This document shows positions 1-64,000 of a stretch of 64,000 bases of DNA, one piece after another (the stretch's first letter is position 1; every line of letters begins with the position of its first letter). The DNA is from Pseudogymnoascus verrucosus (lineage: Eukaryota). The stretch is taken from the NCBI GenBank assembly GCA_001662655.1, contig KV460206.1, one strand, 5' to 3'. The translations under genes were made by a program, and so were the position numbers. The notes under the pieces are model-generated. The model had not been told where the DNA came from. It worked only from the letters and a program-made list of their open reading frames with translations, and did no database searches.

Positions 1-732
1 CGGAACGAGGCAATTAATGCACCTTTTTAGGCTTCCATAAGGCATCGTTTCAGGTCGTCTATCACCCATACCCTGCTGAAATTAGGAAGATAATGTGGGT
101 CGCGGATAAAAGCAGCAATAGCTGAGGAGCGGGAAAATACAAGTGAAATGCAAACTACTAGTGGTGTTTACCACTCTAACCTAAGTTACCTTGTCTTGGC
201 ATAGAATTCCACTATTCACAACGGCAGGATCAAAACTAGCTTGAGATGGTCTGTTAGTCATGACTGGCATCTCCTGTAGACGCACAGGCTTGCTAGAAAC
301 GTTAGCCTAGTAACGTTCCAAAGGGCGGCCTCAACACCTCAGTCCGCCCCTGTACGTAAATCTTACCACTTCAGCCTAAGTTATCGTGCATTAGCAAAGT
401 GTTGAACTATTTGCAATTGCAGGAGCGCACCTAGAACGGGATGGTCTCACGTCAGCCTTGGCAAAAGATGTCACAATTTGCAGTATAGGAGCGAAACTAG
501 CATAGGATAGCGAGCTCAGGATCAGGTCAATTAATTATTCAAACTTAGTAGCTATATGGGTATACGTGAAAGATATAACCTTTTTGGATTGTTTATATAA
601 TCTGATATCTGATTAAGTATATAAGAGGGCCTTTAGACCTAGTTTTGATCTAACAGCTCAATCTCAGTACTTCACATAATCGACTAAGAATCTGAACTTA
701 CTTACCTCTAAAAATTTCAAAGTGTGATCATT

Positions 733-1319
733 ATGAAGTGTTCTACTTTTATTGCACTCTTCTCATTTAGTTTCGCTGTCATCGCAGACTTCGACATGTA
801 CCATGGCAAATGGATGGTTCTTGGAGAATTCGAAGTGGATCGCGATATATGGCAGATTTTCCAGACCGATCCCAACTGTGACCAAGCTTGGAATACCCCG
901 GTAACCGATGACAGTTATGATGTGAGTGGGAACAAGCTTGGTGTCCGCTGTGTGGGCAGTGGATGTGATGGTAGTAATGATCCTTGGGATATTGATCTTG
1001 TGGAAATGCATTACTCAAACAACCCCCTTTATCACTGGAGTATGTACTGTCTCGCTTTCCCATATTTTTTTCAGTTGCAAATCTCTACAAATGAACGGAT
1101 GTAACAATCTAACATGATATATAAATAGCCATCTATAAAAATCGCGACAGTTATGCAATGATTGGTCTCGACGGCAGAGTCTACGGCAACTGCGATCCAT
1201 TTCCTTCAGTCAGCTATTACTGTCCACAATTCGCATCATGGATACGTGGCGACCGCAAGTTCCGCTGCTACACCCAGTTCACTGCCGCACAGATCAATGA
1301 AGGAAGAAACAACCACTAG
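733..1319 (+). CDS. Small secreted cysteine-containing protein (effector-like), 2 exons
   Basis: ATG 733 with hydrophobic signal-like N-terminus MKCSTFIALFSFSFAVIA. Intron 1040-1128 (GTATGT..CTAAC..TAG) joins ..NPLYHW to TIYKNRDSY..GNCDPFP..RKFRCYTQF..NH* (TAG 1317-1319). Confidence 0.8.
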
Positions 1320-2373
1320 GTAGCTTCACTGCCGGAGGAATTGCATTTTGAGACAGAGACAACTTGAGCTGGATTGGCAGTACAGCTGTTATCTTATCTT
1401 GGGGTTATTTTGTTCCTTGAACTTCGCTCTCCTACTTGGCATACATTTAGCTTTATATATTGGTATCACGGTGCCTGATTAGTTAGTACCTGGTTGCCAG
1501 ACGCTTGCAGAGCTTCCCATATACAGTTGATCAATCTAGGCGCGATATTAAACTCAAGATGACTTAGTTCAAGAGCAGAAACGTTATCAACCAGACTCGA
1601 AGGCGTGTCAAAAATGATGGGTGGAGACAGCTCTCATCCTGCTCTCATCTTGTGACACATGCCCTACCCCCCCTCTATAAATATGCATAATACAACCGAG
1701 CGGATCCCCCCGTCTACAGTATGTCCGTCTATTTGACTTACCGTGGATGGCACTGCCTGGAATTGATTGGTTGATTGGGCCAACTACCTCCGACATATCC
1801 TTGCCCTTACCTAGTGACTTACGGGAAGTGCTCCGACTTGCTAGTCGAACTGTATGGGGTGGATCCACAGGTGAGGTTATCCGGCTCTACGGGAAGGTCA
1901 TGCTTGAATCTTTTCCTGGACAAATCCAAAAATGATGTCTTATCTTTAAAAATATGTTTTAACATTCCGCCTATAGGAAGTTTGTACGGGTATTCATGAA
2001 GGCAAATTCCGACCTGCAGGAACGACGAAGCTTCCATAACAAGACATCAGAATTAGCCAACCATAAGTCGTTTGTAAGCAGCCATTGGGAGAGAGTGAAG
2101 AGTGAAGAATCAGTTGGGGACTTCCCCTGGTCATTCATGATCGCCGTCGCGAATCCTAACCCTAGTGTTTCCTCTCTGGCACTTTCGCTCATCTCTCTCC
2201 ACTTGCTCTACTCAGATTGTACGTCCAGAGGCTCCAGCCCTGCTGTATACATGGAGAATGCGGAAATGTTTTGGCAGTGGGAAGGAGATGGCATTATGAT
2301 TTTGACAAACAGCGAGAGCACGCAACACTCTTACGAAGTATGGGAAGCAAGAGTGGTGCTGTGCAGTACATAA

Positions 2374-3875
2374 CTCCGAAAACAGTCTTTGTCAGGTAAG
2401 AGCATTTGTGTGAGCAATCCACTGGGCGATTTCTCTATGCCTAGCAACACCATTGGGGTACCGGATGTAGCAACTACTGTAGCGTATGTATTTTGTCGAT
2501 ACTTACCAGTTTGTGCTGCGCTGACGATCAGACAGGCCAATTGCAACACCTACACCTGATGGAACAAATTCATACTGCGGGGAATACTTTAAGGTAGGCT
2601 CTGGCGATGATTGCGCCACTATCGCAACTGAATTTGGCATTGAACGTGACGACTTGTAAGACTTCCAATATTTGTCAACATTGCTATATGTGAGAAGAAA
2701 TATTAAGTCCTCGCTGCAGCTTGTTCCTGAACCCCGAAGTTTGGAAAAACTGCACCAATCTCTGGAAGGACTACAACTACTGCGTTAAACCAGTCGGGAC
2801 TATTACAACATACTCGGGCCACCCGAAGTCGACCTCAACTGTGCCCTTTGTTAATACTCCTGCGACGTCTGTGCCGTATGTAGACCCATTGACAAGATTT
2901 AACACGAGTGCACCTGTCATTCCGCTTGCTAATGATACACGTCGAGACTGTTATAGGTAAGCTCTCTGCACAAATTTGTCAAACAGCTGAGCGGGCCACT
3001 GACTCTGCCTTTACTCAAGTTACTTTTACATAACCAACACGACAGAAACTCCAGACCTGTCTTGCTGGAATCTTGCGATGGCTTATGACGTCGAGCCAGA
3101 GGTGTGTTATGTCATCTTGTACTTTTCGAAGTGTTCCACTAATATAGTTATAGGAAATAGCTCTCTGGAATCCATCTCTTGCGGAGAATGGGACTGAATC
3201 AGGAAGCTCGGGTTCGGATTTGTCTCCTGACTGCGAGCTGTCAGAGAGTGTCTCGTACTGTGCGTTGCTCGCATCGCCGACTACGCGTAAGTACCATCCC
3301 GTTCCAACTGCTACTATCTTGGCATTAGCTAAACAATATCAACAGAATCTGGTAGTGCTATCCAGACTCCAAACCCGAGAGCAATGGGAGAAGTGGCAAA
3401 TTGCACGACTTGGTTCAAAATGAAGACATACTCTACTTGTGCAGATGTTTTAGTTCTATACGGCTTGACACTAGAAGAGTTCTACGCATTTAATCCCTCC
3501 GTTGGCAAGGGCTGCGCAACCATGGCCGCCGGGACTTACTACTGCATATCTAATAAAGCAAATGGAAGCCGTCCAGGCGGTTACGATAATGATGATGATG
3601 ATGATGATCCTACAATGACAAGCTCAGGGACACCTACATCAACGACAACAACACCGACAACAACATCCAGTGGTGGTATTGTCACTCCTACTCCAACGCA
3701 AAATGGTATGGTAGGGGGCTGCAAGGCATTCTACAAGGCTGTTGCTAATGAAGGGTGTGCGGTTATCTGTCAAGCCCATGGAATCGAGCTGGCGGATTTC
3801 TATAAGTGGAATCCCGATGTTGGATCTGACTGTACCAACTTGTGGCCTGATTATTACGTTTGTGTTAAGGCATAG
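2374..3875 (+). CDS. Multi-LysM domain protein, multi-exon, 5' end not found (possibly truncated)
   Basis: Spliced segments GKSICVSNPLG.., PDGTNSYCGEYFKVGSGDDCATIA..FLNPEVWKNCTNLWKDYNYCV, ..EFYAFNPSVGKGC..GTYYCI and ..CKAFYKAVANEGC..DFYKWNPDVGSDCTNLWPDYYVCV are fungal LysM motifs with Thr-rich linkers. In-frame TAA at 2371-2373 upstream, and no signal peptide exon seen. Confidence 0.8.
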
Positions 3876-4442
3876 CCAGATTTAGAAGTTTTTAGACGAC
3901 AGAAGTGGCCTCGTCGTTGTAACTATAAATTAATAGATCTATGTTTTCATAAGTCCCTGAAATATAAGTTGCTAGAAAATAAAAACCCATGGCTTATAAG
4001 GCCAACTTTGGTATGCGCTGTACCTCTAATGTAGTTACGGCAGTGTAGAATTTATTAAATTTCGCAATGCCATTGCAACGAGCCTTAAGGCAACCGGAGT
4101 TTTGGCATCAGCGTTGATAAATACGAATCTACGAGGATTCTATGGCCTAGGCGCGGCCAACTACCGATAAACTGGCTGCGGACAAATCGGCAATGCTTGG
4201 TTATATAAGTTAGGTACCAAGAATACTAATTAATAGTGTTATACAGATAGCGACACAAACTCGTAGACCTGGCGGAGAGACCTGGCGGAGAGATAGGCAG
4301 TTTGAGTGGGGCGATCGAAATATGGTTGGGTGCAAGGAACGACAAGCCAACTAAAGCACCGAGGCCTTAGCGTGGATCAATATTATATAGATAGGCTAGC
4401 CGCCAACTCCACCAATCCAGTACAGAACGACTTTTCAACTCA

Positions 4443-6164
4443 ATGTCGCCTCCAAACTCAGAAACTGCGGAGTCCCCCAGCCATATCAGTCCTATGCTTC
4501 GGCTTCCCCCTGAAATTATCAAGACAATCGTCGATCAGGTTCCCAACAGCACCATAAAAAATCTGCGCCTCACCTGCCGTTTTTACTTGGAAACAGTAGC
4601 TCTGCGGCTTGATCGCGTTTTCATCTCCGCGAACCCGCGCAATGTGGAAGTATTTACTGCCATTGCCAACCACGACGCCTTTCGTGCCAAAATCACCGAG
4701 ATTATCTGGGACGACGCGCTCCTGTACGTCCGGCCTGTGCCGCGTAGCGCCGTAGAAGCGTACTACGGGTCGGACGATGATTATCAAGACTATGCGGAAG
4801 AATCGGACGATGAATGTGATAAGAATGGGATTAATTGGAGGGGTAATGTTCCTGGGTGGTTCCGTAAAGCTTGCCGAGACAACGTTTTCTTCCTAAAGGA
4901 GAAGCGCGATAAATATTTGAACAGACCTGACCTTGTTGCAAGGGCACAACAGGCTTGCGAGCAAATGCCTATGGAAGAGGCATGGGCGTACTACCAACAG
5001 CTAGTGCAACAGCAGCGCGATATCTTGGATTCAAATGCGCATATCATTGCGTTAGAGAAGCATATCGGATCGTTCCTGGCGCTACAGCGAATTGTTATTA
5101 CGCCGGCAGCACATGGATGGATTTACAACCCACTGTACGAAACTCCCATGATCCGCTCCTTCCCCCGTGGGTTCAACTACTATATTCCTCGCACCTGGCC
5201 CGTCCATGACCGTTCTATGCCCGAATGCGACGACTGGAACGAAGATGGTAGTGACTGGCAAGGCTTCCGCACCGTGACACGCGTTCTAGCAGAGGGTAGA
5301 GATTTTGGCAGGGTGGTGGATCTACGCATCGACGTTCATGAGCTGGAGATGGGGCTAAACTCGCGGGTGTTTGAGAAGGAAAATCGCACCCTGAGTGACT
5401 TCGAGGCTGTACTTGCGCGGCCAGACTTTGCACACTTGCAACTTGATCTCATGGTCGATCCGCACTACACGCAGGCAGATGTCTTCCGCAGTGGGCTCCT
5501 CAAACGTGCCCTAGCTCGTGCCTCGTGCGGACAGGGCTTGAAGTCCTTGAGCTTGAGAACGAACATTGACATGTATACGACAATTGATGAGTGCGACTGG
5601 TATGTCCCCCTCACTACGATATTCACACCAACTAGCTATTCGAGGCTTCAGCACTTCGGCCTCGCCCGCTTCTACGTCGAGCAGGATGATCTCTTGGCGC
5701 TGCTAGCCTCCATGCCAAAGACTCTACGGTCGGTTGAACTGAGCATGCTCGAGTTCATGGGCGAGAAGGACAGTTATCGGACACTGCTATGGGGGATACG
5801 CGACACGCTAGGCTGGAAAGAACGAGAACCAAGGCCAACACTTGTCGTTAGTACCGACCTTTCGAATCCCAAACCGGGACAAGCTTTATGGCTCGAGCAT
5901 GAGTTGTATAGTTTCTTGTATGAGAATGGAAGCAATCCGTTTGGAAACGACCCGGCAACTAGAGGTCCAAGTGCTATAAGATTCGGGTTTGGCTGGGAGA
6001 AAGATTGCTTTAATCCTTATCACAAGCGCCCACATGTGGATAATTATGATTTAGCTGATTTGGGCTATATTAAGGGTTCTCGGCCGCGGCCAGTCGCTCG
6101 GCCGACGCAAGACTTACCAGGTCCGGGTAAGTCGTATTTCACCGACGCGCGATATTTATTGTAA
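4443..6164 (+). CDS. F-box-like protein of unknown function (573 aa, intronless)
   Basis: Long ORF with N-terminal LRLPPEIIKTIVDQV..IKNLRLTCR F-box-like motif. Clear paralog at 47733-49352. Confidence 0.8.
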   Translation: MSPPNSETAESPSHISPMLRLPPEIIKTIVDQVPNSTIKNLRLTCRFYLETVALRLDRVFISANPRNVEVFTAIANHDAFRAKITEIIWDDALLYVRPVPRSAVEAYYGSDDDYQDYAEESDDECDKNGINWRGNVPGWFRKACRDNVFFLKEKRDKYLNRPDLVARAQQACEQMPMEEAWAYYQQLVQQQRDILDSNAHIIALEKHIGSFLALQRIVITPAAHGWIYNPLYETPMIRSFPRGFNYYIPRTWPVHDRSMPECDDWNEDGSDWQGFRTVTRVLAEGRDFGRVVDLRIDVHELEMGLNSRVFEKENRTLSDFEAVLARPDFAHLQLDLMVDPHYTQADVFRSGLLKRALARASCGQGLKSLSLRTNIDMYTTIDECDWYVPLTTIFTPTSYSRLQHFGLARFYVEQDDLLALLASMPKTLRSVELSMLEFMGEKDSYRTLLWGIRDTLGWKEREPRPTLVVSTDLSNPKPGQALWLEHELYSFLYENGSNPFGNDPATRGPSAIRFGFGWEKDCFNPYHKRPHVDNYDLADLGYIKGSRPRPVARPTQDLPGPGKSYFTDARYLL

Positions 6165-6420
6165 CGAACCAAGGCTATCTTTCCTTGAGCCAGACTATGT
6201 ATATAGATAGCCCAGCTGAAATCGGGAGTTACAAACTGTTGCATAGACATTTTGGTTCTACTCTAGTTATATTTTGTCCTCAAGGCCAGGATAAATAGAC
6301 TCATATTTCATAATTGTCTTAGAAAACGGAGGATTTTAGCACAACGATATTTACTATAATATTCCATCCTTACTAGTAATGAAGACGTTACATGAATAGA
6401 ATAAGCGTCAGCTCCACGCC

Positions 6421-6513
6421 ACTGCTTTAAGTAAACCTAAGCACACATCAACATTCAGAATAATCAACAACTTAGGCCTCCTCTATAAGAATCAGGGAAA
6501 GCTAGCTGAGGCG
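6421..6513 (+). pseudogene. Isolated TPR repeat remnant of the fungal NLR/kinesin-light-chain type
   Basis: Translates TALSKPKHTSTFRIINNLGLLYKNQGKLAEA, matching the HTSTL..VNNLG.LY..QGKL.EAE TPR consensus of fungal NLRs. No start codon and no further repeats. Confidence 0.7.
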
Positions 6514-6660
6514 TGTCAAGATCTGCCCAATACCAGGACAACCTCAGATAAGAATCTATCGATGCTTAATAATTTCAAGCCTGTAAACGAAGGATCTTCT
6601 AGTTAGCACATACCTAAATATGCGACACGATTTCGAGAATTCTAGGAACCAGGAGTATAT

Positions 6661-7640
6661 GAGGGCAAGATTCGTGTGAGATGGAAATGCGTAAGTACTT
6701 ATTTAAGTACCTAGGAGACATAATACTAATCTAATTACAGAAATGTGGCCAGTATTTGTATGATGACTACGTTGAACTACACCGTGGCGCGGCAAAGCGC
6801 CTAGAAGAATCGCTAAATTAAAAGCCTACGGGCAGAAACACCGTTTCTTCTAGACGTATCCCTACATATTTGACCACCATGTGTAGCCTAATCCCGAATA
6901 TATTCACGAGGGTACGTCGCACTTTTACTGTAGAAGAGCAGGGGCTTCTAATACAACACCTACCACCATCTGTTAGTGTATAGCATGTAGCAAATCCACC
7001 ACTACTGCTAGCCGAAGCATTGTCCTGCTGATCTGCCACAACGTCGGCGTCTATGACAAAAAACTCCTCTAGCTTTCTGTTTGTGATATTAAATTAGACG
7101 AAAAGTTTTTTCGAGCTCTTAACAAACACTACCAATCAAAGTGCAACAAATGGTTGTCGTTCATTTCCCTTCGAACCATAACAGGCATCAAATTTGTTAA
7201 GTTTAAAATGTATAGAAAGAGCTAATCGGTTGATGTGCGTCTTAAGAATGATATACCCCTACCTAAAAATCCAAACTATTGTTACGCTCTTATTCTAATT
7301 AACTTAATACCACTAGTTGGCGAGAATAGGTTAATACACCTTTTTAACAACCTAGACTGCGCTAAAGACGTGTTAGCATGTCTAGACTGCTTTCTGAAGA
7401 AACTTAAGGAGAAGCTAGCATGTAGTGATAAAGTCGTAGTACCTAGATGGGGCATAGATCTAGAAGAAGGGGTGTGTAGCAAAAAGACAGCTATCGTGTA
7501 CATGGTGTGTGCTTGTGAGCTCCATTTAGGGAATACTGTGGACTGTTTTAGGGCAAGGTATCTAAGGTGCTTTTACTGTTAGCGCGTACATGATTGGGAT
7601 CATAGTGCCACTCGTCACGCTAATGCAACATTTGGCTTAA
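6661..7640 (+). pseudogene. RIP-degraded gene of a fungal uncharacterised family with C-terminal TM helices
   Basis: GKIRVRWKC, intron 6691-6740, then KCGQYLYDDYVELHRGAA. Later IPLVGENRLIHLF..LKKLKEKL..WGIDLEEG and GILWTVLGQGI*GAFTVSAYM. In-frame stops and TpA excess. Confidence 0.6.
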
Positions 7641-7799
7641 AAATGAATGGACAACTTTCATAGCCTAAATACTTTCTTATGCAGCAGAGCTATCTAGAAC
7701 AAGCGTATAGTCTAGAAAGAAACGAATTTAAGTGTATCATCAACCTCCGATGCTGTGATTTCAAGTACACGTGTTTGGTTGTAGTCCGAGGACAACACC

Positions 7800-9124
7800 A
7801 TGGCTGACATTACCCATTAAAGGCCTGTTTCTGCCCATGTAGCAGACTCTGCGACAAGGTTAGCATAAGTTCCGGCCTTGCTGTCAAAATTACTTACTTT
7901 CTAAAATATTTGCAGCTCCGCGCCTAATAGCGTATGAAGTTACTTAGCATCTATATCTAGCACGGTATGCAAGCTCTGTTAAGGCGCGGTAAGAAGCAGC
8001 GTATGTCTATGCAGCCGTTCCGTCTGCTACTTAAAAAAGGGCTTTATCTAAGACCGCATCCTTAAGAGGGACTTCAACAACGCTACGATCTAACGTAGCG
8101 TAAAAGAGCTCTTCTAGCTTAATATCAAAAGCATCGTGTTCGTATGCTAAGGTAAGGAAAGGCATAATTAGGCATAGGTGTAGATAGACCTAGTCCTCCT
8201 AGAGCGTTATTGTGACGCTAAGCTATGTTAGTTTTGTTAAGACAGCCTATAGTCTATAGATACTTACAATTCATCCTCCTCGTCTCTGTCCCCCTTCATA
8301 AGTTTAAAGGTAATTGTAAGGCTCATCTAAGGCAGACCGCCTTTTAACATCCTAAGTAAGGTAGAATTTCAAATCCTTAAACGGGTTAGCAAATGTATGA
8401 AGTAAAGCCTAGATATATACTAACTCTATAAGTTATAGCCTCATTGCTATTTCGATATGAATCTAATACAACGACCGCACCTAGCCGAGCTACAGTATAC
8501 GTAAGGCATAGAAGAAAGAAGTGTAGTTTAACGCGGTTAAGTTGGTTTTGGAAACTATGCTTATCCTCTACCTATAAATAATGAATGGGCACTTCAAGGT
8601 CTTACAAATCTGCCATTAGCTTTAGGCAGGCCTTGCTGCTAAGCCCTAGCGAGTTTTTTAGGTCTGTTTGAATCTAGTATCCTTATATTAGCTTCTTTAA
8701 TACTATAGAAGAACATTGACAAGCATCGTCTTACATCTTTCACTTCCTTCACTACTCTCTGTAAAATCTTAATATCGTGTTCATGCTTATACGCTGTTGC
8801 GAGGCGTGTAACGTATAGGCATAAGGTGTTGAGGGAGAGACGCGGGCCTAGCATTCCTTCATGCTTAATTACTAACATCTTGAAGAAGCTCTTCATGCAA
8901 CCCGCGCTTAGGACCAGCGCTGGCTAGTCAATACGCAATGCAAACCTTTTACTCTTCGTTAGCGACTCTTCGCACTGACTTAAAGGGACGGAATCGTACT
9001 CTTGCCATAGTAAGAGGATAGACTTGTATCCTCTCTTTATTAGAGGGGCAACCTTTAGTGGACGTTTCTTCGTTAAGCCCTGCTGCTTGATATCTGCTAG
9101 TAGTCCATCCTTTGAGAGCTTCAT
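7800..9124 (-). pseudogene. RIP-inactivated DUF3435 tyrosine recombinase (Starship captain), 3' truncated
   Basis: Minus-strand exons read LGLSSKACLKLMADL*DLEVPIHYL*VEDKHSFQNQLNRVKLHFFLLCLTYTVARLGAVVVLDSYRNSNEAITYR, then MSLTITFKLMKGDRDEEDEF, ITL*ED*VYLHLCLIMPFLTLAYEHDAF and TSYAIRRGAANILE. These match DUF3435 motifs (Y(T)GARPG, CPI..FL.LA..D.AF, Y..RRG.AN). Stops and P>L changes fit CpA>TpA RIP. Confidence 0.85.
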
Positions 9125-9582
9125 AGCCACTAGTCTCTTTAAAGATCGAGGGACCTAAGAGGCAAGCAAAGAAGTGACCCGTAAAAAAGCAAAATAACTA
9201 AGAAAATTCTCAAGAACAAAGGAAATATAAGAGGTAAGATGCGAGGGAAAATGACAGGAAAGACGAAAGGGAAGACAGGAGAATGATGAGAAGAGAAGGA
9301 GACTGTGTGTGTGGACACCAAACTAGGGGTGGGCCATGCGCCGACATGATGTCCACGGCGTCGTGCGCACGGAAAGCTGAATCCTAGAATCGGAAACCCA
9401 CTGGGACGCCTAACAGTCCAGGATCTGGAAACCAGAAACGGAATGTTGTGTTGGATGCTGCATAAATAGGGAATGAGAAACGAGAAACGGGGAGCTGCTT
9501 TTGCGCAGTCGCGATGTGGTGGTTAAAGCAGCCGGGCCCGCTAACATAGAACGGAATACGGTGACTGGTTAACAGGAATCCG

Positions 9583-9653
9583 GCATCAGTGGTTTAGTGG
9601 TAAAATCCATCGTTGCCATCGATGGGCCCCGTGTTCGATTCACGGCTGATGCA
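9583..9653 (+). tRNA. tRNA-Gly (GCC), intronless
   Basis: Acceptor stem GCATCAG/CTGATGC, D-loop TGGTTTAGTGGTAAAA, anticodon arm CCATCG-TTGCCAT-CGATGG, T-loop GTTCGATT. Downstream T-runs (~9685-9701) fit a Pol III terminator. Confidence 0.97.
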
Positions 9654-10093
9654 AAGTTTCGATCTCCATTTAGGAGTATCATCATTTTGCTATTTTTTTT
9701 TACTGTATCTAGCCAAAGGTTGCTATTGTTGTGGCCGAAATGTAGCGAAAAAAATTAAGTAAAGTACAAGTAGATATATTTTGCAATTGTGAATGTCGTA
9801 CTGCTTGACTGGCATACAATTCAAATCAGCTCTCTCACTTATCTCTTGTCTTTGAAACTGGTTTTTTGTTTTTTTTTCGTTTCGTTCCTGAAATCTGTTG
9901 GTGTTGATTTAGTCTGCTTATTCAGCCTGCTTACCTCACTCAGCCAACCCTGGCTCGGGTAACAGTACAAGATCCTCCCGTTTCTGGGCGACGGTACCCG
10001 CGTACCGTCACCCAGTACCGGGGCCATCCCCGCGTTTGCAGCGCGGAGGTGTGGGGTAGCAGCTGAGGATCCCATGCTTCTCAACAGCTCCTA

Positions 10094-10099
10094 CCTCGG
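10094..10099 (+). promoter_or_regulatory. Possible FarA/FarB-type fatty-acid response core CCTCGG
   Basis: CCTCGG ~120 bp upstream of the acyl-CoA synthetase ATG. A single hexamer, so weak evidence. Confidence 0.25.
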
Positions 10100-10214
10100 A
10101 TGGGATTCGAAGCTGGGCCTGGATGCTTAATGCTTACTTGAGCTGCTGATATCTCTCCTTCTTCACTAAGCTTCTCTCCTGTACAATTGTGGTAATGAAG
10201 AAGAAAGTTACAGT

Positions 10215-12255
10215 ATGATTCGCCCGGTATTTCGATTCAATAGCCCACGGGCCTGTGCGCTTGTGCTTCGTGGAGTGCAAAGACGGGGACTTCTCACTTC
10301 GTCGTATGCCCAGGGACCAACAGAGGTATAGTCTTACCATTCTATTGCCCTCGTGCAGTTATTTCTCAGCATATACTGACTTCGTGCCTCATAGCCACCG
10401 CTACTCGACCAAACAATTCCCGAGCATTTCGCATCTATCGTCTCGAAACATGGCGACCAGAACGCGGTGATCTCGCGCGCCCAACAGACGCGACTCACGT
10501 ATGAGGAGCTAGACCAGAGGAGCAGCTCTGTCGCAGCAGGGCTCCAGGCACAGGGTGTAAAGAAAGGCATGCGAGTGGCTGTTAGCTTGGGAAACAACAT
10601 CGAGTTTGCAGTGGTATGACATGCCGATACATAGCTGGTTGGATTGGATGTGCTGATAGAAGGTGACCAGACAACATATGCCTTGTTTAAGCTCGGAGCG
10701 ATTTTGGTAAGCACAACAGCAGTAGAAAGGTCTTGAGAACATGCGTTTGCTAACTTTATAGGTTCCGCTGAACCCAGCATTCAACTCCCCTCAAGTTATC
10801 TCTGCCCTGTCGCATCTCTCAGCAACACATCTCATAATCGGGACCGAGACCAACCTCCCTTTCAAACCTCCCCGAGAAAATATATCGCTGCTCAAACAGA
10901 TTTCCCCAGATCTCACATCGGGATCTATCAAGTCTGCCTCCGTTCCATCCCTCCAGAAAGTCATCCTCGTCGACAACTCCGCCGGGCGCCTCGATGTCTC
11001 AGACTTCAAATCCACAACCTCCTTCAACGACCTCCTATACACGCAAACACCCCAATCGATAACCCCAGACTCTCCTCTCCACCGAGACGACATCATCAAC
11101 ATTCAATTCACATCTGGCACCACCGCCCTCCCCAAAGCCGCCTGCCTAAGCCACACCGCCATCCTCAACAACGGCTACTTCATTGGCTTGCGCATGGGCC
11201 TCACCCCCGCGGACATCATCGTCTCCCCACCCCCCCTCTACCACTGCTTCGGCTCGATCCTCGGCTACATGGCCTCCGCCACGCACGGCTCCTCGATCGT
11301 CTTCCCCAGCGAAGCCTTCTCGCCCTCCGCCACCCTCCTCGCCGTCCAAGAAGAGCGCGCCACCGCCCTCTACGGCGTCGCCACCATGTTCACCGCCGAG
11401 CTCGAACTCCTCTCCAACGGCACCATTGAAGACAAAGGCTTCGAGCATCTACGCACTGGCATCGCTGCCGGCTCCTCCGTCCCCCCCGTCCTAATGGGCA
11501 AGCTGCACGACCGCCTCAACCTCACCGGTCTGACAATCTGCTACGGCATGACCGAAACCGCACCCGTATCATGCATGACGACTCCCGATGACCCGCTCCA
11601 GAAACGCCTGGACAGCGTAGGCCGTCTCCTCCCGCACGTACACGCCAAAGTCGTATCCGTGACCGATCCAGGCCGCGTCGTCCCCATCGGCGAGTGCGGC
11701 GAGCTCGCCATCGCTGGCTACAACGTCATGAGCGGGTACTGGGGTGACGAGGCGCGGACGGCCGAGGTTCGCAAGACGGAAACGGATGAGCAGGGTCGCG
11801 AGGCTGTGTGGATGTATACGGGTGATGAGGCGCAGATGGATGCTGATGGGTATGTGCATATCACGGGCAGGATTAAGGATTTGATTATTCGTGGGGGCGA
11901 GAATATTCATCCGCTGGAGGTGGAGAATGTGTTGTTTGCGCATCCGCATGTGAGTGAGGCGAGTGTGGTGGGGATTCCAGATGAGAAGTATGGGGAGTGT
12001 GTTGCGGCGTTTGTGGTTGTGCATGGGGGGGTGAGGGTGGATGAGGGGGATGGAGAGGGAGGTGGGGAGGGTGAGGGTCCTATGGTTACGAAGCAGGAGT
12101 TGAGGGAGTGGGTGAGAGGGAAGCTGTCGGGGCATTTGGTCCCGAAATATATATTCTGGACGAAGAACTATCCCAAGACGCCGTCGGGGAAGATCAAGAA
12201 GTTTGAGTTGAAGACTGAGGGTATCAAGCTTCGAGATGCAGGGAAAGGATTGTAA
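10215..12255 (+). CDS. AMP-binding acyl-CoA synthetase (ACSF2-like), probable mitochondrial presequence, 4 exons
   Basis: Arg-rich acid-free N-terminus MIRPVFRFNSPRACALVLRGVQRRGLL. Motifs IQFTSGTTALPKA, YGMTE, YTGD, GRIKDLIIRGGENI and PKTPSGKIKK. Confidence 0.92.
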
Positions 12256-12655
12256 AGGTTGTACATAGCAGCGATGTGCATATTCCCATTTATAAAGTAT
12301 ATACAGAACCATATTCAAAAATAGCTCTACAGAGGTCTCATGTTGCTTGCATCCATTATAGGTTGCCCTGAGGATCCTGAATCACAATGCTGCATCCATC
12401 GTGAGGCTCCCTGTCCCAATGCACTGTTATAAGTCATCGAGTCATAGTTCTCCAGCTACAACCCTTATTTCAAGTCCTTCCACCTCTTAAGCTGCCTTGC
12501 AAGCTACCCTGTTGTACCTGTCCCCCTCGCCACCTCTCCCCTGCCCCTCCATGACGTCACACCCACCTCCTATATATCAACCTCTTCTTCCCAGCCTCCT
12601 AAAATAACAAAATAACACACATAGACCTCTAAAATCCAACTAAACTCCCATCAAA

Positions 12656-13079
12656 ATGTCAACCCACCCAACCCAAACCCCCCTCTCCACCAACACCGCC
12701 CCAACACAAACCACAACTACAACAACCACCACCACCCAGCACGCCCCCAACAACGGCGGTCTAGCGCAGAAAGCCCATTCTGCACTCGCTGCGGTGCATG
12801 GTACGGGCGAGGCGGTACGGGGACACTTTAACGCGGCTGTTGATGATGCGTTTGGCGAGGTTAGTTACGCCCCTTCTCCCAAGTCCCCAGGGGCACGGTT
12901 TTTTTGAGAAGTAAACAGAAAGCTAACGCCTATATTAGTCAAAGGGTGTACAGAAGAACGCGCGTGTGGAGAATGAGGGGTTAAATGAGATTGCGTCGGG
13001 GCATTTTGGGACGGGGACGAAGGTTAGGGAGGGGGCGGTGCCAGGGGATGGGGGGAAGAGGGGGAATGAGGTGGTATAA
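12656..13079 (+). CDS. Small hydrophilic hypothetical protein, 2 exons
   Basis: ATG in AAAATG context, AAVHGTGEAVRGHFNAAVD, intron GTTAGT..CTAAC..TAG, exon 2 SKGVQKN..EIASGHF..NEVV*. Confidence 0.75.
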
Positions 13080-13728
13080 GTAAGAGGAGGGCAATGTATT
13101 GAAGTTTATTGGGTAGGAGGGCGTTTGTTCTCGGTTTTTGTCAGTCACTGTTTTGATAGGACTGGTTAGGATGGTATAGCTTGGGCTGGGAGGTATCCGT
13201 TGGGACGGGGTTTATTGGCTCTTTCATAGGGTTGTTTTAGGGTTTCCATGCCAGATCTGACTCAAATCGGTGCTTGTAGGATGAACAGAATCTATATAGA
13301 CGGCTTTGGAGAGCATATAGCCCATTAATTGGAAATCCATAATATCGATACTTTAAAGTTGAAGATGATATCAAACGTGGGGATCCAGCCTGTAGGGGTC
13401 TCGTAAGCGGAAGGATCCGCGCTTTGGCTAAAATAAACTGCCAATTTTCCACCAAGCTCGTCGGACTCATTTCTTGAGTAACGCGTTTGATGCCACGCAT
13501 ACATTGAATACTAATAGTTCTATACGCCGTTCACCTCAAACTCCCAGATGTCCAAATTGACAATATGGATCCTCGCCTGTTTCAGCCTTCCTGATCCCCC
13601 AAACCACCGTGCCCCGCTAGACACACGACGTGGGGAAGTGCTACGGGCCGGACAGGGGTTACCATGTAAGCACGCGCCTCCCATCTCAATATCCTCCCCT
13701 CGTTATAAGTTAGCCATCTCCTCTCTCC

Positions 13729-15063
13729 ATGCCCTCAATCGCCATCCCCCTCCCCCAGCGATGATCAGCTCCCCCACGGCACCAGCCGCACCCACGCCGC
13801 GGTCGCCCTCAGGCTCCTCATCGCAATCTGGCTCTTCTTCGGCCTCAAACCCTCCCGCCTCTCCCTCGTCCTAACTCCTCCACCGCCGGCCCGCCCATCC
13901 TCCCCAATGTCTTCGACACCCCTCCCCTCTCCTCCCCCGCCATCCGCAGCATCTGCGCCGACACAGTCTGGGACCCCTCCCTAGTATTCACCTGCAACTC
14001 CAGCGTCGGCGGCATCCGCAACATCCGCAACTCCCTCCTCAACTGCGTGCGCTTCACCATCTCCGCCGCCGCCTCCCTCGTCACCCCCCTCATCGTCGTG
14101 CGCAACGAATCCTACACCGCCGCCATCCGCACCGGCATCACAGCACCACTCTCCTACATGTTATCGCCCTCGCACTTCCGCGACTCCCTCGCCCTCTCCT
14201 GTCCGGGCCTAATCCTGCACGAGACTCTCGAATCCGCTATCGCAGGCGCCAAAAACCACGACCCGCTACCGCTTAAGCCAGAATACCTCCAATCCAAGAA
14301 CCTCCCTCGCACCGGCCTCGCCTCCCCCGAAACCTGGAACGCGAACTTCACAACCTGGCTGCACGAGCGCATACCCCTGCGCGCGCTGCCAGCAACGAAA
14401 ATAGTCCATCTCTCGCGCACATACCTCGCCTACCCGACCTACAGCGACGGCGTCAACTTCGCGCATCACTTCGGTTCCATCCTCAAGTTCCGCGACGACG
14501 TCCGGGTTCTCGCTACTAGCGTGCTGCGCGGCCTCGCTGAGCGGTATGGATACAAAGGGGTGCCGGATTTCTTCTTCGGTGCGCATTTGCGCACGGAGCG
14601 GGATGCGAAGCTGGGGTGGCCGGGGGGGGATTGGGTGTATAGCCGGTATGAGACGCAGGCTGCACTGCTTCTGTCCGCAGCCTCCAATGCAAGCCTCCCG
14701 CTCATATACGTCGCCTCCGGGGACCAGGATGAAGTCGCGAAGTTAAGTGCTGAGGCAGCGGCGAAGAATATGACAGTGACGACGAAGTTTGATGTTCTGG
14801 GGAAGGAGGAGGTGGAGAGGATGGATAAGATGAGTTGGGATCAGCAGGGGATGGTGGATTTTCTGGTGATGACGAGGGCGAGTGTGTTTGGGGGGGTGGG
14901 ACATTCGAGTTTTGCGTGGAATGTGGCGTTGGGGAGGCATGTGGTTGGGGGGGAGTCAGGGGAGGGACATTTGAAGGGACCGCAGGCGTTGAATGATAAG
15001 CTCAGTCAGGTTTATGGGAAGCCGGGGGAGTATCCGGAGTATCCGAGTACGCTGTGGCCTTAG
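13729..15063 (+). CDS. O-fucosyltransferase-like (GT-B) protein; 5' end irregular
   Basis: Motifs GGIRNIRNSLLNCVRF, FFGAHLRTERD, IYVASG and DFLVM..ASVFGGVGHSSFAWNVA. Frame open 13765-15063, but the nearest in-frame upstream ATG (13729) meets TGA at 13762. Confidence 0.65.
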
Positions 15064-15410
15064 ATTGGGGGAAGGGGAAAGAGATATGTATGGATATATA
15101 CATCGGGGGAAGGGGAAAGGGATATGTATGGATATATAGAGGTGGATATGTAGTTTTACAGCCTCAATGTTGGATAGTGGGAAGGCAGGAGCGTGGCGCG
15201 ATTATACCATATTTAAACGCAAATAGGCGGAACTGAGGGAGTAGCAAATACTACGCAATTTAATTTGCCTATCTATACTTCTGTTCCTACTCGGTCACAG
15301 CACTGCGGCGCCGATACAATTTTTACTTCCTCTCCCCCTCTCGTTCTCCTTGATCGCGGCTACAACCGCCCTCCTCACCACCTACTCAAAGCCACTTCCC
15401 TAACTATAAT

Positions 15411-16814
15411 CTAGTTCTGGAGCTTCTCCTTGAGGATACCCTTCAGGGTCTCGGCGTCAGCAGCGAACTTGCTGATACCCTCGCGCAGCTTCTCGACGGC
15501 CATCTGGTCCTCGTTGAAGTCGAAGCGGAAGACAGACTCGTCGTTGATGTAGGTCTTCTTCTCGATCTTGAGGTTGTGTGCGTTTTCGGCCTCAAGCTTC
15601 CTTGGGACGGCGTCGGTGGAGTTCTGGAGCTGCTCGAGCAGGTTGGGCTAGGAGCTGTGTTAGTTATGTTACTTTTGAGTTTGGGGGTTAGAACTCACGG
15701 CGATGGTGAGGTAATCGCATCCAGCCAACTCGGTGATCTCGCCGATGCTACGGAAAGACGCACCCATGACGATGGTCTTGTAGTCGTACTTCTTGTAGTA
15801 ATCGTAGATGGCCTTGACGCTAGCCACTCCTGGGTCCTCCTCCTTGGAGTACTCCTTCTTGTTGGCAGCCTTGAACCAATCCAGGATGCGGCCGACGAAG
15901 GGGGAGATGAGGAAGGCGTTGGCCTCGGCGGCGGCGATGGCCTGGGGAAGGGAGAACATGAGGGTCAGGTTGCAGTTGATGTCGTGCTCCTTCTGGAGGA
16001 TCTTGGCGGCCTGGATACCCTCCCAGGTGGAGGCGATCTTGATCAGAACGCGCTCCTTGGAGATACCAACGGACTTGTAAAGCTGGGTACGGTGTCAGTA
16101 CACTGGATTCTAGCTTTGGAGATGGGGAACTCGGAACTCACCTCGATGATGTGCAGGGCCTTGTCAACGGAACCCTTGGTGGAGAAAGAGTAGTGGGCAT
16201 CGACCTCGGTGGAAACACGTCCTGGGACGATCTTGAGGATCTCCTTTCCGAACTCGACGAGGAGGCGGTCGAGGGCAGCATCGACCTGGGCGTTGATGTC
16301 CGATCCGCCGTGCTCCTTGCCGTAAGCGATGGCAACATCCATAAGCTTGGCATACTCAGGCTTCTTGGACGCAGCGAGGATCAGGGAAGGGTTGGTGGTG
16401 GCATCTTGCGGCTTGTACTTGCCGATAGCTGTTCTAGATGTCAGTTATTGAGCGTTGTGGGGTTAGGATGGCCGTGTTTGCGTCGGATTGCGATGTCGCT
16501 GCCGTTGAGTGGGGGTTTGTTGGGATGGCCCGGATGGCGGGGTATACTCACAGACAAAGTCACCTAGATGAGCAGTTAGCTGGCTGTTTTGGAGAGGAAA
16601 AGTTTGCAGAGAAGCTTACCAGAGTCAGAGACAACGGTCTATAGCAAAGATTCCACGTTAGCAATCGTTTTCAAGGTCGTGATGATGGTGAAGCTTTGGT
16701 GGCGGGGGGAGGTAAAATTGTTGACGATTGCATCCTCGATACCCCACCAAAACCGGAGACGGAGTAGTAACTTACAGTGCCAGTGGCCTTGAGCTGCTCC
16801 AATGAGTTGGACAT
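15411..16814 (-). CDS. TAL1: Transaldolase, multi-exon
   Basis: [89 protein letters not shown]. Confidence 0.97.
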
Positions 16815-17899
16815 GATTGCGATGTGTGTATGTGAAGCTTTAAAATTGAATTAATTCACAGATTATAATGTGATGGAATTGGTGTGTTACAGGAAGATGG
16901 AAGATTGTTGTTGATGTTTTATTGTGACGTGGGGAGTGTGGGGGGGGGGGAGGTAAAGTAGTTATGAGTAAGGGACGGACTACTACTACAGATGTATGAT
17001 GAGGGGGAGCGAGGGGCGGCGTCCTCGGAGACAGCTAGCGCGGGGTCTTCTTGGATGGACATTGGTGGCACAGTATCTGTTACAATTTGTTACAAACAAG
17101 AGCATAATCGAGACAAGAAGGAACTACATTAAGTTAGTAATACAGTATAAGCAATACATATCTTTGTAAATCTCTCGAATCACCTTTCAAACCTCTCACA
17201 ATACATATTAGAAACGACATCGAAATCGCTCTTTCTTATCGACTCTCCTATTCGTCAATCTTCAACAATCTTTGCCACACAACCTTTCACAACTTCTTAG
17301 TCATCTCCCAAGCTCCCATCTAAGCTCACTATGTCATACACGTGCATAACGATGGGCTGCTACCACGGAAGCCTGTCGGCCGCACCAATCGCTCGTTTTT
17401 AGCCTAAAAGTATATACTATGCTGTACGCTGTGTCGAGTTTCTCCGGCTGGAAAATACTCGATTGAACCTTATAGGAAACAATAAGAAAAAATAACCTTC
17501 TAGGTGGTTCCAGACTTTCATGTATGGTTCATGAAAAAACGAAAGATTCAGATGACCTAAGGCACACCCGGTGATGCTGACTGACAGCCGGCCGGGCGAC
17601 AGTCTACCGGGTGACAGTCGACCGGTTTGGTAACTATTCACACTACATACAAAATTCCACCACGAGATCCCACTCGAGTAAGTCATTGTTCCCGTTCCGA
17701 TCCCAACCTTCATAGCAAACCCCGACTCCATCGTACAGTCCGCATACAGTCCAAGTCCGTATGTACGCATCCCCAAATCCCGCATTGTATACCAATCTGA
17801 TCATTCCTCCGAATCCGCCCATTGTCCCCAATCCAGACCCCAAACCCAAAAGCGCCTCATGTCCATAAATCGTGTCTCGTCGGCTCCGGCGCCGGCGCC

Positions 17900-18686
17900 C
17901 TACTTCCCCATCCACATAGCCGTCCCAAACCCCAGCTTGCTGGCCATCCTCTCCCTCTTCGTCCTCTGCTTCTTCTCCCGGAACCTGTTCCAGCTCCTCT
18001 CTCTCTCTTCCCAATCGTTCATCTGGGCTATTTACAATTAGCACTTATCCATCATCCCCGCACCCATAACTCCCCCATCCCCTCGCGCATTCCCCCCCAA
18101 GAAAATTAAAAGAAACAAAACGAAAAGGAAAAAAAATCTCACCAAGCAACCAATCCCACCTCCTATCCTCCCTCTCCAAAACCTCCACCCCCTCCCTCCT
18201 CAACCTCTCCCTTCTCGCCTCCCCCGCCGCCTCCTCCCCCACCAACTCCCCATCCTCCTCCGGCCTCACCCTCCTCCCCTCCACCCCCCCCACCCCAAAC
18301 TCCCTCTCCTCCCTCTCCCTAACCACCATCAGCGCCGCCCTGATCGGATCCCGCGTCACTCTCGCCGCCTCCAACAGATCCGCCGTATCGCGCTCCGTAG
18401 CTGCCTTCGCGCGTCGAGCAGCGACGGCGTCGTAGTGCCGCGAGGAGGGGGTGGAGTGGCGCGACCAGGAGGTGGGGTAGTAGTCTGCTAGGGAGGGGGT
18501 GCGGGAGGTGCTTTGGGGGGGACGGGGGGGGATGGTGGAGTAGGAGGGGGCGGAGGAGAAGTAGGAGGGGGCGGCAGAGAGGATGGATGCTGTTTCGATG
18601 TCGTGGGGAGGGGAGGGGCCGCGGAGGGTGTAGGCGCGGGGGGTGTAGGCGGGGGGAGGGACGAGTGGGGTTGGAGTAGTCGACAT
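17900..18686 (-). CDS. Conserved-looking fungal hypothetical protein, 2 exons
   Basis: PPPAY/APSY-rich N-terminus, EDGELVGEEAA..REDRRWDWLL, intron, then AQMNDWEERERSWNRF..MGK*. Confidence 0.75.
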
Positions 18687-19447
18687 TTTGAGTTTGGCTA
18701 GATAGTGATAATATGATAGTTCGGATGGTGGATGGTTGTGGGCATCGATGTGCGCATCGATGGGTTTGCGGGGTCTTGAAGGCTGCGTGAGTGAGAGGTG
18801 TGGTGGTGACGTCAAACTCACTCTATCGTGGTGGTATCGGAGGAGGAAGGCTGTGTGATAACAGCCTTTATGTAGGAGATGAGAGATGATAGATAAATGA
18901 GAGAGCTCACACGACAGTTGAAGGAGAGAGATGAATACTTAACTCGGCGTCATGACAGATGACCCTTATTGGAAGGATTAAATCGTCAGATAGCAGTACT
19001 GCCCTACCAGCCCAGCCGCCCAGCCGTGTATGGCGCAGCAACGCACCACTCCTTCGAGGTGCGGGGAAATACGGCCTTCGCCAACCATAACCTGGGGAAG
19101 GCTCTGGGCTAAGTATGAATACCCGCGAAAAATGCCTCGATGGGTCAGGGCTTGTTAATATTGCGGCTTTTTATGTGGGAGTTGAGAAATGTTGTTATCA
19201 TTCTGGGCGTATATGGGGTGGGGGATCAGAGGTGCGTACTGTAGCCTTGCGGGTGGTCCGGAGCTAGAAGCACATGCATATTAAACTAGAAGGCAACCAG
19301 AAGGCCCACACTGTAGCCTGCATTAAGCTATTTCCGTAAAATTCAAAAGAGTTCATGATTAACAGTTCATGATCAACAAGTACAGTCTCATTATGATATA
19401 CACGCAATCCCCCAACTCCAATCCCCCCCCCCAAAACAACCCCCCCT

Positions 19448-20345
19448 CTACTTCCTCCCCCCCCCCAAATGCCACCCAAACACCTTCCTAAACACCTCCA
19501 TCCCCCCCACCTCCACCACATCCCCATGACACGGAATGATCCTCTCAAAATCCCACCCCCCAATCCTCCTCGCGCTCTCCCCAAACCCCTCCCTATTCGC
19601 CGCACTCGCCCCATACCAAAGAAACCTCTTCTGCCCCAACGCCCTCCCCTGCGTCGACGTCAACGCCCCAAACAACCTCGTCATGATCCCCTTATCCGCC
19701 GCCTCCCCGGTTCGCGAATACTGCTCCGTCGCTGGCAGATTAAACAAGTAGTCCGCCACGATCAACGTGCGGTCCGGCTTGTAGCAGAACACAAGCTCTT
19801 TATTCATATGCTCCGGCACATACTCGTACTCGAAATCCCGATCAAACTCCTCCGATATCCTAACCTGCCCCTTCAACTTCTCCGTAAACACCGTCGCGAA
19901 CGGCACCTGCGCGCCGTGGCTGGGACTCTTGGGGTCCTTGGCAGCAGCGGCGCGCTTCTCAGCCAGTCCTTCGACGCCGATGACTTGTGCGGAGGGGTAG
20001 GCGCGCGCCCATTCGCTGACGAAGATGTGGTGCTCGATATCGGGGGCGATGATGTATTTGAGGTTATCGCCTTTTTCTTGCAGCTTGGCGCGGACTTCGG
20101 GGGTGAGGGCGGTCGGGGAGAAGACGGAGAGGGCGCCGGATGTGAGGCGGACTGGGAACGAGGGATTAGCCGGTTGAGCGAGAGAAGGGGGGGGAGGGTG
20201 GGGGGGATATACCGATTGTGCCGCGGCCGCCGACGCGGATGAGACCGAAGCGCGCGAAGGGGACGGAGAGGGTGGTGATGTTGGGGGTGATGTCGCGGAT
20301 GACCATTACGGCGGAGGGGTTGCTGGGGACGAGCTTGGACGTCAT
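19448..20345 (-). CDS. Metallo-beta-lactamase-fold protein (DUF4336-like), 2 exons
   Basis: MTSKLVP..PFARFG..GGRGTI/VRLTSG..IIAPDIEHHIF..TLIVADYLFN..WDFERIIPCHGD. Confidence 0.85.
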
Positions 20346-21297
20346 GGCGACGGTGTGTTTGTCGTTGAGCTCAGTGATGTGTGGATGTTGCCGGGTTTAA
20401 AACTGGTAGTAGTTTCGTCTCTGTTGCTATTCAAGGTAGTGCTTGACGGTCAATTATGTTCTCTGAAGATCGGGGAATACAGATTATATTATATAGGTTT
20501 CACGATCTGAGACCCTGACAATTTCATGGCCTCACATCGATAGCGATAGAGCCAGTGACGCAACCGATAAGGTCTGGAAGGTCCTTAGCGCCAAATCAAC
20601 CACGGTAGAGTGGATTCCTCGCCACTACCGGCTAAGTATATGATTGGATCGCCGTCGTGATATTTTCGTATAGATCTCTCCCCCATAACCCCAGATCACG
20701 AAATGCAAATACTATCCCAACAACCGCAGCCACATTTTTGTCTTCATGCTGACATACCGAATATCCCGGAGCAGCGGTCTAGGTTTTGGGTAGGGGTGGA
20801 GAGCATAAATGCAGGCACGGAAGCATAATTTTGCAATTATCCGAGCCGAGGTGCCACTATATTATTTGTAAGGACGGGCGTCTAGACCGTTTCCTGGGAA
20901 ATGCGATACTAATCTACGATGATAAACTCAAATCATTGTGTTTGTGCTGGGCGCAGCCATATTTGCCGTCGGCTATACGGACTTTCATGCTCTCTCCCCT
21001 CATACAATCCAGATAGACCATATGCTAGGCTAGTAGGCATTTCATGAACTGTTTGTGACAAGGGCGACCGCATCTTATCGGTGACGTTTGTTACGAGCAA
21101 GATCACCAGTGGAATTTGTCAAGGGCACAGATCAACAGTAACATAGTCAATGTAATAACCCTTTTATTTGAATTCATGTAACAACATGCACAATATGCAG
21201 GCACATCCCACAACACAATCTATCCCAGTAATCCGATTCCCAGCGTGTGCCACAAAACAAAGAACAACCCCCCCACGCATCCGGCCATCCCACCCCT

Positions 21298-24200
21298 TTA
21301 TCCCGGAAGTGCGTAAGAGTACCCCGTGCCCCGAATCATCCAGAAACAAATCTTCTTAAGTATGTACCAATTACTGGGCCTAATAGAAACGCCAAAGTAC
21401 CCAGGCTCACGGCCCCAGAAGCGCGAAACGGTGCTGCGGGTGATTTCGTTGCCCGTGAGCCAGATGCTGCGCTGGCCGTAGATGAGGTAGCTTTGGTAGA
21501 GAATGTAGATCGTGAGGATTTGCAGGATTGCCGTGAGGAGGTTCGGCCAGAGGGGTGGGAGTCTGTGGATGACCTTAGGGTGGGTGTCGGGCTCAGTGAT
21601 GTTCTCGACTTGGGATTCGAGGCCTATAACGGTGGGCTCCTTGGTTTGGGATTCAATGTCGATATCCGTGAGTCTGGTGGTGGCAGACTTGGAGGATTTG
21701 GTGTTAATGCAGATAAGGCGACTGATGTTGGAGAGGATACCAGAGGAAAGCCAGCCAGCGGTGTTGACAGAATGGAAGCGTTGGATGAATGCCGCAAAAC
21801 TTGGGAAGTAGTGCGCGAAAATAGAGGAAAGGCGGCCAGCGATGTTGATAGGAAGGCGTCGGATGAATGACCCAAAATTTGGGAAGTAGTGCGCAAAAAA
21901 AGAGGAAAGGTAACCAACAATGTTGATGGGATTGAGGCGTCCTAGGAATCCCGTAAACTTTGGGAAGGCGCGCGCGAAAGCGGCGAAAGGGCGACGAACG
22001 ATGTTGACAGGATTGAGGCGGCCTATGAATGCCGCGAAATTGGGGTATGAGTGGGAGAAAATGGTCCACAGGTCGACGTAGACAAATAAAAAGGCCAAGA
22101 TGGGGCTGCGGACTTGGTGAACAGTGTGTTCGATAATCTTGTCGACGATGACCTCTTTGTCGACATAGAAAAGTTGTTCGACATATTTGACATCTTTCTT
22201 TGGTCGGCGAGTGAGGATAGCGGATAACTTCTTGGATTTGCTGGCGTATGATTCATTTTCAGTGTCGGAAGAATCTTCGAGTTCGCTGTCGGTCTCGTCG
22301 CTGGACACGGATGGTTCAACGGCAGTAACGGAAGAGTCGTCAAAGTTGCTAGCAGTCTCTTCATGAGGACCAACTCCAGCAGTGGAAGATCCTTCGGATA
22401 CGCTGGGAGCTTTCTTGTGAGACTCTGATGGCCCAACTGTATCAGTGGAAGAGTCTTTGGGTTTGGTGATTGGTCTCAGGGGCGTCATAGGCTTTTCCTT
22501 GAGCATCCGACGATGATCTTCCATAAACTTCTCGGAATCTCTCTTGTCCTCCTTCCAGGCAGCCAACTGCTCATCCAGAGTTGGGATCAAGTGTCTATCA
22601 TCGCGTGGAGGGCGAGGAAATCCATGAGTGCGCTGAGCCCTGTGAACAGCCGCGATGCGTGAAACATGCAACGCGTCGTCGGAGCTGTTGCGTTCATTCT
22701 TCACCTGTTCCTGGAGCCTGGAGGTCGTGGCTTTCTCCTTTCTCAATGCCTCATCCAGATCATTAATCTTCTTCTTGTGCCGGATATTGGCTCTATTGAG
22801 GGAGGTGCATTCATCATTGGCTTCAGTGAGCAGTCCATCAATGTAGTTCTTCTCGCGGATAGCAACCCCAATGTCTTTTTTCAACTTTTCGACTTTGGCG
22901 TGATGGTTGACGCTTTCGGTCTTCGTGGATGATTCCAACTCTCCGAGGTCATTGCTGAGTTTTGTGACTTTATGTGTGAGCTCGGAGATCTCGTATTCCT
23001 TGTGTTGTGCCACGGCCTTCATCTCGGCAACCGTATCTGTGAGTTGGGAGACTCTGATATTGGCGGTTTTGTATTGTCCTTGCATATCGTAATAGTCTTG
23101 CTCGAAGCCCTGAATATTCCTCTCCAATACAGCCGTATGCTTAGCTTCTGCATCGTATTGGTCCTTCCAATGTTGCTCAGTCTTGGATAGTTCGGCCTTT
23201 TCCTCCTTCGGTATTATTAGGCCTTTGGCCTTGTCCTCTTTTTCTTGGGCCTTACGTGCCAAATCCTGCTTCTCGGATTCTGCCTTCGTCAAGGCTGTCA
23301 TGAGGGTCGTGACCTCGACCTCCCTGGCCGCCACATTTTCCTCTTTTTCTTGGGCTTTGCGTGCCAAATCCTGCTTCTCGGTTTCTGCCATCGTCAAGGC
23401 CGTCATGAGGGTATTGACCTCGATCTCCTTGGCCGCAGCGTTGTTTTCCATGATCGCGATCTGTTGGCGATGGTAGTTGTTGGCAGCAACGGCTTCATCG
23501 ATGTGCGCCTGGGCCTCCCCGAGCTTTTGTACCGCAAAATCTCGCTCTCGGGTGCGGGTGTCCAGCTCTCCGTTGACAAAGGAGACCTTATTTGCGAGTT
23601 CGGTGACTTGGTAGCGAATTTCGTTGCTCTCTTTGTCGAGACTGTTCGCTGCATTGGCGATCTCGGAGACTTGGCGCTTGAGTTCGCCGTTCTCTTTGTT
23701 CATGGCGTTGCAGGACTGCTGCGATGCGGCGAGTGCGTTGCGGCAGATCTGTAGTTCTTTCGTCGCGGCCATGTGAGTGCCGGTAACCGAGTCCAGCTTC
23801 TCTGAAAGCCGTGTTTCCAAATCTGCAATCTTCAGATCCGATTCCTTGCGGGCCTCTTCCAATCTTCTGATATTGGTCTCCAGAGCAGCGCTGTGCACGT
23901 CAGCGGCGATCAGCTTATGTGTGGCGGTATTGAGCTCTTGCATTGCCAGTCCCACCAGTGCCCGATCTTTTTCAGTAGAGCACTCCTGAACGGTATCGGT
24001 CACAGCCACAGGGTTGTTAATCACAGTGTTGTTGACCACGGTGTTGTTGACCACGGTGTTGTTGACTAACTCCATATTGGCGGCGTCTGAGAGCACTGGA
24101 ACTGAAGTTGTCACGCCCATAAACGTTAGAGTCTGTTGGCCAGACGAGGGAATTGGAGCTCCACCCCAATAGGGGTTGGATGGGAAGGAGATGTTCGGGA

Positions 24201-24994
24201 CATCCGCCGGGTTGCTAACAGTGAATGGCATCATTGCAGCAGCAGCCTTCTCTGCCGGCGTAGCCCTGACGCGAGACTTCGGTTGCAGGATTGGACGCAT
24301 GCCGACCGGAGGGATCTTCTCGCGGTACAACGAGCCGTTCGACCCTTCAGATCGAGCGTCGTCGTCGTCGTTATATCGGTACTCACCCGGGAGATGTTCG
24401 AAGTCGAAACTGCGGAAAGATGCCCGAGAATTCGCTCCGGAACGATCCGACCAAACCGGGTCGTCCCAACCAGGCTCTTCTTCATCCAGGACTGCGAAGG
24501 CCAGTTGAAACTCCCGGTCCAGCGCATCATCAAAGTCCAGGTCAGCCTCCAGGTCGCATGCTGCCTGTTCCTCCAGGCCTTCCTTGAAGGCTTGGTTGGC
24601 CTCCTCAAGCATGGCGAGGATTTCAGGATCGACATTCGAGTCGTCCTCTTCTCCTTTATTGGACTGGTCAAACATGGTGAGGATTTCAGGATCGACATTC
24701 GAAGGGTCATATTCTCCTATATTGGCAAGGATCGCAGGATCGATATTCGAGTAATTATGTTCTCCTTTATCAGGCTGCGCCGAAATAGCGAGGAGTTGAG
24801 GATCGATATTCGAATAGTCATATCCTCCCTTATCGGGCTGCGCCGACCTGGATACCGTTAGTAAGATTCCCAGGACTAGAAAGGGTTAATTACAGAGAGG
24901 AGTGCTGGTTATTGGTGGACGCATTCTGCTCCGTGGTTGTTGTTGGTGGGTCCATGATGGTGCTGATGTCGATGTTGGTGCTGGTGTTGGCCAT
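21298..24994 (-). CDS. Large coiled-coil protein with internal repeats and C-terminal hydrophobic segments, 2 exons
   Basis: The 1125-codon ORF extends upstream in frame through intron 24848-24893 to ATG 24994. Long heptad-rich core and two hydrophobic stretches near the C-terminus. Confidence 0.75.
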
Positions 24995-25014
24995 GGTGTT
25001 GGTGGTAGATATCG

Positions 25015-25180
25015 TGAAGTTAATGAAGAAGTTAATGAAGAAGAAGTTGATCAAGAAATTGATCATGAAATTGATGAAGAAGTTGCTGAAGAAGTTGATG
25101 AGGAAGTTGATGAAGAAGTTGATGAAGAAGTTGATCAATGAATTGATGAGAAAGTTGATGAAAGAGTTGATGAAGAAGTG
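25015..25180. repeat. Degenerate 12-bp tandem repeat (GAAGAAGTTGAT)n
   Basis: Roughly a dozen copies visible directly upstream of the ATG at 24994. Confidence 0.9.
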
Positions 25181-25570
25181 AAGTCGATAAATTTAGTTTG
25201 AAGTGTGAGAGTGAAATTAAGCAAGTCAAAAACTGAAGGGTTGTGCCTCAGTTTCTATCATTACTTCTGGCTCCTATTGTGACCGACAGTAGCGAAAGTT
25301 ATAATGGGACTCAATAGACACCACAATAGGAGAACAACGAGGCTAGCTTAGTTTCCCTTGCCAAATAACCAGTACAATAGCTATTGTTCTCAGTCACTGA
25401 CCCCGAATTAACCAATCACTGAAAGGTATTCAATGGAGCTTATATATACAGTTGAAAATAAGTTTGATACAGTTTACCCAATATATGAATGTGAACAAAA
25501 ACCATTCGCCATAGCCAAATCCAGACGCCGTGTTCGCCGTGTTCGCCGTGACATATTATAGTACTCCTCA

Positions 25571-25867
25571 TTAACAGAACATCCCATGAAATGAGTCCCT
25601 TTTGGCTTTTTTAGAGTCCAGAAGTGGCTGCATCACGAGATCTTCGTGGAGTTGCTTCTCGCGTTGAGCCTTCTCAGACTCTGCTTCGCGCCCATACACC
25701 GCCCCAGCAAGGAATGCTGCTGCAACTGCGCCGAAAAAGCACAACGCCGTGGTGGGATCTACGGCGGGAGATTTTTGAAGCCCACTGATGACATCTGCAC
25801 CCAGGCAGACGAGCCAGAATACGACCCCAGTGACCAGGAGGCTTTGTGAAAAGGAGAGGCAAAACAT
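25571..25867 (-). CDS. Small two-TM membrane protein (98 aa)
   Basis: ATG ORF with two hydrophobic segments and a charged tail. TATA-like TATATAG upstream on the minus strand. Confidence 0.45.
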   Translation of the reverse strand: MFCLSFSQSLLVTGVVFWLVCLGADVISGLQKSPAVDPTTALCFFGAVAAAFLAGAVYGREAESEKAQREKQLHEDLVMQPLLDSKKAKRDSFHGMFC

Positions 25868-28088
25868 TCTATGGAAGTCAACGCCCGACGCTTCGATACG
25901 TTTTGGGCAAGAGCACTTACGTCGAGGCCACAAGCAGCAGCTAAATTCTACCGAATATCTTGTAATAAGACTATATATGCCGACTTGGCGCAAGGCAACT
26001 TTGACTCTTTTGCTTGATGGAAGTGAACTGGTCTCGCAAAGGCTTTGGTATCGGTATGGGAAAATCGAAGAGAAAAGAAGAGAGAGAGCGACGACGACAA
26101 ATATGAATCACAAACCATGAATATACTACCGCTACCTTACTTCCATTTAGACCAGGTCTCCGGTCATACCAAAGACCCCATACCGTACGATGCAAGGGAA
26201 CTTTCATTGTGTTTGAGTCCGTCGTCTTCGCCGATGAACAGATAACTTCACTTCGTCCACATTTGACATACTCTACTAAGTACTCTAGCCTCGAAGCCAA
26301 AAAAAAAAGGGGGGGAAGCTAAAACAGAAACATTTAGCTCCTTTAACTCCAAACTACTCGAGTATGGTCGCTCCTAGCTTCCCACCTGAAGAGTCATCAA
26401 AATTGACTACGAACTAGCATGGAGAAACATTCGACCGATCCGCGATAAAATTAGAAAATGTGGTCCGTTGCCGCGGTCCCCGCGGTCTCCGGCATTCCGG
26501 GCTCTTGGCATCATCGTTGCTATGGATACACGATGGTGACGAGTACTTACTCCTTTTTGGACATACCTCGGGACAGAGTGCCATCAAGGTACTTTCGGTC
26601 TCAAGCCGGGTGGATCCTCGAGGGTCTATGAATGGCGAGATCCAGGGGATTTCCAGGGTTTGTGTTCTTGCTAATCCTTTCACATGCGACTTGTTATGCA
26701 GTGAGGGAAACAACGGGGTTGGGGGTTGCGATATGCAGGAGCTGTTTACTTTGTTGGCACGGCGAGTCCAATGGATGCTGTCCACGCGTGCTGGCGGCAG
26801 GAGCCTCACCGACAACCCAACCACCGCAATACTATTATACATGACATGGCATGAAATGAGGCTGGGAGCAGAAAATAGAAGGCAGGATATGACTCTCAAT
26901 TGAGACCTTTCCGATAGTTTCGGTGCACATGCGTTGCAGTTCCCTGGCCGTGTAGTGGCATCTTCCTCGTACTCTGTTGTTTTCCCTGTTTCCCCGGCCA
27001 TGTCCAAGGAACTCCTGAACATCCAAGACTTCCCCGACAACCAATGTTAACCGCCCATTATGTGACAATCCCGTAACTCCACTCCAAGTTCAATTGTAAT
27101 TGGGTGGCGACGCACGTTCAGCTCAAGGCAAATCTCGTGGATCCCACTTAGGAAATGTGGTGGCTGTCTGAGACCTCGCCTACGTTAGCTTTGTTGACAC
27201 CCAAACAAACAACCCCATACAATTTATTGACCTCGACCTCCACAAACTGCCACGAATCTTTCCTCTTCCTTCCTCATCAACACATCTTCCTCAACAATTC
27301 TTACACAAGATTCCTGCACTACCACCTCATCCTCTCTCCACTTCAAAGAAGACTACGAGTTAAGAAGCGTTTATTAAGACGCTTTCTTCCCTCCCTTCTT
27401 CCCAGTGAAGCAAGAGGCCCCTTCTTGTATACCTTTCGTTACTCGGAAGGCATTCGAGAAGTGATCTCTCGCGCCAAAGAGCCGGCAATCTGGACTTTGA
27501 CGCCCGTGTTCCGATCCCCTTCAGCATCTTCCCGTCGACGTATAGAAACGTCGCCGCCGCACCTACCAAGGTCGAAGAAACTCACGTCGAGGGTGAGATC
27601 CAGCTTCCAGCTCCACAGCAGAGCTCCGCCGGACGGGACGGTTACCAATCTTCTTTCACCGCCAGCCTTCCTCCTCAGGAGCAAGAGCAACGCACAGAGG
27701 AAAAGGTCCACATCAACGTTAAGGAGGACCGCCACCACCGTCCGAGCCTATTCCGCAGGTTAGTTTAGAACCCCTATTCCAAACCAATGCCATGCAACAA
27801 CACCCTTGCTGACCCGAATCCCCATCCAGACCTATCCAGGAGCACTCTACCACCCACATTGACGTCCAGTTACCTCAGCGTCACCAAGAGCAGTCGCAGC
27901 AGTTCCAGCCGCAGTTCCAGCAGTCGCAGTTCCAGCAGCCACTGAACCAGTACCACTCGGACAACAACCTCAACTCGACAATCGATATTGCCGAGCGTCA
28001 ATACCGCACCCGCTACCAACCTAACTTCCAAGAACGCGTTAGCATCGAATCCAACGTTCAACCTTCCAAGGTTATCATCAACGACAAC

Positions 28089-28823
28089 ATGGGTTACTAC
28101 GATGAGTCTGGTACGTAGCAATCCTTTAGATGCAACCTTCTCCAAAACTAACTTTCCGTCAAGGTCACTACCACTCCTTCCGCAACGGTCTCCACCGTGC
28201 CGCCGACCGCATTGTGAACGGCAGCCACCACCACCACAACCCCGAGATTGATGTGGAGATCACCTCTACCACCAGCGGTGGCAGCAGCCAAGCTCCCCGT
28301 TCCCAGTCGGTCCAGGGTGGCGGCATTCCCAACACCATCACTATCCCAACCAACCACGTCCGCATTGGCGACATCGTGATCCTCCAGGGACGTGCCAGCC
28401 AGGTCATCAAGATCACCACCTCCCCTGCCACCGGCCAGCACCGCTTCCTCGGTGTTGACCTCTTCACCAAGCAGCTGCACGAGGACTCTTCGTTCATCTC
28501 CAGCCCATCCCCATCTGTTGTTGTTCAGACCGTTCTCGGCCCTGTCCTCAAGCAGTACAGAGTCCTTGACCTGAACGATGGCACCGTCGTCGCCATGACC
28601 GAGACCGTAAGTAACCCCACTTGTATCAGTAGTAGAACCATACTAACAACAATTCCAGGGTGATGTCAAGCAGTCTCTCCCAGTTATTGACCAGTCCAAC
28701 CTCTGGGCTCGTCTTAACGATGCCTTCGAGAGCGGCCGTGGCTCCGTTCGCGTTCTCGTTCTCAACGACCACGGTCGCGAGCTCGCCGTTGACATGAAGG
28801 TCATCCACGGCTCCAGATTGTAA
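28089..28823 (+). CDS. HEX1: Woronin body major protein HEX-1 (AUG-initiated form), 3 exons
   Basis: MGYYDES/GHYHSFR (intron 28111-28163), eIF5A-like core RIGDIVILQGR..GQHRFLGVDLFTKQLHE..KQYRVLD, C-terminal PTS1 ..HGSRL*. Confidence 0.97.
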
Positions 28824-29297
28824 GCGTTAGTCTCAATAGAGGAGATGAGTGTGAAAGCCCAGATGTAATGATGGCGATGAAATTGTGGAAATTTGGCTGC
28901 GGCATTGGGGATTTGATATTTTCGCGGTCTCTTGGTTCAGATATTGCATTGATACAACAGTTGACATGGATCTAAGATGACAGCATTGCTTTCTTCTTGA
29001 TTCGTAGTACAGCTGTGGGTATATTATATCGAGCTGGAGTTGGACAGTATGTAGCATAGAGAGCAATAACTGAGTTTTTGAGAATTCGTATAACTACGTT
29101 CAATATTGTATGGCATGCAAATGTGATTCTTTGTTTCTCAAATAAATAAATAAATGTAACAACAATAAATAAACAAGAATTTAACTTCACCATTTGTGAA
29201 CTTATTTTTCGAATTACTGTTGACGAACAAAATATATAATTATATAAACATGCTTATATTATCTGTAATATTTTGTTTCATTTCCATATTAATTATC

Positions 29298-30104
29298 TCA
29301 ATCGCCTTTCCCACTCCTCACATCGTCTTCCCTACTCGTTCTTCTCCTCCCATCACTATCATTGCTCATCTCTCTCCCAAATTCTTCGCCAGGACTCCTT
29401 ACTCTCCCCTCCTCACTACCCTCATCAACATCACTCTCAGGTCTCCCATTCTCGCCCTCCAACATCACCACATCATCCTCCTCTTCCTCCAACAACGCCT
29501 CAATATCCCCCAACGCACTAACCCGCGGCTCCAACACCTCCATATCCTCCAGCTGCTCCCTCTTCGGCATCTTCCACAGACTCGTCGCGCATATCCTCTC
29601 CTTCGTCAACAGCTCATCCACAAACTGATCCACAAATGTCAAGCTCGTCCCCTGCCTCCCCCTCCTCCTCAGCTTTCTCCCATCCTCCAAATACGGCTCC
29701 AGCGTCTCATAAACCTGCTTCGCCGGCCTCGTCAACCTCACATAAAAGCACGCCAGCGCCCTCAAATACTTGAATCGCTCGCCCCCATACCCCAGGTACT
29801 CCTTCAGAATGTCGTCCCCCGGCCCCAGCTGTAGTAGTTTGAACGCCAGACACAGGAACGGCGACGGCCGTTGCGAGTCACCGTATGTCCCCGCCACGAA
29901 ATGAACGTGCTCGACCACGCGACTCACGATATCGGCCTCGTTCAGCGCGAAGCACTGGTCTTTCCAGAAGTAGCAGTCGATGATGCGCTCGCGCACGGGC
30001 TTCTCGAAGATGGTGGCGGGGTTGAGGCCGTTGGGGGCGAGGGGGGCGGAGGAGCCGCGCTCGTCGAGGAAGCGCTTTTCGTCGGCGCGGTGGTGGCCGG
30101 ACAT
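29298..30104 (-). CDS. PRP38: Pre-mRNA splicing factor Prp38
   Basis: NPATIFEKPVRERII..FWKDQCFAL..PSPFLCLAFKLLQL..FKYLRALACFYVRL..DQFVDELL. Confidence 0.95.
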   Translation of the reverse strand: MSGHHRADEKRFLDERGSSAPLAPNGLNPATIFEKPVRERIIDCYFWKDQCFALNEADIVSRVVEHVHFVAGTYGDSQRPSPFLCLAFKLLQLGPGDDILKEYLGYGGERFKYLRALACFYVRLTRPAKQVYETLEPYLEDGRKLRRRGRQGTSLTFVDQFVDELLTKERICATSLWKMPKREQLEDMEVLEPRVSALGDIEALLEEEEDDVVMLEGENGRPESDVDEGSEEGRVRSPGEEFGREMSNDSDGRRRTSREDDVRSGKGD

Positions 30105-30568
30105 TGTGGTGGTGGGTGGAGGAGATGTGGAGGAGGTTCGGGCGTGGTGACGGTGGCGATGGCGTAGCTCGTGGGTTCTGTTGGTGGTAGGGGGTTGTCG
30201 CGGGCTTGGTGTGGTATAATTCGAGTTGGATTAGTTTGAGATATCGGTGTAGGGCATGGTAATGGCGCTATGATGGAGTGTACTGCGATAGCTGTTGGAT
30301 TGGAGCGGTTTGGTTGGGGAGTGTTTCCTTGAGGCTGTCGCAAAAGTTGATGGCGACAAGGCTGATATCGATTGTCGCCCCACCAACGGCATTTATTTAC
30401 GTCGCCCAGCCTTGCGTACAACCTCGCCCTGGCTTCAAGACGTCGTCCACCCTGGCAAACAGAAACGACTGCAGTCAAACACAATTATGCACCGCCTTTA
30501 AACAACACACATATCGCTTGAATACTATACTATCGCATCCTCACTCTGAGCACCGCTCACCACCCACA

Positions 30569-31170
30569 ATGCTCCTAACCCAATCCCAAGTCTCCGTCTT
30601 CATCTCCGCCGTCACCAGTACGTCCTCACCCATCCACACTCAACCCCCCTCTAACACCCCCCAGTCTTCTTCTTTACCCTCGCACTCTTCCTCTCCGGCT
30701 ACGTCCTCCAACAAAAAACCCTCACCAACCTCCGCGCTGCGATCCGCCCCTCCCACCTCTCCACACCCTCCGACGCACATTTCTACACCCCCTCCTCAAA
30801 CGATGCGCCCTCACCCCTCCCCAACATCTCTCCCCGCGACTCAAGTCAACTTATCGAAGTCACTACCACCCCGCAAACAAACTACCTTGACTTTATAACC
30901 TCCTACCTCCCATCCTCCGGCAAACCCACCACCCCCCGGCGTGGCGGCGGAGTCGTCAGCACAGCGAATAAGATGATCCACCGATGGATTGCGCGGGTGC
31001 GCGGCGAAGAGATAGAAGAGGAGCAGGAAGAAGAAGATGAGAGTATACCAATGGAGCAGTTATCGCGAGCAGCGAGGCGGAGGAGGATTAAGGCGCAGAT
31101 ACGGACGGAGGGGGATGGGGAGGATGTGGATTTCAGTAGGGTTTATAGGCCGAGGAAGAGGGTGTGGTGA
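30569..31170 (+). CDS. Hypothetical protein with N-terminal TM helix, 2 exons
   Basis: MLLTQSQVSVFISAVT, intron GTACGT..CTAAC..CAG, then FFFTLALFLSGYVLQQKTL..LSRAARRRRIK..YRPRKRVW*. Confidence 0.7.
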
Positions 31171-33394
31171 GGTGGGGGAGGTATGGGTATGAGGTTTGGT
31201 TTGAATTTTGGAGTTTCAAAGGCGGATAGAGGGGGAGGAGGGATAGCATGGAATCGGGTGGGTGGGATATTTGATATATATGGAGTTCTATGTAGGAGAT
31301 ACTTACGAGATCAAATAACGACGAAACACGCCTCATCCTACTGAGTTCGCGAAGAAACTATAAATTGGCTGCTCATCTTTCTGTGGGAGAGGTTTGAACC
31401 CAGAGACGTGGCATCATAGACATCCCAAACGGTCGCTTCATCAGGACTCTGCAACAAATGGGCCTCTTGCTGATTGAGAGCCTTCATGCACTCGCCAAGG
31501 CGCCCCTTTCGCTGTCGCGGCGTTCTTGTCACCACCACACCCTCTTGCTGTCGTCCCCCCTTCCTGTCACCGCCCCTCATCCTAACCAGCGCAGAACCAG
31601 CACATCGCCATTTACATCCACTGAGATTAGGAGGATTGGAGGCCTGTACTGCCTCTCAGAGGCCCGTGGAGAATAGGGGCAGATCACTTTGGACAGTGTC
31701 CAAAAGACTTTTTGGTCCGGAAAGATTTGACCGAAGACAGCGTGCGTATATATAGAGGGTGCACAGGGGGAACTGATCATGGTTTGGGATTTGATTTTTT
31801 TGAGTTTAGATACTGGAGGGGAGCGGGAGGGGATGAGATATCTTGACATATGTAGGGATATTTATGTGGGAGCAACTAATTAGACCAAATGCGAGCGAGT
31901 GAAGATATGAGTATATATATCTCCGCTGAAGCCTCATAGCTGAGTTCACCGCAATATGGGTACATTATGAGACACCAACGCATTAGCCGGATCGATAGCC
32001 ATGGTAGACGCTATCGACAAGTCTTCGTCAGCAGGGTCGAATGTGACCCCAGACGACCGCGGACGATCATTATACGATTCGTCGATGGAGATCCAGGGCA
32101 ACTGGACCTGCCCCGTACAATCTGACCAGATCTCTACCATGACTGCGTTGCGAAGGGGAGATTTCTGTACGACAGATTGACGAAGAGTCTGGTGCCAACC
32201 CCTCAAATCCCCAGCACCGCCGGCTCTTCCACAAAAAAACTGTAGCCCTTGTCACCACCCAAACAGCACCCACCGCCACCCTCCTGTCACCAGGCCCCTC
32301 TCACCAGAGGCACACCAGCCCATCACCATCCATATTCCACTCACCCCGCAGCCTGCAATTTTGCTCCGCATTATCTTTTCGCCTGGTAAGGTCGTCCTCT
32401 AGGTCCTCTACTACTACCTCTATCATTCAGCATTACATCCACCTTCCCCGCACATGTAAATATATAGTGAAGTCTGGAGAGCGGGAGGGGGCGGAGATGG
32501 GATGGGCTGTTTTGATATATGAGATTTATGTGCGAGTAACTTACTTTACCAAGAACGAGCGAGTGAAGTAAGAAGTTTATATGCATGCTCAGATCGAAGA
32601 AGTTCAACAAACCCCTTTCCTGGGCCGGTATGGACCGCCCAACTCCACCCCTGATCAGCCTTCCCACCCTCCGGCAAGGGCTGGTTCCAGCGGACATATA
32701 ATGGTTCAAAGCTGTCTTTGTAACGCTCCTTCTGCAACCGATTCTCCCACACAGGCAACCTACATGCACATATCCGGAAGGTAAGGGTATTGCCGTCGGT
32801 TATGTACACTTCTCGTCGGTGTTGTTGCGCTCATCGGCCCCAAGAATCTGACTCTTCGCTCTCACTGTCACCGCAGTTCTGTCTGACGACGCTCCTGTCA
32901 CCACACACTCTCGTCACTGGCCCGTGATTCTCGCCGCCGAAACCTCCCGTATTTATCATTCTGCGCCAGATTTCCATGGACACCACACCGGACAATATCC
33001 AGTTCCAGTTCCATGCCCGCAGCCCAAGCAGGCCCGCCCCACCCCTATGTCCATGTTAATTATTCCGTTGCTGAGGAGCACAGCCTCCTCCACGTGGACC
33101 TTTTATACCTGCGCCCGACTCATACCGTGGGTCTGTGGGTGGACTTGGAGTTTATCATCACAAACGTTGGGGCCGGGGGGAAGGGGAAATCCTTGGGGGT
33201 CTGGGGATAAACTGGTGCTATCAAACGTGTTCAGTGCGGGAAGTGGTCATTGATAAGTATATAAGTATATCTACGCTCCCTATCCAGGCCTGTCCCAAAA
33301 TCCCACCCTCCGAATATCAATTCATAAGTCGTCCCAGAATCCATCCGTCCCCAACCCCCCAGCCCCCCAATCCCACGTCACCACCAGCAGAACC

Positions 33395-34988
33395 TCAAGC
33401 CAACTCCCCCATAGGATCCCAAAGCGGCAACACTTTCGGATCCTGCTTCAACACCTCCCTGACCTCCTTACTCACAAACCTCGGATCCACAACCGCCTGA
33501 TACGTAAACTCATCCATCCACTCATCACTCATAACAAACCACCCTTTATCCCCCGACCCCTCCCCCCACGAATTCTGCACGCGCCACCTCACGCTCTTCC
33601 CCTCAGCATCAAGATGCACAGCCGTCAACACCATCGCATGCGTCATCTTGCTCTCCCCCGCCAGAATGCGATCGCGCTTCGTCAAGCCGAGCTTCACATT
33701 AAAGCCCAGCTCGTAATCAACAAGTCCCGTAGCCATGACGCCGCGGGCACGCTCCGAGGATTGCCCGACGTCGCAACCGAAGAAGACGGGGATGTCGGCG
33801 CGTAGCATGGCGATGCAGGCTGCTTTCATGGTGGGCATGGCGACGTTGACGTAGGTCACTGTGCGTGAAGTGTCGCTGACTACGTTACCCAGGCGGGCGA
33901 CGGTGAGGAGGGTGTTTGGCGCGTTGCGCGGGTCGTTGATGAGACTGAACATGGAGTTGACGTCGACGCCGATTGTGCGGATGGAGAGGGTGGAGGAGAG
34001 CTCAGCGGCGAAGGCGAGAGGAGTGGTGCTGAGAGTCTGTGCGGCGCCGCTGGCATCCAAATATTGCCAGGTGAATTCCGAGGATGGGGAGGGGGGTGGA
34101 CCGAGGGTAAGGGTCAGGATGAGCTGGACTTCGCGCATCATTTCGGCTTTGGCAGAGCGGATGGTGGAGAGGGAGGAGGAGGTGGCGGCGAGGGAGCGGA
34201 GGGTTAAGGCGTTTTCGCGAAGTTTGGTGGTTAGGAGGTTGTTGATGGTGCCGGAGTGGGAGGCGTTGAAGCTGTCGGGGTAGAGGACTTGGGGGACGAG
34301 TCCGTACTTGTTGACGAGGTTGACGATCATATCCCACTGTCCGCCATCGTTGACCGGGGCCTGTAAGAGTTGCTGCACAAGGCGACCCTCAACATCCTCA
34401 TCGGCTGTGTCGAGGATCTGCTCCAGGAACCAGTTGGCCTTCTCGAGCTTGTCCCAGAAGAAGAGGTATGACTGGCTCAACTCGAACGCCTCGAGGTTGT
34501 GGCGCTTCATCAGTGCCACACGGAAGACATTTGTAGCGGCGAAGATCCAGCATCGTCCCGAGGAGTTCTGGTTCGTGATCGGTGCGCCTTCGAATCGGAT
34601 CTTCACATTGAAGATGTGCTGATTTTCGGTGAGGACGTTGCGGTTCTGGAGCACCGTCTTGGGGTCCGCGGCACTTAGTGCTGAAAGCGCCAGTCTAGAA
34701 CCCCGTTAGTAAAGTGCACTATAACCCCGTAGTCAGGGGGAGTCATATGTTATAGCGTGCGTACCGGTTCTTTGGGTCGTCCATCAGCTTCTCTTGCCAC
34801 TTCCAAACATCGCTGATTGAGAGGCCCGAAGCCTCATCAGCGACATATTTCGGTCGCTGCTTTTCGTTTCCTTCGGCCTCATAGCTGCCCTTACTTCCTG
34901 GTGCAGTGAGAGCCAGCTGTCGCATACGCTCAACAGCCTGCTTTTCGGTGTAATCGTCGTACGACGGCCTCGAAGATTGTGATCCCAT
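33395..34988 (-). CDS. LAP3: Bleomycin hydrolase / cysteine aminopeptidase (peptidase C1B), 2 exons
   Basis: ITNQNSSGRCWIFAA (catalytic Cys), MTHAMVLT (His), WRVQNSWG (Asn), C-terminus LPLWDPMGELA. Confidence 0.95.
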
Positions 34989-36379
34989 ATTCTTCTTTCT
35001 GCTCACGTGGGCACTATAGACTGCGGTTTGATAAGGGCCAAAGATATATAGTAGGCTCTAGGGAGTTTAGGTCGTGATCAGAGAACAGCCAGTAGAGAAT
35101 AAAGTCTTGCCAGTACCATATATTAAATACCAAAGTCTGATGTCAAGAGAGGTGAAGCGTCTGTCTCACAAGTGGCCATCTGACTCTTTAACTGTGGGAG
35201 TAGATAAGGCGCCATGTGTGGGGTAACGTAACCGTGGTGGATGGATGGGGCAGGTACAGCTGCCGAATCCGGTTAGGTAGCGGTAACCAATTGTAGCCTA
35301 TACTACGAAATTTGTGACACTATGATAACCGGAGACAGCACTATCTTGTAGCCCTGACGCCGGCCAATATTAAGGCTTTACTAAAACCCCGCTATAGTCA
35401 CAGTCATAGTCATAATGTAACATTTATTTGGGAATATGCCATGCCATTTCTCATGCCGTAGATTTGTAGGTTTTGTTCAATATCCGTCACTTAACTGACC
35501 AAGCTACAAAACAATCATCATCTTCAGCCATCGAGAACCACCACGTATCTACCACTCCCACACCAAAGAGTAACTACTTCGAGATGCCACTTCCTCCGAT
35601 ACTAGAGCCCAGAGCTGTCCAGTCTCCCAGTGTAGTGGGGGAGGTGCTCGGCGCAATAGGCACAGGGCTATTTAACTGGGCAGAGAAGATGATTTGGCAG
35701 AGTCTTGGACTTGGGTAAGGACTTCTCATCCACACACTGGGGCAGAAAAGAACGACTGTTAACATATGTAGGAACTCGACGTGAGAGACGATAATCAAAA
35801 TAATGGATTTGGGATGGGCCGTGAGGGTATATTCGCGTGGAGGTAAGCTGACCCGAAGCTCTTCGTGCTACACTATTGTTGGTGAACATGGCACAGAGTT
35901 CTCGGTGAGATGGTGCGACACAGAGACAAAACAAACGAGACGAGTGAAATGACGCCTATTTCTACCATGTAGGAACCTACATATGAGGATACCATCTCTC
36001 CGCCGTCTCTCATCATACACCATCTCGGATTTCGGACGCAACTTTCTCGGATATGCTATTTGTAGAGGCTGTGAAGACAGAGATGGCTGACGCATTATAG
36101 GGAATCTGAAAGCCATCAAAACAACACCCGTCTTGCACACCTCGCCGGCTGTGGTACTTCGGATTCCGACAACCGAGTATGGACGTCTCAGTGCTGTCCT
36201 TCCCGCGGGTGATATTTGCTACATGGGCACTGGCCGGCCTGCCAAAGTGACGAGACCGACTGGAATACACTGGATGGCGGAGATTTACTTGTTCAAGCCC
36301 AAACTTCCAGTCGAGGCGGGGGATGCGGAGAGGTATATTGGGGACGAGGGTGAGAGGTGTATCGCTGGCGCTGATAGGA

Positions 36380-37475
36380 GGGATCTAGACTAGAGAGCTG
36401 TTGCCAATGCCAATGGTTATTGACGGCGAACAGCAACTCATCTTTCGATGCCGCGAACGCGAAGAGTATGAAGATGGTACTTATGTGTTTGTTGAAAAGG
36501 CGGATATCTGATACAATCCACTATGTTCGCCAAACCATAGCCGTTCTCTACCGCCAGTCTTGAAAGACAACATGCCATCGAAGCTATATCAGCTCAAGGA
36601 ACGACCATCACGCTATAAAATAAGTATCGACATCTAAAAGCCCCGTCTATTAGAATTAGGTAGCGCCTCGGACGCGGTTCTGAATCGGTGATATTCAACG
36701 ACGGCGGAATTCTCATCACGCAGCTTCTATGACCCTAGAGACAACCACGCGGCTTTGTCTGGTCTCGCCCGTCTATTTAAGAAGGCCCTACTCGAAAGTT
36801 TTGGCCCTGGTTCGCATACATACGCGGCTGGCCTATGGCGGATTGCTTTGGAGAAGCCGCCGGATCGTGGATCCGAACTTGTCTGTACGACAACCACCAA
36901 AACATAAAGGGAATGTTGTTAGAAAGGCGCCATCGTGGTCTCGGATGGCACTTGTTGGACCCATTTACCAGGGAGCTAGGACCACGATAGTGGATGATAG
37001 AGGATTCAGCTTGCTTTGAGTGCTATGCTGTATACCGATACACATGAGCAGAGAGCCATGGGACTACGAGATGATGAAGCGGATTAGGGAATTAAATTCC
37101 CTAATCCGTTTCGACCTATGGTGAAGGGCTATATCCGAAATTGCGTGTCTCGAAATAAGAAACTAAGGTCCATACTGGTTACAGCACATGGGTTGGGTTT
37201 TCAGTCAAATATTACCCCGAATCCATGGGACCGGCACACATTCCGATTGGAGACATTGGAGACGGAGAATACGGCCTTAATTGAAGGGCTCCATGACCCG
37301 GGCCTAGACTGGCCCTAGATCGCTGCAACTGGACTCTTTGACATGCACTATACAACAGATAGACTCTCGAGTATGTAGGCCTTGCGTTTCACCTCGGAAG
37401 AGGGCTTGCTTCTAAGGCAGATAGAGGACTCCGGAAGGAACTCGTTTGTGTACGAAAGATTGGGTATCTATGTTA
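36380..37475 (+). pseudogene. Degenerate HET-domain protein (C-terminal region)
   Basis: Ordered remnants GEQQLIFRCRE..EDG, NR*YSTTAEFSSRSF..ALSGLARLF..YAAGLW, then after a frameshift GLLW..KAPSWSRMALVGPI, and finally YERLG. This is the motif order of fungal HET-domain proteins, broken by stops and indels. Confidence 0.7.
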
Positions 37476-38748
37476 TTGGAAAGTCTACTAGCATTCTACC
37501 CAAAGGCTTGCTTGTGCAAGATCATATGGGCACTTATGTTATTGAAGTCAGTTGCCTGTAGAGAAAGTTATATTTATTAAAGACATTCATTTATCAAAGT
37601 ATATAAACTCTAAGTTGAATAGTTGTTGTTTAATTCGCGTTAGTGCTATCAAGCACTGGCGGCCATCACGCGCCCTCTCCAGAAGCCTGTTACTGTGGTA
37701 TAAGCTTTGGACGGCAGTGCTTGCTGTATTGTATTTCTAATTTGTATTCGTGATACACGCCTATGGGGAGACACCACCGCCCTCCTTCACAAAAACCAAG
37801 GATATTATCAGGAAGCTTGTCCGTGAAGAACTGTGGATTTATTCGTGCATTATAGCTGACTTTAGTTATTGGCGGTAAATCTTGGCTGACCTATGCCTCG
37901 GAGCTTGTCAGCTGCTGACTCTTAGAGTTGGTTGAGCAGTTCGAGGAAATGTAACTAATTGGTATGCGTGTTCCCCCGATCAGCTCTGACTCGGCAGTTG
38001 TGATAAACTTGGGCTTACAAACCAAATATCAAACGCCGCATTACTTCGGACGAAATTTTTCATGTAAGATATGAAAAGTACTCGTACACCTGGAGCGCCA
38101 CCCAATGTGAAGCTGTCATGTCATATTGGATCGTCGTCGTCAGCCTCGTTGGATACAGGGGGTCGTTGACATTAGAGACAACTAAACCAATTTTTATGCT
38201 AGAGGACTCTTATTTAGCATTCAGCCAATGGTTGCTACATAAATGGCCCCATGTATTCATTTGAGACGTTGTCAGCTAGCCAATCATAGTTCTTTATAAA
38301 AAGGATTACCCGAGCGAACCAATCAACGATAACCCCGGGGTTGGATGGAGCTAAATATATTCTTGAGACGCGTCAGGCTGGCTGTCACAGCTTACTGGCC
38401 TCGTCATGCTACTGTGCGTGCTCCCAACGATTTTGATAGAGGCTAATTCCATGAGCCCTGCATTGGGTAGTATGCTTCAAAGCTTCATGGTTCCAAGCCC
38501 GTTGGTGACGACGAGGACCATGACAGATGCGGCTTTCACCGAAGAGCCATGGCCTCCATACCGGTGAGTCCTGAGGATAAGTATCCTGCAGCAGCCCGCG
38601 CATTTTATAGCTTCAATCCAACAATAAGCTTTTCTCTTGGTGCTTGTCAAGATTGTTTCTATCTGCCACGGTGGTGCAATCTTCTGGCCATCCTCCGCCG
38701 TATCTTCTCGTACCATCTGCCAACCCTTACCCCTCCAGCACCAGCACA

Positions 38749-40004
38749 ATGGTTGCCCCTGTGTGCCTAGGTAATAATCTCTCATATTCCCTTTTAAGAC
38801 TTTTGCTCTAACAAACTCTCTCAGACCCCCGTGACCCCGACGCCCAATGGCCCTACTGTCCCTCCTACGCCGGCGCAATCACGTTCACCGCCCTCTTCGG
38901 AGCCGTCACCCTCGCCCACTACATCCAAGCCTTCAGCTACCGTAAGCGATTCTGCTGGGTAGTATGCATGGCCTCGACCTGGGAAACCCTTGGCTTTGCC
39001 TTCCGCATTATGGGGGCGCGCAACCCGCGCGCCTCGGGCTGGCCCGTCGCCTCGCAGATGCTCGTTCTCCTCGCGCCGCTCTGGGTCAACGCCTTCGTCT
39101 ACATGGTAGTCGGCCGCATCGTCTACTTCTGGCTGCCGGATAAGCGCATCTGGGGAATCCGCGCCACGTCGCTGACACGCTGGTTCGTCTGGTTCGATGT
39201 CATCATCTTTCTCATCCAGGCCGCCGGCGGTATGATGTTGTCTGGCACTGATGTCTCGGCGAGTCAGACTAAGATTGGGCTGGATATCTGTATGTTGATT
39301 GTGTATGTGCTGGCGGGCAAATGCTGATGAGATATAGATATGAGCGGTATCGGAGTCCAGCAGGGCGTCCTCCTCGCGTTTATCGGCCTCATGATTACCT
39401 TCCACGTTCGCGCCCTCCGCGAAGGCAGAACCCACGCTACCCGCTGGCAACCCCTAGTCTACACCCTTTACGGCGCTCTGATCCTTATCTCCGTACGTCC
39501 CCCTTTCCGCTCGCCCAACCAAATCAACTAACCCTTACCCCCCAGATCCGCATCATCTTCCGCCTCGTCGAGTTTTCCTCCGGCATCTACGGCCCCATCC
39601 CAACACATGAATCATACTTCTACGGCCTCGAAGCAACCCCTATGTTCCTTGCCCTCTTCTCTCTCGCCGCCATCCACCCCGGTCGCTACTTGCGCGGGCC
39701 CGGCTCCGAGTTCGCGAAGCCGATTGTTACGAAGGGGGCGAGGAGGTGGTGGTGTTGTGGACGTCGCAAGCGCACGCGCGTGCAGCCCGATTATGATACT
39801 CCCAAGACGGGAGGGCAGGGGCAGAGTGACAGCGAGTTTGGCAGGGGGGAGAGGACGAGTGATGTGCCGTTGACTGCGAGGAGTGAGGGGGTGTATGAGG
39901 GGAGTTATAAGGCGCCGAGGGGTGATGGCGTGTACGACAGGCACGATGACAGGATGAGCGATGTGCCAAAGACGGCGCAGTTTCCGTATCGGGAGAGGGT
40001 ATGA
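38749..40004 (+). CDS. RTA1-like 7-TM protein, 4 exons
   Basis: WPYCPS..LAPLWVNAFVYMVVGR..FVWFDVIIFLIQAAGG..IRIIFRLVEF..HESYFYGLEATPM..IHPGRYL. Confidence 0.9.
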
Positions 40005-40404
40005 GAGTTGTGGATGATGGATGATGGGTGTGTTGAATGGGAGTGCGAGATAATAGATGGGTATAATAATTTAGAAGTGGGTGTGGTTTTGGGAAATATA
40101 TAAAGATCTCTTTTGTTTTAGCGTTGGAATCTACCTGGCGAAGGCGTTTGGCACATGGAAATATAATCATAGTTAGATGTTGGCAATATACGTAATACCT
40201 ACAATATCCTCCTCATTAAGAACAGCATCTTGAATACGTAGGCTGAAGTTATAAATATTGGTATTATTCAACGCTCGACGCTAAAAGCTATAAATTACAA
40301 CGGCGCTAAATGCACATTCCATCCCTCGATTCAACGCCAGACCATACCCATCCAGCCATCCCGCTCCTACAAATACAACCCGATCCCCAATCATAAGACC
40401 CCCC

Positions 40405-42356
40405 TCAGAACACCACATCCTGAAGCGCCCCCCCCTTCCCCAGCGTCAACTGACTCAAACTCATCGTCCTCGGCGTCCCATTCCCCATGTCAACATCCGA
40501 ATCCATATCCTCCTCCATCGCCTCTCTCACCTCCATCTCCCTCCTCTCCATCTCCTCCTTCATCCCCCTCAACCCCTCACTCCTCCTCCTCTTCTCCTCC
40601 CCCCTCCCCACGCCCGCCATCGCAGCCCCCAACCTCCTCTCCACAAGCCCAACCTTCTCCTCCAGCTCCTCCCTCGCCTTCCGCTCAACCTGTATCAGAT
40701 TCAGCAGCGCAGAGTAGTGATGCGCAGTCAGCGACCCGTGCTTGCTCAGCGGCATTCCCGAGAACGGCGGGAACCCGCGCATTGTCCCCGTCGGCGTCGC
40801 GATTTGCGCGCCGCTCGACTCGGGCGTTGAGTACTTACTCGTCGGGCTGCAATCTTCCATCTGTTCGCGACGCCGCGGAGATGGGTCTCCCGGCCCGTGA
40901 GATGGCTCTGTGGTGTCGGTGGTGGAGCGGCTGCGCGGTTGCCGGGTGGGTGTAACGGGTCTGGGCGTGCCGTCGCGGCTGTGAGGGCCTCGTCCAGCTA
41001 GAGTTTCGGATCCGGACCCGAATTCGGCTGAGAAGGGGCGGCTTGCGTGTTTTGGTGGGATGGGTGGTTGGAGATGCTGTGGGTCTGCGGCCGTGGTGTG
41101 GCCGTTCGCATGAGGCCCCGGGCTCCAGCTGGATATGGCCTGTTCCATCTCCCGCAAGCGTGCTTCGAGGTATAACACTCGGTCCTCGAGGCTTGCGGCT
41201 TGAGTGATGGTCATCCCAGCCATGGCCATGGGGCCTATAGGACCGAAATTGAACGGTTCAGGGTCAGGATATGATGCCTCGTTCGCCTCGCTCCCATCAA
41301 TTGCTAGGCCTGGCATCGCTTCCTCGTCCTGCTGAGAGGGATCGGGTTGAGACTGTGCTGTAACAGCGGTATCGGGCCTTTGGCTACTCCACGGGCTCAG
41401 TGGCCCCGAAGCATCGAAACTACTTCTCCACTGTCTAATTTCCTCACTGCGTCTTTTGGGCAAGGGCGATGTGAAGCCTGACAGCGTTTTAAGTTGCCCC
41501 GCACTCCTAGAGCGCCGATTTGGGTGAGCGCCAGATGTCATGGCTTGGCCGATTCGGGACGTGGCGCCCTCGCGTCCATGGCTGGTTGGGCGAGGAGAGA
41601 GCCCAGAGAACCCGGTATACATAGCAGGTGCGTTGCTGAAGAGACGGCTGGGGATGGTGGCTCTTCGCGGTCGTGTAGGCGAATTCTCTGGCTGGTCGTC
41701 CTGCCCCAACGGATCGTTATTTAATAAGGTCGGATGTGAAGCCAAACCCCGGTTGATTTGGTTGAGGGGCAGAGAGTTCGATCGCTGGGGAGAGGTTGGT
41801 TTATCTGCCGCGTTCGATAATGCCGTGGGATCCTGATTCTTGTTAGCTGTGCCAGAGTTGTATTGCTGTCTGAAATACGTACACTCTTGTGATGCTTATG
41901 GTTTGCCCGGCCCTCTGCATGTCCATTGGATAATGGCTCCCCGTTGCCCTTTGGCTTCTTGCCAAATAAACGACCAAGAGCAGCTCTAAAAGACCCTTTT
42001 CGCCGCTCAGGCTTCGCTGGGCTTGCGAGGGGACTGAGTAGGCCAGACTCTCTAAACCTGCTCCCAGTTGTCGACCTTCGTAACTCGTCGCCTGATAGAC
42101 GCTGTGGGCTTATCCTGCGCGGCGGTGACCGTTGTATACTTGTCTGTGTCTGGCTATGTATAGTCCCCTGGCCGTCGTCTGCGGTTATATCTGCAGTGTC
42201 GTATCCAAACGGTATCGCCAACCCCACCACGGGAATTCGTTCTGGAAGCTCATCGTCATCGGTCGGGATAGGTATTGGCGCCGATATCTTTCCACGAACT
42301 GTAGAGACTGGAGTCTGTTCACCACCCTTTCGGTTCCCGCCCCATAGTTTGCTCAT
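40405..42356 (-). CDS. Ser/Pro/Arg-rich hypothetical protein with short coiled coils, 2 exons
   Basis: ORFs 41721-42356 and 40405-41745 are joinable by an intron near 41835-41881. Motifs KISAPIP, GLSPRP, RRSRSAG and ITQAASLEDRV. Confidence 0.75.
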
Positions 42357-44019
42357 CGTTATAGCTCGTGCTGGCGCTCAAGGACGGCCGCGTCAAGCAA
42401 ACCTAGCGAAAAGTTGTTGCTTAAAAAGGGAGAATGGAATAAAGAAGAAGAGGAGCGGGCAGAATCGCCACGAGTTAAATCAATGAGTGTATTTTCGAGT
42501 CATGTTCGTCTCTTCCCCCTATCATGCACTATATTCGGCCAGCACACCCACAACTGAAAGCATTATCAGCACAGCTGTTGCGACCCCGTCATTCATCAAG
42601 GGAAATAAGTCAACTCTATGCATTCACGGGCATGTCACTGGTCATATATCCTGCAACACAGGCGAATGCAAGTGTGTCCTGGATGGGACACTGAAACATA
42701 TGCAACATGCAAGAGGGAAACGGGAACTTCATTCGTGGGAATCCAGGCTCTGGAAGAGAATGCGCTGGTGTACACGCTGCCAGCATTATCGCGCTGGTAA
42801 TGCAGCCTCGTATCGAACCACCCCGCTTTGGGCCAGTTGAGACGTGCCGAGAGTTAAAGGGATGTACGTACTACACCCCTCGACCGCATCAATAGAGAAG
42901 GTGACGTCCAACAATGTATGTTAGGCCTAGCAATGGTACCCTGCGTGGTTCGGATAGCGGCTCATGGTGAGGAGAACCTGGCAAAGGGCCAGCCATGTTG
43001 CCTACCTTTTGTGCTCCATAACTCCCGAAAGTGGAAGTGTAAATGGATCAATGCAACGTCGGAGTTGGTTTATGCAGGTAGTGGCCAGGATGGTGTGAGA
43101 GGCTGAGCGTTACGCCAGTCTTCGTGGCGTGAGTATGAAGGGGTTTGGGTGGTTTAGTCTTGCCTTGTGTTTGTGATTTGAAGTCTTGTGTAGCGGTGAT
43201 GGAGGTGGAGGGTAAAATATTGCCGATGGCGGTCAATGCGAGTGGTGGGGAAAGTGGTGAAACAGAGGGGGATCGTGGCCGCCACATTGCACACTACAGA
43301 GTACTCTAGAGTACTCTAGTAGCGATGCATGGTTGATGCGTGGTGGACGATGTTGGTCGTCTGTAGCGCAACAGTCTGGACACCTTTTGACTTTCTAGTC
43401 AAGGTACCATCCGCTGTAAATTGCTCCACAGTAAGCGAGTGATAAGGTACCCTGCAGCGGCGCCAGGGGAAGGAATATTGGCAACTGCAGCAAGCAAAAT
43501 CGCTATTTCTCAACTCAGTATTGTAACTGGACACTTGGGAATTCGTCTACACACCCTTTCAGCCCAGGCGTCGAATATATATATCACTTTTAGAGTATCA
43601 TTGGCCGCATTTATGCCTCACTGACGACTTCATCCCAAGCCACAACGGTTCTGGCCATCCCTGTGGTCTTTCTTTGCCATTCAGCCGCCAAATAGTGCAG
43701 TGCCAACACGGCCGTGCATGAGAGCTGATCTTCACGCTACAGTGTTATGAAACGCCTAAGACGGAGACTCCACTTCACCGTTCATCCGGTCCCAGACCCT
43801 GGAGTGTCTCACCGCCACGCATCCAAATAGCGGAGGGGCGGCCCCGCGCCCGCTACAGTTGCGCTACAGTTCCGGACGCCGTGCCTGGACGTCCAGTTAA
43901 GCCATAATAACGACAATCAGCTATTCGTGGGGCCCGGAAGGACGTGCATCTATCTAGGCCTCAGCCCACGTTTATCTCGTTCATCGCATCTCCACCTTGA
44001 TGCCATGCGACGTGAGGCA

Positions 44020-46270
44020 TCAAGGGTTACTAAGCATAGCCAAATCGGGATATCTGAGATCAGAGACTTCTTCCAAGAAGGCCATCCAGCGTTTCAGGAA
44101 CCCGCTTCCCCTACCCAAAAGTCAGCACATCATCCCTTCGTCAAACGTGCTCGTCTGCATCTGAACATCACGGAGTACTCACTTTGCTACTGTTTCCGCA
44201 TCACCGATGACACACAGGTGACGCCTGGGCCTCGTCATAGCAACGTTTAGACGGCGCTTCTCGCCCAGGAAACCCACCTCGCCATCGCCATTGCTACGCA
44301 CCAAGCTCACGATGATCGCCTCCTTTTCTCGCCCCTGGAACCCATCCACACTGCCTAATTCGATGCCAGGGAATTCCTCTTTCAGCGGACCTGACATCAG
44401 CGCCAGCTGTGCGTTGTAGGGTGTGACAACGGCGATATCCTCTGGCTTGACGCCTGCCTCGACAAGGTTCTTCACGTGCAGCTTCACAAGCGCAGCTTCC
44501 ATCTCGTTGCTCTTGCTTTCGCCCATCAGGCCCTTACCTGTCTTCTTACTGACCCCCTCTTCCTCGCTTGCTTCTGGAAAGTCGCCTCCTTGCGTGTCCC
44601 AGAAGACAAGAGGCTCCCTCGTATCTTCTGTGTCCTGAACCTCATACGGCAGGTCTGTTAAAAGCCTCGCCTTAACCGCCTCAGCAGCTATCAGCTTCCC
44701 CCCGTACAGTTCGTCGCTTGGAAACCTCATGATAGTCTCGTGCATCCGGTACTGCGTAGTTAACATCCGCTTAATGCCTTCCCCATGCATGGCCAATAGT
44801 CTATCAAATAGCGTAGTCTCCAGAGTCATCCCTTTGATAATCGCTTCCTCAGCCTCTCCGTCCCCATCTCCTTTCTTCGTTACCTTTGCCTTAACCTTCG
44901 AATTCAAGCTCTTAATCGTAGGTGGCAACTGTAAATGATCGCCCGCCAAAACCACCTTATCGGCCTGCAACAGAGGAACCCAACACTGTGCCTCCAGCGC
45001 CTGACTTGCCTCATCGATGAGCACAACATCGAACTGCTCGCCCCTAAGCTGGAACCCACCAGCCCCGTGAAGCGTAGCAAGCACAACCTTACTCCCCATC
45101 ACCAGATTCGCCACACACTTCTTCTCTCTCTCGCGAAACTCCTTCCGTAGCTCTCGTAGCTCTCCATAGATTCCCCTACGCTCTCGCCCCGATTTCGTCT
45201 TGCGGATCGAGGCCTGCTTACTATCCATCTCCTTGCGCACGTCGCGCACGATGGCTGCAGCATCAGAGGTTTGCGTCAGTATATCAAGTGAGTGGTTCAG
45301 GACTGAGGGGAGGAGGCGTGCGGGGTGTCCAAGGCGGAGAATGGGCAGCTTGTGTGGAGAGAGGCGCTCCACTATGTTGTCTACTGAGATATTGCTCGTG
45401 CCGCAGACGAGGACGCGAAGCTTCAACTTGACAAGTTGCAGGATGAGCTCGATCAGAGTGTGAGTTTTGCCAGTCTAGCGAAGGTTAGTCGTCTCGATGG
45501 CTGAATAAATCGGGGGTAGTAGTACCCCTGGAGGGCCATGAATTAATGCCACTTCCCGTGACGCCAAAGCAAATTTAATGGCATCTTTTTGGGAGTCATT
45601 TAGACTTGGGTCTATCCACTCGATCTTTTCAGCCTCTGGGCTCTCCTGTACCGGTGAAGGTGACGACAGCCCGAATAACACCCGCAGAAAGGCTGAATAA
45701 GATGCCTCGTTCATCTTCTGCAGTTTTTCCATAGTTTGGTTCATCCTATAACAGTCAGCATCTCGTCATCCATTCCATACTCTTATACTGCCCATAACGA
45801 AACACCTCCACTTACCGCTTATAAGTAACATCATTAGCCAACTTAACAATCCACAACCTCCCCCCCACCTCCACCTCCTCCTTCTCCATCGCAACCCCCA
45901 CCCCCGCCCTCCCCACCTTCGTCACCACCCCCCTCCCCCCCCCCTCCGCCAATTCCTTCACCTCCCTCTTCTTCGCGCTCCCCGCCGGCTGCCCCGCCAC
46001 CATCACAATATCCCCAACCCTCACCCCATGCTCCGGCAAATCGCCCTCCCCGATCGCCGAATCAAGACTCAGCTCCAAAACCGTCTTCCCGCCTAGTCCC
46101 GTGCGCTGCGACGCGATCACGAGGTTGGTGATTGCGACGCCCGCGCGTTGCAGGGAGGCGGGAGAGGTGGAGGTGAGGAGCGCGGAGGTGGAGGCGAGCT
46201 CGGATTGGAGTTCTTGGTCTAGGAGGTGCAGTTGGGTGGCTGCGAAGGAGGGGACGTTGACGGGTGTCAT
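44020..46270 (-). CDS. HCS1: SF1 helicase Hcs1/IGHMBP2 (SMUBP-2)-like, 4 exons
   Basis: LIHGPPG/TGKT Walker A split by an intron, VLIDEASQ, LAGDHLQLPPT, LTTQYRMH, VDGFQGREKE and RRLNVAMTR. Last exon GSGFLKRWM..NP*. Confidence 0.93.
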
Positions 46271-46472
46271 GGTGGTGTTGGTGGGGTGGTGGGGTGGTGT
46301 TGGCGGGGTCGTGGGGGGTTGGGCTGTTGAGGGGACAGTGTGAATGCCTCTAGCAAGGCGTGGAAAGGAGATTGAAGATGAATGAATGGAATGTATTAGC
46401 TGTAGCTGCGGCGATTATATCTTGAACTTTGGTTGTGAGTTTGTTTATATTTAGTCGTTCACGAATCCGATA

Positions 46473-46850
46473 ACGTAATTCACATATGAGTCGCCCACAC
46501 AAGCGAGTCGCCCACCAAAACATCACAACGCGTCAACGTAACAAAAGTCAACATGCTACTACCAACATAAGCCTAATCCTCTAATTAAGAGGGTTGAATA
46601 CTATTAGCTATTAATGCAATTAAACAAGGCTAATTTCAAAGTGTTTAAGCTGCTATAGCATCATACGATATCCCCTAAACGACCTTATGTAATTAGATTT
46701 ATAGAATGGCTTCTTAATATAATTTTATTCCTAATTTATAGAAGTTAACTCTATATAAAGAGTTAGCTCTTATTTAGTATATCCTTAACCTAGATTTATA
46801 TAGATTTTCCCCGTAGCTATAAGGTATATAAGAAATAGTAGACCTTCTAC
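46473..46850 (+). mobile_element. RIP-mutated 5' fragment of a pogo/Fot1-type DNA transposon
   Basis: TA followed by an ACGTAAT terminus with repeated GAGTCGCCCAC, then a decayed transposase N-terminus (EG*ILLAINAIKQG*FQSV*AA..KLTLYKELALI*YILNLDL). Very TpA-rich and ends abruptly. Confidence 0.85.
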
Positions 46851-47732
46851 ACTTTGCAGCATTGACTCTGGCCACGGTATCGAGAGTCGTCAACTCCAAA
46901 ATCCCTCGCGCAGAGAGTAGCAATGCTCTCTTCGTACCTCTATTATCTCATTTTCTATTGCTATAAAGATATGGCACCATATTGTGCCTCGAGACTTGTC
47001 GAGACTTGTCGAGATGACAGTGGTGTTTGTTGGATCATGCACCCCCGACCAACCAAGATCGCCCACGAAGCGCCCATGAAGCAGTCTTTGCGTGCATTCG
47101 TTGAGTAGTTTGAAGGTAAGAGCTCACCTCTCGAAATACGAAAGCGGGGTTCTACAGTAACTTGTCTTAATCCGAATAACTCGACAAGAGCCTCATCACG
47201 AATTGATGTGCATCAAATTCAAACTCTCGCTGTTAAAGCTATGCCTATTGAAGTTGAATTGGGACTATGCTATATCAGTGCTAGTTGGAGTCTTAATCAT
47301 TTGACGGTGATATATTCCATAGATACATGATAGCAAAATGATCAATTTTGTAATCCCCTGTGAGAATACGTCTTTCAGAGCAACATCCAACTCGAAAATA
47401 AGACACCACGCGGTCCAAGGAGGGTTTAATGCCTGCGAGAAGTGTTTTGTGCCATATCACAGATACGTGTCCGAATTGCGGGATGAAAGCATGCAGTTCC
47501 TGTCAGTGGCGGCTACGGCTACAAAATGGGAACTTCATCGGAGTGAGATATGATTAGGGATCTAGGCGCAGGTGAACTGTTGCTGAAACTTCTCTGGAGT
47601 CATTTGATGCCATTTTAGACCAGGCAGACGACCGTTAGGCCTATATTTTCGTATTAAATGTAACTAAATATCATTGAACTCAACTCAGAGATCATGCGCA
47701 TGCAGCCTTGTTCCTCCCTTGCAAAACCATTT

Positions 47733-49352
47733 TCATGTCGATAGGTCATCACTGAGAGATTTTTTCCATTCCTCGTACTGAAGTCGGACATCTGGGTAAT
47801 ACCCTAGTCTCTGTAATTCATCGTACTGTGCCCAAGGTCGCTCAAAACCTGGTTCAAACTCATCTCGCTCGACACCAAAACCCAAACGAATCTGATTTGG
47901 GCTGAAACTATCGCCTTCGCGACCGAATGGATTCAGACCGTCGCCATAGAGAAACCCCGACACCTCATCCCCAACCCACGTAGCACGACCAACATGAACC
48001 GCCACCAACCCTCCCCCGCCCCCGCCAATGATGACCTTTGGTCTTTCAGATGCCGTGCGGTCACGCCAGCCTAATTTGTCGCGCATGTCACAGAGCAAGT
48101 TCCTGTAGTTGCCATCGCCGTAAAAATGCAAAAAACTCAGTTCTACAGAGAGTAAAGAGGCCGGCAATGCGGCAAGCAAGGATATCAAGTCATCCTGACG
48201 TACCACGAAGCCTGAAATCCCTAAATGTTGAAGCTGTTGCCACCTATTGATGGGGAATATAGTACGAAGTGGTATTACGTCGCTTTCCTCTTCTGGGACG
48301 TCAACTTCCTGGTTGGCACCCAAATCCGTGCACAGGCTTACATGCTGCAGGTCTTTTGCCTCGCCCAAGGCGTGTTTAAGATGACCGGAGCGGAAACTTG
48401 GCCATCCCTCGTCCTGCTGCGTGCTGACAAGAAGACCGAGATCGATGCGATTAAAATCCGGCTTTCGCAGGAGGGCGACAAGATCTTCGTATTCTTCGCA
48501 CGGCTCGTCGAAAACGTGGCAGTTGAGCCCAGTGCAGAGCCCATTCACATCCAAAATGAACTCTGAAATGTGGTGCTCTTGCTTAGCCAAGGTGCGCAAC
48601 ACGATGCGGAATCCACGCCATTTGTTTTTCTCGGCCTCGGTGTCCCAAGGAGGCGCTTCGCATGGCGAGAAGCCGGGCTCAACGGTTGGCCAGGCCCGTG
48701 GAATGAGGTAGTTAAAGCCGTATGGGAATGCGTGAATCATAGGGGTTTCGTATAACGGTGTATACAAAGCCCCGTGGGCCGCTGGCGTGATCGTGATTCG
48801 TTTCAGGGCTGGAAAACGAGTTATACCGTATTTGAGAGCCTCGATATCGGCTTGCGTCGACAAGACGCTTTCCTGCTGCATCAAAAGCCCCTGGTAGTAT
48901 GCATACGACACATTCAGTGGTATCTGCGCTTCCATCTGTTTTGCCCTCTCTAGGTGCTGAGGAAGATCGTCAACATCGTTGCCCTTGCGACTAGTGAGCC
49001 ACGAAAGGTTCTCCCTGCATGCCCACAGAAACCAGACAGGGCATGTTTCGTCGCAATCGGGCAGGTCCTCGCCCTCACAATAAAACTCATCCTCATACTG
49101 TTCATTGCTTTCAGCCAGCAGCGCGTCGTCCCAAATGACTTCGGTCACGCCTTTGCGGAATATCTCATGGTCGGCAATGGCACGGAAAACCTCGACGTTG
49201 CGCACGTTGGCGGATAGGAATACCCTATCAATACGCAGGGGAGATCTGTCGCGGAGGGTCCTGCATGTTAGACGAAGACTCTTCTTATCACGATTATTTA
49301 AGCCAGACACAATGTGTGCTTGGAGCTTAGAGGGAAGGAGGGTTAATTGCAT
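47733..49352 (-). CDS. F-box-like protein of unknown function (539 aa, intronless), paralog of 4443-6164
   Basis: Shared blocks DRVF.SAN.RNVEVF.AIA.H, E.IWDDALL, ITPAAHG..Y.PLYETPMI..FP.GFNY.IPR.WP and FLY..G.NPFG. Confidence 0.82.
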   Translation of the reverse strand: MQLTLLPSKLQAHIVSGLNNRDKKSLRLTCRTLRDRSPLRIDRVFLSANVRNVEVFRAIADHEIFRKGVTEVIWDDALLAESNEQYEDEFYCEGEDLPDCDETCPVWFLWACRENLSWLTSRKGNDVDDLPQHLERAKQMEAQIPLNVSYAYYQGLLMQQESVLSTQADIEALKYGITRFPALKRITITPAAHGALYTPLYETPMIHAFPYGFNYLIPRAWPTVEPGFSPCEAPPWDTEAEKNKWRGFRIVLRTLAKQEHHISEFILDVNGLCTGLNCHVFDEPCEEYEDLVALLRKPDFNRIDLGLLVSTQQDEGWPSFRSGHLKHALGEAKDLQHVSLCTDLGANQEVDVPEEESDVIPLRTIFPINRWQQLQHLGISGFVVRQDDLISLLAALPASLLSVELSFLHFYGDGNYRNLLCDMRDKLGWRDRTASERPKVIIGGGGGGLVAVHVGRATWVGDEVSGFLYGDGLNPFGREGDSFSPNQIRLGFGVERDEFEPGFERPWAQYDELQRLGYYPDVRLQYEEWKKSLSDDLST

Positions 49353-49935
49353 AGTGTATGATTTTTTTGAATGGTTGCCGCTTATAGCTGATGGAGTTAC
49401 TTAATGTAAACATAAAGATGAGTTCACATAGCAGCGCCAACAAAGATAGATGGCGGAGGAGACTACCTCTCAAGGTAGTCGAGTGATGTAGGAGGGCATA
49501 GGAAATAGCAAGTGTCCTCTGGGGCTCTCATAGAAAACACAGGAACTTCAAGTCCTTTTTCCACATTCATTGATGCATATTCTCGGTCATGTAGATTTCC
49601 ATGCTGGGTGCATAGACTATCTATACGTTGTCGCCAGAGAGCGAAGAGATTGTGGTTCGCGGAACTTTGCACATCGTGATGGGGCTCAAAAATGCCATGT
49701 GACTGTCTTTGAGGGGTCTCCAGTGTGGAACCTTTAGCGAGTTGGCAAACCTCACAACTAAATTCCTCAGTTCTGACCCTCTCTACACCAAGTTTACGTT
49801 CTTTGTCGCAAAATGAAATATTCTCATAAATAAGTGGCAATAAATCCAAAATATCTATTCGAGAGAGGATATATAAAGAGCAGGCCTAAATATCAGCCTT
49901 ATTCAATATAGACTCCATCATAATTCTCATAATAA

Positions 49936-51336
49936 TCACCAGTCAGGCTCGATGCAATAGTCCCTCCATGCCCCCTTATCCGCATCATCAAACTTGAGAA
50001 TCGTCCCCGCGACACCCCTTCCATCGACATCCCACACGCCCCTCTCCACAAGTTCAGTCCACTTCCCAAACAGCCTCTCCAGCCGCTGAGCCCGCCACCA
50101 CTCACCACCAAACGGTTTAAACCCATGCTGAAACAAATCCGCCACCGATCCCTTCTCAATGCCCTGCCCGTTGCTCGTCTTCGCCCCACGCTCCTCCCCC
50201 CACAGCGAAAACGGCAAGATAAGTCGAAAACCCTCTTCCGCATAATCTATTACTGAACGCGGAACTGACTCGCTATACAAACCTGCTGGGACAGAGTGGT
50301 CCCCTTTCGCAACTGTATACGGGCGGCAAAACGGGTTGAGTGACCTATACTTGTTGTCCCAGTCAAAGTTTGCTGTGAGGTCTGTCGCGCGGAAGAGCAA
50401 AACCGGTGGAACGATTGCCTTGTCACTGTAGTAGTCGTCATTGGAGGAGGTGTCCACTGTGGTGAATACTTGGCGTGAAACAAAGGCTTCGCGATCATGC
50501 GGGACGAGGAGACCTGGCGCAATGAACTCAAAGCGCGGGACCCTAACCCGGGTCAAGAATCCGCGCACAAAGCACGATTTGGGGACGGATGCTGCATCGA
50601 GGTCTTTGTCGCTGAGGAGCGGTCCTTCGCGAGCCGGCCGGAGTGATTCTGTTGGCATGCGAGACTCGATCGCCTCCACTAGCTGGTTAAACGCGGCGAC
50701 AGTATTTTCGACCTGTGCCTCGCCATAAGAATGCCATGCCCATACTCCCTGCTTCTCGCAATCAGTCTCTTCTGGGGTGGCTGTGATCTTGCCTAGCTGG
50801 ATCATGTGGATCCAATTGCTCAGGACAGTCTCGAGGGGGTGCCAGAGCTCGGGATGGTCCTCGATCGGCTGTGAAAAGTCCATGTCGAAAATCCCCATTG
50901 CCATTGTCGCCTTGCATTGCTTCTGGTGGTACATTAGCCCATTGGTGTGAGAGCATATGTTATTCGTCCAGTAAAGAGTGAGCGTCTCGCCCTCGTCGTC
51001 TCCGGAGTGGTTTATCCACATCAGAGATGGAGCAGTGATGCCCACAACCCAGAGGTAGAAAACGGTGCCTTCCACATCGTATGCTGCTTCGAGGAAGGAT
51101 ATCAGCGCAGGGTCTAGTCGCTCACGGATCTTCTCGGCCTCGTCCCCATTGCGCTCAAAGAATGAACGTCGGTCGAGATCAGCTAACGACTGGCCATCTG
51201 CCAGCCAGGAGTATTCTACGAGGAAATTGTGTAGGAGGGCACAACGCTGGTAGTCTAAGGTGCCTGTTTCACGGGCTGGATTGTCCGGTGTGACAAGGTG
51301 GCGGCTGATGTCTGACAGTTTGGATGACAGAGACAT
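49936..51336 (-). CDS. Hypothetical protein (~466 aa, intronless)
   Basis: Long uninterrupted ORF with globular composition (LDYQRCALLHN.., WHPLETVLSNWIHMI). Start codon choice uncertain. Confidence 0.7.
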   Translation of the reverse strand: MSLSSKLSDISRHLVTPDNPARETGTLDYQRCALLHNFLVEYSWLADGQSLADLDRRSFFERNGDEAEKIRERLDPALISFLEAAYDVEGTVFYLWVVGITAPSLMWINHSGDDEGETLTLYWTNNICSHTNGLMYHQKQCKATMAMGIFDMDFSQPIEDHPELWHPLETVLSNWIHMIQLGKITATPEETDCEKQGVWAWHSYGEAQVENTVAAFNQLVEAIESRMPTESLRPAREGPLLSDKDLDAASVPKSCFVRGFLTRVRVPRFEFIAPGLLVPHDREAFVSRQVFTTVDTSSNDDYYSDKAIVPPVLLFRATDLTANFDWDNKYRSLNPFCRPYTVAKGDHSVPAGLYSESVPRSVIDYAEEGFRLILPFSLWGEERGAKTSNGQGIEKGSVADLFQHGFKPFGGEWWRAQRLERLFGKWTELVERGVWDVDGRGVAGTILKFDDADKGAWRDYCIEPDW

Positions 51337-51884
51337 ACTGTAGCTGTTGCACACCATGCACGGCATACAGCATGCACACCCTTGCGTGTCTCTAGCAATC
51401 AAGTAAATATCGAATACACAGCATATGTCATTGCCTCATATTTACCTATCTGGCCCTCAGTATATATCAATTGATAGATGATTAGATGGACGATTATACC
51501 TTCACTGACGGGGTAAACATCGTAGTCTGACATCTGACGTCGCTTCTCAAAGCCACCACTTTCCACCTTCCAACTTCCTCACTCACCGCCCGATTAAGCT
51601 CCCGGGCAGAATCCCCACTGGCCAAGTTCCATGCGACGCTATTATTCAAGTTTCCCGCCCTTTATTGGCTTTATTGGGAAACTATAGTCCCTTTGTTCCA
51701 ATTCCCCCTCACCCTCTTATCGCCCCTCCCGTGAATCCATAAATCTCCAAAATAATCGTCATTTTATCATCCACCACAAATAACGCCATAACCCCCCTTC
51801 CATGCCGTAACACCGCCGCCGTCGCCGCACCTCATCCACTCACTAACCCCCACAGAGCTACCCCCTGTCACACAGATCTACACC

Positions 51885-52906
51885 ATGCAGTCTGAAATTG
51901 CACCATCTGACCCCTCGCACCCCCAACCCAGCGCCTCGCAACCACCACACACGACCCCCAACCCCTCCCCCAAGACCTCCTCCTCCTCTACTACCGGGGC
52001 TAATATAAGCTCGATCCTCGAGACCGGCCGCCGCCGCAGCGAAGCCCTCGGCCTCGAATCTACCTCGCGGCTCACAGAAGACGACGTCCAACGCCTCGCA
52101 CAGCTCGACGGCATACCTACAGACGCCCCAATGGACGGCAGCAGCAGCACCGATGAGCATACTCCTGATGAGCGAACGGCAATCGTGGCTCGTGAGCGCG
52201 CGGCAAGAGCGAATGGCGATGGCGATTATGGGGCTACGACGGAGGGGACAAAGAAAGTACGCAGCAGGAATAGTCAGCTTAGCTTGACGACGAGGACGGC
52301 GAGCAGGACAGAGAGTCAGAGCCAGAGCCAGAGTCGTCGGCGGCGAGGGTCGGCGGTTCAGACTCCGGTAAACGATCAAGAGACGAATGGGGGCCCGAGG
52401 GAGGAGCCGTGGTGGAAGAAACAGCTTGAGAAGTATGGGAGCCTGGAACTAGAGAATAAAGGGAGCGTGGCGAGGGATCATCTTGCCTTAGGTAAGATCT
52501 AACATCGAATCTATGGGCTGCTGGGATATATGCTAACTCGCACACAGAACGCACTTTCCTCGCATGGCTACGAACATCCCTCGCATTCGCATCGATTGGT
52601 ATAGCAATCACACAACTCTTCCGCCTCAACACGACCATTTCAGCCCCCGCAGGCACGACACCCGAGCCCAGTGCCTCGGCGATACATTTCCGCAGCCTGG
52701 GTAAGCCGCTCGGTGCTGCGTTCTTGGGGATATCGATCGTGGTCCTCCTTATTGGATTCCACCGATACTTTGAGGCGCAACACTGGGTTACGAAAGGCAA
52801 GTTCCCGGCGAGTAGGGGAAGTATTGCCCTTGTGGCTGCGGTAGCGGGGGCCTTGATGGTCACCAGCTTGGTTGTTGTTGTAGTAGTGGAGCCAAGAGCA
52901 AGGTAG
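51885..52906 (+). CDS. DUF202 membrane protein, at least 2 exons
   Basis: LENKGSVARDHLAL/ERTFLAWLRTSLAFASIGIAITQLFRL, followed by two more TM helices. Confidence 0.9.
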
Positions 52907-53337
52907 AGGGTGGACGGATGCGGGAGGGGAGGGGCCATCATTGTGATACCATTTTGCATATAACTCGGGAAAGTAGAAAGGGTGTGGCCTTTTGAATAGC
53001 GTAACTGGTTTTCAAGTACTTTAATATCCAACGACAAGTATTATGGGGGTTATAACTGGAGGGGTCGGAGGGGGACAATTGGAAAGATTCTAGTAGAGAA
53101 AAGCGAAATGATATAATTATTGGATACTCGATGGGTGTTTCTGAGGTGCAGCAGTTACATAATTTGAGGCGGGGTTCTGGGCTAATGCTGGGCGAGTGTG
53201 ACTTAGCGATGTAACGGGTAGCAGGGGAAGCAGCCGCTAAATATAGCCACCTATAAACACAACTTCAAGATAACGAGTGGCGATCGTTCAACACCACTTT
53301 CTATAAACCAACGACATCCATATTAATCAATAATACC

Positions 53338-54132
53338 ATGTCCGAAGAACGCGCGCAGCGTGCAGCCAACAACAAGTCTCTCAGGCTTATCAAGACTGTA
53401 CAGTTTAACGCATCCCACTTTGACTGATACAGCGCTAACAAGACGCAGGAGCTCGAAGCCCTCGCAGAACGTGGTTTCATCTCAGACGACCAATATGATA
53501 CGATAATCAACGCCCTCCCCGCCGAGGCCTCGCTCAACGCCAAACCAACCCCCACCCCAGCGGCGAACACATCCTATTCCGAAGCCAACTCCTCCACAGA
53601 CCGAAACTCACCCCACGCACCACCCTCCTACCAACAAGCGCAACACCACCAACCGCCTCCCCCGCCTCCGCCCTCGAACCACAGGGAGATCGCCCACGCC
53701 GTCGCCCTCTGGGCCTACGTAACCCCCGATGCGCGCGACCTCAACTTGCAGCCTGGGGATGGGATTTCCGTCACCGAGTTCGTGAATGCGGAGTGGTGGA
53801 TGGGGAAGAACATCCGCACGGGCGAGGAGGGGGTCTTCCCGTCTAACTACATCAGGCGCGAGAACTTCCCGTCGCCGTTGGCGCAGGCACAGCCACAGCA
53901 GAACGCGTACTACGGAGATCAGAAGCAGGCACAGCAGTATCAGCCGGGACCGAGCAACCCGTACAATAACCCGGTGCCGCCGGTCGCGATTGCGGAGCAG
54001 CCGCAGCAGCAGCAGGAGGAGCCGAATAAGGTTGGGGAGATGGGGAAGAAGTTTGGGTCGAAGTTGGGGAATGCGGCTATATTTGGGGCGGGGGCTACGA
54101 TTGGAGGGAATATTGTTAACTCGATCTTTTAA
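53338..54132 (+). CDS. SH3-domain protein, Lsb1/Pin3-like, 2 exons
   Basis: AVALWAY..DLNLQPGD..EWWMG..GVFPSNYI SH3 domain, Q/N/P-rich region, and conserved tail KKFGSKLGNAAIFGAGATIGGNIVNSIF. Confidence 0.9.
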
Positions 54133-54371
54133 GGGGAAGGGGGGGTGCGTTATGTTGATAGATGGAGGGCCGGGTAGAGAAACTCAAATTGAGACACGGC
54201 ATTGCATATTATACAGCAGAGGTATTATAACGCTCGTGAGACCCTTTTCGTTCCTATCATCTGACCCGGACTTGCTTTCCCCACGTATTATCCTCCTCCT
54301 GTTTGTCCTATAGAGTAGGTATAAGCTATCCTCACCGCCAATTCTCCATCCCAACTCAAGATCATCCATCA

Positions 54372-55196
54372 TCACGCCAACGTCCCACAAACCACCACAT
54401 CCTCCCCCATCTGCACCCACTTCGCGCCCCTCAACTCCGCCGCCGCCCCCTCCCCCCCGTCCTTCACCGGCGCAACCGCCACCCCCCCCTTCCCCAACCA
54501 CCTTGGCGCAACCGTAACCACAACCGCATCTACCCACCCCTCCCCCCTCTCCTCCAACAACCCATTAATCACCCCCGCCCCCCCCTCAACCATCACACTC
54601 CCCACCCCCCTACTCGCCAACACCCCCAACAAATCCCCCCACCCAAACCTTAACCCCCCTCCCTCCCCTCCCTCCTCCTCCGTCGCCAAAGCAATAACCG
54701 CACCCCCCACCGCCTCCAACGCCTCCGCTTTCGCGTCATCCACAAACGCCAAATCAGTAACCACCCACGGCGCCCGCGCCCGCCCCTCTTGCGCAAGCTG
54801 GAGCACTTTACTCCCCTCCACATCCCACCGCCCGCGCGGATCAAGTATCACAGGCCGCGGCTGCCAGCGCAGCGGGTCGTCGCCGTCTGCCGCGCCGGCG
54901 AGGCGGCAGTTAAGCCCGGGGTCGTCGGCGAGGGCGGTGCCGGCGCCGATTAGGATTGCGGAGTGCTTGCTGCGGAGGTAGTGGGTCATTGTTTTTGTGG
55001 CGGGGCCGGAGAGGGTGGTGCGGACGCCGGGGCGGGCGGCGAGCATGCTGTCGAGGGAGGTGGCGTAGGTGAGGGTTAGGTGGGGTTTGGTGGGGGTGGT
55101 GGAGGGGGATAGGGGCGGGGGAGGAGGGAGGTGGGGGGCGAGGAAGTCGAAGTCGCTGGCTGTCCAGGGGAGGTATTCTGGTGGTGTTGGATTCAT
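54372..55196 (-). CDS. RIB7: 2,5-diamino-6-ribosylamino-4(3H)-pyrimidinone 5'-phosphate reductase
   Basis: PHLTLTYATSLDS..TKTMTHYLRSKHSAILIGAGTALADDPGLNCR..PRPVILD..SVMVEGGAGVI. Confidence 0.93.
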   Translation of the reverse strand: MNPTPPEYLPWTASDFDFLAPHLPPPPPLSPSTTPTKPHLTLTYATSLDSMLAARPGVRTTLSGPATKTMTHYLRSKHSAILIGAGTALADDPGLNCRLAGAADGDDPLRWQPRPVILDPRGRWDVEGSKVLQLAQEGRARAPWVVTDLAFVDDAKAEALEAVGGAVIALATEEEGGEGGGLRFGWGDLLGVLASRGVGSVMVEGGAGVINGLLEERGEGWVDAVVVTVAPRWLGKGGVAVAPVKDGGEGAAAELRGAKWVQMGEDVVVCGTLA

Positions 55197-55358
55197 GGTG
55201 GGTGGTGTGGATGGTTTGGATGGTGAGGTTGGAGGGGTGAGGTGGTCAGTGGAATTGAGCTGGAGCTTTGGGTTAGCGAGATGGCGGGGTAGATGGGGTA
55301 CCTTTGGGGATACTCACCTGATGAGACCTCTTGAACGAAATCAGCAATACTGCGAAGT

Positions 55359-55691
55359 TTATCGGCGAGACTGTATTTTAAGTGTTAGCCCGTGTAAAGG
55401 TACAGGTGGGTTTATTACTGACAAGTCGATATTTCCAGTTTTCAGGAAATTCCACGTAATCCACAACATACACGAATTAGCGCTGATGAAAAAAATTATG
55501 ATCGCAATGGTGCTCAGAATGATTTTCGAGTACTCGAAATAAAATTCGCCACGACTCATGCCCGGTCTTGTTCTGGGAATTGTTTTCTCGTCACTGTAGT
55601 CGTTGTCGTCATAGTAGAGGTAAGCGTCATAGCAATACTTGCACTCTTTTGGATGAGAGAGTCGAGGATAGGAGGGAGTTTTGCCAGCCAT
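55359..55691 (-). CDS. Possible small single-TM protein
   Basis: 110-aa ATG ORF with one strong hydrophobic stretch and no recognised motif. Confidence 0.3.
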   Translation of the reverse strand: MAGKTPSYPRLSHPKECKYCYDAYLYYDDNDYSDEKTIPRTRPGMSRGEFYFEYSKIILSTIAIIIFFISANSCMLWITWNFLKTGNIDLSVINPPVPLHGLTLKIQSRR

Positions 55692-56004
55692 TGTTGCAAT
55701 TGTGTACTGGTCCCAGGATGAATATGGGAAGAGGTCCTTTTATTTACATTCATTTAAAAGGTGTACATACGTGATCTGGCCTGACGTTGTAACTTCACGG
55801 GCTAGCTTAGCCAGCTCACGTCGTATACACCAAAATGTTGGTAGACTAAATTCGAACACGAATTTGCTGATTGCTCCAATTTGCTGCACTCCATTACAAT
55901 AACATCCGATGCGTAAATCAAACTCCCACTTCATACCGCACGCGCCTCTGCAGCCTCTCCAACCTCTCCATCCGCTCACTCCCCCCACACCCTCCTACCA
56001 CCAC

Positions 56005-56487
56005 CTAAGCCGTCTCCCCCTTAACCTTCTTCCCAAAAAGCTTCGCCTTCAACTTATCCGCCAACCCCGTCGGATGCGCCTTCCCCCCCTCCTTCGCCAC
56101 ATGCACATTCCCCTGTCCCCCGCGCCCAACATGATGATTCGTATCCTCCTCATCCCTCAGCGCCTCGGCGGGGATAACCTCCTTATCGTTGCGCTTTGCG
56201 GCTGCGAGGCCGGGAGAGCCGATGTTGGCGACGCCGCCGCGGCCGGAGCTGTAGGGGCCGTCGCCGTGGTCGCCGGCTACGCCTTCGCGCACGATTTCGC
56301 CGTCGGCGTAGCTGCGGGGGGGTTAGTGACAGGATGAAGGGGGAGATGGAGGGGCGTACGGGGTGTCATCGGCGCCGATGTTGCCGGCTCCTGGGAGGGT
56401 TGGTTAGAGATGAGGTTTGGGGAGGGGACGGGGCTTCGCACCTCCGCGGCCGTGGCTGATGCTCTCAATCGACTTGCGCTCCGACAT
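56005..56487 (-). CDS. Small GRGG(A)GN-repeat protein (DUF3602/Par32-like), 3 exons
   Basis: SHGRG/GAGNI, SSGRGGVANI and HVGRGGQGNV motifs with two canonical introns. Confidence 0.85.
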
Positions 56488-57750
56488 TGTGCAGATGGAG
56501 ATAGGGCTTGTATCCAGTATTGTCTTTTGCTTTGTCTCTTCTTTGACTGCTACTGAGAAGGAGGAATGTAGAGACTTGAGAGAATAAGAGAAGAAGAGAA
56601 GGGACGGAAGACCCGAGTAAAGAGAAGGAAGTGAGCAAGGCTGTATGACGAGACTTCCCGCGTGAGAGCCTTGCGTGCAGATGTGGCAAGCGCGTACTAG
56701 GATGAGGTGCAATAAGAGTAGAAAGAAGCCTATTACGGGACCTGACAGCAGATGTATATGGGATTAATCGTAGCGACACATGGTAAAGCGCAAGTCAACA
56801 GTCTGAATAATGGGTCGGTGGGGAGCTGTGAGTCGTCGTTATCCCTTATCTTTATCTTTCGCCCATTTACCATTGTTGGAGATAGGGCGATAAGGAAAGA
56901 GCAGGGGTTGGGACCAAAGCTTGGGGCCTGTTACCGAGTTTAGTGGGGGATGCAGTGGCCCGTACCATGGTGTCTGGTTCGGGATCGAACTACCAAATCT
57001 ATTGCCGCTCTACCAAAAAGTATACCCCAGATGCAAGTTGGAAATGTCCAATTGCCCATTCACAGTAAGACATTATAGACACATGGTAAGAATGTATGAT
57101 ATATTTTGCGGAGAAACATGCATATGTCAAGTGCACCATGCAGTACAAAAACGTGTCACCCAGCCAGGCACAGCACAATGGTTGGCACCTTGACTATTGA
57201 TCCTCAACCCGATGGCAAGTAGTATCAGTGATTGGCGTGCACCATTGCATTGCATCTCATAAGGTAAGAAGAAGCTAATCGTCTGTTTTGCTTGCTGATA
57301 ACAACGCCTGTACCAACAACTCCGTCGAGGCTAAATATCAAACCCCGACATCCCCCGAATAAATGAGAGCCCCAAGACTCTCTTGTCTTTGTCTACCCCC
57401 ATGCCAATATCAGGCAGCTGTCGCCTTCTACCAAATGCTTCTCCACAACTCCGTCACCGTAGTCGTCAATATCGTCTCCCAATTGCGTGTTTGTTGAGAA
57501 ACACTAACGGTAGGTGCACGATACCTGGTGCTGCTTCCCACCTTGATCCTCGAATTCAAAACAGAAAGAACAAACGGCCGCCAAGGAGCAAAATCCATAT
57601 AACGGCCATGGTTTGAGATCGCCGCAGGTGTCCCTCTCCCCATCGAAATGTGAGGTTGAGAGGAAGGCCAGCAAAAACGCCGTGGTCGTGAGGAGCCTTC
57701 CCTCGAACATCAACCTCCCCTCACCCCCACGCTAATATGTATCCTCCATC

Positions 57751-58300
57751 TCAAGCCGGTCTCCTCCTCGCAAACTCCTCCAAGTCATGGACAGTCGCAA
57801 CACCGAGCACAAACCGCCTACTCAGATCAGTCACGACCGCAAAGTCCTGCGGCGTCTGCCCATCGCTTCCCTTCATGAAGAACGTCTCCAGCTCCTCCAG
57901 CGGTGTATCCATCGTGATGACCTTATACGTGTTCGCCTTCCTCCTGAACTTGATCATCGCCGCCGACACTGGGTCCGTATCCTTCACCGTCCCCTGCTGT
58001 ATCAGCTCGCGCAGGCGTGGTATGCTCAGGTAGCCCAGCAGCGCGCGGGTGTCTTGCGAGACGACAGTAAGGTGCGTGTAGTCCCTCTCGAAGGCCGTCA
58101 GGAGCGCATAGGAGATCGGGTCGGAGGGGTTGCAGGAGAGGGCGGAGGGTGGGTCGAGGTCCTCGACGGTGGCCTGGGGGGTCAGTTAGATGTTATCCGC
58201 TTTGGGGGTCATTGAGGGAGGTACTCACGCCGCGGTACTTGTCAGACCATTTGGAGTGGAACTGCGACGCAGCCGCCTCGGTGTGGTTTGCTGTAGCCAT
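57751..58300 (-). CDS. Stand-alone CBS-domain-like protein, 2 exons
   Basis: KYRG/ATVEDLDPPSAL..AFERDYTHLTVV..LLGYLSIP..ITMDTPLEELETF..FAVVTD..FVLGVATVHDLEEF. Confidence 0.85.
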
Positions 58301-59516
58301 TGTGTGTGCGGGCACTGTTCCGGGCCTTGACTTTTTGAGTTTGTGAGGTTTTGGGGCTTATTATTGAGGCGGGGCAGGATGTCGATGATGGGATGAGATG
58401 GTCTCTGCTTTAGTTTGACGGTCTCGCTTCTTTAGGCGAAAATCTTGAAAAGCCCAGACTTGGCCTATTTATTAATCCGTAAATATCATTTGAAATCAAA
58501 GACAATACAACAAATTGGATATTCTCTCGAAATTTTATAAATGCGACTGCATTGTGGGTTAAACGTCTAATGCGGTCTCTTTCAATTGTCATTTCTGTTA
58601 ATACTCCAGAGATTGGCGGGCAGTCCGTATATCAAGCCCCTACGAGTGTAGGAGAGACCGGCGCCTATGAGAACTGTAAGACAAAGCTTCAAACATGCTA
58701 TGACTCTATAGTCTCTAAGAAATGGCCATATCACATTCTTTTTCGCAATTATTTCACAAGAAATCGATCTATAGTGTTCAGGGGTAGCTGCGAAAGAGAG
58801 AGGCATTCCGACATTTCTCATACATCTTCACGGTTCCTTCACTGTTTAAATTCTTTATTTGTCATATAATACCATCTCATCCATCACCGGAGTCAACCTT
58901 ATGGGGTCTCGTCAGAAGAAAGCGCAAGTATGCCGTCTGCATGGAGTCCTCTACGCAAAGTGTGGCTCGTCGCCGTATGAAGCCGCTGTTTTTCCGTTCA
59001 TGATGTGTCCTATACGGCGGCTCAGAAATAGCTCGATTCTGCTCTGGTTATCCCATGGAGACCTAGAGTATGTTCACATATATAGAGTATATGAGGAACA
59101 ATCATACATAAACATAACTGTGTTGACACTGGGATACCCGATTACGATTGGTCCACTACGTCATTACGTGAGCCATGCACGATCCTACGGGACTCACCTT
59201 ATCTCCGCATCTTACATGTCGGCACGTCTCATGTTGTTAAACCAACCGGTTTAACTCTCTCCCAATTTACTATTTAAATCTTCTAGAGCTTCAGGGTGCA
59301 TGTTATTGGGCTGGTACTATAGCCCATTGACTGTTGTGAATCTCATACGGTCACCCAAGTCGTTGACGTCGCCAATCGCCGCACTTAGAAGCTATCACGG
59401 CCTTATCGGATAGAGCTGTTCTAGAAAGTGAGTATGAGACCGTTTCTCTTTGGTCTACAACAAGCAATTGGGACGAAAACCGAAGATCCTAACTATTCAA
59501 TCAGCTCTCAATCGCA

Positions 59517-60724
59517 ATGCCGTCTCTATTCCCGACATCGGACGCGCTCAACAGCGTGTTCCAATCGTCGGGTCTTAAAGCCGATGCACCCGCCCAACCA
59601 ACACGAACTCCATTGCAAGCGCGTGCTGAGCTCTTCCCGACCTGGTCCACAATTGACGATGCCAAAGACAAGGCCAAAGCTCTCAGTGATGAGGCTGCGC
59701 GGGAGTTCGAAAAGGCCAGTGCCAAGGCGCAAGAGAAGACAGGCCGTATCGAGCTCTACTCCGGGAAATACTATGCCGCCTGCTCCTTTGGTGGATTGCT
59801 TGCCTGCGGCTTGACGCACACATTTATCACGCCCCTCGATCTCGTGAAGTGTCGTCGCCAAGTCGACTCGAAGCTCTACACGGGTAACTTCCAGGCCTGG
59901 GGTAAGATTGCCCGGGCTGAGGGTTTCCGGGGCATCTACACCGGATGGGGCCCAACATTCTTTGGGTACTCGGCACAGGGCATGTTCAAGTATGGTGGAT
60001 ACGAGTACTTCAAGAAGACATACAGTGACGTTGTTGGTCCAGAAGCGGCAGTAAAGTACAAGACCGCAGTGTACCTGGCCGCATCTGCCTCTGCAGAATT
60101 CATTGCTGACATCGCGCTCTGCCCCTTCGAAGCTATCAAGGTCAGGATGCAAACCACCATGCCACCTTTCGCTACGGGAACATTCAACGGTATGAGCATC
60201 ATCACAGCCAAGGAAGGCTTCGGCGGGCTCTACAAGGGCCTATACCCACTCTGGGGCCGCCAGATCCCGTAAGCTCCACCCCTCCCGCCGTCCCGCGCCT
60301 ACCTTCCAGGCACCCCACCCTTTCCAACCCCCGACTAACACCCCCCAGCTACACCATGATGAAATTCGCCTCCTTCGAAACCATCGTCGAAGCGATCTAC
60401 GGCTACCTCCCTGGCAAGAAATCCGATTACGGCAAGGCCGCCCAAACCGGTGTCTCCTTCACCGGTGGTTACCTAGCTGGTATCCTCTGCGCTATCATCT
60501 CGCACCCTGCAGATGTGATGGTGTCGAAGCTCAATGCGAATAAGCAGCCTGGTGAGGCGGCTGGTGCGGCTACCTCGCGCATCTACAAGGAGATTGGGTT
60601 CAGGGGCTTGTGGAACGGGCTGCCGGTTAGGATTGTTATGATTGGAACGTTGACGGGGCTGCAGTGGATGATTTATGATTACTTCAAGATCGTTATGGGG
60701 TTCCCGACTACGGGGGGGAAGTAA
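59517..60724 (+). CDS. PIC2: Mitochondrial phosphate/copper carrier, Pic2-type, 2 exons
   Basis: Three carrier signatures ([24 protein letters not shown]), RQIP/YTMMKF and [14 protein letters not shown]. Confidence 0.9.
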
Positions 60725-61063
60725 GGGGCGGATGATGGGTGTGGTGGGTGTGGTGGGAGGGAGTGTGTCTGATGGGTTGGGTTGTGGAGTGTTTGAAGTG
60801 GTTCTCAAATTGAGTGGTTCCGTTCAGGGTGCCTATTAAGATATATATATCTCATATCTCTCATTCTTCGGTTGCCTTGCTGTGAATACCGCTGTTATGC
60901 ATGCCTGTACTTGACGATTCTGAGGATTTCACGATTCCATTATTTCACAATTTCGGATAATGTGTCAGGACCTTCGCTGTTGGTTGCCAATTTTTAATGG
61001 TCCGTGTTGAGAATAAGGGGCTATGTAGCTGTCGTGAAACAAATGCCAGTCGGATGAACTAGC

Positions 61064-64000
61064 ATGGATGTATTTCGGCCGATGAGCCCGAACGAGTGGT
61101 TTCAAACACCTCCGGTACACGATAGTTTCGAAGGCCATGCAGGAGTCCTGTGGCTTTCAGAAAGCCTGGCTTCTCTCTATGGCCATTGCAGTAGTGTAAT
61201 ACCTTCGAACCAACCTCATAGCCGCACAAGGCTCTTGCCAGGATTCCAAAATCTGGTGACCGTCCGAACTCAGTGTTGTTACAGTAAGCCACAGACATGG
61301 GTGCTGTAGCAAGAGCCTTAGACCTTGTTTACTACCTGGTCGTTGGAGTTGTTAACTGTCGCAAGCAACGCATTTCGACCTGCTCCAACAGCCACGCTGC
61401 AGATGCCCCGCAGTTGTGTTGGTTCTGGGGTAAGAAGCTGCAATCCAGAGATCGTGCCTATATATACAGCCTTGTCTTCTACTTCTCTAATTGCTCGATA
61501 TCTTTCTTTCTTTCGTTCCTTCTTTCTATTCTTTTGTTTACGTTTTAGACACAAGCCCGATTCGCCCTCTGCTGATCATTATGAACGCAAGGCAAAGAGA
61601 AAGGCAAGGCTTAAGAGAGCTAGGAGTAGTTTTCGTGAAAGCTATCCTGCCAGAAAATTTTCCAACGCACCTTCTCAAAACATTCCAGAAAATCAGATCC
61701 TTCAGAACGATCGATCTCGCTACCTTTCATTTAAGCGACCCATCAGTACTACCTGAACGAGTTCTCTGGAGAAGTGAAATAACGAATCGTGCGAAGAAGA
61801 TCGTTAAAATCGCCGAGGTTCTCATAGAAGATGCGCCTGCCGAGATGGGAGTGCGATTCGACTTGGAGCAGAAGGTTCTAAGCCGTTTCAAGAAGATCAT
61901 CGAGTGGTAAGTTTGAATGGTGCAAACTTTAGCCTGCGTATCTGATTAAGAGTTCGAAGCCCATCCACGGCCTGCAACAGGCGGTTATGGAGGTCAGAAG
62001 TAGAAGTAGAGGTGGAGTTTCCGGGTCCCATCGCCGAAAGTCTGATAACTCGACGGCAAGGCCGTACACCATGCCAGTGCTCGCCGGGTGAGAAAAAATC
62101 AGACTTGTAAGTTTTCAACCTGAGCGATTGTTCTTCGTTATACTGACGATGCATAAAGCAACAAAATCTTCTCAAGCCGGGCAGACGAAATGACCTCTTT
62201 CGATTCCGATAAAAACGATTCCGAGAAGAGCATAAAGAGAAGGCGACCTGACCGCATCCTCGGGTTTCAAGAAACGGGCAGCTTCAGTAGCCGGCTTATG
62301 AAATATAATCTGATGGCTGGACGACTAGAAAAGGAAGCTGGCCTCGAGACTATATGGGAGACGGTCCAGAGTACCGTTTTGAATCACAAGGGAAATTCCC
62401 TTTTCTTTCCCTTTCTTATTATCGAGGCAAAATCAAGAGTCGGCCAATCTTTCGATGATTGCAATATACAGACTGCATTACCAATTTTGAAAATGTTGAA
62501 AATACAAGAGGGCTTGCAGAGGGAGTCTCAAATGACCTTAGAGTATGGAGGTCCTTTAGTCTGGTATATAGCGTATAGAGCCGAAGACTGGCGTCTGTCG
62601 GCTTGCTATATCTCCGAGAAGCCTGATGGGCCATTATATGTAAGTTCTGCCTCTTCTGTAGGTATACAATGTTTGTTAACTTATATAGGAGATTGTAACT
62701 CTTTGGACTGGGCTGTTGAATGACCTGGAGAGCACACTTCAGCTCCTTCTTATTATTGACTATATATTCGACTGGGCTCGCGATATATACAGGCCTTCAT
62801 TAATCTCCCAGCTTGAGAGACTTGCAATTGGTCCCTCAGAGGACAATGACCGTACCTGCGATGATGATATCTCTAGAATTGAAAGAGACAGCGATATTCT
62901 CTCGTTAGCCTATCCGAAGCAGACACTCGCCTCGATAAAGAAGTCAAGCGTTATCAAAGATTGGGGGGCTGCTGTTGAACATGATACTGAGATCGTACCT
63001 GATGAGGAACGAGATCTTAAGAAGTGGGCGACTCACGATTCGAATTTCGGTGTTTTCCGCCCAGCATGTACTGTCCAGAACTTGTTTCGATGCGTTTTCG
63101 TTACGAAGGCGAACATTGATGCACTTTTCTCCACTGTAACTAAGCAATCCGCTAAGAATACGCTTGCAAAAAATGCATTATATGCTCTAGATCGATACAC
63201 CACCGTTTTGGTATCAGAGGATATACTCGACACGTTGGAAGAACTCTGGACAAACAGAGCCAGACCGAAAACCCCGCAGCATACTGTGGAAACACGTCTT
63301 TTTGCATCTATTGTTTATCATACGGTTGTGACAAACTACTGGGCACTCCAAAGGATAATCTATTGTCTTGTACTTGACGAGGAAGCGTTGAACTATGTGA
63401 AGAGCTTTACCGCACGAAAATCCCCCCCTATGCCTTTCAAAACTGCCAAAATGTTTAGGAAGAGCAATGCAGAAGCCTTGATAGGTTCCTTGCAAAATCA
63501 GTCTATTCAACAAAATCTCGCATCAGCTTTGGCTTCAACAAGACAAGTATTACACGAAATAAGCACTGGCACTTCGTTGCCAAATTCCTACGCTACCTTC
63601 GAGTTTGTCGATATACACTACTGTCAGGCCGGATGGGGCCACATAGAGACATATGAGGTGATAGATAAAGTATATCGTCGGTGTGAGAAGAATTCCGAGG
63701 AACCAACAGAGCCATTTCTTCGAATCTCTCACCAATGGAATTCACTGATTAGTGACGCCACTAGTCCGACTGTCGCATCATACTTTCCGAACTCTGTACC
63801 TTCAACTAATGAGCAGTATGTTCTAGTAGCACAGGACATGCATGGAGAGAGGCAACGTCTTTGTATATACGTCATTCCAGGTCCCACGGAAGCAATTGAG
63901 CGACTAGGAAAGACTTTGCATAACGCGGCTGAAATTGATGTACTCTACAAGTACTCTCTGAGAAGTGGTAGCTCAAATAACTGGAAGGAAGTGTATAAGA
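61064..64000 (+). CDS. Multi-exon hypothetical protein with PD-(D/E)xK nuclease-like motif; runs off window end
   Basis: Exons linked by canonical introns. RRPDRILGF..FFPFLIIEAKS..PLVW then LQLLLIIDYIFDWARDIYRP, plus Cys pairs. Start codon uncertain. Confidence 0.65.

Follow-up and report, generated by a model that had tools for sequence, protein, structure and literature searches.

Beside an intact tRNA-Gly(GCC) gene, the 64-kb window (the whole stretch of DNA analysed) contains the remains of a DUF3435 recombinase of the type that serves as captain in Starships. We favour, with a probability of roughly 0.55, the reading that this is a dead Moya captain in a mobile unit composed of a tRNA, a leader and a recombinase, and that a Leotiomycete sub-clade of such captains most likely integrates at tRNA genes. 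The window copy itself is a relic, inactivated by RIP and lacking its 3' half, and it matters solely as a pointer to the wider pattern. Across its relatives the association between captain and tRNA is real, and it may reflect a choice of target. The Moya family is already known, and no earlier report of a link between its captains and tRNAs was found in the literature.

The presence of a DUF3435 recombinase remnant on the minus strand, claimed in an earlier note on this DNA, is real. Read from the ATG at 9124, the pseudogene was 73% identical over the first 170 aa (E=1.4e-44) to P0001, an intact 725-aa Pseudogymnoascus DUF3435 protein that was its sole match among 387 candidates. Intact natural homologues were used as reference in place of a de-RIPped gene. 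In tblastn alignments the aligned exons were 64-78% identical to P0001 (Table 1), P0001 aa 350-725 had no counterpart in the window, and the N-terminal ~48% of the recombinase gene is all that remains there. The Pfam model for DUF3435 (PF11917), proposed in the earlier note as a check, recognized the homologue and not the window copy: P0001 scored 129 bits, and one of three minus-strand frames of the pseudogene matched below threshold (E=0.0061, 16 bits; cut-off 25.8). The window copy is counted as a DUF3435 member because of its identity to P0001. Three other homologues (P0002, P0003 and P0005) scored 91-149 bits. The tblastn alignments show at least ten premature stops in frame, together with a single frameshift near 8348. 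Most other changes of frame fall at intron-sized gaps, one of which has the signals of an intron (Table 1), and they were no longer read as frameshifts. The R-containing boxes 'ARLGAVV' and 'AIRRGAAN' are still readable in the stop-broken pseudogene, and the final His/Tyr region (7900-7820) is only 41% alike.

Two measures agree that the gene was destroyed by RIP, as had been proposed. Within the first 10 kb, 500-bp windows with a positive composite RIP index were confined to 6501-9000, with 1-500 (0.11) and 4001-4500 (0.01) as the exceptions. Relative to its homologue at locus L003, the coding part of the pseudogene has 112 C>T/G>A changes (55 of them in CpA context), 42 reverse transitions and 38 transversions. 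The leader, 9125-9582, was without C>T/G>A excess in the same comparison (15/13/18). Since RIP requires duplicated DNA, the tRNA-leader-recombinase unit would have been present in repeated form.

Placement in a captain family was made through classified homologues. Its closest intact homologues, the three proteins P0001-P0003 with the accessions KFZ20126.1 (P0001), KFY66947.1 and RDL41173.1, are 'tyr' genes of fam08 in the starfish captain set (PMC11162782), and family 8 is named Moya in Table 1 of that work and belongs to clade 2 (Gluck-Thaler & Vogan 2024, PMC11162782). The claim that the gene is of captain type is thereby supported, and the window copy belongs to Moya by proxy. Captains of this family are enriched in Leotiomycetes (37 of 67 species), and only five fam08 elements have been resolved (PMC11162782). 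For Pseudogymnoascus, 5-33 captains were found per genome and one element was resolved over 21 genomes (PMC11162782). In the available main text of that paper, Moya is mentioned once, in Table 1, and an association with tRNAs is not reported; its authors applied tRNAscan to 222 insertion sites, and the same text reports no tRNA class (PMC11162782). In the accessible parts of the literature, no discussion of Moya target sites was found. The sole resolved Leotiomycete Moya element, a 58-kb one in Botrytis, has 'gttgc' at both insertion edges, and its captain begins 93 bp in from the edge (PMC11162782), comparable with the 66 bp that separate 9190 from the ATG in the window. The same letters form the anticodon-loop sequence of the window tRNA-Gly (GTTGC at 9612, a single occurrence within 9100-9700), a match of just 5 nt. 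Unlike resolved Moya Starships, the window copy is truncated, RIP-mutated and without defined ends or typical Starship cargo.

Table 1. Features of the window and tRNAs upstream of recombinase genes at the five usable loci
Feature	Position	Strand or orientation	Basis or remarks
Multi-exon cysteine-rich gene, LysM-like repeats (weak label)	2525..3875	+	Exon-like open stretches
Strain-variable block, 6,797 bp	2393..9189		Replaced by 257 other letters in X2, X3 and X19 contigs
Intact 573-aa ORF, weak sub-threshold F-box match	4443..6164	+	Inside variable block
RIP-like DNA, unassigned origin, left of truncation point	6165..7812		RIP index; L003 homology ends 7813
DUF3435 captain pseudogene (Moya family by proxy), RIP-mutated, 3'-truncated, ~aa 1-348 of 725	7813..9124	-	tblastn, Pfam, homologues
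P0001 aa 1-112	9124-8735	-	tblastn
P0001 aa 114-196	8673-8425	-	tblastn
P0001 aa 195-339	8381-7896	-	tblastn
P0001 aa 323-348, weak match	7900-7820	-	tblastn
Intron in captain pseudogene, 54 nt	8945-8998		GT...CTAAC...AG
Variable joint between leader and recombinase unit	9144..9199		L003 indel and right edge of block (9190)
Leader or spacer between tRNA and recombinase start ('module A')	9125..9582	-	Conserved with L003, multi-copy in relatives
tRNA-Gly(GCC), intact, 71 nt	9583-9653	+	ARAGORN; Rfam 57.1 bits
AMP-binding enzyme gene, first gene of conserved right flank	10391..12255	+	Pfam; X2/X3/X4 collinearity
Window: tRNA-Gly-GCC	459 bp upstream	divergent	
L003: tRNA-Gly-GCC	409 bp upstream	divergent	
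L007: tRNA-Val-AAC	734 bp upstream	divergent	47.5 bits
L002: nt 1-33 of tRNA-Gly	856 bp upstream	co-directional	blastn E=5.8e-5
L008: weak tRNA remnant	664 bp upstream		

The tRNA-Gly(GCC) gene, reported as intact in the earlier note, was recovered by both ARAGORN and Rfam, and it is the sole match to an RNA family in Rfam across the 64-kb window. Relaxed ARAGORN settings gave 16 calls in the window, and split-tRNA calls among them were disregarded. The distance to the captain ATG, given before as ~460 bp, was measured as 459 bp, and the 5' end of the captain faces the tRNA in divergent geometry, also as described. A T-run lies 31 nt downstream of the tRNA, inside unique flank. Neither a hidden RNA gene in the leader (9125-9582) nor a tRNA-derived repeat elsewhere in the 64-kb window was detected. 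Several contigs of each relative carry the leader, with up to five at position 9419 in X4.

At L003 the whole unit was found at an unrelated place. Positions 5520-7326 of this locus align with 9654-7813 of the window at 82% identity, spanning tRNA, leader and recombinase (65% aa identity), and the homology starts one base past the tRNA 3' end and stops at 7813. The leader is 84-91% identical in most 100-nt bins and 74% in the one adjoining the tRNA, with a 49-nt indel within 9144..9199. We rejected L003 as an orthologous locus, as tblastx of its other flank (5.5 kb) matched nothing in the entire 64-kb window. The two tRNAs differ by a compensatory acceptor-stem pair and both look functional, and each has a separate T-run terminator beyond the shared homology. 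A single source for each tRNA would account more easily for the compensatory pair. The earlier note had placed the insertion junction at the tRNA 5' end; it must lie elsewhere, because the DNA directly 5' of the tRNA is common to L003, with homology crossing both leader and tRNA in full.

The association was surveyed in a small sample of 10 loci from one scan (L001-L010), which gave five usable non-redundant groups whose upstream DNA spans at least 1 kb. In 5/5 of them a tRNA, or what is left of one, was found 0.41-0.86 kb upstream of the recombinase start (intact at three loci, halved at one and a weak remnant at one), so that the proposed test of homologues, a tRNA within 1 kb, was positive. 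The remnant at L008 is counted as weak because it matches only tRNA-like models, weakly, and does not reach the tRNA model. The half tRNA at L002 breaks within the anticodon loop. The DNA that follows it gave 26 when compared with the 3' flank of the window tRNA, against 21±2.5 (maximum 29) for shuffles; with a resemblance no better than shuffles, the half tRNA may mark an insertion junction or equally be the product of an internal deletion. A homologue (~70% aa) of the AMP-binding gene in the window's right flank adjoins this half tRNA, so L002 may not be fully independent of the window; the gene order around the two tRNAs differs. By chance, 5 x 1 kb would hold 0.045 intact tRNAs; P(>=3) is then ~1.4e-5, and with the window and L003 taken as a single event P(>=2) is ~8e-4, at 1 tRNA per 100 kb. 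Scans of genome contigs (19 pattern matches) and viral contigs (21 pattern matches) yielded no further relatives.

The window was also compared with contigs from four runs, those of the relatives X2, X3 and X4 and of the apparently mixed X19; stretches without contig cover, including X4 1-2001 and X3/X4 6671-8004, were left out as evidence. The joint 2392->9190, at which the relatives retain the leader without the recombinase, is present in three of the four runs. Measured from the right edge of the variable block, the captain ATG is 66 bp inward and the gene runs on into the block, an arrangement that forms part of the Starship definition (PMC9156397). An empty-site junction at the tRNA had been expected; the sole junction seen against the relatives is 9190, 393 bp away. 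Integration in the tRNA accounts for this junction no better than a leader-internal target or a deletion derivative does. Terminal direct or inverted repeats were not found at the block edges, and the only repeat of at least 7 nt common to both is AGGTAAGA, 42 nt off register. There is no target-site duplication at the block, and the relatives' joint, with its 257 letters, is no clean empty site. The leader of the relatives is ~10% diverged from that of the window, and the flanks 1.6%.

Bridging contigs of the relatives stop 38 nt short of the tRNA. The recombinase 5' end was found on two contigs each in X2 and X3. In X2, X3 and X4, three contigs each track the window to tRNA nt 20, remain tRNA-like to ~nt 36 and then diverge; a 16-nt motif from such loose ends is missing in the window (<=3 mismatches) and in the 10 loci (exact). 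To the right of the tRNA, core genes resume as described before, with 9624-20000 collinear in X2, X3 and X4 and the AMP-binding gene first. The description of the element as giant was not supported: the variable block is 6,797 bp, and core genes resume ~3 kb behind the L007 recombinase.

Under the reading we favour, these fungi would carry the tRNA, a leader of ~0.46 kb and the recombinase as a mobile unit in repeated copies. The Leotiomycete Moya sub-clade would integrate by site-specific recombination at tRNA genes, with the recombinase 5' end always facing the tRNA. The crossover, which is not at the tRNA 5' end, may lie in or at the tRNA, possibly in the GTTGC of the anticodon loop with the element supplying the tRNA 5' part, or else at the far leader edge near 9190. 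A narrower version, in which sub-clade captains with C-terminal Cys/His finger repeats cross over at the GTTGC of tRNA-Gly(GCC) and the gene is rebuilt because the element supplies its leader and the tRNA 5' part, is put forward only tentatively. Against the favoured reading count the compensatory acceptor pair, the higher divergence of the relatives' leader than of the flanks, the small number of loci, and the differences among relatives in tRNA type (Gly or Val) and orientation (divergent or co-directional).

The differences in tRNA type and orientation would suit undirected insertion, with copies next to tRNAs persisting by chance or in a safe haven. Transposon relics often accumulate near Pol III genes, and the window was drawn from a first-stage screen of very many windows. 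We nevertheless regard such survivorship as improbable, given a tRNA at 0.41-0.86 kb, always on the recombinase 5' side, in all five usable loci, P of ~1e-5 to 8e-4, and equal spacing and orientation with a conserved leader at two unrelated loci. Somewhat easier to entertain, and still unlikely, is that a complete tRNA-Gly is carried as terminal cargo by an element that inserts elsewhere, the tRNA being passenger and not target. The window/L003 homology does span the full tRNA and leader, the acceptor-stem halves co-vary within each copy, and leader and tRNA stay together in relatives. What such a passenger leaves poorly explained is that homology halts at the tRNA 3' end with a T-run terminator own to each locus, that some relatives have a different tRNA (Val) or a half tRNA only, and that X2, X3 and X4 have kept the right flank adjoining the tRNA.

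A resident, immobile recombinase in old synteny with the tRNA, with the 6.8-kb difference due to deletion in the relatives, is about as improbable as survivorship. RIP requires duplicated DNA, the relatives have multiple copies, the L003 flank is unrelated and the L002 tRNA neighbourhood differs in gene order from the window, all of which oppose a resident gene; in its favour are the L007 copy amid core genes with scant cargo space, the AMP-binding homologue at L002, and the leader kept in relatives with 257 letters in place of the block and no clean joint. Least probable is a giant Starship that runs left past the window start with its 5' end docked at the tRNA-Gly 5' end. The captain faces the tRNA, the DNA to the left is lower in GC and partly variable, and a bona fide 58-kb Moya Starship is known in Botrytis (PMC11162782), but the DNA directly 5' of the tRNA recurs at L003, relatives have window 1-2392 connected to the leader, and DUF3723, FRE, patatin and NLR domains were not found in 1-9200.

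The arrangement resembles several known systems in part. Bacterial and archaeal integrative elements likewise use a tyrosine recombinase, integrate at tRNAs and leave the gene intact. As a rule it is the 3' part of the tRNA that they rebuild, and their far end is marked by a partial repeat of the tRNA, whereas the element here lies on the tRNA 5' side and the window holds neither a partial repeat nor the far end of an element; half-tRNA junctions were seen only at L002 and in the relatives' loose ends. Ty1 and Ty3 of yeast and TRE5 of Dictyostelium insert upstream of tRNA genes, at distances of a few tens to hundreds of bp. Their geometry is similar to that described here, but they are retrotransposons tethered through contacts between integrase and Pol III factors, and no contact of this kind is known for tyrosine recombinases. 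Dada transposons of animals restore their target gene, and their enzyme class and hosts are unlike those of DUF3435 captains. They are eukaryotic DNA transposons that insert specifically into multicopy tRNA and snRNA genes (PMC8869645).

Among Starships, the Voyager, Enterprise and Arwing families are captain-type elements specialised on 5S rDNA, a dispersed multicopy Pol III gene, with the captain at the target-side end (PMC11162782, PMC9156397). They insert inside the 5S gene with predicted disruption (PMC11162782), whereas here the putative target is a tRNA and three of the five neighbouring tRNAs are intact. The analogy to tRNA-integrating elements was made by Starship authors themselves (PMC9156397). 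Cryptons are small fungal tyrosine-recombinase elements, and DUF3435 repeats were initially annotated as such, although DUF3435 captains form a clade apart from Crypton recombinases (PMC9156397).

Starships shift large gene blocks within and between fungi, and the landing site decides persistence and disruption. Two niches have been described to date, 5S rDNA and AT-rich DNA. If the favoured reading is true, a captain lineage tied to tRNAs would be a third niche, mirroring bacterial genomic islands, and tRNA-Gly, leader and captain together would provide a handle for locating many unresolved Leotiomycete elements. Target recognition by captains would become directly testable on a 71-nt target. 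Crossover at GTTGC, if true, would make this the first eukaryotic tyrosine-recombinase element with a bacterial-type tRNA attachment site and gene restoration, and would give Starships, next to 5S rDNA, a second class of Pol III target.

The remainder of the window left of the tRNA, where GC is lower everywhere, contains little that resembles Starship cargo. The search of 1-9200 for DUF3723, FRE, patatin and NLR domains used Pfam in six frames over 1-4400 and 6000-7900 and on the ORFs. In six frames, 6000-7900 had no recombinase C-terminus; a faint TPR_10 trace at ~6457-6525 (+ strand) was the sole match. In the cysteine-rich gene, Pfam LysM matched 2525-2656 at E=0.15 only, and the remaining repeat pattern was judged by eye. 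With the weak F-box match, these faint hits are all that the 6.8-kb block offers, short of a Starship in size and cargo; the far end of the element may lie beyond the window. A 14-nt sequence repeated at 7517 and 9661 represents one of 7 chance-level families. Counterparts of the 573-aa ORF, ~87% identical, are present on other contigs in X2, X3 and X4.

The earlier note had placed a captain, the DUF3435 recombinase of Starship elements, beside an intact tRNA-Gly, and ARAGORN, Rfam and alignment with an intact homolog, P0001, bear out this arrangement. The tRNA-Gly(GCC) (9583-9653, plus strand, 57.1 bits) is the only tRNA that ARAGORN and Rfam find in the 64-kb window. Read on the minus strand from the ATG at 9124, the first 170 residues of the captain are 73% identical (E=1.4e-44) to P0001, the sole match among 387 candidates, which Pseudogymnoascus sp. 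VKM F-4519 encodes intact (725 aa) and which scores 129 bits for Pfam DUF3435; the window read-through itself reaches just 16 bits for DUF3435, in one of three frames. Most frame changes along the tblastn alignments fall at intron-sized gaps, and the 54-nt intron at 8945-8998 has GT at its start, CTAAC within and AG at its end. In the alignments we count no fewer than 10 premature stops, plus a frameshift near 8348, and tblastn returned no match on the window for P0001 aa 350-725; besides its mutations, the gene is thus truncated at about 48% of its length. It is a decayed relic.

This first intron is kept in the window and in L003, a related captain locus, and is precisely absent from one DNA contig each in X2 and X3, sequencing runs of relatives (8944 joined to 9000, one letter between), so that intron presence varies among copies. 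C-terminal Cys/His repeats occur in P0001 (aa ~540-700) and in two other intact homologs, P0003 and P0005, and UniRef names two intact relatives 'C2H2-type domain-containing'; Pfam gave no zinc-finger domain in P0001 at E<=0.1 or in P0003 and P0005 at E<=5. The repeats are possibly a DNA-binding part, and they are wholly absent from the window copy.

Within the first 10 kb, the composite RIP index exceeds zero almost solely in the 500-bp windows of 6501-9000. With L003 as comparator, the captain coding part has 192 mismatches, comprising 112 C>T or G>A changes in the window copy (55 in CpA context), 42 reverse transitions and 38 transversions. This excess and the positive index make 'RIP-destroyed' a correct description. 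The leader that separates the ATG from the tRNA (458 nt) has no RIP excess against L003 (15/13/18 for the same classes), and RIP ends about at the captain start codon. A faint TPR_10 repeat trace within the RIP-like DNA (6457-6525, plus strand; E=0.005, below threshold) may be what is left of an NLR-type gene.

P0001 aa 1-520 served as query in a word-based search (8000 candidates scored), which gave five clusters of relatives. Every cluster is DUF3435 and comes from Leotiomycetes or from sources without a name, and P. destructans and P. verrucosus are represented by intact proteins. The supplement of PMC11162782 lists P0001 (KFZ20126.1), KFY66947.1 and RDL41173.1 as captain-type 'tyr' genes of fam08, the family named Moya in Table 1 of that paper; three further accessions do not appear in the accessible part of the supplement. 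According to the same source, fam08 is enriched in Leotiomycetes (37/67 species) with just five elements resolved, and each of 21 Pseudogymnoascus genomes holds 5-33 captain-type genes, with a single resolved element among them all. This justifies the captain label; the clade, though known, has yet to be characterised.

Features of the captain region and tRNAs upstream of related captains
Feature	Location	Strand or orientation	Remark
Multi-exon cysteine-rich gene	in block 2393-9189		LysM at just E=0.15
Intact 573-aa ORF	in block 2393-9189		weak F-box match
RIP-like DNA	in block 2393-9189		origin not assigned
Truncated captain	in block 2393-9189		ATG 66 bp inside right edge
P0001 aa 1-112	9124-8735	minus	tblastn
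P0001 aa 114-196	8673-8425	minus	tblastn
P0001 aa 195-339	8381-7896	minus	tblastn
P0001 aa 323-348	to 7820	minus	tblastn, weak tail
Gly(GCC), intact	window, 459 bp to start	divergent	
Gly(GCC), intact	L003, 409 bp to start	divergent	65% identity
Val(AAC), intron-bearing	L007, 734 bp to start	divergent	37% identity; 47.5 bits
tRNA-Gly nt 1-33, ends in anticodon loop	L002, 856 bp to start	toward gene	41% identity
Remnant: T-arm, acceptor 3' strand, T-run	L008, 664 bp	toward gene	32% identity

A profile of five proteins yielded 10 loci in metagenome contigs from 66 pattern matches. Duplicates were taken out (L005=L007, L009=L008, L010~L008), as were loci whose contig starts inside the gene (L001, L006, L010) or that have 0.1-0.4 kb upstream (L004, L005, L009), leaving five usable groups, the window included, that reach 1 kb or more upstream of the start. 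In this test, which the earlier note had proposed for close homologs, a tRNA or tRNA remnant lies 0.41-0.86 kb upstream in 5/5, the L008 remnant falling short of the tRNA model; tRNA identity and orientation differ from locus to locus. Beyond the five 1-kb windows, 117 kb of non-redundant sequence was examined and contains one further tRNA. By chance, three intact tRNAs would fall in 5 kb with a probability of ~1.4e-5, or ~8e-4 with the window and L003 counted as one event. AMP-binding enzyme genes in L002 (600-2443) and the window (10391-12222) share ~70% aa identity in a different gene order, so L002 may be a related neighbourhood and not fully independent; these genes lie on opposite sides of the tRNA in the two loci. 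The sample is small, and the tRNA link is real at clade level.

A full-text literature search found no description of tRNA-associated Starships or captains, and we found no earlier report of this link. Among 222 insertion sites in PMC11162782, 26% are AT-rich and 23% 5S rDNA; tRNAscan was run on the sites, and the accessible text mentions no tRNA class. The available portions of PMC9156397 refer to tRNA solely as a bacterial analogy, and those of PMC13004909 and the Tangerine preprint solely in methods.

L003 5520-7326 aligns with window 9654-7813 as a single block of 82% identity that spans the captain 5' half, the entire leader and the tRNA. Leader identity is 84-91% in most bins, with a 49-nt indel at 9144-9199. 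Homology stops one base beyond the tRNA 3' end, where each locus has its own flank and T-run; the 5.5-kb flank of L003 has no tblastx match in the 64-kb window. Between the two tRNAs, one acceptor-stem pair has changed in a compensatory way, and both thus look functional. Since tRNA, leader and captain align as one block, the DNA directly 5' of the tRNA belongs to the shared unit. An intron-bearing tRNA-Pro(UGG) at L003 4498-4594, ~0.9 kb past the tRNA-Gly, puts the L003 unit in a small tRNA cluster.

One run, probably the source, contains 99% of the sampled words. Contigs of four other runs, from relatives (X2, X3, X4, X19), were compared with window 1-20000 at >=80% likeness. In three (X2, X3, X19), contigs join 2392 to 9190, skipping 6,797 bp with 257 other letters between. 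Most differences from the window are common to X2 and X3, and X19, with about twice the letter count of the other runs and near-identical block pieces (1-8 differences per ~450-600 nt) besides its bridging contig, seems to mix two related genomes; the comparison thus amounts to one with a single related lineage and not with three. The bridging contig differs from the window by ~1.6% in the left flank and retains leader 9190-9545 (356 nt), with 36 mismatches and 21 gaps; the right flank is collinear from 9624 on in X2, X3 and X4. The captain 5' end is found on two contigs each in X2 and X3 and the leader on several per relative (five at position 9419 in X4), and captain and leader are therefore multi-copy in the relatives' genomes. 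Three contigs in each of X2, X3 and X4 match the window to tRNA nt 20, stay tRNA-like to ~nt 36 and then pass into other DNA. At this locus the difference amounts to an indel, of either polarity, that lies within element-derived DNA or at its edge; it is not a clean empty site.

Two smaller differences were seen. A 223-bp stretch (1843-2065) is absent from X2 and X3 contigs (1842 joined to 2066, five letters fitting either side) and may be a small insertion, e.g. a miniature element. The end of the cysteine-rich gene and the 573-aa ORF (3772-6074) have ~87% identical counterparts, order kept, on other, longer contigs of X2 and X4 (3875 joined to 4412, 259 letters between); in the window's organism the pair has either been duplicated or has moved.

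The junction that the earlier note drew at the tRNA 5' end is ruled out by the DNA shared with L003 directly 5' of the tRNA. Three coincidences favour a reading in which leader and tRNA are a repeated target and the insertion point lies at the far edge, 9190-9200: it is there that relatives' contigs are joined (9190), that the L003 indel falls and that RIP ends. Alternatively, the junction may lie in or at the tRNA itself. The half tRNA of L002 breaks inside GTTGC, which forms nt 30-34 of tRNA-Gly (anticodon loop, window 9612) and has no other copy, as GTTGC or GCAAC, in 9100-9700. The sole resolved Leotiomycete Moya element described in PMC11162782 lies in Botrytis, is 58 kb long and carries genes for NLR, FRE, DUF3723 and patatin; 93 bp separate its captain from the edge, and 'gttgc' is recorded at both insertion edges. 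This likeness, 5 nt long, is a lead. The element may also have carried the tRNA; tRNA integration, leader-edge integration and a carried tRNA are the candidate mechanisms.

Giant size, also proposed earlier, is not supported. Neither terminal repeats, an element far end nor a tRNA-derived repeat is present in the window, and the regions scanned have no typical Starship cargo domains. The L007 captain is followed after ~3 kb by core genes (mevalonate-diphosphate decarboxylase, haem lyase), which leaves that copy little room for cargo. The earlier interpretation is partly supported, with evidence for the tRNA link of the clade but not for the proposed junction or size. The Rfam Plastid-ycf2 5'UTR model scores 21 bits on window 9583-9654 and 18.7 bits on L008 1387-1464, both on the minus strand, antisense to tRNA-like DNA, which looks like an artefact, the model responding to tRNA look-alikes.

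Follow-up and report, generated by a model that had tools for sequence, protein, structure and literature searches.

The hex-1 gene in the window analyzed here, a stretch of 64,000 nucleotides of Pseudogymnoascus verrucosus, very probably gives rise to two HEX-1 proteins from one mRNA, a long form started at a CUG at 27490 and the short, classical form started at the AUG at 28089, with leaky scanning linking the two. This reading is based on sequence comparison and on contigs from RNA runs: the upstream exon is on the mRNA, the extension that it encodes is under coding selection and has no AUG of its own, and the CUG is invariant. On comparative evidence the long form is a real and conserved non-AUG proteoform of HEX-1, and non-AUG proteoforms as a kind are already known. 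No description of a CUG start for hex-1 was found in the literature searched.

Results

The canonical hex-1 coding region occupies 28089..28823 on the plus strand, as defined by contig joints and translation, with exons at 28089-28110, 28164-28606 and 28659-28823 and introns at 28111-28163 and 28607-28658. It opens with the ATG at 28089, in the context CAAC ATG G, and ends in a C-terminal SRL with the TAA at 28821-28823. When compared with the PDB, the exon at 28166-28606 matched the “Woronin body major protein” (8qlw_A, E 4.1e-59; 1khi_A, E 4.2e-45). Pfam IF5A-like_N scored 23.4 bits on this single exon, under the cut-off of 27.1; full-length relatives pass both PF21485 and PF01287. The canonical HEX-1 N-terminus MGYYD(D/E), a hexapeptide that PMC7762394 describes as highly conserved, is present as MGYYDES at 28089, and the PTS1 tripeptide (S/A-R/S-L) appears in ...IHGSRL followed by TAA. 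The core in the window reads GRASQV, compared with GRPCQV in 57 of 57 other instances.

Upstream of this region, and as first predicted, the same frame is open from the in-frame TGA at 27406..27408 (plus strand, 27 codons before the CTG and within the transcribed leader), and a frame read-out ran uninterrupted from 27409 to 27758. The canonical intron that had been proposed was recovered at 27759-27829, with GTTAGT at 27759, GCTGAC at 27808-27813 and a CAG whose last base is 27829, and its AG|A join keeps the frame through a Gln-rich stretch into the ATG of MGYYDES. From the CTG at 27490 to 28088 the extension comprises 269+259 nt over two plus-strand exons, or 176 codons. The first exon (27490..27758) carries the conserved N-terminal motif LDFDARVPIPFSIFPSTYR and then a charged region, and the second (27830..28088) carries the Gln-rich stretch and the motif IDIAERQYRTRYQP, predicted to form a short helix in a relative. 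By translation, short HEX-1 has 209 aa and long HEX-1 385 aa. Relatives have an intron at the equivalent place, and their extensions before MGYYD are 196-349 residues long, compared with 176 in the window.

Contigs from RNA runs of three studies (X1, X3 and X7) show the extension exon joined to the coding exons of hex-1 by splicing, with joints at 27755|27827, 28109|28163 and 28606|28659; two of the three runs were only guessed to be RNA, and their contigs are without all three introns. The contigs start at 27303 (X1), 27331 (X7) and 27404 (X3), with no further joint upstream of 27755|27827, and they give the 5′ leader of the hex-1 mRNA a minimum extent of 27303..27489 on the plus strand, ATG-free. 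That they cross the 71-nt intron and reach past the in-frame stop to 27303, with the TGA at 27406 lying inside these contigs, argues against a transcription start found only downstream of 27830 and against an AUG-bearing exon spliced into the frame, two situations that were at odds with the original prediction. Contigs of this type are blind to transcription start sites, strand and relative transcript levels, and a shorter mRNA that makes the short form may exist as well.

The second of these situations merits closer consideration, i.e. a long form that is real but takes its start from an ordinary AUG, carried by another exon farther upstream and spliced into this frame. Many NCBI models have this structure, and several sequences have an acceptor-like AG just upstream of the CTG. 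Nevertheless, the contigs are unbroken from 27303 through the TGA to the CTG, and many sequences have an in-frame stop within the last few codons before the CTG (in 20 of the 50 representatives it lies 3-4 codons upstream). An mRNA-like contig from a second lineage (L035) and its genomic counterpart (L030) are 99-100% identical and stay collinear over the 225 nt that precede the CTG, and the pair L068/L066 is likewise collinear there. Leaders of 23 short mRNA-like relatives were 102-333 nt long and 21 of them were ATG-free, with one out-of-frame ATG in each of the other two. The AUG-bearing N-termini of the database models moreover disagree with each other, being unrelated even among models clustered at 90% identity or more, and one model, P0087, places its M exactly at the position of the CTG. 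An upstream AUG exon is thus extremely improbable. Open reading frames running from the CTG to the PTS1 spanned 400-566 codons in 20 relatives.

The candidate start codon of the long isoform is the CUG at 27490..27492 on the plus strand, in the context CAAU CUG G. It had been singled out as the first leucine codon of the frame in a strong context; the context (AAT CTG G) holds, but six leucine codons precede it (CTT three times, TTA, and CTC twice). It is the first CTG of the open frame and also the first near-cognate codon other than AAG/AGG, the sole near-cognate codons between the TGA and the CTG. For comparison, the best 80 of 219 confirmed metagenome loci, ranked by likeness to the window, were examined; together with the window these form 49 sequence clusters, and 50 representatives were used for counts of upstream stops. 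Alignment of hex-1 5′ regions had been suggested as a check for a conserved CTG, and among these best 80 of 219 loci the leucine codon of (N/I)LDF(D/E)ARVP was CTG, with A at -3 and G at +4, in 80 of 80 and in the window as well. Counted by cluster, CTG, A at -3 and G at +4 each occurred in 49/49 and C at -4 in 47/49. In none of the same best 80 did an in-frame ATG occur after the upstream stop and before the CTG, two loci being cut by a contig edge, and 33 of the 50 representatives ran from that stop to the CTG with no near-cognate codon other than AAG/AGG. As a control, five invariant leucine positions of the core were CTG in 11/88 cases, compared with 19/19 at the start. In each of the 57 library proteins with the motif, the residue before the motif leucine was N, K, T, I or M, all with codons beginning in A; protein P0067 has M-Q in place of the N-L of the others. 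At the DNA level the CUG, its context, the Met-free extension and the intron were found together in all 49 clusters. When exon 1 was compared by BLAST with nine named proteins, a single Seiridium protein was the best match for 64 of 81, at 44-76% identity, which gave no basis for sorting the loci into fungal classes.

Conservation upstream of 28089 is evident at the protein level, with a best E of 1.4e-23 and with 71 library proteins matching the extension at E<=1e-3, 25 of them at E<=1e-10. The LDFDARVPIPFS block, which the original prediction had attributed to long HexA models, is real and was found in 57 of the 71 matches at E<=1e-3; most of the other 14 are models beginning downstream of the motif. 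Named species carrying the motif in their proteins belong to four classes of Pezizomycotina. Across 26 sequences (20,481 nt), stops in frames 0, +1 and +2 numbered 0, 89 and 310, and one relative has an in-frame 3-nt deletion at 27559. The median dN/dS of the extension was 0.39, below one as had been anticipated, and this value is rough because dS is near saturation (about 1.2) and alignment is poor where the extension is rich in repeats. The corresponding median for the core was 0.15, a figure affected, as the only one, by the window core having been joined one base off.

An alternative explanation could be that the stretch before the AUG is a long, conserved but untranslated leader whose frame is open through composition or by chance, with the long models in GenBank being artefacts of annotation. 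PMC7762394 does suggest faulty automatic annotation as the source of the hypervariable N-terminal extensions of Hex1 models, ATG-free leaders are normal, and the part upstream of the CTG is conserved at the nucleotide level regardless of frame. Downstream of the CTG, however, the first two codon positions are fixed while the third varies. Precisely at the CTG, conservation passes from frame-independent to frame-specific. This switch, together with the stop counts, the dN/dS and the protein matches given above, makes an untranslated leader highly improbable.

The absence of ATG from both extension exons in every frame, which had also been noted at the outset, was borne out: plus-strand ATGs lie at 27155, 27787, 27792 and 28089, and the middle two, the sole ATGs of the extension region, are both inside the 71-nt intron. 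With 1071 plus-strand ATGs in the window, a Poisson estimate gives about 12 for the spliced leader of about 715 nt; the unspliced ATG-free gap at hex-1, at 632 nt, is merely the third longest in the window, and hence the absence here is not decisive alone. Among 25 spliced relatives, the extension had 0 ATG in 20,003 nt, compared with 78.5 expected from dinucleotide-preserving shuffles, and the coding sequence downstream of it in the same relatives had 1-13 ATGs per sequence. The main AUG is likewise in a CAAx ATG G context. Leaky scanning requires an extension free of ATG in any frame, and total depletion therefore supports the proposed leaky non-AUG initiation, as the signature that scanning through to the canonical AUG would be expected to leave.

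This depletion also bears on whether the CUG-started long protein could be the sole primary product, with short HEX-1 arising by proteolysis, from a separate shorter transcript or by internal entry. PMC7559983 does state that HEX-1 is cleaved in N. crassa and describes the mature form as unsettled, and the contigs are compatible with a second transcription start site. However, neither processing nor a separate promoter gives a reason for the lack of ATG in all three frames, and all 26 sequences compared share the Met of MGYYD in its strong context, which also counts against the long protein as sole primary product. We regard this explanation as unlikely.

The leader itself is structured. A conserved stem-loop at 27413..27469 on the plus strand, ending 21 nt upstream of the CTG, has an outer helix CUUCUUG/CGAGAAG and an inner helix CCUUUCG/CGGAAGG, and was present in both the RNAalifold consensus and the minimum free energy fold of the window (z -3.65 for 27340-27560). 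Across 44 sequences, 87.7% of cells pair and seven pairs change on both sides; the nucleotide conservation of the stem-loop is independent of reading frame. No Rfam family was detected in 27100-28200 at E<=1. The stem-loop could play a part in start-site control or in control of the mRNA. A second hairpin at 27506-27527, 17-38 nt downstream of the CUG in the minimum free energy fold, had been considered as a possible aid to non-AUG initiation and was rejected for want of covariation support, its score having been reached by 241 of 500 shuffles. In a small hairpin at 27471-27503 enclosing the CUG, only 71% of cells pair, with several pairs lost.

The extension is predicted to be disordered, and AlphaFold gave no fold for it; conservation is what points to a function. 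Pfam families on the extension (E<=0.01) and PDB chains matching the exon-1 profile (E<=1) were not found, and a complex prediction of residues 1-60 of P0087 with the HEX-1 core (320-470) scored 0.00 and 0.01, compared with a mark of 0.34, which weighs neither for nor against docking of the N-terminal motif onto the core.

Discussion

The patterns detected are consistent with the following mechanism. Scanning ribosomes would meet the CUG at 27490 first, in an optimal context with A at -3 and G at +4, and a fraction would initiate there, presumably with Met-tRNAi, adding 176 codons in frame to the HEX-1 core; the long product would have 385 aa and the same C-terminal SRL peroxisomal signal as short HEX-1. 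Other ribosomes would pass about 530 AUG-free nucleotides and initiate at the AUG at 28089, producing the classical protein of 209 aa. Actual initiation at the CUG is inferred, as is the ratio of long to short product. The long form would presumably be imported through its PTS1 and co-assemble through the shared core, which would place a disordered, charged extension with a near-invariant 19-residue N-terminal motif at the surface of HEX-1 assemblies. Such a surface-placed extension could bind a conserved partner or limit growth of the lattice.

Comparable arrangements exist elsewhere. In animals, genes with dual CUG and AUG starts such as c-Myc, FGF2 and PTEN-L use an upstream CUG in good context and leaky scanning to make long and short proteoforms; the logic is the same as that proposed for hex-1, but the kingdom is different, the proteins are unrelated and no homology is implied. 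Among fungi, a 2020 study reportedly linked non-AUG initiation to a peroxisomal protein and, by its title, found that an alternative start creates a peroxisomal isoform. In hex-1, by contrast, both forms share the C-terminal PTS1 and the extension would add something else.

The closest precedent in Pezizomycotina is the extension of cpc-1/CPC1, which is non-AUG-initiated and has a dN/dS of 0.285 (Ivanov et al. 2017, PMC5487733). The two are alike in being in-frame, conserved across Pezizomycotina and under purifying selection, in opening with a near-cognate codon that has A at -3 together with G at +4, and in having automated annotations that include the extension with the start unresolved. 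They differ in that cpc-1 is described there with two AUG uORFs gating translation and with several near-cognate candidates, whereas in hex-1 the CUG is single and invariant, and most lineages have no AUG from the cap-proximal leader to the main AUG; the hex-1 product is also a structural organelle protein, unlike CPC1. The terms hex-1, NCU08332 and Woronin are absent from the text and 10 supplement files of PMC5487733. Two HEX-1 proteins from one gene have been reported before, i.e. splice isoforms of 188 and 209 aa in V. dahliae that involve the first coding intron and both start MGYYD (PMC7762394). Those isoforms resemble the pair proposed here in differing on the N-terminal side while sharing core and PTS1; they differ from each other by about 20 residues after MGYYD and depend on splicing, whereas the CUG form adds residues before MGYYD and would depend on the choice of start codon.

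Long Hex1 models are already abundant in databases. Among 460 GenBank records of Hex1, 123 are of 470-534 aa and 112 of 405-469 aa (Tang et al. 2020, PMC7559983), and these long models carry the same extension as described here. There the spread in length is taken as variation without an explanation, or as possible misannotation, and no start codon is given; our comparison points to CUG. A CUG start would account for the length of 405-534 aa in about half of the 460 records, for their unrelated N-termini, and for the later dismissal of the extensions as probable artefacts in PMC7762394. The second product would have been overlooked because gene finders demand an AUG, and a CUG rule for hex-1 would give the annotation of hundreds of genomes something concrete to follow. 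The gene would also offer a clean natural case, a single invariant CUG combined with leaky scanning over a coding stretch of 530-1050 nt that is free of AUG.

HEX-1 is a textbook self-assembling protein of a fungal organelle, and a conserved second product of its gene would have gone unrecognized. The finding raises questions on Woronin bodies, including what partner the N-terminal motif may have and how the ratio of long to short HEX-1 may relate to crystal size, envelope recruitment and tethering. A broader proposal, which we offer tentatively and consider rather doubtful, is that long HEX-1 is an ancient and obligatory second component of the Woronin body across Pezizomycotina, that the structured leader and the context of the CUG fix the ratio of the two forms, and that the N-terminal arm acts as an adaptor between crystal and membrane or tether, or as a factor in crystal size. 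All seven PDB HEX-1 sequences that matched are of 176-218 aa. If the proposal is true, two decades of work on HEX-1 with AUG-started constructs would have covered only one of two subunits.

Results

The canonical coding part of hex-1 lies on the plus strand from an ATG at 28089 (MGYYDES) to a TAA ending at 28823 (C-terminus ...IHGSRL). It is interrupted by two introns (28111-28163 and 28607-28658), and among solved structures its main exon matches chains of the 'Woronin body major protein' (E 4.1e-59). Also on the plus strand, the frame opened after an in-frame TGA at 27406 continues through extension exon 1 to 27758, crosses a 71-nt GT..AG intron (27759-27829, AG/A join) and is kept to the ATG, exactly the layout of the original prediction. 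The only plus-strand ATGs between 27155 and 28089, at 27787 and 27792, are both intronic, confirming that the upstream exons contain no ATG in any frame. The candidate CUG start on this strand, a CTG at 27490, opens a 176-codon extension, giving predicted products of 209 aa (short) and 385 aa (long). It had been taken for the first Leu codon, which was wrong, as six others occur earlier in the open frame; none of the six is near-cognate, and the only near-cognate codons ahead of the CTG are AAG and AGG. The window's HEX-1 core is divergent at 28330-28420, reading IPTNHVRIGD...GRASQV; IPTNH occurs otherwise only in one related metagenome locus (L001), GRASQV replaces the GRPCQV of 57 other instances, and two otherwise conserved Cys are gone. 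The minus-strand neighbor (29301-30230) is a PRP38-family pre-mRNA splicing factor (PF03371, E 7.6e-59).

Contigs from four public sequencing runs (X1, X3, X7 and X15) were compared with 26900-28950. X7 is recorded as a soil metatranscriptome and the RNA nature of X1 and X3 is a guess only; X15 contigs behave as DNA, covering introns and intergenic sequence. Contigs from X1, X3 and X7, which come from three studies, lack all three introns with GT..AG borders (one from X1 spans 27303-27755, 27827-28109 and 28163-28480) and connect the upstream exon with the HEX-1 coding exons, the extension intron being spliced out in them. They extend 5′ to 27303 (X1), 27331 (X7) and 27404 (X3), which argues against transcript starts solely downstream of 27830, and because they run unbroken and jointless through the TGA at 27406, no AUG exon is spliced into the extension frame. 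Contigs of related strains break or diverge in a Gln-rich CAG/CAGTTC stretch of extension exon 2 (27880-27945), with loose ends at 27906 and 27940, which suggests that this stretch is length-polymorphic among them.

Among 1.84 billion cluster representatives, 71 proteins match the exon-1 peptide at E<=1e-3 and 25 still do so at E<=1e-10, so the similar block expected in long HexA annotations of other fungi was found, and conservation does extend upstream of 28089. Twelve of the 71 are full-length HEX-1 (MGYYD plus a PTS1-like end), and long models occur, by NCBI name, in Sordariomycetes (Seiridium, Colletotrichum, Mariannaea, Gaeumannomyces, Monosporascus), Eurotiomycetes (Aspergillus, Ascosphaera), Leotiomycetes (Drepanopeziza) and Dothideomycetes (Alternaria). 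Protein conservation has a sharp onset at x-L-D-F-(D/E)-A-R-V-P, all sequence upstream being divergent, and deposited N-termini are mutually unrelated even inside clusters of at least 90% identity; one Colletotrichum model has its initial M precisely at the position of the others' Leu. One 110-aa match (P0067) is the sole motif-bearing protein with M-Q-D-F in place of N-L-D-F, which, at the protein level, may reflect a lineage with an adjacent AUG replacing the CUG or a gene-caller artefact.

An exon-1 alignment scan of metagenome contigs yielded 219 confirmed loci, the best 80 of which were analyzed and, together with the window, formed 49 sequence clusters. The motif Leu codon is CTG in all of these best 80 of 219, which upholds the conserved CTG anticipated for related hex-1 5′ regions. 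The context has A at -3 and G at +4 throughout and C at -4 in 47 of 49 clusters, for a consensus of CAAY CTG G. As a control, five invariant core Leu positions in the same sequences use 2 to 4 different codons each, with CTG at 11/88 against 19/19 at the start. All 57 motif-bearing library proteins have one of N, K, T, I and M just before the Leu, residues whose codons all begin with A, so what is kept is the base at -3 and not the residue. The 80 loci all lack an in-frame ATG between the CTG and the in-frame stop preceding it (two are cut by the contig edge). That stop is just 3-4 codons before the CTG in 20 of 50 representatives, and in 33 of 50 the interval is free of near-cognate codons except AAG/AGG. 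The Phe codon two codons past the CUG (27496-27498) is TTT in 49/49 clusters; the motif's other two Phe codons favor TTC (44/49 and 46/49). This TTT and a conserved AAAG located around -13 to -10 can base-pair as part of a weak hairpin enclosing the CUG (27471-27503; 71% of cells paired). One lineage (L055, L056, L058 and L064) has a single out-of-frame leader ATG 37 nt 5′ of the CTG; the resulting uORF in L056 has 15 codons and closes just beyond the CUG, which could let ribosomes skip that codon.

In 20 loci one unbroken ORF (400-566 codons) joins the CTG to the PTS1; 18 of these loci are short contigs of 1.65-2.4 kb that are spliced, judged against genomic counterparts: L035, for example, is 99-100% identical to genomic L030, which has introns of 229, 47 and 49 nt, and the leader is collinear for 225 nt. 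Beyond the CTG, variation falls at the third codon position while the first two are fixed, and stops in frames 0, +1 and +2 of the extension number 0, 89 and 310 (20,481 nt, 26 sequences). Median pairwise dN/dS of the extension is below 1, as proposed, at 0.39 (IQR 0.31-0.46, 160 pairs), a rough value with dS near saturation and the repeat-rich part poorly aligned; the core gave 0.15, with the window's core joined one base off. All three frames of the extension are free of ATG over 20,003 nt from 25 spliced sequences, against 78.5 expected from dinucleotide-preserving shuffles; the HEX-1 core downstream has 1-13 per sequence. Leaders are ATG-free in 21 of 23 short contigs, and the AUG at MGYYD has a strong, invariant context. 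Leaky scanning to that AUG requires an ATG-free extension, which the observed depletion fits. An alternative explanation could be that short HEX-1 arises by proteolytic processing or from a separate promoter, but neither gives a reason for ATG loss in the extension. The RNA contigs and strong comparative evidence thus support, from sequence, the predicted CUG-started long HEX-1 produced by leaky scanning alongside an AUG-started short form. Two long genomic contigs (L071 and L076) carry a CTG-to-PTS1 ORF of 444 codons with no interruption, so that lineage has apparently lost all hex-1 introns; L077, which clusters with them, has a stop after 149 codons.

Conservation 5′ of the CTG is at the nucleotide level and frame-independent, the same leader bases reading as GIRE or as RHSR depending on the lineage. 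Within a wider conserved leader (about 27350-27489), a two-helix stem-loop on the plus strand (27413-27469; CUUCUUG/CGAGAAG around CCUUUCG/CGGAAGG) ends 21 nt before the CUG and was found in both the RNAalifold consensus and the window MFE (z -3.65). Across 44 sequences 87.7% of cells pair, and seven pairs changed on both sides (e.g. UA to CG in three sequences), a modest covariation because the sequence barely varies; the slid controls are biased, as the structure was derived from one alignment member. Rfam had no family matching the region. The stem-loop might bear on start-site control or mRNA handling.

The extension matched no Pfam family and had no PDB relative. In an AlphaFold2 model of a 470-aa relative beginning at the CTG position (22 aligned sequences), pLDDT was <50 for residues 1-133 and 152-264, with one short helix at an ID..ER.YR.R motif and a folded core. 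The extension is conserved in islands, namely a 19-residue motif at the N-terminus, GREG, EEVRI..EE.RY.RP and the helix motif. Many lineages also have repeats of ..EEVRV.ETTVDPPR., which the window's extension, among the shortest, lacks.

Discussion

The mechanism is already known in kind, namely an upstream CUG in good context with leaky scanning, and its nearest parallel in fungi is CPC1, with a non-AUG extension (PMC5487733); hex-1 is mentioned neither in that paper's text nor in the supplements examined. The known HEX-1 isoforms (Vangalis et al., PMC7762394) arise by alternative splicing after MGYYD, unlike the start-codon choice proposed here. A non-AUG start for HEX-1 was undescribed in the open literature searched (Woronin/hex1 with non-AUG or leaky scanning), although earlier mention in a subscription paper is possible. 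The long subunit would be imported via its PTS1 and incorporated in HEX-1 assemblies via the common core, and the N-terminal motif of its predicted disordered arm may bind a conserved partner or limit lattice growth.

Among GenBank Hex1 records, 235 of 460 are 405-534 aa, a length left unexplained by Tang et al. (PMC7559983), and annotation errors in long Hex1 models were suspected by Vangalis et al. (PMC7762394). The CUG start would explain this widespread annotation problem, and the long HEX-1 would add an unrecognized, conserved subunit to a classic system.
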